DNA from: Auanema rhodensis
Lineage: Eukaryota; Animalia; Nematoda
DNA: 64,000 nucleotides
Reading direction: 5' to 3'
Assembly (NCBI GenBank): GCA_964057225.1
Contig: OZ059894.1
Coordinates: forward strand, 2,728,001 to 2,792,000
Numbering within the stretch: the first letter of the stretch is position 1; each line of letters opens with the position of its first letter. The translations under genes were made by a program, and so were the position numbers. Shown piece after piece: positions 1 through 64,000 of this stretch. The notes below the pieces were generated by a model. That model saw only the letters and a list, made by a program, of their open reading frames with translations, did no database searches and had not been told where the DNA came from.

Positions 1-21
1 CTCAACATTGCTTCCAAAAAC

Positions 22-56
22 ATTTTGACAAAAATTTTTTCGAAAAATTTCAAAAT
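22..56. repeat. Imperfect AT-rich palindrome centred on TTCGAA (present in essentially every monomer)
   Basis: tttttcgaaaaa (36-47) is a perfect 12-bp palindrome. The outer arms attttga (22-28) and tcaaaat (50-56) are reverse complements. Confidence 0.9.
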
Positions 57-158
57 AATTTAGCAAAAAGTAGATGTTTTTAGATTTCTTTTTTCAAGGC
101 AAAGACGATGGACATTGTTATTCAACGAAAAAATTAATTCTTCAGGGTGAAAATCGAG

Positions 159-180
159 GATATAAGTGTGAACTTATATC
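159..180. repeat. Perfect 9-bp inverted repeat with a 4-nt GTGA loop (every monomer; allele-dependent)
   Basis: gatataagt-gtga-acttatatc. Confidence 0.95.
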
Positions 181-193
181 AGTTGATATCTCG

Positions 194-263
194 GTGCATT
201 TTTAAGCTAGCGCAAATCTGATAACACAGATCGATGCAGCTTAAAAATCCGCATCGAATGCAC
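194..263. repeat. Nested and alternative inverted-repeat domain (every monomer)
   Basis: Pairs: atttttaagct(198-208)/agcttaaaaat(238-248); atctg(216-220)/cagat(227-231); tcgatgc(231-237)/gcatcga(251-257); gtgcatt(194-200)/aatgcac(257-263). Confidence 0.93.
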
Positions 264-331
264 TATATTACATTGAGAAACGCTTAATACAAAAATTAGT
301 TATGATCGTTTGAAAAATGATGCATTAGTGT

Positions 332-359
332 ATGTTGAGTTTCCATGTACACTCAACAT
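332..359. repeat. Perfect 9-bp inverted repeat with a 10-nt loop (every monomer; allele-dependent)
   Basis: atgttgagt-ttccatgtac-actcaacat. Confidence 0.95.
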
Positions 360-1755
360 TGCTTCCAAAAACATTTTGACAAAAATTTTTTCGAAAAATT
401 TCAAAATAATTTAGCAAAAAGTAGATGTTTTTAGATTCCTTTTTTCAAGGCAAAGACGATGGACATTGTTATTCAACGAAAAAATTAATTCTTCAGGGTG
501 AAAATCGAGGATATAAGTGTGAACTTATATCAGTTGATATCTCGGTGCATTTTTAAGCTAGCGCAAATCTGATAAAACAGATCGACGCAGCTTAAAAATC
601 CGCATCGAATGCACTATACTACATTGAAAAACGCTTAATACAAAAATTAGTTATGATCGTTTGAAAAATGATGCATTAGTGTATGTTGAGTTTCCATGTA
701 CACTCAACATTGCTTCCAAAAACATTTTGACAAAAATTTTTTCGAAAAATTTCAAAATAATTTAGCAAAAAGTAGATGTTTTTAGATTCCTTTTTTCAAG
801 GCAAAGACGATGGACATTGTTATTCAACGAAAAAATTAATTCTTCAGGGTGAAAATCGAGGATATAAGTGTGAACTTATATCAGTTGATATCTCGGTGCA
901 TTTTTAAGCTAGCGCAAATCTGATAAAACAGATCGACGCAGCTTAAAAATCCGCATCGAATGCACTATACTACATTGAAAAACGCTTAATACAAAAATTA
1001 GTTATGATCGTTTGAAAAATGATGCATTAGTGTATGTTGAGTTTCCATGTACACTCAACATTGCTTCCAAAAACATTTTGACAAAAATTTTTTCGAAAAA
1101 TTTCAGAATAATTTAGCAAAAAGTAGATGTTTTTAGATTCCTTTTTTCAAGGCAAAGACGATGGACATTGTTATTCAACGAAAAAATTAATTCTTCAGGG
1201 TGAAAATCGAGGATATAAGTGTGAACTTATATCAATTGATATCTCGGTGCATTTTTAAGCTAGCGCAAATCTGATAACACAGATCGATGCAGCTTAAAAA
1301 TCCGCATCGAATGCACTATATTACATTGAGAAACGCTTAATACAAAAATTAGTTATGATCGTTTGAAAAATGATGCATTAGTGTATGTTGAGTTTCCATG
1401 TACACTCAACATTGCTTCCAAAAACATTTTGACAAAAATTTTTTCGAAAAATTTCAAAATAATTTAGCAAAAAGTAGATGTTTTTAGATTTCTTTTTTCA
1501 AGGCAAAGACGATGGACATTGTTATTCAACGAAAAAATTAATTCTTCAGGGTGAAAATCGAGGATATAAGTGTGAACTTATATCAGTTGATATCTCGGTG
1601 CATTTTTAAGCTAGCGCAAATCTGATAACACAGATCGATGCAGCTTAAAAATCCGCATCGAATGCACTATATTACATTGAGAAACGCTTAATACAAAAAT
1701 TAGTTATGATCGTTTGAAAAATGATGCATTAGTGTATGTTGAGTTTCCATGTACA

Positions 1756-3157
1756 CTCAACATTGCTTCCAAAAACATTTTGACAAAAATTTTTTCGAAA
1801 AATTTCAAAATAATTTAGCAAAAAGTAGATGTTTTTAGATTCCTTTTTTCAAGGCAAAGACGATGGACATTGTTATTCAACGAAAAAATTAATTCTTCAG
1901 GGTGAAAATCGAGGATATAAGTGTGAACTTATATCAGTTGATATCTCGGTGCATTTTTAAGCTAGCGCAAATCTGATAACACAGATCGACGCAGCTTAAA
2001 AATCCGCATCGAATGCACTATACTACATTGAGAAACGCTTAATACAAAAATTAGTTATGATCGTTTGAAAAATGATGCATTAGTGTATGTTGAGTTTCCA
2101 TGTACACTAAACATTGCTTCCAAAAACATTTTGACAAAAATTTTTTCGAAAAATTTCAAAATAATTTAGCAAATAGTAGATGTTTTTAGATTTCTTTTTC
2201 AAGGCAAAGACGATGGACATTGTTATTCAACGAAAAAATTAATTCTTCAGGGTGAAAATCGAGGATATAAGTGTGAACTTATATCAGTTGATATCTCGGT
2301 GCATTTTTAAGCTAGCGCAAATCTGATAACACAGATCGACGCAGCTTAAAAATCTGCATCAAATGCACTATACTACATTGAGAAACGCTTAATACAAAAA
2401 TTAGTTATGATCGTTTGAAAAATGATGCATTAGTGTATGTTGAGTTTCCATGTACACTCAACATTGCTTCCAAAAACATTTTGACAAAAATTTTTTCGAA
2501 AAATTTCAAAATAATTTAGCAAAAAGTAGATGTTTTTAGATTCCTTTTTTCAAGGCAAAGACGATGGACATTGTTATTCAACGAAAAAATTAATTCTTCA
2601 GGGTGAAAATCGAGGATATAAGTGTGAACTTATATCAGTTGATATCTCGGTGCATTTTTAAGCTAGCGCAAATCTGATAACACAGATCGACGCAGCTTAA
2701 AAATCCGCATCGAATGCACTATACTACATTGAGAAACGCTTAATACAAAAATTAGTTATGATCGTTTGAAAAATGATGCATTAGTGTATGTTGAGTTTCC
2801 ATGTACACTAAACATTGCTTCCAAAAACATTTTGACAAAAATTTTTTCGAAAAATTTCAAAATAATTTAGCAAATAGTAGATGTTTTTAGATTTCTTTTT
2901 CAAGGCAAAGACGATGGACATTGTTATTCAACGAAAAAATTAATTCTTCAGGGTGAAAATCGAGGATATAAGTGTGAACTTATATCAGTTGATATCTCGG
3001 TGCATTTTTAAGCTAGCGCAAATCTGATAACACAGATCGACGCAGCTTAAAAATCTGCATCAAATGCACTATACTACATTGAGAAACGCTTAATACAAAA
3101 ATTAGTTATGATCGTTTGAAAAATGATGCATTAGTGTATGTTGAGTTTCCATGTACA
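1756..3157. repeat. Dimer (701-bp) higher-order duplication
   Basis: The rare alleles caaatagtag, tcaaatgc and ctaaac plus a 1-bp T deletion co-occur in the monomers starting at 2107 and 2808. Confidence 0.85.
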
Positions 3158-6100
3158 CTCAACATTGCTTCCAAAAACATTTTGACAAAAATTTTTTCGA
3201 AAAATTTCGAAATAATTTAGCAAAAAGTAGATGTTTTTAGATTCCTTTTTTCAAGGCGAAGACGATGGACATTGTTATTCAACGAAAAAATTAATTCTTC
3301 AGGGTGAAAATCGAGGATATAAGTGTGAACTTATATCAGTTGATATCTCGGTGCATTTTTAAGCTAGCGCAAATCTGATAAAACAGATCGACGCAGCTTA
3401 AAAATCCGCATCGAATGCACTATACTACATTGAGAAACGCTTAATACAAAAATTAGTTATGATCGTTTGAAAAATGATGCATTAGTGTATGTTGAGTTTC
3501 CATGTACACTAAACATTGCTTCCAAAAACATTTTGACAAAAATTTTTTCGAAAAATTTCAAAATAATTTAGCGAAAAGTAGATGTTTTTAGATTTCTTTT
3601 TCAAGGCAAAGACGATGGACATTGTTATTCAACGAAAAAATTAATTCTTCAGGGTGAAAATCGAGGATATAAGTGTGAACTTATATCAGTTGATATCTCG
3701 GTGCATTTTTAAGCTAGCGCAAATCTGATAACACAGATCGATGCAGCTTAAAAATCCGCATCGAATGCACTATACTACATTGAGAAACGCTTAATACAAA
3801 AATTAGTTATGATCGTTTGAAAAATGATGCATTAGTGTATGTTGAGTTTCCATGTACAATCAACATTGCTTCCAAAAACATTTTGACAAAAATTTTTTCG
3901 AAAAATTTCAAAATAATTTAGCAAAAAGTAGATGTTTTTAGATTTCTTTTTTCAAGGCAAAGACGATGGACATTGTTATTCAACGAAAAAATTAATTCTT
4001 CAGGGTGAAAATCGAGGATATAAGTGTGAACTTATATCAGTTGATATCTCGGTGCATTTTTAAGCTAGCGCAAATCTGATAACACAGATCGATGCAGCTT
4101 AAAAATCCGCATCGAATGCACTATACTACATGGAGAAACGCTTAATACAAAAATTAGTTATGATCGTTTGAAAAATGATGCATTAGTGTATGTTGAGTTT
4201 CCATGTACACTCAACATTGCTTCCAAAAACATTTTGACAAAAATTTTTTCGAAAAATTTCAAAATAATTTAGCAAAAAGTAGATGTTTTTAGATTCCTTT
4301 TTTCAAGGCAAAGACGATGGACAATGTTATTCAACGAAAAAATTAATTCTTCAGGGTGAAAATCGAGGATATAAGTGTGAACTTATATCAGTTGATATCT
4401 CGGTGCATTTTTAAGCTAGCGCAAATCTGATAACACAGATCGACGCAGCTTAAAAATCTGCATCGAATGCACTATACTACATTGAGAAACGCTTAATACA
4501 AAAATTAGTTATGATCGTTTGAAAAATGATGCATTAGTGTATGTTGAGTTTCCATGTACACTCAACATTGCTTCCAAAAACATTTTGACAAAAATTTTTT
4601 CGAAAAATTTCAAAATAATTTAGCAAAAAGTAGATGTTTTTAGATTCCTTTTTTCAAGGCAAAGACGATGGACATTGTTATTCAACGAAAAAATTAATTC
4701 TTCAGGGTGAAAATCGAGGATATAAGTGTGAACTTATATCAGTTGATATCTCGGTGCATTTTTAAGCTAGCGCAAATCTGATAACACAGATCGACGCAGC
4801 TTAAAAATCCGCATCGAATGCACTATACTACATTGAGAAACGCTTAATACAAAAATTAGTTATGATCGTTTGAAAAATGATGCATTAGTGTATGTTGAGT
4901 TTCCATGTACACTAAACATTGCTTCCAAAAACATTTTGACAAAAATTTTTTCGAAAAATTTCAAAATAATTTAGCAAATAGTAGATGTTTTCAGATTTCT
5001 TTTTCAAGGCAAAGACGATGGACATTGTTATTCAACGAAAAAATTAATTCTTCAGGGTGAAAATCGAGGATATAAGTGTGAACTTATATCAGTTGATATC
5101 TCGGTGCATTTTTAAGCTAGCGCAAATCTGATAACACAGATCGACGCAGCTTAAAAATCTGCATCGAATGCACTATACTACATTGAGAAACGCTTAATAC
5201 AAAAATTAGTTATGATCGTTTGAAAAATGATGCATTAGTGTATGTTGAGTTTCCATGTACACTCAACATTGCTTCCAAAAACATTTAGACAAAAATTTTT
5301 TCGAAAAATTTCGAAATAATTTAGCAAAAAGTAGATGTTTTTAGATTCCTTTTTTCAAGGCGAAGACGATGGACATTGTTATTCAACGAAAAAATTAATT
5401 CTTCAGGGTGAAAATCGAGGATATAAGTGTGAACTTATATCAGTTGATATCTCGGTGCATTTTTAAGCTAGCGCAAATCTGATAAAACAGATCGACGCAG
5501 CTTAAAAATCCGCATCGAATGCACTTTACTACATTGAGAAACGCTTAATACAAAAATTAGTTATGATCGTTTGAAAAATGATGCATTAGTGTATGTTGAG
5601 TTTCCATGTACACTCAACATTGCTTCCAAAAACATTTTGACAAAAATTTTTTCGAAAAATTTCAAAATAATTTAGCAAAAAGTAGATGTTTTTAGATTCC
5701 TTTTTTCAAGGCAAAGACGATGGACAATGTTATTCAACGAAAAAATTAATTCTTCAGGGTGAAAATCGAGGATATAAGTGTGAACTTATATCAGTTGATA
5801 TCTCGGTGCATTTTTAAGCTAGTGCAAATCTGATAAAACAGATCGACGCAGCTTAAAAATCCGCATCGAATGCACTATACTACATTGAAAAACGCTTAAT
5901 ACAAAAATTAGTTATGATCGTTTGAAAAATGATGCATTAGTGTATGTTGAGTTTCCATGTACAATCAACATTGCTTCCAAAAACATTTTGACAAAAATTT
6001 TTTCGAAAAATTTCAAAATAATTTAGCAAAAAGTAGATGTTTTTAGATTTCTTTTTTCAAGGCAAAGACGATGAACATTGTTATTCAACGAAAAAATTAA

Positions 6101-9100
6101 TTCTTCAGGGTGAAAATCGAGGATATAAGTGTGAACTTATATCAGTTGATATCTCGGTGCATTTTTAAGCTAGCGCAAATCTGATAACACAGATCGATGC
6201 AGCTTAAAAATCCGCATCGAATGCACTATACTACACTGAGAAACGCTTAATACAAAAATTAGTTATGATCGTTTGAAAAATGATGCATTAGTGTATGTTG
6301 AGTTTCCATGTACACTCAACATTGCTTCCAAAAACATTTAGACAAAAATTTTTTCGAAAAATTTCGAAATAATTTAGCAAAAAGTAGATGTTTTTAGATT
6401 CCTTTTTTCAAGGCGAAGACGATGGACATTGTTATTCAACGAAAAAATTAATTCTTCAGGGTGAAAATAGAGGATATAAGTGTGAACATATATCAGTTGA
6501 TATCTCGGTGCATTTTTAAGCTAGCGCAAATCTGATAACACAGATCGACGCAGCTTAAAAATCTGCATCGAATGCACTATACTACATGGAGAAACGCTTA
6601 ATACAAAAATTAGTTATGATCGTTTGAAAAATGATGCATTAGTGTATGTTGAGTTTCCATGTACACTCAACATTGCTTCCAAAAACATTTTGACAAAAAT
6701 TTTTTCGAAAAATTTCAAAATAATTTAGCAAAAAGTAGATGTTTTTAGATTCCTTTTTTCAAGGCAAAGACGATGGACAATGTTATTCAACGAAAAAATT
6801 AATTCTTCAGGGTGAAAATCGAGGATATAAGTGTGAACTTATATCAGTTGATATCTCGGTGCATTTTTAAGCTAGCGCAAATCTGATAACACAGATCGAC
6901 GCAGCTTAAAAATCTGCATCGAATGCACTATACTACATTGAGAAACGCTTAATACAAAAATTAGTTATGATCGTTTGAAAAATGATGCATTAGTGTATGT
7001 TGAGTTTCCATGTACACTCAACATTGCTTCCAAAAACATTTTGACAAAAATTTTTTCGAAAAATTTCAAAATAATTTAGCAAAAAGTAGATGTTTTTAGA
7101 TTTCTTTTTTCAAGGCAAAGACGATGGACATTGTTATTCAACGAAAAAATTAATTCTTCAGGGTGAAAATCGAGGATATAAGTGTGAACTTATATCAGTT
7201 GATATCTCGGTGCATTTTTAAGCTAGCGCAAATCTGATAACACAGATCGATGCAGCTTAAAAATCCGCATCGAATGCACTATACTACATTGAGAAACGCT
7301 TAATACAAAAATTAGTTATGATCGTTTGAAAAATGATGCATTAGTGTATGTTGAGTTTCCATGTACACTCAACATTGCTTCCAAAAACATTTTGACAAAA
7401 ATTTTTTCGAAAAATTTCAAAATAATTTAGCAAAAAGTAGATGTTTTTAGATTCCTTTTTTCAAGGCAAAGACGATGGACAATGTTATTCAACGAAAAAA
7501 TTAATTCTTCAGGGTGAAAATCGAGGATATAAGTGTGAACTTATATCAGTTGATATCTCGGTGCATTTTTAAGCTAGCGCAAATCTGATAACACAGATCG
7601 ACGCAGTTTAAAAATCTGCATCGAATGCACTATACTACATTGAGAAACGCTTAATACAAAAATTAGTTATGATCGTTTGAAAAATGATGCATTAGTGTAT
7701 GTTGAGTTTCCATGTACAATCAACATTGCTTCCAAAAACATTTTGACAAAAATTTTTTCGAAAAATTTCAAAATAATTTAGCAAAAAGTAGATGTTTTTA
7801 GATTTCTTTTTTCAAGGCAAAGACGATGGACATTGTTATTCAACGAAAAAATTAATTCTTCAGGGTGAAAATCGAGGATATAAGTGTGAACTTATATCAG
7901 TTGATATCTCGGTGCATTTTTAAGCTAGCGCAAATCTGATAACACAGATCGATGCAGCTTAAAAATCCGCATCGAATGCACTATACTACATTGAGAAACG
8001 CTTAATACAAAAATTAGTTATGATCGTTTGAAAAATGATGCATTAGTGTATGTTGAGTTTCCATGTACACTCAACATTGCTTCCAAAAACATTTAGACAA
8101 AAATTTTTTCGAAAAATTTCGAAATAATTTAGCAAAAAGTAGATGTTTTTAGATTCCTTTTTTCAAGGCGAAGACGATGGACATTGTTATTCAACGAAAA
8201 AATTAATTCTTCAGGGTGAAAATCGAGGATATAAGTGTGAACTTATATCAGTTGATATCTCGGTGCATTTTTAAGCTAGCGCAAATCTGATAACACAGAT
8301 CGATGCAGCTTAAAAATCCGCATCGAATGCACTATACTACATTGAGAAACGCTTAATACAAAAATTAGTTATGATCGTTTGAAAAATGATGCATTAGTGT
8401 ATGTTGAGTTTCCATGTACACTCAACATTGCTTCCAAAAACCTTTAGACAAAAATTTTTTCGAAAAATTTCGAAATAATTTAGCAAAAAGTAGATGTTTT
8501 TAGATTCCTTTTTTCAAGGCGAAGACGATGGACATTGTTATTCAACGAAAAAATTAATTCTTCAGGGTGAAAATCGAGGATATAAGTGTGAACTTATATC
8601 AGTTGATATCTCGGTGCATTTTTAAGCTAGCGCAAATCTGATAACACAGATCGATGCAGCTTAAAAATCCGCATCGAATGCACTATACTACATTGAGAAA
8701 CGCTTAATACAAAAATTAGTTATGATCGTTTGAAAAATGATGCATTAGTGTATGTTGAGTTTCCATGTACACTCAACATTGCTTCCAAAAACATTTAGAC
8801 AAAAATTTTTTCGAAAAATTTCGAAATAATTTAGCAAAAAGTAGATGTTTTTAGATTCCTTTTTTCAAGGCGAAGACGATGGACATTGTTATTCAACGAA
8901 AAAATTAATTCTTCAGGGTGAAAATAGAGGATATAAGTGTGAACATATATCAGTTGATATCTCGGTGCATTTTTAAGCTAGCGCAAATCTGATAACACAG
9001 ATCGATGCAGCTTAAAAATCCGCATCGAATGCACTATACTACATTGAGAAACGCTTAATACAAAAATTAGTTATGATCGTTTGAAAAATGATGCATTAGT

Positions 9101-12100
9101 GTATGTTGAGTTTCCATGTACACTCAACATTGCTTCCAAAAACATTTTGACAAAAATTTTTTCGAAAAATTTCAAAATAATTTAGCAAAAAGTAGATGTT
9201 TTTAGATTTCTTTTTTCAAGGCAAAGACGATGGACATTGTTATTCAACGAAAAAATTAATTCTTCAGGGTGAAAATCGAGGATATAAGTGTGAACTTATA
9301 TCAGTTGATATCTCGGTGCATTTTTAAGCTAGCGAAAATCTGATAACACAGATCGATGCAGCTTAAAAATCCGCATCGAATGCACTATACTACATTGAGA
9401 AACGCTTAATACAAAAATTAGTTATGATCGTTTGAAAATGATGCATTAGTGTATGTTGAGTTTCCATGTACAATCAACATTGCTTCCAAAAACATTTTGA
9501 CAAAAATTTTTTCGAAAAATTTCAAAATAATTTAGCAAAAAGTAGATGTTTTTAGATTTCTTTTTTCAAGGCAAAGACGATGGACATTGTTATTCAACGA
9601 AAAAATTAATTCTTCAGGGTGAAAATCGAGGATATAAGTGTGAACTTATATCAGTTGATATCTCGGTGCATTTTTAAGCTAGCGCAAATCTGATAACACA
9701 GATCGATGCAGCTTAAAAATCCGCATCGAATGCACTATACTACATTGAGAAACGCTTAATACAAAAATTAGTTATGATCGTTTGAAAAATGATGCATTAG
9801 TGTATGTTGAGTTTCCATGTACACTCAACATTGCTTCCAAAAACATTTAGACAAAAATTTTTTCGAAAAATTTCGAAATAATTTAGCAAAAAGTAGATGT
9901 TTTTAGATTTCTTTTTTCAAGGCAAAGACGATGGACATTGTTATTCAACGAAAAAATTAATTCTTCAGGGTGAAAATCGAGGATATAAGTGTGAACTTAT
10001 ATCAGTTGATATCTCGGTGCATTTTTAAGCTAGCGCAAATCTGATAACACAGATCGATGCAGCTTAAAAATCCGCATCGAATGCACTATACTACATTGAG
10101 AAACGCTTAATACAAAAATTAGTTATGATCGTTTGAAAAATGATGCATTAGTGTATGTTGAGTTTCCATGTACACTCAACATTGCTTCCAAAAACATTTA
10201 GACAAAAATTTTTTCGAAAAATTTCGAAATAATTTAGCAAAAAGTAGATGTTTTTAGATTCCTTTTTTCAAGGCGAAGACGATGGACATTGTTATTCAAC
10301 GAAAAAATTAATTCTTCAGGGTGAAAATAGAGGATATAAGTGTGAACATATATCAGTTGATATCTCGGTGCATTTTTAAGCTAGCGCAAATCTGATAACA
10401 CAGATCGACGCAGCTTAAAAATCTGCATCGAATGCACTATACTACATGGAGAAACGCTTAATACAAAAATTAGTTATGATCGTTTGAAAAATGATGCATT
10501 AGTGTATGTTGAGTTTCCATGTACACTCAACATTGCTTCCAAAAACATTTTGACAAAAATTTTTTCGAAAAATTTCGAAATAATTTAGCAAAAAGTAGAT
10601 GTTTTTAGATTCCTTTTTTCAAGGCGAAGACGATGGACATTGTTATTCAACGAAAAAATTAATTCTTCAGGGTGAAAATAGAGGATATAAGTGTGAACAT
10701 ATATCAGTTGATATCTCGGTGCATTTTTAAGCTAGCGCAAATCTGATAACACAGATCGATGCAGCTTAAAAATCCGGATCGAATGCACTATACTACATTG
10801 AGAAACGCTTAATACAAAAATTAGTTATGATCGTTTGAAAAATGATGCATTAGTGTATGTTGAGTTTCCATGTACAATCAACATTGCTTCCAAAAACATT
10901 TTGACAAAAATTTTTTCGAAAAATTTCAAAATAATTTAGCAAAAAGTAGATGTTTTTAGATTTCTTTTTTCAAGGCAAAGACGATGGACATTGTTATTCA
11001 ACGAAAAAATTAATTCTTCAGGGTGAAAATCGAGGATATAAGTGTGAACTTATATCAGTTGATATCTCGGTGCATTTTTAAGCTAGCGCAAATCTGATAA
11101 CACAGATCGATGCAGCTTAAAAATCCGCATCGAATGCACTATACTACATGGAGAAACGCTTAATAAAAAAATTAGTTATGATCGTTTGAAAAATGATGCA
11201 TTAGTGTATGTTGAGTTTCCATGTACACTCAACATTGCTTCCAAAAACATTTAGACAAAAATTTTTTCGAAAAATTTCGAAATAATTTAGCAAAAAGTAG
11301 ATGTTTTTAGATTCCTTTTTTCAAGGCGAAGACGATGGACATTGTTATTCAACGAAAAAATTAATTCTTCAGGGTGAAAATAGAGGATATAAGTGTGAAC
11401 ATATATCAGTTGATATCTCGGTGCATTTTTAAGCTAGCGCAAATCTGATAACACAGATCGACGCAGCTTAAAAATCTGCATCGAATGCACTATACTACAT
11501 GGAGAAACGCTTAATACAAAAATTAGTTATGATCGTTTGAAAAATGATGCATTAGTGTATGTTGAGTTTCCATGTACAATCAACATTGCTTCCAAAAACA
11601 TTTTGACAAAAATTTTTTCGAAAAATTTCAAAATAATTTAGCAAAAAGTAGATGTTTTTAGATTTCTTTTTTCAAGGCAAAGACGATGGACATTGTTATT
11701 CAACGAAAAAATTAATTCTTCAGGGTGAAAATCGAGGATATAAGTGTGAACTTATATCAGTTGATATCTCGGTGCATTTTTAAGCTAGCGCAAATCTGAT
11801 AACACAGATCGATGCAGCTTAAAAATCCGCATCGAATGCACTATACTACATTGAGAAACGCTTAATACAAAAATTAGTTATGATCGTTTGAAAAATGATG
11901 CATTAGTGTATGTTGAGTTTCCATGTACACTCAACATTGCTTCCAAAAACATTTAGACAAAAATTTTTTCGAAAAATTTCGAAATAATTTAGCAAAAAGT
12001 AGATGTTTTTAGATTCCTTTTTTCAAGGCGAAGACGATGGACATTGTTATTCAACGAAAAAATTAATTCTTCAGGGTGAAAATCGAGGATATAAGTGTGA

Positions 12101-15100
12101 ACTTATATCAGTTGATATCTCGGTGCATTTTTAAGCTAGCGCAAATCTGATAAAACAGATCGACGCAGCTTAAAAATCCGCATCGAATGCACTATACTAC
12201 ATTGAGAAACGCTTAATACAAAAATTAGTTATGATCGTTTGAAAAATGATGCATTAGTGTATGTTGAGTTTCCATGTACACTAAACATTGCTTCCAAAAA
12301 CATTTTGACAAAAATTTTTTCGAAAAATTTCAAAATAATTTAGCAAAAAGTAGATGTTTTCAGATTTCTTTTTCAAGGCAAAGACGATGGACATTGTTAT
12401 TCAACGAAAAAATTAATTCTTCAGGGTGAAAATCGAGGATATAAGTGTGAACATATATCAGTTGATATCTCGGTGCATTTTTAAGCTAGCGCAAATCTGA
12501 TAACACAGATCGATGCAGCTTAAAAATCTGCATCGAATGCACTATACTACATTGAGAAACGCTTAATACAAAAATTAGTTATGATCGTTTGAAAAATGAT
12601 GCATTAGTGTATGTTGAGTTTCCATGTACACTCAACATTGCTTCCAAAAACATTTTGACAAAAATTTTTTCGAAAAATTTCAAAATAATTTAGCAAAAAG
12701 TAGATGTTTTTAGATTTCTTTTTTCAAGGCAAAGACGATGGACATTGTTATTCAACGAAAAAATTAATTCTTCAGGGTGAAAATCGAGGATATAAGTGTG
12801 AACTTATATCAGTTGATATCTCGGTGCATTTTTAAGCTAGCGCAAATCTGATAACACAGATCGATGCAGCTTAAAAATCCGCATCGAATGCACTATACTA
12901 CATTGAGAAACGCTTAATACAAAAATTAGTTATGATCGTTTGAAAAATGATGCATTAGTGTATGTTGAGTTTCCATGTACAATCAACATTGCTTCCAAAA
13001 ACATTTTGACAAAAATTTTTTCGAAAAATTTCAAAATAATTTAGCAAAAAGTAGATGTTTTTAGATTTCTTTTTTCAAGGCAAAGACGATGGACATTGTT
13101 ATTCAACGAAAAAATTAATTCTTCAGGGTGAAAATCGAGGATATAAGTGTGAACTTATATCAGTTGATATCTCGGTGCATTTTTAAACTAGCGCAAATCT
13201 GATAACAGAGATCGATGCAGCTTAAAAATCCGCATCGAATGCACTATACTACATTGAGAAACGCTTAATACAAAAATTAGTTATGATCGTTTGAAAAATG
13301 ATGCATTAGTGTATGTTGAGTTTCCATGTACACTCAACATTGCTTCCAAAAACATTTAGACAAAAATTTTTTCGAAAAATTTCAAAATAATTTAGCAAAA
13401 AGTAGATGTTTTTAGATTCCTTTTTTCAAGGCAAAGACGATGGACATTGTTATTCAACGAAAAAATTAATTCTTCAGGGTGAAAATCGAGGATATAAGTG
13501 TGAACTTATATCAGTTGATATCTCGGTGCATTTTTAAACTAGCGCAAATCTGATAACAGAGATCGATGCAGCTTAAAAATCCGCATCGAATGCACTATAC
13601 TACATTGAGAAACGCTTAATACAAAAATTAGTTATGATCGTTTGAAAAATGATGCATTAGTGTATGTTGAGTTTCCATGTACAATCAACATTGCTTCCAA
13701 AAACATTTTGACAAAAATTTTTTCGAAAAATTTCAAAATAATTTAGCAAAAAGTAGATGTTTTTAGATTCCTTTTTTCAAGGCAAAGACGATGGACATTG
13801 TTATTCAACGAAAAAATTAATTCTTCAGGGTGAAAATCGAGGATATAAGTGTGAACTTATATCAGTTGATATCTCGGTGCATTTTTAAACTAGCGCAAAT
13901 CTGATAACAGAGATCGATGCAGCTTAAAAATCCGCATCGAATGCACTATACTACATTGAGAAACGCTTAATACAAAAATTAGTTATGATCGTTTGAAAAA
14001 TGATGCATTAGTGTATGTTGAGTTTCCATGTACAATCAACATTGCTTCCAAAAACATTTTGACAAAAATTTTTTCGAAAAATTTCAAAATAATTTAGCAA
14101 AAAGTAGATGTTTTTAGATTTCTTTTTTCAAGGCAAAGACGATGGACATTGTTATTCAACGAAAAAATTAATTCTTCAGGGTGAAAATCGAGGATATAAG
14201 TGTGAACTTATATCAGTTGATATCTCGGTGCATTTTTAAACTAGCGCAAATCTGATAACAGAGATCGATGCAGCTTAAAAATCCGCATCGAATGCACTAT
14301 ACTACATTGAGAAACGCTTAATACAAAAATTAGTTATGATCGTTTGAAAAATGATGCATTAGTGTATGTTGAGTTTCCATGTACACTCAACATTGCTTCC
14401 AAAAACATTTAGACAAAAATTTTTTCGAAAAATTTCAAAATAATTTAGCAAAAAGTAGATGTTTTTAGATTCCTTTTTTCAAGGCAAAGACGATGGACAT
14501 TGTTATTCAACGAAAAAATTAATTCTTCAGGGTGAAAATCGAGGATATAAGTGTGAACTTATATCAGTTGATATCTCGGTGCATTTTTAAGCTAGCGCAA
14601 ATCTGATAACACAGATCGATGCAGCTTAAAAATCCGCATCGAATGCACTATACTACATTGAGAAACGCTTAATACAAAAATTAGTTATGATCGTTTGAAA
14701 AATGATGCATTAGTGTATGTTGAGTTTCCATGTACAATCAACATTGCTTCCAAAAACATTTTGACAAAAATTTTTTCGAAAAATTTCAAAATAATTTAGC
14801 AAAAAGTAGATGTTTTCAGATTTCTTTTTTCAAGGCAAAGACGATGGACATTGTTATTCAACGAAAAAATTAATTCTTCAGGGTGAAAATCGAGGATATA
14901 AGTGTGAACTTATATCAGTTGATATCTCGGTGCATTTTTAAGCTAGCGCAAATCTGATAACACAGATCGATGCAGCTTAAAAATCCGCATCGAATGCACT
15001 ATACTACATTGAGAAACGCTTAATACAAAAATTAGTTATGATCGTTTGAAAAATGATGCATTAGTGTATGTTGAGTTTCCATGTACACTCAACATTGCTT

Positions 15101-18100
15101 CCAAAAACATTTAGACAAAAATTTTTTCGAAAAATTTCAAAATAATTTAGCAAAAAGTAGATGTTTTTAGATTCCTTTTTTCAAGGCAAAGACGATGGAC
15201 ATTGTTATTCAACGAAAAAATTAATTCTTCAGGGTGAAAATCGAGGATATAAGTGTGAACTTATATCAGTTGATATCTCGGTGCATTTTTAAGCTAGCGC
15301 AAATCTGATAACACAGATCGATGCAGCTTAAAAATCCGCATCGAATGCACTATACTACATTGAGAAACGCTTAATACAAAAATTAGTTATGATCGTTTGA
15401 AAAATGATGCATTAGTGTATATTGAGTTTCCATGTACAATCAACATTGCTTCCAAAAACATTTTGACAAAAATTTTTTCGAAAAATTTCAAAATAATTTA
15501 GCAAAAAGTAGATGTTTTTAGATTTCTTTTTTCAAGGCAAAGACGATGGACATTGTTATTCAACGAAAAAATTAATTCTTCAGGGTGAAAATCGAGGATA
15601 TAAGTGTGAACTTATATCAGTTGATATCTCGGTGCATTTTTAAGCTAGCGCAAATCTGATAACACAGATCGATGCAGCTTAAAAATCCGCATCGAATGCA
15701 CTATACTACATTGAGAAACGCTTAATACAAAAATTAGTTATGATCGTTTGAAAAATGATGCATTAGTGTATGTTGAGTTTCCATGTACACTCAACATTGC
15801 TTCCAAAAACATTTAGACAAAAATTTTTTCGAAAAATTTCAAAATAATTTAGCAAAAAGTAGATGTTTTTAGATTCCTTTTTTCAAGGCAAAGACGATGG
15901 ACATTGTTATTCAACGAAAAAATTAATTCTTTAGGGTGAAAATCGAGGATATAAGTGTGAACTTATATCAGTTGATATCTCGGTGCATTTTTAAGCTAGC
16001 GCAAATCTGATAAAACAGATCGACGCAGCTTAAAAATCCGCATCGAATGCACTATACTACATTGAGAAACGCTTAATACAAAAATTAGTTATGATCGTTT
16101 GAAAAATGATGCATTAGTGTATGTTGAGTTTCCATGTACACTCAACATTGCTTCCAAAAACATTTTGACAAAAATTTTTTCGAAAAATTTCGAAATAATT
16201 TAGCAAAAAGTAGATGTTTTTAGATTCCTTTTTTCAAGGCGAAGACGATGGACATTGTTATTCAACGAAAAAATTAATTCTTCAGGGTGAAAATCGAGGA
16301 TATAAGTGTGAACTTATATCAGTTGATATCTCGGTGCATTTTTAAGCTAGCGCAAATCTGATAAAACAGATCGACGCAGCTTAAAAATCCGCATCGAATG
16401 CACTATACTACATTGAGAAACGCTTAATACAAAAATTAGTTATGATCATTTGAAAAATGATGCATTAGTGTATGTTGAGTTTCCATGTACACTAAACATT
16501 GCTTCCAAAAACATTTTGACAAAAATTTTTTCGAAAAATTTCAAAATAATTTAGCAAAAAGTAGATGTTTTTAGATTTTTTTTTCAAGGCAAAGACGATG
16601 GACATTGTTATTCAACGAAAAAATTAATTCTTCAGGGTGAAAATCGAGGATATAAGTGTGAACATATATCAGTTGATATCTCGGTGCATTTTTAAGCTAG
16701 CGCAAATCTGATAACACAGATCGACGCAGCTTAAAAATCTGCATCGAATGCACTATACTACATTGAGAAACGCTTAATACAAAAATTAGTTATGATCGTT
16801 TGAAAAATGATGCATTAGTGTATGTTGAGTTTCCATGTACACTCAACATTGCTTCCAAAAACATTTTGACAAAAATTTTTTCGAAAAATTTCAAAATAAT
16901 TTAGCAAAAAGTAGATGTTTTTAGATTTCTTTTTTCAAGGCAAAGACGATGGACATTGTTATTCAACGAAAAAATTAATTCTTCAGGGTGAAAATCGAGG
17001 ATATAAGTGTGAACTTATATCAGTTGATATCTCGGTGCATTTTTAAGCTAGCGCAAATCTGATAACACAGATCGATGCAGCTTAAAAATCCGCATCGAAT
17101 GCACTATACTACATTGAGAAACGCTTAATACAAAAATTAGTTATGATCGTTTGAAAAATGATGCATTAGTGTATGTTGAGTTTCCATGTACAATCAACAT
17201 TGCTTCCAAAACATTTTAACAAAAATTTTTTCGAAAAATTTCAAAATAATTTAGCAAAAAGTAGATGTTTTTAGATTCCTTTTTTCAAGGCAAAGACGAT
17301 GGACATTGTTATTCAACGAAAAAATTAATTCTTCAGGGTGAAAATAGAGGATATAAGTGTGAACATATATCAGTTGATATCTCGGTGCATTTTTAAGCTA
17401 GCGCAAATCTGATAACACAGATCGACGCAGCTTAAAAATCTGCATCGAATGCACTATACTACATGGAGTAACGCTTAATACAAAAATTAGTTATGATCGT
17501 TTGAAAAATGATGCATTAGTGTATGTTGAGTTTCCATGTACACTCAACATTGCTTCCAAAAACATTTTGACAAAAATTTTTTCGAAAAATTTCGAAATAA
17601 TTTAGCAAAAAGTAGATGTTTTTAGATTCCTTTTTTCAAGGCGAAGACGATGGACATTGTTATTCAACGAAAAAATTAATTCTTCAGGGTGAAAATCGAG
17701 GATATAAGTGTGAACTTATATCAGTTGATATCTCGGTGCATTTTTAAGCTAGCGCAAATCTGATAAAACAGATCGACGCAGCTTAAAAATCCGCATCGAA
17801 TGCACTATACTACATTGAGAAACGCTTAATACAAAAATTAGTTATGATCGTTTGAAAAATGATGCATTAGTGTATGTTGAGTTTCCATGTACACTAAACA
17901 TTGCTTCCAAAAACATTTTGACAAAAATTTTTTCGAAAAATTTCAAAATAATTTAGCAAAAAGTAGATGTTTTTAGATTTCTTTTTCAAGGCAAAGACGA
18001 TGGACATTGTTATTCAACGAAAAAATTAATTCTTCAGGGTGAAAATCGAGGATATAAGTGTGAACATATATCAGTTGATATCTCGGTGCATTTTTAAGCT

Positions 18101-21100
18101 AGCGCAAATCTGATAACACAGATCGACGCAGCTTAAAAATCTGCATCGAATGCACTATACTACATTGAGAAACGCTTAATACAAAAATTAGTTATGATCG
18201 TTTGAAAAATGATGCATTAGTGTATGTTGAGTTTCCATGTACACTCAACATTGCTTCCAAAAACATTTTGACAAAAATTTTTTCGAAAAATTTCAAAATA
18301 ATTTAGCAAAAAGTAGATGTTTTTAGATTTCTTTTTTCAAGGCAAAGACGATGGACATTGTTATTCAACGAAAAAATTAATTCTTCAGGGTGAAAATCGA
18401 GGATATAAGTGTGAACTTATATCAGTTGATATCTCGGTGCATTTTTAAGCTAGCGCAAATCTGATAACACAGATCGATGCAGCTTAAAAATCCGCATCGA
18501 ATGCACTATACTACATTGAGAAACGCTTAATACAAAAATTAGTTATGATCGTTTGAAAAATGATGCATTAGTGTATGTTGAGTTTCCATGTACACTAAAC
18601 ATTGCTTCCAAAAACATTTTGACAAAAATTTTTTCGAAAAATTTCAAAATAATTTAGCAAAAAGTAGATGTTTTTAGATTTCTTTTTCAAGGCAAAGACG
18701 ATGGACATTGTTATTCAACGAAAAAATTAATTCTTCAGGGTGAAAATCGAGGATATAAGTGTGAACATATATCAGTTGATATCTCGGTGCATTTTTAAGC
18801 TAGCGCAAATCTGATAACACAGATCGACGCAGCTTAAAAATCTGCATCGAATGCACTATACTACATTGAGAAACGCTTAATACAAAAATTAGTTATGATC
18901 GTTTGAAAAATGATGCATTAGTGTATGTTGAGTTTCCATGTACACTCAACATTGCTTCCAAAAACATTTTGACAAAAATTTTTTCGAAAAATTTCAAAAT
19001 AATTTAGCAAAAAGTAGATGTTTTTAGATTTCTTTTTTCAAGGCAAAGACGATGGACATTGTTATTCAACGAAAAAATTAATTCTTCAGGGTGAAAATCG
19101 AGGATATAAGTGTGAACTTATATCAGTTGATATCTCGGTGCATTTTTAAGCTAGCGCAAATCTGATAACACAGATCGACGCAGCTTAAAAATCCTCATCG
19201 AATGCACTATAATACATTGAAAAACGCTTAATACAAAAATTAGTTATGATCGTTTGAAAAATGATGCATTAGTGTATGTTGAGTTTCCATGTACACTCAA
19301 CATTGCTTCCAAAAACATTTTGACAAAAATTTTTTCGAAAAATTTCAAAATAATTTAGCAAAAAGTAGATGTTTTTAGATTTCTTTTTTCAAGGCAAAGA
19401 CGATGGACAATGTTATTCAACGAAAAAATTAATTCTTCAGGGTGAAAATCGAGGATATAAGTGTGAACTCATATCAGTTGATATCTCGGTGCATTTTTAA
19501 GCTAGCGCAAATCTGATAACACAGATCGACGCAGCTTAAAAATCCGCATCGAATGCACTATACTACATTGAAAAACGCTTAATACAAAAATTAGTTATGA
19601 TCGTTTGAAAAATGATGCATTAGTGTATGTTGAGTTTCCATGTACACTCAACATTGCTTCCAAAAACATTTTGACAAAAATTTTTTCGAAAAATTTCAAA
19701 ATAATTTAGCAAAAAGTAGATGTTTTTAGATTTCTTATTTCAAGGCAAAGACGATGGACATTGTTATTCAACGAAAAAATTAATTCTTCAGGGTGAAAAT
19801 CGAGGATATAAGTGTGAACTTATATCAGTTGATATCTCGGTGCATTTTTAAGCTAGCGCAAATCTGATAACACAGATCGATGCAGCTTAAAAATCCGCAT
19901 CGAATGCACTATACTACATTGAGAAACGCTTAATACAAAAATTAGTTATGATCGTTTGAAAAATGATGCATTAGTGTATGTTGAGTTTCCATGTACACTA
20001 AACATTGCTTCCAAAAACATTTTGACAAAAATTTTTTCGAAAAATTTCAAAATAATTTAGCAAAAAGTAGATGTTTTTAGATTTCTTTTTCAAGGCAAAG
20101 ACGATGGACATTGTTATTCAACGAAAAAATTAATTCTTCAGGGTGAAAATCGAGGATATAAGTGTGAACATATATCAGTTGATATCTCGGTGCATTTTTA
20201 AGCTAGCGCAAATCTGATAACACAGATCGACGCAGCTTAAAAATCTGCATCGAATGCACTATACTACATTGAGAAACGCTTAATACAAAAATTAGTTATG
20301 ATCGTTTGAAAAATGATGCATTAGTGTATGTTGAGTTTCCATGTACACTCAACATTGCTTCCAAAAACATTTTGACAAAAATTTTTTCGAAAAATTTCAA
20401 AATAATTTAGCAAAAAGTAGATGTTTTTAGATTTCTTTTTTCAAGGCAAAGACGATGGACATTGTTATTCAACGAAAAAATTAATTCTTCAGGGTGAAAA
20501 TCGAGGATATAAGTGTGAACTTATATCAGTTGATATCTCGGTGCATTTTTAAGCTAGCGCAAATCTGATAACACAGATCGATGCAGCTTAAAAATCCGCA
20601 TCGAATGCACTATACTACATTGAGAAACGCTTAATACAAAAATTAGTTATGATCGTTTGAAAAATGATGCATTAGTGTATGTTGAGTTTCCATGTACAAT
20701 CAACATTGCTTCCAAAAACATTTTGACAAAAATTTTTTCGAAAAATTTCAAAATAATTTAGCAAAAAGTAGATGTTTTTAGATTTCTTTTTTCAAGGCAA
20801 AGACGATGGACATTGTTATTCAACGAAAAAATTAATTCTTCAGGGTGAAAATCGAGGATATAAGTGTGAACTTATATCAGTTGATATCTCGGTGCATTTT
20901 TAAGCTAGCGCAAATCTGATAACACAGATCGATGCAGCTTAAAAATCCGCATCGAATGCACTATACTACATTGAGAAACGCTTAATACAAAAATTAGTTA
21001 TGATCGTTTGAAAAATGATGCATTAGTGTATGTTGAGTTTCCATGTACACTCAACATTGCTTCCAAAAACATTTAGACAAAAATTTTTTCGAAAAATTTC

Positions 21101-23154
21101 AAAATAATTTAGCAAAAAGTAGATGTTTTTAGATTCCTTTTTTCAAGGCAAAGACGATGGACATTGTTATTCAACGAAAAAATTAATTCTTCAGGGTGAA
21201 AATCGAGGATATAAGTGTGAACTTATATCAGTTGATATCTCGGTGCATTTTTAAGCTAGCGCAAATCTGATAACACAGATCGATGCAGCTTAAAAATCCG
21301 CATCGAATGCACTATACTACATTGAGAAACGCTTAATACAAAAATTAGTTATGATCGTTTGAAAAATGATGCATTAGTGTATGTTGAGTTTCCATGTACA
21401 CTAAACATTGCTTCCAAAAACATTTTGACAAAAATTTTTTCGAAAAATTTCAAAATAATTTAGCAAAAAGTAGATGTTTTTAGATTTCTTTTTCAAGGCA
21501 AAGACGATGGACATTGTTATTCAACGAAAAAATTAATTCTTCAGGGTGAAAATCGAGGATATAAGTGTGAACATATATCAGTTGATATCTCGGTGCATTT
21601 TTAAGCTAGCGCAAATCTGATAACACAGATCGACGCAGCTTAAAAATCTGCATCGAATGCACTATACTACATTGAGAAACGCTTAATACAAAAATTAGTT
21701 ATGATCGTTTGAAAAATGATGCATTAGTGTATGTTGAGTTTCCATGTACACTCAACATTGCTTCCAAAAACATTTTGACAAAAATTTTTTCGAAAAATTT
21801 CAAAATAATTTAGCAAAAAGTAGATGTTTTTAGATTTCTTTTTTCAAGGCAAAGACGATGGACATTGTTATTCAACGAAAAAATTAATTCTTCAGGGTGA
21901 AAATCGAGGATATAAGTGTGAACTTATATCAGTTGATATCTCGGTGCATTTTTAAGCTAGCGCAAATCTGATAACACAGATCGATGCAGCTTAAAAATCC
22001 GCATCGAATGCACTATACTACATTGAGAAACGCTTAATACAAAAATTAGTTATGATCGTTTGAAAAATGATGCATTAGTGTATGTTGAGTTTCCATGTAC
22101 AATCAACATTGCTTCCAAAAACATTTTGACAAAAATTTTTTCGAAAAATTTCAAAATAATTTAGCAAAAAGTAGATGTTTTTAGATTTCTTTTTTCAAGG
22201 CAAAGACGATGGACATTGTTATTCAACGAAAAAATTAATTCTTCAGGGTGAAAATCGAGGATATAAGTGTGAACTTATATCAGTTGATATCTCGGTGCAT
22301 TTTTAAGCTAGCGCAAATCTGATAACACAGATCGATGCAGCTTAAAAATCCGCATCGAATGCACTATACTACATTGAGAAACGCTTAATACAAAAATTAG
22401 TTATGATCGTTTGAAAAATGATGCATTAGTGTATGTTGAGTTTCCATGTACACTCAACATTGCTTCCAAAAACATTTAGACAAAAATTTTTTCGAAAAAT
22501 TTCAAAATAATTTAGCAAAAAGTAGATGTTTTTAGATTCCTTTTTTCAAGGCAAAGACGATGGACATTGTTATTCAACGAAAAAATTAATTCTTCAGGGT
22601 GAAAATCGAGGATATAAGTGTGAACTTATATCAGTTGATATCTCGGTGCATTTTTAAGCTAGCGCAAATCTGATAACACAGATCGATGCAGCTTAAAAAT
22701 CCGCATCGAATGCACTATACTACATTGAGAAACGCTTAATACAAAAATTAGTTATGATCGTTTGAAAAATGATGCATTAGTGTATGTTGAGTTTCCATGT
22801 ACAATCAACATTGCTTCCAAAAACATTTAGACAAAAATTTTTTCGAAAAATTTCAAAATAATTTAGCAAAAAGTAGATGTTTTTAGATTCCTTTTTTCAA
22901 GGCAAAGACGATGGACATTGTTATTCAACGAAAAAATTAATTCTTCAGGGTGAAAATCGAGGATATAAGTGTGAACTTATATCAGTTGATATCTCGGTGC
23001 ATTTTTAAGCTAGCGCAAATCTGATAACACAGATCGATGCAGCTTAAAAATCCGCATCGAATGCACTATACTACATTGAGAAACGCTTAATACAAAAATT
23101 AGTTATGATCGTTTGAAAAATGATGCATTAGTGTATGTTGAGTTTCCATGTACA

Positions 23155-26100
23155 ATCAACATTGCTTCCAAAAACATTTAGACAAAAATTTTTTCGAAAA
23201 ATTTCAAAATAATTTAGCAAAAAGTAGATGTTTTTAGATTCCTTTTTTTAAGGCAAAGACGATGGACATTGTTATTCAACGAAAAAATTAATTCTTTAGG
23301 GTGAAAATCGAGGATATAAGTGTGAACTTATATCAGTTGATATCTCGGTGCATTTTTAAGCTAGCGCAAATCTGATAAAACAGATCGACGCAGCTTAAAA
23401 ATCCGCATCGAATGCACTATACTACATTGAGAAACGCTTAAAACAAAAATTAGTTATGATCGTTTGAAAAATGATGCATTAGTGTATGTTGAGTTTCCAT
23501 GTACACTCAACATTGCTTCCAAAAACATTTTGACAAAAATTTTTTCGAAAAATTTCAAAATAATTTAGCAAAAAGTAGATGTTTTTAGATTTCTTTTTTC
23601 AAGGCAAAGACGATGGACATTGTTATTCAACGAAAAAATTAATTCTTCAGGGTGAAAATCGAGGATATAAGTGTGAACTTATATCAGTTGATATCTCGGT
23701 GCATCTTTAAACTAGCGCAAATCTGATAACACAGATCGATGCAGCTTAAAAACCCGCATCGAATGCACTATACTACATTGAGAAACGCTTAATACAAAAA
23801 TTAGTTATGATCGTTTGAAAAATGATGCATTAGTGTATGTTGAGTTTCCATGTACACTCAACATTGCTTCCAAAAACATTTTGACAAAAATTTTTTCGAA
23901 AAATTTCGAAATAATTTAGCAAAAAGTAGATGTTTTTAGATTCCTTTTTTCAAGGCGAAGACGATGGACATTGTTATTCAACGAAAAAATTAATTCTTCA
24001 GGGTGAAAATCGAGGATATAAGTGTGAACTTATATCAGTTGATATATCGGTGCATTTTTAAGCTAGCGCAAATCTGATAAAACAGATCGACGCAGCTTAA
24101 AAATCCGCATCGAATGCACTATACTACATTGAGAAACGCTTAATACAAAAATTAGTTATGATCGTTTGAAAAATGATGCATTAGTGTATGTTGAGTTTCC
24201 ATGTACACTCAACATTGCTTCCAAAAACATTTTGACAAAAATTTTTTCGAAAAATTTCAAAATAATTTAGCAAAAAGTAGATGTTTTTAGATACCTTTTT
24301 TTAAGGCAAAGACGATGGACTTTGTTATTCAACGAAAAAATTAATTCTTCAGGGTGAAAATCGAGGATATAAGTGTGAACTTATATCAGTTGATATCTCG
24401 GTGCATTTTTAAGCTAGCGCAAATCTGATAACACAGATCGATGCAGCTTAAAAATCCGCATCTAATGCACTATACTACATTGAGAAACGCTTAATACAAA
24501 AATTAGTTATGATCGTTTGAAAAATGATGCATTAGTGTATGTTGAGTTTCCATGTACACTCAACATTTCTTCCAAAAACATTTAGACAAAAATTTTTTCG
24601 AAAAATTTCAAAATAATTTAGCAAAAAGTAGATGTTTTTAGATTCCTTTTTTCAAGGCAAAGACGATGGACATTGTTATTCAACGAAATAATTAATTCTT
24701 CAGGGTGAAAATCGAGGATATAAGTGTGAACTTATATCAGTTGATATCTCGGTGCATTTTTAAGCTAGCGCAAATCTGATAACACAGATCGATGCAGCTT
24801 AAAAATCCGCATCGAATGCACTATACTACATTGAGAAACGCTTAATACAAAAATTAGTTATGATCGTTTGAAAAATGATGCATTAGTGTATGTTGAGTTT
24901 CCATGTACAATCAACATTGCTTCCAAAAACATTTAGACAAAAATTTTTTCGAAAAATTTCAAAATAATTTAGCAAAAAGTAGATGTTTTTAGATTCCTTT
25001 TTTCAAGGCAAAGACGATGGACATTGTTATTCAACGAATAAATTAATTCTTCAGGGTGAAAATCGAGGATATAAGTGTGAACTTATATCAGTTGATATCT
25101 CGGTGCATTTTTAAGCTAGCGCAAATCTGATAACACAGATCGATGCAGCTTAAAAATCCGCATCGAATGCACTATACTACATTGAGAAACGCTTAATACA
25201 AAAATTAGTTATGATCGTTTGAAAAATGATGCATTAGTGTATGTTGAGTTTCCATGTACAATCAACATTGCTTCCAAAAACATTTAGACAAAAATTTTTT
25301 CGAAAAATTTCAAAATAATTTAGCAAAAAGTAGATGTTTTTAGATTCCTTTTTTTAAGGCAAAGACGATGGACATTGTTATTCAACGAAAAAATTAATTC
25401 TTTAGGGTGAAAATCGAGGATATAAGTGTGAACTTATATCAGTTGATATCTCGGTGCATTTTTAAGCTAGCGCAAATCTGATAAAACAGATCGACGCAGC
25501 TTAAAAATCCGCATCGAATGCACTATACTACATTGAGAAACGCTTAAAACAAAAATTAGTTATGATCGTTTGAAAAATGATGCATTAGTGTATGTTGAGT
25601 TTCCATGTACACTCAACATTGCTTCCAAAAACATTTTGACAAAAATTTTTTCGAAAAATTTCAAAATAATTTAGCAAAAAGTAGATGTTTTTAGATTTCT
25701 TTTTTCAAGGCAAAGACGATGGACATTGTTATTCAACGAAAAAATTAATTCTTCAGGGTGAAAATCGAGGATATAAGTGTGAACTTATATCAGTTGATAT
25801 CTCGGTGCATCTTTAAACTAGCGCAAATCTGATAACACAGATCGATGCAGCTTAAAAACCCGCATCGAATGCACTATACTACATTGAGAAACGCTTAATA
25901 CAAAAATTAGTTATGATCGTTTGAAAAATGATGCATTAGTGTATGTTGAGTTTCCATGTACACTCAACATTGCTTCCAAAAACATTTTGACAAAAATTTT
26001 TTCGAAAAATTTCGAAATAATTTAGCAAAAAGTAGATGTTTTTAGATTCCTTTTTTCAAGGCGAAGACGATGGACATTGTTATTCAACGAAAAAATTAAT

Positions 26101-28419
26101 TCTTCAGGGTGAAAATCGAGGATATAAGTGTGAACTTATATCAGTTGATATATCGGTGCATTTTTAAGCTAGCGCAAATCTGATAAAACAGATCGACGCA
26201 GCTTAAAAATCCGCATCGAATGCACTATACTACATTGAGAAACGCTTAATACAAAAATTAGTTATGATCGTTTGAAAAATGATGCATTAGTGTATGTTGA
26301 GTTTCCATGTACACTCAACATTGCTTCCAAAAACATTTTGACAAAAATTTTTTCGAAAAATTTCAAAATAATTTAGCAAAAAGTAGATGTTTTTAGATAC
26401 CTTTTTTTAAGGCAAAGACGATGGACTTTGTTATTCAACGAAAAAATTAATTCTTCAGGGTGAAAATCGAGGATATAAGTGTGAACTTATATCAGTTGAT
26501 ATCTCGGTGCATTTTTAAGCTAGCGCAAATCTGATAACACAGATCGATGCAGCTTAAAAATCCGCATCTAATGCACTATACTACATTGAGAAACGCTTAA
26601 TACAAAAATTAGTTATGATCGTTTGAAAAATGATGCATTAGTGTATGTTGAGTTTCCATGTACACTCAACATTTCTTCCAAAAACATTTAGACAAAAATT
26701 TTTTCGAAAAATTTCAAAATAATTTAGCAAAAAGTAGATGTTTTTAGATTCCTTTTTTCAAGGCAAAGACGATGGACATTGTTATTCAACGAAATAATTA
26801 ATTCTTCAGGGTGAAAATCGAGGATATAAGTGTGAACTTATATCAGTTGATATCTCGGTGCATTTTTAAGCTAGCGCAAATCTGATAACACAGATCGATG
26901 CAGCTTAAAAATCCGCATCGAATGCACTATACTACATTGAGAAACGCTTAATACAAAAATTAGTTATGATCGTTTGAAAAATGATGCATTAGTGTATGTT
27001 GAGTTTCCATGTACAATCAACATTGCTTCCAAAAACATTTAGACAAAAATTTTTTCGAAAAATTTCAAAATAATTTAGCAAAAAGTAGATGTTTTTAGAT
27101 TCCTTTTTTCAAGGCAAAGACGATGGACATTGTTATTCAACGAAAAAATTAATTCTTTAGGGTGAAAATCGAGGATATAAGTGTGAACTTATATCAGTTG
27201 ATATCTCGGTGCATTTTTAAGCTAGCGCAAATCTGATAAAACAGATCGACGCAGCTTAAAAATCCGCATCGAATGCACTATACTACATTGAGAAACGCTT
27301 AATACAAAAATTAGTTATGATCGTTTGAAAAATGATGCATTAGTGTATGTTGAGTTTCCATGTACACTCAACATTGCTTCCAAAAACATTTTGACAAAAA
27401 TTTTTTCGAAAAATTTCAAAATAATTTAGCAAAAAGTAGATGTTTTTAGATTTCTTTTTTCAAGGCAAAGACGATGGACATTGTTATTCAACGAAAAAAT
27501 TAATTCTTCAGGGTGAAAATCGAGGATATAAGTGTGAACTTATATCAGTTGATATCTCGGTGCATCTTTAAACTAGCGCAAATCTGATAACACAGATCGA
27601 TGCAGCTTAAAAACCCGCATCGAATGCACTATACTACATTGAGAAACGCTTAATACAAAAATTAGTTATGATCGTTTGAAAAATGATGCATTAGTGTATG
27701 TTGAGTTTCCATGTACACTCAACATTGCTTCCAAAAACATTTTGACAAAAATTTTTTCGAAAAATTTCGAAATAATTTAGCAAAAAGTAGATGTTTTTAG
27801 ATTCCTTTTTTCAAGGCGAAGACGATGGACATTGTTATTCAACGAAAAAATTAATTCTTCAGGGTGAAAATCGAGGATATAAGTGTGAACTTATATCAGT
27901 TGATATATCGGTGCATTTTTAAGCTAGCGCAAATCTGATAAAACAGATCGACGCAGCTTAAAAATCCGCATCGAATGCACTATACTACATTGAGAAACGC
28001 TTAATACAAAAATTAGTTATGATCGTTTGAAAAATGATGCATTAGTGTATGTTGAGTTTCCATGTACACTCAACATTGCTTCCAAAAACATTTTGACAAA
28101 AATTTTTTCGAAAAATTTCAAAATAATTTAGCAAAAAGTAGATGTTTTTAGATACCTTTTTTTAAGGCAAAGACGATGGACTTTGTTATTCAACGAAAAA
28201 ATTAATTCTTCAGGGTGAAAATCGAGGATATAAGTGTGAACTTATATCAGTTGATATCTCGGTGCATTTTTAAGCTAGCGCAAATCTGATAACACAGATC
28301 GATGCAGCTTAAAAATCCGCATCGAATGCACTATACTACATTGAAAAACGCTTAATACAAAAATTAGTTATGATCGTTTGAAAAATGATGCATTAGTGTA
28401 TGTTGAGTTTCCATGTACA
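23155..28419. repeat. Higher-order repeat of 6 then 5 monomers (2106 / 1755 bp)
   Basis: The monomer marked gcatctttaaact + aacccgc starts at 23506, 25612 and 27367. The monomer marked gatacc + ggacttt starts at 24208, 26314 and 28069. Confidence 0.9.
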
Positions 28420-29823
28420 ATCAACATTGCTTCCAAAAACATTTTGACAAAAATTTTTTCGAAAAATTTCGAAATAATTTAGCAAAAAGTAGATGTTTTT
28501 AGATTCCTTTTTTCAAGGCGAAGACGATGGACATTGTTATTCAACGAAAAAATTAATTCTTCAGGGTGAAAATCGAGGATATAAGTGTGAACTTATATCA
28601 GTTGATATCTCGGTGCATTTTTAAGCTAGCGCAAATCTGATAACACAGATCGATGCAGCTTAAAAATCCGCATCGAATGCACTATACTACATTGAAAAAC
28701 GCTTAATACAAAAATTAGTTATGATCGTTTGAAAAATGATGCATTAGTGTATGTTGAGTTTCCATGTACAATCAACATTGCTTCCAAAAACATTTTGACA
28801 AAAATTTTTTCGAAAAATTTCGAAATAATTTAGCAAAAAGTAGATGTTTTTAGATTCCTTTTTTCAAGGCGAAGACGATGGACATTGTTATTCAACGAAA
28901 AAATTAATTCTTCAGGGTGAAAATAGAGGATATAAGTGTGAACATATATCAGTTGATATCTCGGTGCATTTTTAAGCTAGCGCAAATCTGATAACACAGA
29001 TCGACGCAGCTTAAAAATCTGCATCGAATGCACTATACTACATGGAGAAACGCTTAATACAAAAATTAGTTATGATCGTTTGAAAAATGATGCATTAGTG
29101 TATGTTGAGTTTCCATGTACACTCAACATTGCTTCCAAAAACATTTTGACAAAAATTTTTTCGAAAAATTTCAAAATAATTTAGCAAAAAGTAGATGTTT
29201 TTAGATTCCTTTTTTCAAGGCAAAGACGATGGACAATGTTATTCAACGAAAAAATTAATTCTTCAGGGTGAAAATAGAGGATATAAGTGTGAACATATAT
29301 CAGTTGATATCTCGGTGCATTTTTAAGCTAGCGCAAATCTGATAACACAGATCGACGCAGCTTAAAAATCTGCATCGAATGCACTATACTACATGGAGAA
29401 ACGCTTAATACAAAAATTAGTTATGATCGTTTGAAAAATGATGCATTAGTGTATGTTGAGTTTCCATGTACACTCAACATTGCTTCCAAAAACATTTTGA
29501 CAAAAATTTTTTCGAAAAATTTCAAAATAATTTAGCAAAAAGTAGATGTTTTTAGATTCCTTTTTTCAAGGCAAAGACGATGGACAATGTTATTCAACGA
29601 AAAAATTAATTCTTCAGGGTGAAAATCGAGGATATAAGTGTGAACTTATATCAGTTGATATCTCGGTGCATTTTTAAGCTAGCGCAAATCTGATAACACA
29701 GATCGACGCAGCTTAAAAATCTGCATCGAATGCACTATACTACATTGAGAAACGCTTAATACAAAAATTAGTTATGATCGTTTGAAAAATGATGCATTAG
29801 TGTATGTTGAGTTTCCATGTACA

Positions 29824-32800
29824 CTCAACATTGCTTCCAAAAACATTTTGACAAAAATTTTTTCGAAAAATTTCAAAATAATTTAGCAAAAAGTAGATGT
29901 TTTTAGATTTCTTTTTTCAAGGCAAAGACGATGGACATTGTTATTCAACGAAAAAATTAATTCTTCAGGGTGAAAATCGAGGATATAAGTGTGAACTTAT
30001 ATCAGTTGATATCTCGGTGCATTTTTAAGCTAGCGCAAATCTGATAACACAGATCGATGCAGCTTAAAAATCCGCATCGAATGGACTATACTACATTGAG
30101 AAACGCTTAATACAAAAATTAGTTATGATCGTTTGAAAAATGATGCATTAGTGTATGTTGAGTTTCCATGTACACTCAACATTGCTTCCAAAAACATTTA
30201 GACAAAAATTTTTTCGAAAAATTTCGAAATAATTTAGCAAAAAGTAGATGTTTTTAGATTCCTTTTTTCAAGGCGAAGACGATGGACATTGTTATTCAAC
30301 GAAAAAATTAATTCTTCAGGGTGAAAATAGAGGATATATGTGTGAACATATATCAGTTGATATCTCGGTGCATTTTTAAGGTAGCGCAAATCTGATAACA
30401 CAGATCGACGCAGCTTAAAAATCTGCATCGAATGCACTATACTACATGGAGAAACGCTTAATACAAAAATTAGTTATGATCGTTTGAAAAATGATGCATT
30501 AGTGTATGTTGAGTTTCCATGTACACTCAACATTGCTTCCAAAAACATTTTGACAAAAATTTTTTCGAAAAATTTCGAAATAATTTAGCAAAAAGTAGAT
30601 GTTTTTAGATTCCTTTTTTCAAGGCGAAGACGATGGACATTGTTATTCAACGAAAAAATTAATTCTTCAGGGTGAAAATCGAGGATATAAGTGTGAACTT
30701 ATATCAGTTGATATATCGGTGCATTTTTAAGCTAGCGCAAATCTGATAAAACAGATCGACGCAGCTTAAAAATCCGCATCGAATGCACTATACTACATTG
30801 AGAAACGCTTAAAACAAAAATTAGTTATGATCGTTTGAAAAATGATGCATTAGTGTATGTTGAGTTTCCATGTACACTCAACATTGCTTCCAAAAACATT
30901 TTGACAAAAATTTTTTCGAAAAATTTCGAAATAATTTAGCAAAAAGTAGATGTTTTTAGATTCCTTTTTTCAAGGCGAAGACGATGGACATTGTTATTCA
31001 ACGAAAAAATTAATTCTTCAGGGTGAAAATCGAGGATATAAGTGTGAACTTATATCAGTTGATATATCGGTGCATTTTTAAGCTAGCGCAAATCTGATAA
31101 AACAGATCGACGCAGCTTAAAAATCCGCATCGAATGCACTATACTACATTGAGAAACGCTTAATACAAAAATTAGTTATGATCGTTTGAAAAATGATGCA
31201 TTAGTGTATGTTGAGTTTCCATGTACACTCAACATTGCTTCCAAAAACATTTTGACAAAAATTTTTTCGAAAAATTTCAAAATAATTTAGCAAAAAGTAG
31301 ATGTTTTTAGATACCTTTTTTTAAGGCAAAGACGATGGACTTTGTTATTCAACGAAAAAATTAATTCTTCAGGGTGAAAATCGAGGATATAAGTGTGAAC
31401 TTATATCAGTTGATATCTCGGTGCATTTTTAAGCTAGCGCAAATCTGATAACACAGATCGATGCAGCTTAAAAATCCGCATCGAATGCACTATACTACAT
31501 TGAAAAACGCTTAATACAAAAATTAGTTATGATCGTTTGAAAAATGATGCATTAGTGTATGTTGAGTTTCCATGTACAATCAACATTGCTTCCAAAAACA
31601 TTTTGACAAAAATTTTTTCGAAAAATTTCGAAATAATTTAGCAAAAAGTAGATGTTTTTAGATTCCTTTTTTCAAGGCGAAGACGATGGACATTGTTATT
31701 CAACGAAAAAATTAATTCTTCAGGGTGAAAATCGAGGATATAAGTGTGAACTTATATCAGTTGATATCTCGGTGCATTTTTAAGCTAGCGCAAATCTGAT
31801 AACACAGATCGATGCAGCTTAAAAATCCGCATCGAATGCACTATACTACATTGAGAAACGCTTAATACAAAAATTAGTTATGATCGTTTGAAAAATGATG
31901 CATTAGTGTATGTTGAGTTTCCATGTACACTCAACATTGCTTCCAAAAACATTTTGACAAAAATTTTTTCGAAAAATTTCAAAATAATTTAGCAAAAAGT
32001 AGATGTTTTTAGATTTCTTTTTTCAAGGCAAAGACGATGGACATTGTTATTCAACGAAAAAATTAATTCTTCAGGGTGAAAATCGAGGATATAAGTGTGA
32101 ACTTATATCAGTTGATATCTCGGTGCATTTTTAAGCTAGCGCAAATCTGATAACACAGATCGATGCAGCTTAAAAATCCGCATCGAATGGACTATACTAC
32201 ATTGAGAAACGCTTAATACAAAAATTAGTTATGATCGTTTGAAAAATGATGCATTAGTGTATGTTGAGTTTCCATGTACACTCAACATTGCTTCCAAAAA
32301 CATTTTGACAAAAATTTTTTCGAAAAATTTCGAAATAATTTAGCAAAAAGTAGATGTTTTTAGATTCCTTTTTTCAAGGCGAAGACGATGGACATTGTTA
32401 TTCAACGAAAAAATTAATTCTTCAGGGTGAAAATAGAGGATATAAGTGTGAACATATATCAGTTGATATCTCGGTGCATTTTTAAGCTAGCGCAAATCTG
32501 ATAACACAGATCGACGCAGCTTAAAAATCTGCATCGAATGCACTATACTACATGGAGAAACGCTTAATACAAAAATTAGTTATGATCGTTTGAAAAATGA
32601 TGCATTAGTGTATGTTGAGTTTCCATGTACACTCAACATTGCTTCCAAAAACATTTTGACAAAAATTTTTTCGAAAAATTTCGAAATAATTTAGCAAAAA
32701 GTAGATGTTTTTAGATTCCTTTTTTCAAGGCGAAGACGATGGACATTGTTATTCAACGAAAAAATTAATTCTTCAGGGTGAAAATCGAGGATATAAGTGT

Positions 32801-33333
32801 GAACTTATATCAGTTGATATATCGGTGCATTTTTAAGCTAGCGCAAATCTGATAAAACAGATCGACGCAGCTTAAAAATCCGCATCGAATGCACTATACT
32901 ACATTGAGAAACGCTTAAAACAAAAATTAGTTATGATCGTTTGAAAAATGATGCATTAGTGTATGTTGAGTTTCCATGTACACTCAACATTGCTTCCAAA
33001 AACATTTTGACAAAAATTTTTTCGAAAAATTTCGAAATAATTTAGCAAAAAGTAGATGTTTTTAGATTCCTTTTTTCAAGGCGAAGACGATGGACATTGT
33101 TATTCAACGAAAAAATTAATTCTTCAGGGTGAAAATCGAGGATATAAGTGTGAACTTATATCAGTTGATATATCGGTGCATTTTTAAGCTAGCGCAAATC
33201 TGATAAAACAGATCGACGCAGCTTAAAAATCCGCATCGAATGCACTATACTACATTGAGAAACGCTTAATACAAAAATTAGTTATGATCGTTTGAAAAAT
33301 GATGCATTAGTGTATGTTGAGTTTCCATGTACA
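29824..33333. repeat. Four-monomer block duplicated at a 6-monomer (2106-bp) spacing
   Basis: The atggact allele is in monomers 29824 and 31930. gatatatcgg + cttaaaac is in monomers 30526 and 32632. Confidence 0.8.
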
Positions 33334-36300
33334 CTCAACATTGCTTCCAAAAACATTTTGACAAAAATTTTTTCGAAAAATTTCAAAATAATTTAGCAAA
33401 AAGTAGATGTTTTTAGATTCCTTTTTTCAAGGCGAAGACGATGGACATTGTTATTCAACGAAAAAATTAATTCTTCAGGGTGAAAATCGAGGATATAAGT
33501 GTGAACTTATATCAGTTGATATCTCGGTGCATTTTTAAGCTAGCGCAAATCTGATAACACAGATCGATGCAGCTTAAAAATCTGCATCGAATGCACTATA
33601 CTACATTGAGAAACGCTTAATACAAAAATTAGTTATGATCGTTTGAAAAATGATGCATTAGTGTATGTTGAGTTTCCATGTACACTCAACATTGCTTCCA
33701 AAAACATTTTGACAAAAATTTTTTCGAAAAATTTCAAAATAATTTAGCAAAAAGTAGATGTTTTTAGATTTCTTTTTTCAAGGCAAAGACGATGGACATT
33801 GTTATTCAACGAAAAAATTAATTCTTCAGGGTGAAAATCGAGGATATAAGTGTGAACTTATATCAGTTGATATCTCGGTGCATTTTTAAGCTAGCGCAAA
33901 TCTGATAACACAGATCGATGCAGCTTAAAAATCCGCATCGAATGGACTATACTACATTGAGAAACGCTTAATACAAAAATTAGTTATGATCGTTTGAAAA
34001 ATGATGCATTAGTGTATGTTGAGTTTCCATGTACACTCAACATTGCTTCCAAAAACATTTAGACAAAAATTTTTTCGAAAAATTTCGAAATAATTTAGCA
34101 AAAAGTAGATGTTTTTAGATTCCTTTTTTCAAGGCGAAGACGATGGACATTGTTATTCAACGAAAAAATTAATTCTTCAGGGTGAAAATCGAGGATATAA
34201 GTGTGAACTTATATCAGTTGATATCTCGGTGCATTTTTAAGCTAGCGCAAATCTGATAACACAGATCGATGCAGCTTAAAAATCCGCATCGAATGGACTA
34301 TACTACATTGAGAAACGCTTAATACAAAAATTAGTTATGATCGTTTGAAAAATGATGCATTAGTGTATGTTGAGTTTCCATGTACACTCAACATTGCTTC
34401 CAAAAACATTTAGACAAAAATTTTTTCGAAAAATTTCGAAATAATTTAGCAAAAAGTAGATGTTTTTAGATTCCTTTTTTCAAGGCGAAGACGATGGACA
34501 TTGTTATTCAACGAAAAAATTAATTCTTCAGGGTGAAAATAGAGGATATATGTGTGAACATATATCAGTTGATATCTCGGTGCATTTTTAAGCTAGCGCA
34601 AATCTGATAACACAGATCGACGCAGCTTAAAAATCTGCATCGAATGCACTATACTACATGGAGAAACGCTTAATACAAAAATTAGTTATGATCGTTTGAA
34701 AAATGATGCATTAGTGTATGTTGAGTTTCCATGTACACTCAACATTGCTTCCAAAAACATTTTGACAAAAATTTTTTCGAAAAATTTCGAAATAATTTAG
34801 CAAAAAGTAGATGTTTTTAGATTCCTTTTTTCAAGGCGAAGACGATGGACATTGTTATTCAACGAAAAAATTAATTCTTCAGGGTGAAAATCGAGGATAT
34901 AAGTGTGAACTTATATCAGTTGATATCTCGGTGCATTTTTAAGCTAGCGCAAATCTGATAAAACAGATCGACGCAGCTTAAAAATCCGCAAAGAATGCAC
35001 TATACTACATTGAGAAACGCTTAATACAAAAATTAGTTATGATCGTTTGAAAAATGATGCATTAGTGTATGTTGAGTTTCCATGTACACTAAACATTGCT
35101 TCCAAAAACATTTTGACAAAAATTTTTTCGAAAAATTTCAAAATAATTTAGCAAAAAGTAGATGTTTTTAGATTTCTTTTTCAAGGCAAAGACGATGGAC
35201 AATGTTATTCAACGAAAAAATTAATTCTTCAGGGTGAAAATCGAGGATATATGTGTGAACATATATCAGTTGATATCTCGGTGCATTTTTAAGCTAGCGC
35301 AAATCTGATAACACAGATCGATGCAGCTTAAAAATCTGCATCGAATGCACTATACTACATTGAGAAACGCTTAATACAAAAATTAGTTATGATCGTTTGA
35401 AAAATGATGCATTAGTGTATGTTGAGTTTCCATGTACACTCAACATTGCTTCCAAAAACATTTTGACAAAAATTTTTTCGAAAAATTTCAAAATAATTTA
35501 GCAAAAAGTAGATGTTTTTAGATTTCTTTTTTCAAGGCAAAGACGATGGACATTGTTATTCAACGAAAAAATTAATTCTTCAGGGTGAAAATCGAGGATA
35601 TAAGTGTGAACTTATATCAGTTGATATCTCGGTGCATTTTTAAGCTAGCGCAAATCTGATAACACAGATCGATGCAGCTTAAAAATCCGCATCGAATGCA
35701 CTATACTACATTGAGAAACGCTTAATACAAAAATTAGTTATGATCGTTTGAAAAATGATGCATTAGTGTATGTTGAGTTTCCATGTACAATCAACATTGC
35801 TTCCAAAAACATTTTGACAAAAATTTTTTCGAAAAATTTCAAAATAATTTAGCAAAAAATAGATGTTTTTAGATTTCTTTTTTCAAGGCAAAGACGATGG
35901 ACATTGTTATTCAACGAAAAAATTAATTCTTCAGGGTGAAAATCGAGGATATAAGTGTGAACTTATATCAGTTGATATCTCGGTGCATTTTCAAGCTAGC
36001 GCAAATCTGATAACACAGATCGATGCAGCTTAAAAATCCGCATCGAATGCACTATACTACATTGAGAAACGCTTAATACAAAAATTAGTTATGATCGTTT
36101 GAAAAATGATGCATTAGTGTATGTTGAGTTTCCATGTACAATCAACATTGCTTCCAAAAACATTTTGACAAAAATTTTTTCGAAAAATTTCAAAATAATT
36201 TAGCAAAAAGTAGATGTTTTTAGATTTCTTTTTTCAAGGCAAAGACGATGGACATTGTTATTCAACGAAAAAATTAATTCTTCAGGGTGAAAATCGAGGA

Positions 36301-36842
36301 TATAAGTGTGAACTTATATCAGTTGATATCTCGGTGCATTTTTAAGCTAGCGCAAATCTGATAACACAGATCGATGCAGCTTAAAAATCCGCATCGAATG
36401 CACTATACTACATTGAGAAACGCTTAATACAAAAATTAGTTATGATCGTTTGAAAAATGATGCATTAGTGTATGTTGAGTTTCCATGTACACTCAACATT
36501 GCTTCCAAAAACATTTAGACAAAAATTTTTTCGAAAAATTTCAAAATAATTTAGCAAAAAGTAGATGTTTTTAGATTCCTTTTTTCAAGGCAAAGACGAT
36601 GGACATTGTTATTCAACGAAAAAATTAATTCTTCAGGGTGAAAATCGAGGATATAAGTGTGAACTTATATCAGTTGATATCTCGGTGCATTTTTAAGCTA
36701 GCGCAAATCTGATAACACAGATCGATGCAGCTCAAAAATCCGCATCGAATGCACTATACTACATTGAGAAACGCTTAATACAAAAATTAGTTATGATCGT
36801 TTGAAAAATGATGCATTAGTGTATGTTGAGTTTCCATGTACA

Positions 36843-39800
36843 CTCAACATTGCTTCCAAAAACATTTAGACAAAAATTTTTTCGAAAAATTTCAAAATAA
36901 TTTAGCAAAAAGTAGATGTTTTTAGATTCCTTTTTTCAAGGCAAAGACGATGGACATTGTTATTCAACGAAAAAATTAATTCTTCAGGGTGAAAATCGAG
37001 GATATAAGTGTGAACTTATATCAGTTGATATCTCGGTGCATTTTTAAGCTAGCGCAAATCTGATAACACAGATCGATGCAGCTTAAAAATCCGCATCGAA
37101 TGCACTATACTACATTGAGAAACGCTTAATACAAAAATTAGTTATGATCGTTTGAAAAATGATGCATTAGTGTATATTGAGTTTCCATGTACAATCAACA
37201 TTGCTTCCAAAAACATTTTGACAAAAATTTTTTCGAAAAATTTCAAAATAATTTAGCAAAAAGTAGATGTTTTTAGATTTCTTTTTTCAAGGCAAAGACG
37301 ATGGACATTGTTATTCAACGAAAAAATTAATTCTTCAGGGTGAAAATCGAGGATATAAGTGTGAACTTATATCAGTTGATATCTCGGTGCATTTTTAAGC
37401 TAGCGCAAATCTGATAACACAGATCGATGCAGCTTAAAAATCCGCATCGAATGCACTATACTACATTGAGAAACGCTTAATACAAAAATTAGTTATGATC
37501 GTTTGAAAAATGATGCATTAGTGTATGTTGAGTTTCCATGTACACTCAACATTGCTTCCAAAAACATTTAGACAAAAATTTTTTCGAAAAATTTCAAAAT
37601 AATTTAGCAAAAAGTAGATGTTTTTAGATTCCTTTTTTCAAGGCAAAGACGATGGACATTGTTATTCAACGAAAAAATTAATTCTTTAGGGTGAAAATCG
37701 AGGATATAAGTGTGAACTTATATCAGTTGATATCTCGGTGCATTTTTAAGCTAGCGCAAATCTGATAAAACAGATCGACGCAGCTTAAAAATCCGCATCG
37801 AATGCACTATACTACATTGAGAAACGCTTAATACAAAAATTAGTTATGATCGTTTGAAAAATGATGCATTAGTGTATGTTGAGTTTCCATGTACACTCAA
37901 CATTGCTTCCAAAAACATTTTGACAAAAATTTTTTCGAAAAATTTCGAAATAATTTAGCAAAAAGTAGATGTTTTTAGATTTCTTTTTTCAAGGCAAAGA
38001 CGATGGACATTGTTATTCAACGAAAAAATTAATTCTTCAGGGTGAAAATCGAGGATATAAGTGTGAACTTATATCAGTTGATATCTCGGTGCATTTTTAA
38101 GCTAGCGCAAATCTGATAACACAGATCGATGCAGCTTAAAAATCCGCATCGAATGCACTATACTACATTGAGAAACGCTTAATACAAAAATTAGTTATGA
38201 TCGTTTGAAAAATGATGCATTAGTGTATGTTGAGTTTCCATGTACACTCAACATTGCTTCCAAAAACATTTAGACAAAAATTTTTTCGAAAAATTTCAAA
38301 ATAATTTAGCAAAAAGTAGATGTTTTTAGATTCCTTTTTTCAAGGCAAAGACGATGGACATTGTTATTCAACGAAAAAATTAATTCTTCAGGGTGAAAAT
38401 CGAGGATATAAGTGTGAACTTATATCAGTTGATATCTCGGTGCATTTTTAAGCTAGCGCAAATCTGATAACACAGATCGATGCAGCTTAAAAATCCGCAT
38501 CGAATGCACTATACTACATTGAGAAACGCTTAATACAAAAATTAGTTATGATCGTTTGAAAAATGATGCATTAGTGTATATTGAGTTTCCATGTACAATC
38601 AACATTGCTTCCAAAAACATTTTGACAAAAATTTTTTCGAAAAATTTCAAAATAATTTAGCAAAAAGTAGATGTTTTTAGATTTCTTTTTTCAAGGCAAA
38701 GACGATGGACATTGTTATTCAACGAAAAATCTAATTCTTCAGGGTGAAAATCGAGGATATAAGTGTGAACTTATATCAGTTGATATCTCGGTGCATTTTT
38801 AAGCTAGCGCAAATCTGATAACACAGATCGATGCAGCTTAAAAATCCGCATCGAATGCACTATACTACATTGAGAAACGCTTAATACAAAAATTAGTTAT
38901 GATTGTTTGAAAAATGATGCATTAGTGTATGTTGAGTTTCCATGTACACTCAACATTGCTTCCAAAAACATTTAGACAAAAATTTTTTCGAAAAATTTCA
39001 AAATAATTTAGCAGAAAGTAGATGTTTTTAGATTCCTTTTTTCAAGGCAAAGACGATGGACATTGTTATTCAACGAAAAAATTAATTCTTTAGGGTGAAA
39101 ATCGAGGATATAAGTGTGAACTTATATCAGTTGATATCTCGGTGCATTTTTAAGCTAGCGCAAATCTGATAACACAGATCGATGCAGCTTAAAAATCCGC
39201 ATCGAATGCACTATACTACATTGAGAAACGCTTAATACAAAAATTAGTTATGATCGTTTGAAAAATGATGCATTAGTGTATGTTGAGTTTCCATGTACAA
39301 TCAACATTGCTTCCAAAAACATTTTGACAAAAATTTTTTCGAAAAATTTCAAAATAATTTAGCAAAAAGTAGATGTTTTTAGATTTCTTTTTTCAAGGCA
39401 AAGACGATGGACATTGTTATTCAACGAAAAAATTAATTCTTCAGGGTGAAAATCGAGGATATAAGTGTGAACTTATATCAGTTGATATCTCGGTGCATTT
39501 TTAAGCTAGCGCAAATCTGATAACACAGATCGATGCAGCTTAAAAATCCGCATCGAATGCACTATACTACATTGAGAAACGCTTAATACAAAAATTAGTT
39601 ATGATCGTTTGAAAAATGATGCATTAGTGTATGTTGAGTTTCCATGTACACTCAACATTGCTTCCAAAAACATTTAGACAAAAATTTTTTCGAAAAATTT
39701 CAAAATAATTTAGCAAAAAGTAGATGTTTTTAGATTCCTTTTTTCAAGGCAAAGACGATGGACATTGTTATTCAACGAAAAAATTAATTCTTCAGGGTGA

Positions 39801-42107
39801 AAATCGAGGATATAAGTGTGAACTTATATCAGTTGATATCTCGGTGCATTTTTAAGCTAGCGCAAATCTGATAACACAGATCGATGCAGCTTAAAAATCC
39901 GCATCGAATGCACTATACTACATTGAGAAACGCTTAATACAAAAATTAGTTATGATCGTTTGAAAAATGATGCATTAGTGTATATTGAGTTTCCATGTAC
40001 AATCAACATTGCTTCCAAAAACATTTTGACAAAAATTTTTTCGAAAAATTTCAAAATAATTTAGCAAAAAGTAGATGTTTTTAGATTTCTTTTTTCAAGG
40101 CAAAGACGATGGACATTGTTATTCAACGAAAAAATTAATTCTTCAGGGTGAAAATCGAGGATATAAGTGTGAACTTATATCAGTTGATATCTCGGTGCAT
40201 TTTTAAGCTAGCGCAAATCTGATAACACAGATCGATGCAGCTTAAAAATCCGCATCGAATGCACTATACTACATTGAGAAACGCTTAATACAAAAATTAG
40301 TTATGATCGTTTGAAAAATGATGCATTAGTGTATGTTGAGTTTCCATGTACACTCAACATTGCTTCCAAAAACATTTAGACAAAAATTTTTTCGAAAAAT
40401 TTCAAAATAATTTAGCAAAAAGTAGATGTTTTTAGATTCCTTTTTTCAAGGCAAAGACGATGGACATTGTTATTCAACGAAAAAATTAATTCTTTAGGGT
40501 GAAAATCGAGGATATAAGTGTGAACTTATATCAGTTGATATCTCGGTGCATTTTTAAGCTAGCGCAAATCTGATAAAACAGATCGACGCAGCTTAAAAAT
40601 CCGCATCGAATGCACTATACTACATTGAGAAACGCTTAATACAAAAATTAGTTATGATCGTTTGAAAAATGATGCATTAGTGTATGTTGAGTTTCCATGT
40701 ACACTCAACATTGCTTCCAAAAACATTTTGACAAAAATTTTTTCGAAAAATTTCGAAATAATTTAGCAAAAAGTAGATGTTTTTAGATTTCTTTTTTCAA
40801 GGCAAAGACGATGGACATTGTTATTCAACGAAAAAATTAATTCTTCAGGGTGAAAATCGAGGATATAAGTGTGAACTTATATCAGTTGATATCTCGGTGC
40901 ATTTTTAAGCTAGCGCAAATCTGATAACACAGATCGATGCAGCTTAAAAATCCGCATCGAATGCACTATACTACATTGAGAAACGCTTAATACAAAAATT
41001 AGTTATGATCGTTTGAAAAATGATGCATTAGTGTATGTTGAGTTTCCATGTACACTCAACATTGCTTCCAAAAACATTTAGACAAAAATTTTTTCGAAAA
41101 ATTTCAAAATAATTTAGCAAAAAGTAGATGTTTTTAGATTCCTTTTTTCAAGGCAAAGACGATGGACATTGTTATTCAACGAAAAAATTAATTCTTCAGG
41201 GTGAAAATCGAGGATATAAGTGTGAACTTATATCAGTTGATATCTCGGTGCATTTTTAAGCTAGCGCAAATCTGATAACACAGATCGATGCAGCTTAAAA
41301 ATCCGCATCGAATGCACTATACTACATTGAGAAACGCTTAATACAAAAATTAGTTATGATCGTTTGAAAAATGATGCATTAGTGTATATTGAGTTTCCAT
41401 GTACAATCAACATTGCTTCCAAAAACATTTTGACAAAAATTTTTTCGAAAAATTTCAAAATAATTTAGCAAAAAGTAGATGTTTTTAGATTTCTTTTTTC
41501 AAGGCAAAGACGATGGACATTGTTATTCAACGAAAAATCTAATTCTTCAGGGTGAAAATCGAGGATATAAGTGTGAACTTATATCAGTTGATATCTCGGT
41601 GCATTTTTAAGCTAGCGCAAATCTGATAACACAGATCGATGCAGCTTAAAAATCCGCATCGAATGCACTATACTACATTGAGAAACGCTTAATACAAAAA
41701 TTAGTTATGATCGTTTGAAAAATGATGCATTAGTGTATGTTGAGTTTCCATGTACACTCAACATTGCTTCCAAAAACATTTAGACAAAAATTTTTTCGAA
41801 AAATTTCAAAATAATTTAGCAGAAAGTAGATGTTTTTAGATTCCTTTTTTCAAGGCAAAGACGATGGACATTGTTATTCAACGAAAAAATTAATTCTTTA
41901 GGGTGAAAATCGAGGATATAAGTGTGAACTTATATCAGTTGATATCTCGGTGCATTTTTAAGCTAGCGCAAATCTGATAACACAGATCGATGCAGCTTAA
42001 AAATCCGCATCGAATGCACTATACTACATTGAGAAACGCTTAATACAAAAATTAGTTATGATCGTTTGAAAAATGATGCATTAGTGTATGTTGAGTTTCC
42101 ATGTACA
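36843..42107. repeat. 8-mer higher-order repeat (2808 bp) built from two diverged 4-mers (1404 bp)
   Basis: The gtatAttgag allele occurs at 37176, 38580, 39984 and 41388 (1404 spacing). aaaaaTCtaa occurs at 38730 and 41538, and gcaGaaag at 39014 and 41822 (2808 spacing). Confidence 0.9.
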
Positions 42108-45100
42108 CTCAACATTGCTTCCAAAAACATTTTGACAAAAATTTTTTCGAAAAATTTCGAAATAATTTAGCAAAAAGTAGATGTTTTTAGATTCCTTTTT
42201 TCAAGGCGAAGACGATGGACATTGTTATTCAACGAAAAAATTAATTCTTCAGGGTGAAAATCGAGGATATAAGTGTGAACTTATATCAGTTGATATCTCG
42301 GTGCATTTTTAAGCTAGCGCAAATCTGATAAAACAGATCGACGCAGCTTAAAAATCCGCATCGAATGCACTATACTACATTGAGAAACGCTTAATACAAA
42401 AATTAGTTATGATCGTTTGAAAAATGATGCATTAGTGTATGTTGAGTTTCCATGTACACTAAACATTGCTTCCAAAAACATTTTGACAAAAATTTTTTCG
42501 AAAAATTTCAAAATAATTTAGCAAAAAGTAGATGTTTTTAGATTTCTTTTTCAAGGCAAAGACGATGGACATTGTTATTCAACGAAAAAATTAATTCTTC
42601 AGGGTGAAAATCGAGGATATAAGTGTGAACATATATCAGTTGATATCTCGGTGCATTTTTAAGCTAGCGCAAATCTGATAACACAGATCGACGCAGCTTA
42701 AAAATCTGCATCGAATGCACTATACTACATTGAGAAACGCTTAATACAAAAATTAGTTATGATCGTTTGAAAAATGATGCATTAGTGTATGTTGAGTTTC
42801 CATGTACACTAAACATTGCTTCCAAAAACATTTTGACAAAAATTTTTTCGAAAAATTTCAAAATAATTTAGCAAAAAGTAGATGTTTTTAGATTTCTTTT
42901 TCAAGGCAAAGACGATGGACATTGTTATTCAACGAAAAAATTAATTCTTCAGGGTGAAAATCGAGGATATAAGTGTGAACATATATCAGTTGATATCTCG
43001 GTGCATTTTTAAGCTAGCGCAAATCTGATAACACAGATCGACGCAGCTTAAAAATCTGCATCGAATGCACTATACTACATTGAGAAACGCTTAATACAAA
43101 AATTAGTTATGATCGTTTGAAAAATGATGCATTAGTGTATGTTGAGTTTCCATGTACACTCAACATTGCTTCCAAAAACATTTTGACAATAATTTTTTCG
43201 AAAAATTTCAAAATAATTTAGCAAAAAGTAGATGTTTTTAGATTTCTTTTTTCAAGGCAAAGACGATGGACATTGTTATTCAACGAAAAAATTAATTCTT
43301 CAGGGTGAAAATCGAGGATATAAGTGTGAACTTATATCAGTTGATATCTCGGTGCATTTTTAAGCTAGCGCAAATCTGATAACACAGATCGATGCAGCTT
43401 AAAAATCCGCATCGAATGCACTATACTACATTGAGAAACGCTTAATACAAAAATTAGTTATGATCGTTTGAAAAATGATGCATTAGTGTATGTTGAGTTT
43501 CCATGTACACTCAACATTGCTTCCAAAAACATTTAGACAAAAATTTTTTCGAAAAATTTCAAAATAATTTAGCAAAAAGTAGATGTTTTTAGATTCCTTT
43601 TTTCAAGGCAAAGACGATGGACATTGTTATTCAACGAAAAAATTAATTCTTTAGGGTGAAAATCGAGGATATAAGTGTGAACTTATATCAGTTGATATCT
43701 CGGTGCATTTTTAAGCTAGCGCAAATCTGATAAAACAGATCGACGCAGCTTAAAAATCCGCATCGAATGCACTATACTACATTGAGAAACGCTTAATACA
43801 AAAATTAGTTATGATCGTTTGAAAAATGATGCATTAGTGTATGTTGAGTTTCCATGTACACTCAACATTGCTTCCAAAAACATTTTGACAAAAATTTTTT
43901 CGAAAAATTTCGAAATAATTTAGCAAAAAGTAGATGTTTTTAGATTCCTTTTTTCAAGGCGAAGACGATGGACATTGTTATTCAACGAAAAAATTAATTC
44001 TTCAGGGTGAAAATCGAGGATATAAGTGTGAACTTATATCAGTTGATATCTCGGTGCATTTTTAAGCTAGCGCAAATCTGATAAAACAGATCGACGCAGC
44101 TTAAAAATCCGCATCGAATGCACTATACTACATTGAGAAACGCTTAATACAAAAATTAGTTATGATCGTTTGAAAAATGATGCATTAGTGTATGTTGAGT
44201 TTCCATGTACACTAAACATTGCTTCCAAAAACATTTTGACAAAAATTTTTTCGAAAAATTTCAAAATAATTTAGCAAAAAGTAGATGTTTTTAGATTTCT
44301 TTTTCAAGGCAAAGACGATGGACATTGTTATTCAACGAAAAAATTAATTCTTCAGGGTGAAAATCGAGGATATAAGTGTGAACATATATCAGTTGATATC
44401 TCGGTGCATTTTTAAGCTAGCGCAAATCTGATAACACAGATCGATGCAGCTTAAAAATCCGCATCGAATGCACTATACTACATTGAGAAACGCTTAATAC
44501 AAAAATTAGTTATGATCGTTTGAAAAATGATGCATTAGTGTATGTTGAGTTTCCATGTACAATCAACATTGCTTCCAAAAACATTTAGACAAAATTTTTT
44601 CGAAAAATTTCAAAATAATTTAGCAAAAAGTAGATGTTTTTAGATTCCTTTTTTCAAGGCAAAGACGATGGACATTGTTATTCAACGAAAAAATTAATTC
44701 TTTAGGGTGAAAATCGAGGATATAAGTGTGAACTTATATCAGTTGATATCTCGGTGCATTTTTAAGCTAGCGCAAATCTGATAACACAGATCGATGCAGC
44801 TTAAAAATCCGCATCGAATGCACTATACTACATTGAGAAACGCTTAATACAAAAATTAGTTATGATCGTTTGAAAAATGATGCATTAGTGTATGTTGAGT
44901 TTCCATGTACACTCAACATTGCTTCCAAAAACATTTAGACAAAAATTTTTTCGAAAAATTTCAAAATAATTTAGCAAAAAGTAGATGTTTTTAGATTTCT
45001 TTTTTCAAGGCAAAGACGATGGACATTGTTATTCAACGAAAAAATTAATTCTTCAGGGTGAAAATCGAGGATATAAGTGTGAACATATATCAGTTGATAT

Positions 45101-48100
45101 CTCGGTGCATTTTTAAGCTAGCGCAAATCTGATAACACAGATCGATGCAGCTTAAAAATCCGCATCGAATGCACTATACTACATTGAGAAACGCTTAATA
45201 CAAAAATTAGTTATGATCGTTTGAAAAATGATGCATTAGTGTATGTTGAGTTTCCATGTACAATCAACATTGCTTCCAAAAACATTTAGACAAAAATTTT
45301 TTCGAAAAATTTCAAAATAATTTAGCAAAAAGTAGATGTTTTTAGATTCCTTTTTTCAAGGCAAAGACGATGGACATTGTTATTCAACGAAAAAATTAAT
45401 TCTTTAGGGTGAAAATCGAGGATATAAGTGTGAACTTATATCAGTTGATATCTCGGTGCATTTTTAAGCTAGCGCAAATCTGATAAAACAGATCGACGCA
45501 GCTTAAAAATCCGCATCGAATGCACTATACTACATTGAGAAACGCTTAATACAAAAATTAGTTATGATCGTTTGAAAAATGATGCATTAGTGTATGTTGA
45601 GTTTCCATGTACACTCAACATTGCTTCCAAAAACATTTTGACAAAAATTTTTTCGAAAAATTTCAAAATAATTTAGCAAAAAGTAGATGTTTTTAGATTT
45701 CTTTTTTCAAGGCAAAGACGATGGACATTGTTATTCAACGAAAAAATTAATTCTTTAGGGTGAAAATCGAGGATATAAGTGTGAACTTATATCAGTTGAT
45801 ATCTCGGTGCATTTTTAAGCTAGCGCAAATCTGATAACACAGATCGATGCAGCTTAAAAACCCGCATCGAATGCACTATACTACATTGAGAAACGCTTAA
45901 TACAAAAATTAGTTATGATCGTTTGAAAAATGATGCATTAGTGTATGTTGAGTTTCCATGTACACTCAACATTGCTTCCAAAAACATTTTGACAAAAATT
46001 TTTTCGAAAAATTTCGAAATAATTTAGCAAAAAGTAGATGTTTTTAGATTCCTTTTTTCAAGGCGAAGACGATGGACATTGTTATTCAACGAAAAAATTA
46101 ATTCTTCAGGGTGAAAATCGAGGATATAAGTGTGAACTTATATCAGTTGATATATCGGTGCATTTTTAAGCTAGCGCAAATCTGATAAAACAGATCGACG
46201 CAGCTTAAAAATCCGCATCGAATGCACTATACTACATTGAAAAACGCTTAATACAAAAATTAGTTATGATCGTTTGAAAAATGATGCATTAGTGTATGTT
46301 GAGTTTCCATGTACACTCAACATTGCTTCCAAAAACATTTTGACAAAAATTTTTTCGAAAAATTTCAAAATAATTTAGCAAAAAGTAGATGTTTTTAGAT
46401 TTCTTTTTTCAAGGCAAAGACGATGGACATTGTTATTCAACGAAAAAATTAATTCTTCAGGGTGAAAATCGAGGATATAAGTGTGAACTTATATCAGTTG
46501 ATATCTCGGTGCATTTTTAAGCTAGCGCAAATCTGATAACACAGATCGATGCAGCTTAAAAATCCGCATCTAATGCACTATACTACATTGAGAAACGCTT
46601 AATACAAAAATTAGTTATGATCGTTTGAAAAATGATGCATTAGTGTATGTTGAGTTTCCATGTACACTCAACATTGCTTCCAAAAACATTTAGACAAAAA
46701 TTTTTTCGAAAAATTTCAAAATAATTTAGCAAAAAGTAGATGTTTTTAGATTCCTTTTTTCAAGGCAAAGACGATGGACATTGTTATTCAACGAAAAAAT
46801 TAATTCTTCAGGGTGAAAATCGAGGATATAAGTGTGAACTTATATCAGTTGATATCTCGGTGCATTTTTAAGCTAGCGCAAATCTGATAACACAGATCGA
46901 TGCAGCTTAAAAATCCGCATCGAATGCACTATACTACATTGAGAAACGCTTAATACAAAAATTAGTTATGATCGTTTGAAAAATGATGCATTAGTGTATG
47001 TTGAGTTTCCATGTACAATCAACATTGCTTCCAAAAACATTTAGACAAAAATTTTTTCGAAAAATTTCAAAATAATTTAGCAAAAAGTAGATGTTTTTAG
47101 ATTCCTTTTTTCAAGGCAAAGACGATGGACATTGTTATTCAACGAAAAAATTAATTCTTTAGGGTGAAAATCGAGGATATAAGTGTGAACTTATATCAGT
47201 TGATATCTCGGTGCATTTTTAAGCTAGCGCAAATCTGATAAAACAGATCGACGCAGCTTAAAAATCCGCATCGAATGCACTATACTACATTGAGAAACGC
47301 TTAATACAAAAATTAGTTATGATCGTTTGAAAAATGATGCATTAGTGTATGTTGAGTTTCCATGTACACTCAACATTGCTTCCAAAAACATTTTGACAAA
47401 AATTTTTTCGAAAAATTTCAAAATAATTTAGCAAAAAGTAGATGTTTTTAGATTTCTTTTTTCAAGGCAAAGACGATGGACATTGTTATTCAACGAAAAA
47501 ATTAATTCTTCAGGGTGAAAATCGAGGATATAAGTGTGAACTTATATCAGTTGATATCTCGGTGCATCTTTAAACTAGCGCAAATCTGATAACACAGATC
47601 GATGCAGCTTAAAAACCCGCATCGAATGCACTATACTACATTGAGAAACGCTTAATACAAAAATTAGTTATGATCGTTTGAAAAATGATGCATTAGTGTA
47701 TGTTGAGTTTCCATGTACACTCAACATTGCTTCCAAAAACATTTTGACAAAAATTTTTTCGAAAAATTTCGAAATAATTTAGCAAAAAGTAGATGTTTTT
47801 AGATTCCTTTTTTCAAGGCGAAGACGATGGACATTGTTATTCAACGAAAAAATTAATTCTTCAGGGTGAAAATCGAGGATATAAGTGTGAACTTATATCA
47901 GTTGATATATCGGTGCATTTTTAAGCTAGCGCAAATCTGATAAAACAGATCGACGCAGCTTAAAAATCCGCATCGAATGCACTATACTACATTGAGAAAC
48001 GCTTAATACAAAAATTAGTTATGATCGTTTGAAAAATGATGCATTAGTGTATGTTGAGTTTCCATGTACACTCAACATTGCTTCCAAAAACATTTTGACA

Positions 48101-49474
48101 AAAATTTTTTCGAAAAATTTCAAAATAATTTAGCAAAAAGTAGATGTTTTTAGATACCTTTTTTTAAGGTAAAGACGATGGACTTTGTTATTCAACGAAA
48201 AAATTAATTCTTCAGGGTGAAAATCGAGGATATAAGTGTGAACTTATATCAGTTGATATCTCGGTGCATTTTTAAGCTAGCGCAAATCTGATAACACAGA
48301 TCGATGCAGCTTAAAAATCCGCATCGAATGCACTATACTACATTGAGAAACGCTTAATACAAAAATTAGTTATGATCGTTTGAAAAATGATGCATTAGTG
48401 TATGTTGAGTTTCCATGTACACTCAACATTGCTTCCAAAAACATTTAGACAAAAATTTTTTCGAAAAATTTCGAAATAATTTAGCAAAAAGTAGATGTTT
48501 TTAGATTCCTTTTTTCAAGGCGAAGACGATGGACATTGTTATTCAACGAAAAAATTAATTCTTCAGGGTGAAAATAGAGGATATAAGTGTGAACATATAT
48601 CAGTTGATATCTCGGTGCATTTTTAAGCTAGCGCAAATCTGATAACACAGATCGACGCAGCTTAAAAATCTGCATCGAATGCACTATACTACATGGAGAA
48701 ACGCTTAATACAAAAATTAGTTATGATCGTTTGAAAAATGATGCATTAGTGTATGTTGAGTTTCCATGTACACTCAACATTGCTTCCAAAAACATTTTGA
48801 CAAAAATTTTTTCGAAAAATTTCAAAATAATTTAGCAAAAAGTAGATGTTTTTAGATTCCTTTTTTCAAGGCAAAGACGATGGACAATGTTATTCAACGA
48901 AAAAATTAATTCTTCAGGGTGAAAATCGAGGATATAAGTGTGAACTTATATCAGTTGATATCTCGGTGCATTTTTAAGCTAGCGCAAATCTGATAACACA
49001 GATCGACGCAGCTTAAAAATCTGCATCGAATGCACTATACTACATTGAGAAACGCTTAATACAAAAATTAGTTATGATCGTTTGAAAAATGATGCATTAG
49101 TGTATGTTGAGTTTCCATGTACACTCAACATTGCTTCCAAAAACATTTTGACAAAAATTTTTTCGAAAAATTTCGAAATAATTTAGCAAAAAGTAGATGT
49201 TTTTAGATTTCTTTTTTCAAGGCAAAGACGATGGACATTGTTATTCAACGAAAAAATTAATTCTTCAGGGTGAAAATCGAGGATATAAGTGTGAACTTAT
49301 ATCAGTTGATATCTCGGTGCATTTTTAAGCTAGCGCAAATCTGATAACACAGATCGATGCAGCTTAAAAATCCGCATCGAATGCACTATACTACATTGAG
49401 AAACGCTTAATACAAAAATTAGTTATGATCGTTTGAAAAATGATGCATTAGTGTATGTTGAGTTTCCATGTACA

Positions 49475-52282
49475 ATCAACATTGCTTCCAAAAACATTTT
49501 GACAAAAATTTTTTCGAAAAATTTCAAAATAATTTAGCAAAAAGTAGATGTTTTTAGATTCCTTTTTTCAAGGCGAAGACGATGGACATTGTTATTCAAC
49601 GAAAAAATTAATTCTTCAGGGTGAAAATCGAGGATATAAGTGTGAACATATATCAGTTGATATCTCGGTGCATTTTTAAGCTAGCGCAAATCTGATAACA
49701 CAGATCGACGCAGCTTAAAAATCTGCATCGAATGCACTATACTACATGGAGAAACGCTTAATACAAAAATTAGTTATGATCGTTTGAAAAATGATGCATT
49801 AGTGTATGTTGAGTTTCCATGTACACTCAACATTGCTTCCAAAAACATTTTGACAAAAATTTTTTCGAAAAATTTCGAAATAATTTAGCAAAAAGTAGAT
49901 GTTTTTAGATTCCTTTTTTCAAGGCGAAGACGATGGACATTGTTATTCAACGAAAAAATTAATTCTTCAGGGTGAAAATCGAGGATATAAGTGTGAACTT
50001 ATATCAGTTGATATCTCGGTGCATTTTTAAGCTAGCGCAAATCTGATAACACAGATCGATGCAGCTTAAAAATCCGCATCGAATGCACTATACTACATTG
50101 AGAAACGCTTAATACAAAAATTAGTTATGATCGTTTGAAAAATGATGCATTAGTGTATGTTGAGTTTCCATGTACAATCAACATTGCTTCCAAAAACATT
50201 TTGACAAAAATTTTTTCGAAAAATTTCAAAATAATTTAGCAAAAAGTAGATGTTTTTAGATTTCTTTTTTTAAGGCAAAGACGATGGACATTGTTATTCA
50301 ACGAAAAAATTAATTCTTCAGGGTGAAAATCGAGGATATAAGTGTGAACTTATATCAGTTGATATCTCGGTGCATTTTTAAGCTAGCGCAAATCTGATAA
50401 CACAGATCGATGCAGCTTAAAAATCCGCATCGAATGCACTATACTACATGGAGAAACGCTTAATACAAAAATTAGTTATGATCGTTTGAAAAATGATGCA
50501 TTAGTGTATGTTGAGTTTCCATGTACACTCAACATTGCTTCCAAAAACATTTTGACAAAAATTTTTTCGAAAAATTTCGAAATAATTTAGCAAAAAGTAG
50601 ATGTTTTTAGATTCCTTTTTTCAAGGCGAAGACGATGGACATTGTTATTCAACGAAAAAATTAATTCTTCAGGGTGAAAATCGAGGATATAAGTGTGAAC
50701 TTATATCAGTTGATATCTCGGTGCATTTTTAAGCTAGCGCAAATCTGATAACACAGATCGATGCAGCTTAAAAATCCGCATCGAATGCACTATACTACAT
50801 TGAGAAACGCTTAATACAAAAATTAGTTATGATCGTTTGAAAAATGATGCATTAGTGTATGTTGAGTTTCCATGTACACTCAACATTGCTTCCAAAAACA
50901 TTTTGACAAAAATTTTTTCGAAAAATTTCAAAATAATTTAGCAAAAAGTAGATGTTTTTAGATTCCTTTTTTCAAGGCAAAGACGATGGACATTGTTATT
51001 CAACGAAAAAATTAATTCTTCAGGGTGAAAATCGAGGATATAAGTGTGAACATATATCAGTTGATATCTCGGTGCATTTTTAAGCTAGCGCAAATCTGAT
51101 AACACAGATCGACGCAGCTTAAAAATCTGCATCGAATGCACTATACTACATGGAGAAACGCTTAATACAAAAATTAGTTATGATCGTTTGAAAAATGATG
51201 CATTAGTGTATGTTGAGTTTCCATGTACACTCAACATTGCTTCCAAAAACATTTTGACAAAAATTTTTTCGAAAAATTTCGAAATAATTTAGCAAAAAGT
51301 AGATGTTTTTAGATTCCTTTTTTCAAGGCGAAGACGATGGACATTGTTATTCAACGAAAAAATTAATTCTTCAGGGTGAAAATCGAGGATATAAGTGTGA
51401 ACTTATATCAGTTGATATCTCGGTGCATTTTTAAGCTAGCGCAAATCTGATAACACAGATCGATGCAGCTTAAAAATCCGCATCGAATGCACTATACTAC
51501 ATTGAGAAACGCTTAATACAAAAATTAGTTATGATCGTTTGAAAAATGATGCATTAGTGTATGTTGAGTTTCCATGTACAATCAACATTGCTTCCAAAAA
51601 CATTTTGACAAAAATTTTTTCGAAAAATTTCAAAATAATTTAGCAAAAAGTAGATGTTTTTAGATTTCTTTTTTTAAGGCAAAGACGATGGACATTGTTA
51701 TTCAACGAAAAAATTAATTCTTCAGGGTGAAAATCGAGGATATAAGTGTGAACTTATATCAGTTGATATCTCGGTGCATTTTTAAGCTAGCGCAAATCTG
51801 ATAACACAGATCGATGCAGCTTAAAAATCCGCATCGAATGCACTATACTACATGGAGAAACGCTTAATACAAAAATTAGTTATGATCGTTTGAAAAATGA
51901 TGCATTAGTGTATGTTGAGTTTCCATGTACACTCAACATTGCTTCCAAAAACATTTTGACAAAAATTTTTTCGAAAAATTTCGAAATAATTTAGCAAAAA
52001 GTAGATGTTTTTAGATTCCTTTTTTCAAGGCGAAGACGATGGACATTGTTATTCAACGAAAAAATTAATTCTTCAGGGTGAAAATCGAGGATATAAGTGT
52101 GAACTTATATCAGTTGATATCTCGGTGCATTTTTAAGCTAGCGCAAATCTGATAACACAGATCGATGCAGCTTAAAAATCCGCATCGAATGCACTATACT
52201 ACATTGAGAAACGCTTAATACAAAAATTAGTTATGATCGTTTGAAAAATGATGCATTAGTGTATGTTGAGTTTCCATGTACA
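49475..52282. repeat. 4-mer higher-order duplication (1404 bp)
   Basis: The monomer with tttttttaagg + catggag starts at 50177 and 51581, with matching neighbours. Confidence 0.8.
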
Positions 52283-52984
52283 CTCAACATTGCTTCCAAA
52301 AACATTTTGACAAAAATTTTTTCGAAAAATTTCAAAATAATTTAGCAAAAAGTAGATGTTTTTAGATTCCTTTTTTCAAGGCAAAGACGATGGACATTGT
52401 TATTCAACGAAAAAATTAATTCTTCAGGGTGAAAATCGAGGATATAAGTGTGAACTTATATCAGTTGATATCTCGGTGCATTTTTAAGCTAGCGCAAATC
52501 TGATAACACAGATCGATGCAGCTTAAAAATCCGCATCGAATGCACTATACTACATTGAGAAACGCTTAATACAAAAATTAGTTATGATCGTTTGAAAAAT
52601 GATGCATTAGTGTATGTTGAGTTTCCATGTACAATCAACATTGCTTCCAAAAACATTTTGACAAAAATTTTTTCGAAAAATTTCAAAATAATTTAGCAAA
52701 AAGTAGATGTTTTTAGATTTCTTTTTTCAAGGCAAAGACGATGGACATTGTTATTCAACGAAAAAATTAATTCTTCAGGGTGAAAATCGAGGATATAAGT
52801 GTGAACTTATATCAGTTGATATCTCGGTGCATTTTTAAGCTAGCGCAAATCTGATAACACAGATCGATGCAGCTTAAAAATCCGCATCGAATGCACTATA
52901 CTACATTGAGAAACGCTTAATACAAAAATTAGTTATGATCGTTTGAAAAATGATGCATTAGTGTATGTTGAGTTTCCATGTACA

Positions 52985-55090
52985 CTCAACATTGCTTCCA
53001 AAAACATTTAGACAAAAATTTTTTCGAAAAATTTCGAAATAATTTAGCAAAAAGTAGATGTTTTTAGATTCCTTTTTTCAAGGCGAAGACGATGGACATT
53101 GTTATTCAACGAAAAAATTAATTCTTCAGGGTGAAAATAGAGGATATAAGTGTGAACATATATCAGTTGATATCTCGGTGCATTTTTAAGCTAGCGCAAA
53201 TCTGATAACACAGATCGACGCAGCTTAAAAATCTGCATCGAATGCACTATACTACATGGAGAAACGCTTAATACAAAAATTAGTTATGATCGTTTGAAAA
53301 ATGATGCATTAGTGTATGTTGAGTTTCCATGTACACTCAACATTGCTTCCAAAAACATTTTGACAAAAATTTTTTCGAAAAATTTCAAAATAATTTAGCA
53401 AAAAGTAGATGTTTTTAGATTCCTTTTTTCAAGGCAAAGACGATGGACAATGTTATTCAACGAAAAAATTAATTCTTCAGGGTGAAAATCGAGGATATAA
53501 GTGTGAACTTATATCAGTTGATATCTCGGTGCATTTTTAAGCTAGCGCAAATCTGATAACACAGATCGACGCAGCTTAAAAATCTGCATCGAATGCACTA
53601 TACTACATTGAGAAACGCTTAATACAAAAATTAGTTATGATCGTTTGAAAAATGATGCATTAGTGTATGTTGAGTTTCCATGTACACTCAACATTGCTTC
53701 CAAAAACATTTAGACAAAAATTTTTTCGAAAAATTTCGAAATAATTTAGCAAAAAGTAGATGTTTTTAGATTCCTTTTTTCAAGGCGAAGACGATGGACA
53801 TTGTTATTCAACGAAAAAATTAATTCTTCAGGGTGAAAATAGAGGATATAAGTGTGAACATATATCAGTTGATATCTCGGTGCATTTTTAAGCTAGCGCA
53901 AATCTGATAACACAGATCGACGCAGCTTAAGAATCTGCATCGAATGCACTATACTACATGGAGAAACGCTTAATACAAAAATTAGTTATGATCGTTTGAA
54001 AAATGATGCATTAGTGTATGTTGAGTTTCCATGTACACTCAACATTGCTTCCAAAAACATTTTGACAAAAATTTTTTCGAAAAATTTCAAAATAATTTAG
54101 CAAAAAGTAGATGTTTTTAGATTCCTTTTTTCAAGGCAAAGACGATGGACAATGTTATTCAACGAAAAAATTAATTCTTCAGGGTGAAAATCGAGGATAT
54201 AAGTGTGAACTTATATCAGTTGATATCTCGGTGCATTTTTAAGCTAGCGCAAATCTGATAACACAGATCGACGCAGCTTAAAAATCTGCATCGAATGCAC
54301 TATACTACATTGAGAAACGCTTAATACAAAAATTAGTTATGATCGTTTGAAAAATGATGCATTAGTGTATGTTGAGTTTCCATGTACACTCAACATTGCT
54401 TCCAAAAACATTTAGACAAAAATTTTTTCGAAAAATTTCGAAATAATTTAGCAAAAAGTAGATGTTTTTAGATTCCTTTTTTCAAGGCGAAGACGATGGA
54501 CATTGTTATTCAACGAAAAAATTAATTCTTCAGGGTGAAAATAGAGGATATAAGTGTGAACATATATCAGTTGATATCTCGGTGCATTTTTAAGCTAGCG
54601 CAAATCTGATAACACAGATCGACGCAGCTTAAGAATCTGCATCGAATGCACTATACTACATGGAGAAACGCTTAATACAAAAATTAGTTATGATCGTTTG
54701 AAAAATGATGCATTAGTGTATGTTGAGTTTCCATGTACACTCAACATTGCTTCCAAAAACATTTTGACAAAAATTTTTTCGAAAAATTTCAAAATAATTT
54801 AGCAAAAAGTAGATGTTTTTAGATTTCTTTTTTCAAGGCAAAGACGATGGACAATGTTATTCAACGAAAAAATTAATTCTTCAGGGTGAAAATCGAGGAT
54901 ATAAGTGTGAACTTATATCAGTTGATATCTCGGTGCATTTTTAAGCTAGCGCAAATCTGATAACACAGATCGACGCAGCTTAAAAATCTGCATCGAATGC
55001 ACTATACTACATTGAGAAACGCTTAATACAAAAATTAGTTATGATCGTTTGAAAAATGATGCATTAGTGTATGTTGAGTTTCCATGTACA
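52985..55090. repeat. Dimer higher-order repeat x3 (702 bp)
   Basis: Monomer Y (tttag, ttcgaaat, ggcga, atagagg, acata, ctgc, catgg) alternates with monomer Z (ggacaat, gacgc, ctgc). The private allele ttaaGaat occurs at 53931 and 54633. Confidence 0.87.
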
Positions 55091-58000
55091 CTCAACATTG
55101 CTTCCAAAAACATTTTGACAAAAATTTTTTCGAAAAATTTCAAAATAATTTAGCAAAAAGTAGATGTTTTTAGATTTCTTTTTTCAAGGCAAAGACGATG
55201 GACATTGTTATTCAACGAAAAAATTAATTCTTCAGGGTGAAAATCGAGGATATAAGTGTGAACTTATATCAGTTGATATCTCGGTGCATTTTTAAGCTAG
55301 CGCAAATCTGATAACACAGATCGATGCAGCTTAAAAATCCGCATCGAATGCACTATACTACATTGAGAAACGCTTAATACAAAAATTAGTTATGATCGTT
55401 TGAAAAATGATGCATTAGTGTATGTTGAGTTTCCATGTACACTCAACATTGCTTCCAAAAACATTTTGACAAAAATTTTTTCGAAAAATTTCAAAATAAT
55501 TTAGCAAAAAGTAGATGTTTTTAGATTTCTTTTTTCAAGGCAAAGACGATGGACATTGTTATTCAACGAAAAAATTAATTCTTCAGGGTGAAAATCGAGG
55601 ATATAAGTGTGAACTTATATCAGTTGATATCTCGGTGCATTTTTAAGCTAGCGCAAATCTGATAACACAGATCGATGCAGCTTAAAAATCCGCATCGAAT
55701 GCACTATACTACATTGAGAAACGCTTAATACAAAAATTAGTTATGATCGTTTGAAAAATGATGCATTAGTGTATGTTGAGTTTCCATGTACAATCAACAT
55801 TGCTTCCAAAAACATTTTGACAAAAATTTTTTCGAAAAATTTCAAAATAATTTAGCAAAAAGTAGATGTTTTTAGATTTCTTTTTTCAAGGCAAAGACGA
55901 TGGACATTGTTATTCAACGAAAAAATTAATTCTTCAGGGTGAAAATCGAGGATATAAGTGTGAACTTATATCAGTTGATATCTCGGTGCATTTTTAAGCT
56001 AGCGCAAATCTGATAACACAGATCGATGCAGCTTAAAAATCCGCATCGAATGCACTATACTACATTGAGAAACGCTTAATACAAAAATTAGTTATGATCG
56101 TTTGAAAAATGATGCATTAGTGTATGTTGAGTTTCCATGTACACTCAACATTGCTTCCAAAAACATTTAGACAAAAATTTTTTCGAAAAATTTCAAAATA
56201 ATTTAGCAAAAAGTAGATGTTTTTAGATTTCTTTTTTCAAGGCAAAGACGATGGACATTGTTATTCAACGAAAAAATTAATTCTTCAGGGTGAAAATCGA
56301 GGATATAAGTGTGAACTTATATCAGTTGATATCTCGGTGCATTTTTAAGCTAGCGCAAATCTGATAACACAGATCGATGCAGCTTAAAAATCCGCATCGA
56401 ATGCACTATACTACATTGAGAAACGCTTAATACAAAAATTAGTTATGATCGTTTGAAAAATGATGCATTAGTGTATGTTGAGTTTCCATGTACAATCAAC
56501 ATTGCTTCCAAAAACATTTTGACAAAAATTTTTTCGAAAAATTTCAAAATAATTTAGCAAAAAGTAGATGTTTTTAGATTTCTTTTTTTAAGGCAAAGAC
56601 GATGGACATTGTTATTCAACGAAAAAATTAATTCTTCAGGGTGAAAATCGAGGATATAAGTGTGAACTTATATCAGTTGATATCTCGGTGCATTTTTAAG
56701 CTAGCGCAAATCTGATAACACAGATCGATGCAGCTTAAAAATCCGCATCGAATGCACTATACTACATTGAGAAACGCTTAATACAAAAATTAGTTATGAT
56801 CGTTTGAAAAATGATGCATTAGTGTATGTTGAGTTTCCATGTACACTCAACATTGCTTCCAAAAACATTTTGACAAAAATTTTTTCGAAAAATTTCAAAA
56901 TAATTTAGCAAAAAGTAGATGTTTTTAGATTTCTTTTTTCAAGGCAAAGACGATGGACATTGTTATTCAACGAAAAAATTAATTCTTCAGGGTGAAAATC
57001 GAGGATATAAGTGTGAACTTATATCAGTTGATATCTCGGTGCATTTTTAAGCTAGCGCAAATCTGATAACACAGATCGATGCAGCTTAAAAATCCGCATC
57101 GAATGCACTATACTACATTGAGAAACGCTTAATACAAAAATTAGTTATGATCGTTTGAAAAATGATGCATTAGTGTATGTTGAGTTTCCATGTACACTCA
57201 ACATTGCTTCCAAAAACATTTAGACAAAAATTTTTTCGAAAAATTTCAAAATAATTTAGCAAAAAGTAGATGTTTTTAGATTTCTTTTTTCAAGGCAAAG
57301 ACGATGGACATTGTTATTCAACGAAAAAATTAATTCTTCAGGGTGAAAATCGAGGATATAAGTGTGAACTTATATCAGTTGATATCTCGGTGCATTTTTA
57401 AGCTAGCGCAAATCTGATAACACAGATCGATGCAGCTTAAAAATCCGCATCGAATGCACTATACTACATTGAGAAACGCTTAATACAAAAATTAGTTATG
57501 ATCGTTTGAAAAATGATGCATTAGTGTATGTTGAGTTTCCATGTACAATCAACATTGCTTCCAAAAACATTTTGACAAAAATTTTTTCGAAAAATTTCAA
57601 AATATTTTAGCAAAAAGTAGATGTTTTTAGATTTCTTTTTTCAAGGCAAAGACGATGGACATTGTTATTCAACGAAAAAATTAATTCTTCAGGGTGAAAA
57701 TCGAGGATATAAGTGTGAACTTATATCAGTTGATATCTCGGTGCATTTTTAAGCTAGCGCAAATCTGATAACACAGATCGATGCAGCTTAAAAATCCGCA
57801 TCGAATGCACTATACTACATTGAGAAACGCTTAATACAAAAATTAGTTATGATCGTTTGAAAAATGATGCATTAGTGTATGTTGAGTTTCCATGTACACT
57901 CAACATTGCTTCCAAAAACATTTAGACAAAAATTTTTTCGAAAAATTTCAAAATAATTTAGCAAAAAGTAGATGTTTTTAGATTTCTTTTTTCAAGGCAA

Positions 58001-61000
58001 AGACGATGGACATTGTTATTCAACGAAAAAATTAATTCTTCAGGGTGAAAATCGAGGATATAAGTGTGAACTTATATCAGTTGATATCTCGGTGCATTTT
58101 TAAGCTAGCGCAAATCTGATAACACAGATCGATGCAGCTTAAAAATCCGCATCGAATGCACTATACTACATTGAGAAACGCTTAATACAAAAATTAGTTA
58201 TGATCGTTTGAAAAATGATGCATTAGTGTATGTTGAGTTTCCATGTACAATCAACATTGCTTCCAAAAACATTTTGACAAAAATTTTTTCGAAAAATTTC
58301 AAAATAATTTAGCAAAAAGTAGATGTTTTTAGATTTCTTTTTTTAAGGCAAAGACGATGGACATTGTTATTCAACGAAAAAATTAATTCTTCAGGGTGAA
58401 AATCGAGGATATAAGTGTGAACTTATATCAGTTGATATCTCGGTGCATTTTTAAGCTAGCGCAAATCTGATAACACAGATCGATGCAGCTTAAAAATCCG
58501 CATCGAATGCACTATACTACATTGAGAAACGCTTAATACAAAAATTAGTTATGATCGTTTGAAAAATGATGCATTAGTGTATGTTGAGTTTCCATGTACA
58601 CTCAACATTGCTTCCAAAAACATTTTGACAAAAATTTTTTCGAAAAATTTCAAAATAATTTAGCAAAAAGTAGATGTTTTTAGATTTCTTTTTTCAAGGC
58701 AAAGACGATGGACATTGTTATTCAACGAAAAAATTAATTCTTCAGGGTGAAAATCGAGGATATAAGTGTGAACTTATATCAGTTGATATCTCGGTGCATT
58801 TTTAAGCTAGCGCAAATCTGATAACACAGATCGATGCAGCTTAAAAATCCGCATCGAATGCACTATACTACATTGAGAAACGCTTAATACAAAAATTAGT
58901 TATGATCGTTTGAAAAATGATGCATTAGTGTATGTTGAGTTTCCATGTACACTCAACATTGCTTCCAAAAACATTTAGACAAAAATTTTTTCGAAAAATT
59001 TCAAAATAATTTAGCAAAAAGTAGATGTTTTTAGATTTCTTTTTTCAAGGCAAAGACGATGGACATTGTTATTCAACGAAAAAATTAATTCTTCAGGGTG
59101 AAAATCGAGGATATAAGTGTGAACTTATATCAGTTGATATCTCGGTGCATTTTTAAGCTAGCGCAAATCTGATAACACAGATCGATGCAGCTTAAAAATC
59201 CGCATCGAATGCACTATACTACATTGAGAAACGCTTAATACAAAAATTAGTTATGATCGTTTGAAAAATGATGCATTAGTGTATGTTGAGTTTCCATGTA
59301 CAATCAACATTGCTTCCAAAAACATTTTGACAAAAATTTTTTCGAAAAATTTCAAAATAATTTAGCAAAAAGTAGATGTTTTTAGATTTCTTTTTTCAAG
59401 GCAAAGACGATGGACATTGTTATTCAACGAAAAAATTAATTCTTCAGGGTGAAAATCGAGGATATAAGTGTGAACTTATATCAGTTGATATCTCGGTGCA
59501 TTTTTAAGCTAGCGCAAATCTGATAACACAGATCGATGCAGCTTAAAAATCCGCATCGAATGCACTATACTACATTGAGAAACGCTTAATACAAAAATTA
59601 GTTATGATCGTTTGAAAAATGATGCATTAGTGTATGTTGAGTTTCCATGTACACTCAACATTGCTTCCAAAAACATTTAGACAAAAATTTTTTCGAAAAA
59701 TTTCAAAATAATTTAGCAAAAAGTAGATGTTTTTAGATTTCTTTTTTCAAGGCAAAGACGATGGACATTGTTATTCAACGAAAAAATTAATTCTTCAGGG
59801 TGAAAATCGAGGATATAAGTGTGAACTTATATCAGTTGATATCTCGGTGCATTTTTAAGCTAGCGCAAATCTGATAACACAGATCGATGCAGCTTAAAAA
59901 TCCGCATCGAATGCACTATACTACATTGAGAAACGCTTAATACAAAAATTAGTTATGATCGTTTGAAAAATGATGCATTAGTGTATGTTGAGTTTCCATG
60001 TACACTCAACATTGCTTCCAAAAACATTTAGACAAAAATTTTTTCGAAAAATTTCAAAATAATTTAGCAAAAAGTAGATGTTTTTAGATTTCTTTTTTCA
60101 AGGCAAAGACGATGGACATTGTTATTCAACGAAAAAATTAATTCTTCAGGGTGAAAATCGAGGATATAAGTGTGAACTTATATCAGTTGATATCTCGGTG
60201 CATTTTTAAGCTAGCGCAAATCTGATAACACAGATCGATGCAGCTTAAAAATCCGCATCGAATGCACTATACTACATTGAGAAACGCTTAATACAAAAAT
60301 TAGTTATGATCGTTTGAAAAATGATGCATTAGTGTATGTTGAGTTTCCATGTACAATCAACATTGCTTCCAAAAACATTTTGACAAAAATTTTTTCGAAA
60401 AATTTCAAAATAATTTAGCAAAAAGTAGATGTTTTTAGATTTCTTTTTCTAAGGCAAAGACGATGGACATTGTTATTCAACGAAAAAATTAATTCTTCAG
60501 GGTGAAAATCGAGGATATAAGTGTGAACTTATATCAGTTGATATCTCGGTGCATTTTTAAGCTAGCGCAAATCTGATAACACAGATCGATGCAGCTTAAA
60601 AATCCGCATCGAATGCACTATACTACATTGAGAAACGCTTAATACAAAAATTAGTTATGATCGTTTGAAAAATGATGCATTAGTGTATGTTGAGTTTCCA
60701 TGTACACTCAACATTGCTTCCAAAAACATTTTGACAAAAATTTTTTCGAAAAATTTCAAAATAATTTAGCAAAAAGTAGATGTTTTTAGATTTCTTTTTT
60801 CAAGGCAAAGACGATGGACATTGTTATTCAACGAAAAAATTAATTCTTCAGGGTGAAAATCGAGGATATAAGTGTGAACTTATATCAGTTGATATCTCGG
60901 TGCATTTTTAAGCTAGCGCAAATCTGATAACACAGATCGAAGCAGCTTAAAAATCCGCATCGAATGCACTATACTACATTGAGAAACGCTTAATACAAAA

Positions 61001-64000
61001 ATTAGTTATGATCGTTTGAAAAATGATGCATTAGTGTATGTTGAGTTTCCATGTACACTCAACATTGCTTCCAAAAACATTTAGACAAAAATTTTTTCGA
61101 AAAATTTCAAAATAATTTAGCAAAAAGTAGATGTTTTTAGATTTCTTTTTTCAAGGCAAAGACGATGGACATTGTTATTCAACGAAAAAATTAATTCTTC
61201 AGGGTGAAAATCGAGGATATAAGTGTGAACTTATATCAGTTGATATCTCGGTGCATTTTTAAGCTAGCGCAAATCTGATAACACAGATCGATGCAGCTAA
61301 AAAATCCGCATCGAATGCACTATACTACATTGAGAAACGCTTAATACAAAAATTAGTTATGATCGTTTGAAAAATGATGCATTAGTGTATGTTGAGTTTC
61401 CATGTACAATCAACATTGCTTCCAAAAACATTTTGACAAAAATTTTTTCGAAAAATTTCAAAATAATTTAGCAAAAAGTAGATGTTTTTAGATTTCTTTT
61501 TTCAAGGCAAAGACGATGGACATTGTTATTCAACGAAAAAATTAATTCTTCAGGGTGAAAATCGAGGATATAAGTGTGAACTTATATCAGTTGATATCTC
61601 GGTGCATTTTTAAGCTAGCGCAAATCTGATAACACAGATCGATGCAGCTTAAAAATCCGCATCGAATGCACTATACTACATTGAGAAACGCTTAATACAA
61701 AAATTAGTTATGATCGTTTGAAAAATGATGCATTAGTGTATGTTGAGTTTCCATGTACACTCAACATTGCTTCCAAAAACATTTAGACAAAAATTTTTTC
61801 GAAAAATTTCAAAATAATTTAGCAAAAAGTAGATGTTTTTAGATTTCTTTTTTCAAGGCAAAGACGATGGACATTGTTATTCAACGAAAAAATTAATTCT
61901 TCAGGGTGAAAATCGAGGATATAAGTGTGAACTTATATCAGTTGATATCTCGGTGCATTTTTAAGCTAGCGCAAATCTGATAACACAGATCGATGCAGCT
62001 TAAAAATCCGCATCGAATGCACTATACTACATTGAGAAACGCTTAATACAAAAATTAGTTATGATCGTTTGAAAAATGATGCATTAGTGTATGTTGAGTT
62101 TCCATGTACAATCAACATTGCTTCCAAAAACATTTTGACAAAAATTTTTTCGAAAAATTTCAAAATAATTTAGCAAAAAGTAGATGTTTTTAGATTTCTT
62201 TTTTTAAGGCAAAGACGATGGACATTGTTATTCAACGAAAAAATTAATTCTTCAGGGTGAAAATCGAGGATATAAGTGTGAACTTATATCAGTTGATATC
62301 TCGGTGCATTTTTAAGCTAGCGCAAATCTGATAACACAGATCGATGCAGCTTAAAAATCCGCATCGAATGCACTATACTACATTGAGAAACGCTTAATAC
62401 AAAAATTAGTTATGATCGTTTGAAAAATGATGCATTAGTGTATGTTGAGTTTCCATGTACACTCAACATTGCTTCCAAAAACATTTAGACAAAAATTTTT
62501 TCGAAAAATTTCAAAATAATTTAGCAAAAAGTAGATGTTTTTAGATTTCTTTTTTCAAGGCAAAGACGATGGACATTGTTATTCAACGAAAAAATTAATT
62601 CTTCAGGGTGAAAATCGAGGATATAAGTGTGAACTTATATCAGTTGATATCTCGGTGCATTTTTAAGCTAGCGCAAATCTGATAACACAGATCGATGCAG
62701 CTTAAAAATCCGCATCGAATGCACTATACTACATTGAGAAACGCTTAATACAAAAATTAGTTATGATCGTTTGAAAAATGATGCATTAGTGTATGTTGAG
62801 TTTCCATGTACACTCAACATTGCTTCCAAAAACATTTAGACAAAAATTTTTTCGAAAAATTTCAAAATAATTTAGCAAAAAGTAGATGTTTTTAGATTTC
62901 TTTTTTCAAGGCAAAGACGATGGACATTGTTATTCAACGAAAAAATTAATTCTTCAGGGTGAAAATCGAGGATATAAGTGTGAACTTATATCAGTTGATA
63001 TCTCGGTGCATTTTTAAGCTAGCGCAAATCTGATAACACAGATCGATGCAGCTTAAAAATCCGCATCGAATGCACTATACTACATTGAGAAACGCTTAAT
63101 ACAAAAATTAGTTATGATCGTTTGAAAAATGATGCATTAGTGTATGTTGAGTTTCCATGTACAATCAACATTGCTTCCAAAAACATTTTGACAAAAATTT
63201 TTTCGAAAAATTTCAAAATAATTTAGCAAAAAGTAGATGTTTTTAGATTTCTTTTTTTAAGGCAAAGACGATGGACATTGTTATTCAACGAAAAAATTAA
63301 TTCTTCAGGGTGAAAATCGAGGATATAAGTGTGAACTTATATCAGTTGATATCTCGGTGCATTTTTAAGCTAGCGCAAATCTGATAACACAGATCGATGC
63401 AGCTTAAAAATCCGCATCGAATGCACTATACTACATTGAGAAACGCTTAATACAAAAATTAGTTATGATCGTTTGAAAAATGATGCATTAGTGTATGTTG
63501 AGTTTCCATGTACAATCAACATTGCTTCCAAAAACATTTTGACAAAAATTTTTTCGAAAAATTTCAAAATAATTTAGCAAAAAGTAGATGTTTTTAGATT
63601 TCTTTTTTCAAGGCAAAGACGATGGACATTGTTATTCAACGAAAAAATTAATTCTTCAGGGTGAAAATCGAGGATATAAGTGTGAACTTATATCAGTTGA
63701 TATCTCGGTGCATTTTTAAGCTAGCGCAAATCTGATAACACAGATCGATGCAGCTTAAAAATCCGCATCGAATGCACTATACTACATTGAGAAACGCTTA
63801 ATACAAAAATTAGTTATGATCGTTTGAAAAATGATGCATTAGTGTATGTTGAGTTTCCATGTACACTCAACATTGCTTCCAAAAACATTTAGACAAAAAT
63901 TTTTTCGAAAAATTTCAAAATAATTTAGCAAAAAGTAGATGTTTTTAGATTTCTTTTTTCAAGGCAAAGACGATGGACATTGTTATTCAACGAAAAAATT
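55091..64000. repeat. Homogenised near-consensus domain with loose ~5-6-mer periodicity
   Basis: Monomers vary almost only at monomer positions 1, 26 and 95. The C95T allele recurs near 56589, 58344, 60450, 62205 and 63258. Confidence 0.82.

Follow-up and report, generated by a model that had tools for sequence, protein, structure and literature searches.

A nested base-pair swap in a satellite hairpin of Auanema rhodensis, possibly a hairpin-templated correction that spread locally

The window analyzed here, a 64-kb stretch (64,000 nucleotides) of contig OZ059894.1 of the nematode Auanema rhodensis, consists from end to end of a single tandem array. TRF resolves it into 182.4 copies of a 351-bp period with 98% matches, and the G+C content of the array is 31%. 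A tolerant motif search of the window found the hairpin that is the subject of this report once per monomer (n = 182), with a motif-to-motif spacing of 351 bp in 164 cases and 350 bp in 17. The array was split into 181 aligned monomers, and the 41 sites varying in at least two copies were tabulated as a haplotype table, to whose alignment columns the positions of substitutions below refer. The table also reveals higher-order repeat blocks of approximately 6, 8, and 5 monomers at 22796-28411, 36835-42099, and 55785-63857, respectively, and the 350-bp monomers usually form the first half of a dimer with an H2-type monomer.

Open reading frames run across the hairpin on both strands. On the plus strand, a 43-codon ATG-initiated frame is present in nearly every monomer (for example, at 29897-30028), and the double-mutant copies described below alter two of its codons. 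Exact look-ups of the commonest 43-residue product, and of a 67-residue product encoded across the hairpin on the reverse strand, found neither on record. Because no such product is on record, the 43-codon frame, lying as it does in an AT-rich repeat, is probably meaningless. Exact-pattern scans of genome, metagenome, and viral contig collections with the hairpin and with an invariant 24-mer of the monomer returned 0 matches, and a literature search for the hairpin sequence string was likewise without a match.

Perfect dyads are abundant in this repeat. The consensus monomer contains eight perfect inverted-repeat stems of at least 6 bp with loops of 3 to 30 nt (11, 9, 9, 8, 7, 7, 6, and 6 bp), which cover 121 of its 351 positions. 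Dinucleotide shuffles predict 0.115 perfect inverted repeats of 9 bp or longer, and the monomer has three (P ~ 0.0005); four reach at least 8 bp, against 0.43 expected in composition-matched shuffles; the single-stranded DNA fold of the whole monomer has a z score of -4.7. In its enrichment in dyads of about 10 bp and in its predicted folding, the monomer resembles the satellites with dyads and non-B DNA treated by Kasinathan and Henikoff (2018; PMC5889037). A palindromic break motif known from nematodes that eliminate DNA was also considered, from its description in a preprint, and was set aside: that motif has 29 bases and a single central base, whereas the hairpin has 22 bases and a four-base center. 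The preprint also reports that Auanema rhodense has tandem repeats of 167-504 nt restricted to the germ line, to which this window could not be tied.

Every monomer carries, at this hairpin, a 9-bp inverted repeat with a GTGA spacer (Table 1). Most copies (152 of 182) have the perfect consensus form, GATATAAGT-GTGA-ACTTATATC, with an A..T pair at columns 165 and 174. T174A alone changes the 3' arm to ACATATATC in 25 of the 182 and places an A:A mismatch in the 9-bp stem, while 3 of the 182 carry T174A together with A165T, giving GATATATGT-GTGA-ACATATATC with a T..A pair; the other two hairpins have private changes. A165T without T174A, which would leave T opposite T, was found in 0 of the 182 hairpins of the 64-kb window. 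Counted by monomer, all three A165T copies lie among the 28 T174A monomers and none among the 153 others, and they amount to one or two events. A sequence-only reading of the same DNA had already described the swap at the three sites listed in Table 1, some two dozen T174A monomers, and the confinement of A165T to that background; the motif search returned the same three sites and the same nesting, with 25 mismatched copies. The haplotype table agrees, too, with its placing of the third copy on the 'tcgagg' haplotype associated with 350-bp monomers and of the first two on 'atagagg'. The base-pair swap as observed is thereby confirmed, and its description is correct in every detail checkable within the window.

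Table 1. Features of the satellite window discussed in the text
Feature	Position	Strand	Remarks
351-bp AT-rich satellite array	1..64000	+	182 monomers, 17 of them 350 bp; local higher-order blocks
Single-mutant hairpin, A:A mismatch	29280..29301	+	Example, one of 25
Double-mutant hairpin, T:A pair restored	30333..30354	+	m86, haplotype H1 ('atagagg')
Consensus perfect hairpin	30684..30705	+	Example, one of 152
Monomer m97	34028..34378	+	Hybrid: left part H1-type, right part m96/m85-type (haplotype table)
Double-mutant hairpin	34545..34566	+	m98, haplotype as m86 except for one private base in m86
Double-mutant hairpin	35246..35267	+	m100, H2-like mosaic 'tcgagg'; identical to m98 only in columns 165-243

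As DNA, the hairpin is predicted to fold with -6.6 kcal/mol in the consensus form, -2.8 kcal/mol with the mismatch, and -6.2 kcal/mol in the double mutant; the corresponding RNA values are -13.1, -5.5, and -9.9 kcal/mol, and the minus strand gives the same folding pattern as the plus strand. The double mutant regains approximately 3.4 kcal/mol over the mismatched form as DNA and 4.4 kcal/mol as RNA, and these fold energies therefore indicate that A165T restores the inner stem. The outer 5-bp helix that flanks the hairpin has a different history in the H1 copies, where it is broken by C164A (a C-to-A change at alignment column 164) without restoration, so that these copies bear two stem-weakening changes. 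The C-to-A change at column 164, which turns 'atcgagg' into 'atagagg', is found only on T174A monomers (15 of 15; for example, 6463-6505). The GUGA that the loop would present as RNA matches the GNRA tetraloop pattern, as the sequence-only reading had pointed out, in the sense of a pattern match.

The haplotypes of the three double mutants show how few origins they can represent. Monomers m86 and m98 have the same H1 haplotype and are one private base apart. In haplotype terms, the run m96-m97-m98 reads X, hybrid (H1 left plus X right), D, and the hybrid m97 is what should result if an m85-m86-like pair underwent unequal crossover at an offset of one monomer; it ties m98 to m86 by descent. Because the two monomers share a haplotype and are linked via this unequal-crossover product, they have a single origin. 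Monomer m100 differs from m98 at 11 sites, and its identity with m98 is confined to the tract given in Table 1. At columns 164 and 174, separated by 10 bp, all four allele combinations occur, and A165T in m100 therefore calls either for a second mutation or for a conversion tract that does not exceed 79 bp and has one end within a stretch of 9 bp. All three double mutants lie within 14 monomers of one another (P = 0.02 for triples drawn randomly from the T174A monomers), and m100 alone, among 26 other T174A monomers, lies within two monomers of an existing double mutant (1/26). This clustering and the proximity of m100 to m98 favor local transfer over a second origin. A scenario of three independent A165T origins was rejected, being ruled out by the shared haplotype and the clustering. 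Monomer m100 also carries 124A, for which a donor is absent nearby and which may therefore come from unseen copies.

Such mosaics are common in this array. Among site pairs no more than 10 bp apart, 5 of 43 show all four allele combinations, although two of these five use alignment columns 1 and 352, where a one-base alignment shift may produce the pattern. In m37-m40 (12974-14377), two right-half variants (columns 215 and 236) are common to three different left-half haplotypes, which is direct evidence for short-tract homogenization among neighboring monomers. Hybrid monomers, block duplications, and short shared tracts are the ordinary products of concerted evolution by unequal crossover and gene conversion, from which the array does not differ, and together they explain the arrival of the allele at three places.

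The chance level of a nested pair was assessed with a set of 72 substitution variants, which were re-placed randomly on positions of the same base with their carrier sets kept. At least one same-copy nested complementary pair arose in 12%, 6%, 5%, and 3% of trials for minimum stems of 5, 6, 7, and 9 bp, respectively. Complementary changes on both sides are seen at three stem pairs of the monomer; they occur in the same copies only at 165/174, and at the other two they occur in different monomers. A single event would fall on the T174A background by chance with P = 28/181 = 0.155, and the nesting probability would be 0.024 if m100 represented a second origin. The paired change therefore exceeds chance only marginally, at about the 0.05 level, which we regard as no more than suggestive.

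Covariation, which the sequence-only reading had proposed as a check, is not significant among the eight distinct hairpin haplotypes within the window: with a pair-count tool, 79 of 500 shuffles reach the observed score. Seven of the nine hairpin pairs are uninformative because they never vary, and a single pair shows variation in both of its bases. Variants number 3 in the hairpin stem, where 3.7 would be expected, and 0 in its loop, and the mismatch allele is eight times commoner than the restored allele. Taken over all stems of at least 6 bp, there are 35 variants where 23.6 would be expected; this enrichment (P = 0.004) is due to singletons, 19 of 34 of which lie in stem positions. This excess reflects either mutation-prone stems or poorer base calling at hairpins.

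The best explanation, which we favor tentatively, is one hairpin-templated (quasi-palindrome) correction followed by local spread. A T174A monomer, with an A:A mismatch in its 9-bp stem, would have gained A165T once, most likely in the course of replication or repair, with the imperfect palindrome folding in single-stranded form and one arm being copied from the other; the route may have been a template switch or mismatch repair within the hairpin. Block duplication or unequal crossover would then have carried the allele between m86 and m98. For m100 we infer a short conversion tract (no more than 79 bp, starting on the left somewhere in the 9 bp that separate columns 164 and 174) as the vehicle of A165T. 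Such a history implies no function for the hairpin. Template switching predicts exactly A165T on the T174A background, where the change lengthens the complementary run from 4 to 9, the largest inverted-repeat gain among the 72 variants. The case shows two features of quasi-palindrome mutation, a pre-existing imperfect repeat and a new base complementary to the opposite arm. There is also a weak general excess of variants that create inverted-repeat runs of at least 7 (13 against 8.1 expected; P = 0.04). The dyad enrichment, the nested pair, the descent shared by m86 and m98, the clustering, and the frequency of mosaics would together suggest a templated origin and subsequent spread. Against this explanation, the statistics come down to essentially one event with P values of about 0.05 to 0.15, only 2 bp of stem separate the mismatch from the loop and make a weak primer for an intramolecular switch, the tract into m100 would have to end within a stretch of 9 bp, and the 124A of m100 lacks a nearby donor. 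The same base change would also be expected if both arms contained an (AT)n-context hot spot, and the excess of perfecting variants is weak. A separate change in the array may be of a similar kind: m110 and m118 (38590-38940 and 41398-41748) carry an adjacent AT-to-TC double substitution in an A-rich stretch. This substitution creates an inverted match of 8 bp to TTAGATTT, which lies some 50 bp upstream, and may be a small template-switch event later copied with an 8-monomer block.

The correction of imperfect palindromes by template switching is established in bacteria, in yeast, and in the evolution of RNA genes (PMC7202029, PMC8794818). The swap described here resembles quasi-palindrome template-switch mutation (Ripley 1982; Dutra and Lovett 2006; PMC7202029) in that an imperfect repeat is made perfect by a base exactly complementary to the opposite arm, and A165T within the window is found only on the imperfect T174A background. 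Unlike those studies, to which the rates and the genetics belong, the present case offers just one or two events, of natural origin, in a non-coding satellite of a eukaryote; the inner stem has 2 bp, and a symmetric context hot spot may account for the change instead. For RNA stems, too, template switching has been put forward as an origin of seemingly compensatory substitutions (PMC8794818). As in that work by Monttinen and Loytynoja (2022), an apparently compensatory pair can be explained here by mutation without selection; their subject was conserved RNA genes across a phylogeny, whereas the "lineages" of the satellite are paralogous monomers that exchange sequence and are known from DNA alone.

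A rather unlikely alternative, and one that the sequence-only reading missed, dispenses with the hairpin altogether: the two arms would have mutated separately, by chance or at a symmetric hot spot, with the second change falling by luck on a T174A copy. The two arms being reverse complements of each other, T174A and A165T amount to one and the same mutation, GATATAAGT to GATATATGT, read from different strands, and a context hot spot could therefore mimic compensation without any hairpin. In the hot-spot version, sequence context would drive the lengthening of an alternating AT run, for example by transient slippage, early in one arm and later in the other. An alternating AT run of at least 6 would arise from just 5 of the 1053 substitutions possible in the monomer, and 3 of these 5 are observed, two of them being the hairpin sites (Fisher P = 0.003); yet this comparison is post hoc, and only the third site is independent (P ~ 0.19). 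That third substitution, a C-to-A change in GATATC just downstream of the hairpin, is seen at 24005-24047 and in eight other monomers, and all three observed substitutions fall within about 35 bp. Mirror-site coincidences do occur, as the two other doubly changed stem pairs attest, and both the nonsignificant covariation and the P value for a single event on the T174A background sit comfortably with chance. On the other side, A165T occurs in 0 of 153 consensus-type monomers, although 85% of the targets are there, and the nesting probability of 0.024 would also tell against chance if m100 were a second origin. Two origins of A165T, on H1 and H2 backgrounds, would make the site a recurrent quasi-palindrome hot spot; this possibility, which overlaps with the single correction and is not additive with it, appears distinctly unlikely. 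The four allele combinations at columns 164 and 174, the 11 differences between m100 and m98, and the brevity of the tract that these two share (at most 79 bp) would all be accommodated by it, but the position of m100 as the sole other T174A monomer within two of a double mutant points to local transfer, and short tracts common to different backgrounds are found elsewhere in the array.

Selection on structure, whether on a DNA cruciform, a protein site, or a GUGA-loop RNA hairpin, with compensated copies being favored, seems to us very improbable. It is consistent with the enrichment of perfect dyads in the monomer, with the restoration of a Watson-Crick pair and the energy thus regained, and with a loop that is without variants. 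Yet the mismatch allele is found in 25 monomers belonging to three or more haplotype families and has itself undergone amplification as part of local higher-order blocks, whereas the restored allele is present in three local copies. Stem-breaking variants are not depleted, either in the hairpin or over all stems; the invariance of seven of the nine pairs is uninformative; and the outer helix of the H1 copies stays broken by C164A. A match in Rfam is likewise absent: in a search with E values up to 10, the best match reached 17.5 bits, the gathering score being 39, and no match fell on the hairpin. The inference of the sequence-only reading that the hairpin forms in vivo is accordingly not established, given a significance of about 0.05 across all stems, nonsignificant covariation, stem variants in excess, and a mismatch allele so much commoner than its correction. 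That the GTGA-loop hairpin is real in vivo, by DNA extrusion or in a transcript, and that its pairing has been repeatedly restored in different arrays via different swaps, the present one being one of several independent cases, strikes us as improbable. An artifact of assembly or consensus calling in a near-identical array deserves very little credence. Arrays of 98% identity are hard to assemble, and the 64 kb contain 34 singleton variants, 19 of them in stem positions; the swap, however, is the same transversion seen three times, in a non-homopolymer context and on coherent haplotypes.

With these alternatives weighed, a single templated correction with local spread is still the reading that we prefer. 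The mechanisms offered by the sequence-only reading fare unevenly: a quasi-palindrome switch together with short-tract conversion or a double origin fits the data, while the limb that invoked selection is without support. Its caveat that everything might go back to a single mutational event has become the main point, since m86 and m98 have one origin and the copies are clustered.

In sum, the swap is real and neat, but its statistics are thin; it exemplifies a type of event already known and is not evidence of function. It also carries a warning, in that the same context-dependent mutation occurring in both arms of a palindrome resembles compensation. The 64-kb window contributes one event. 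If the hairpin is real and its pairing is repeatedly restored, the satellite would keep a natural record either of hairpin-templated correction or of selection acting on a satellite structure. Should a genome-wide count confirm the pattern, a megabase-scale satellite with thousands of near-identical hairpins would constitute a convenient natural system, one in which the frequency of "correction" of imperfect palindromes in the germ line of an animal could be measured and compensation driven by mutation could be told apart from compensation driven by selection.
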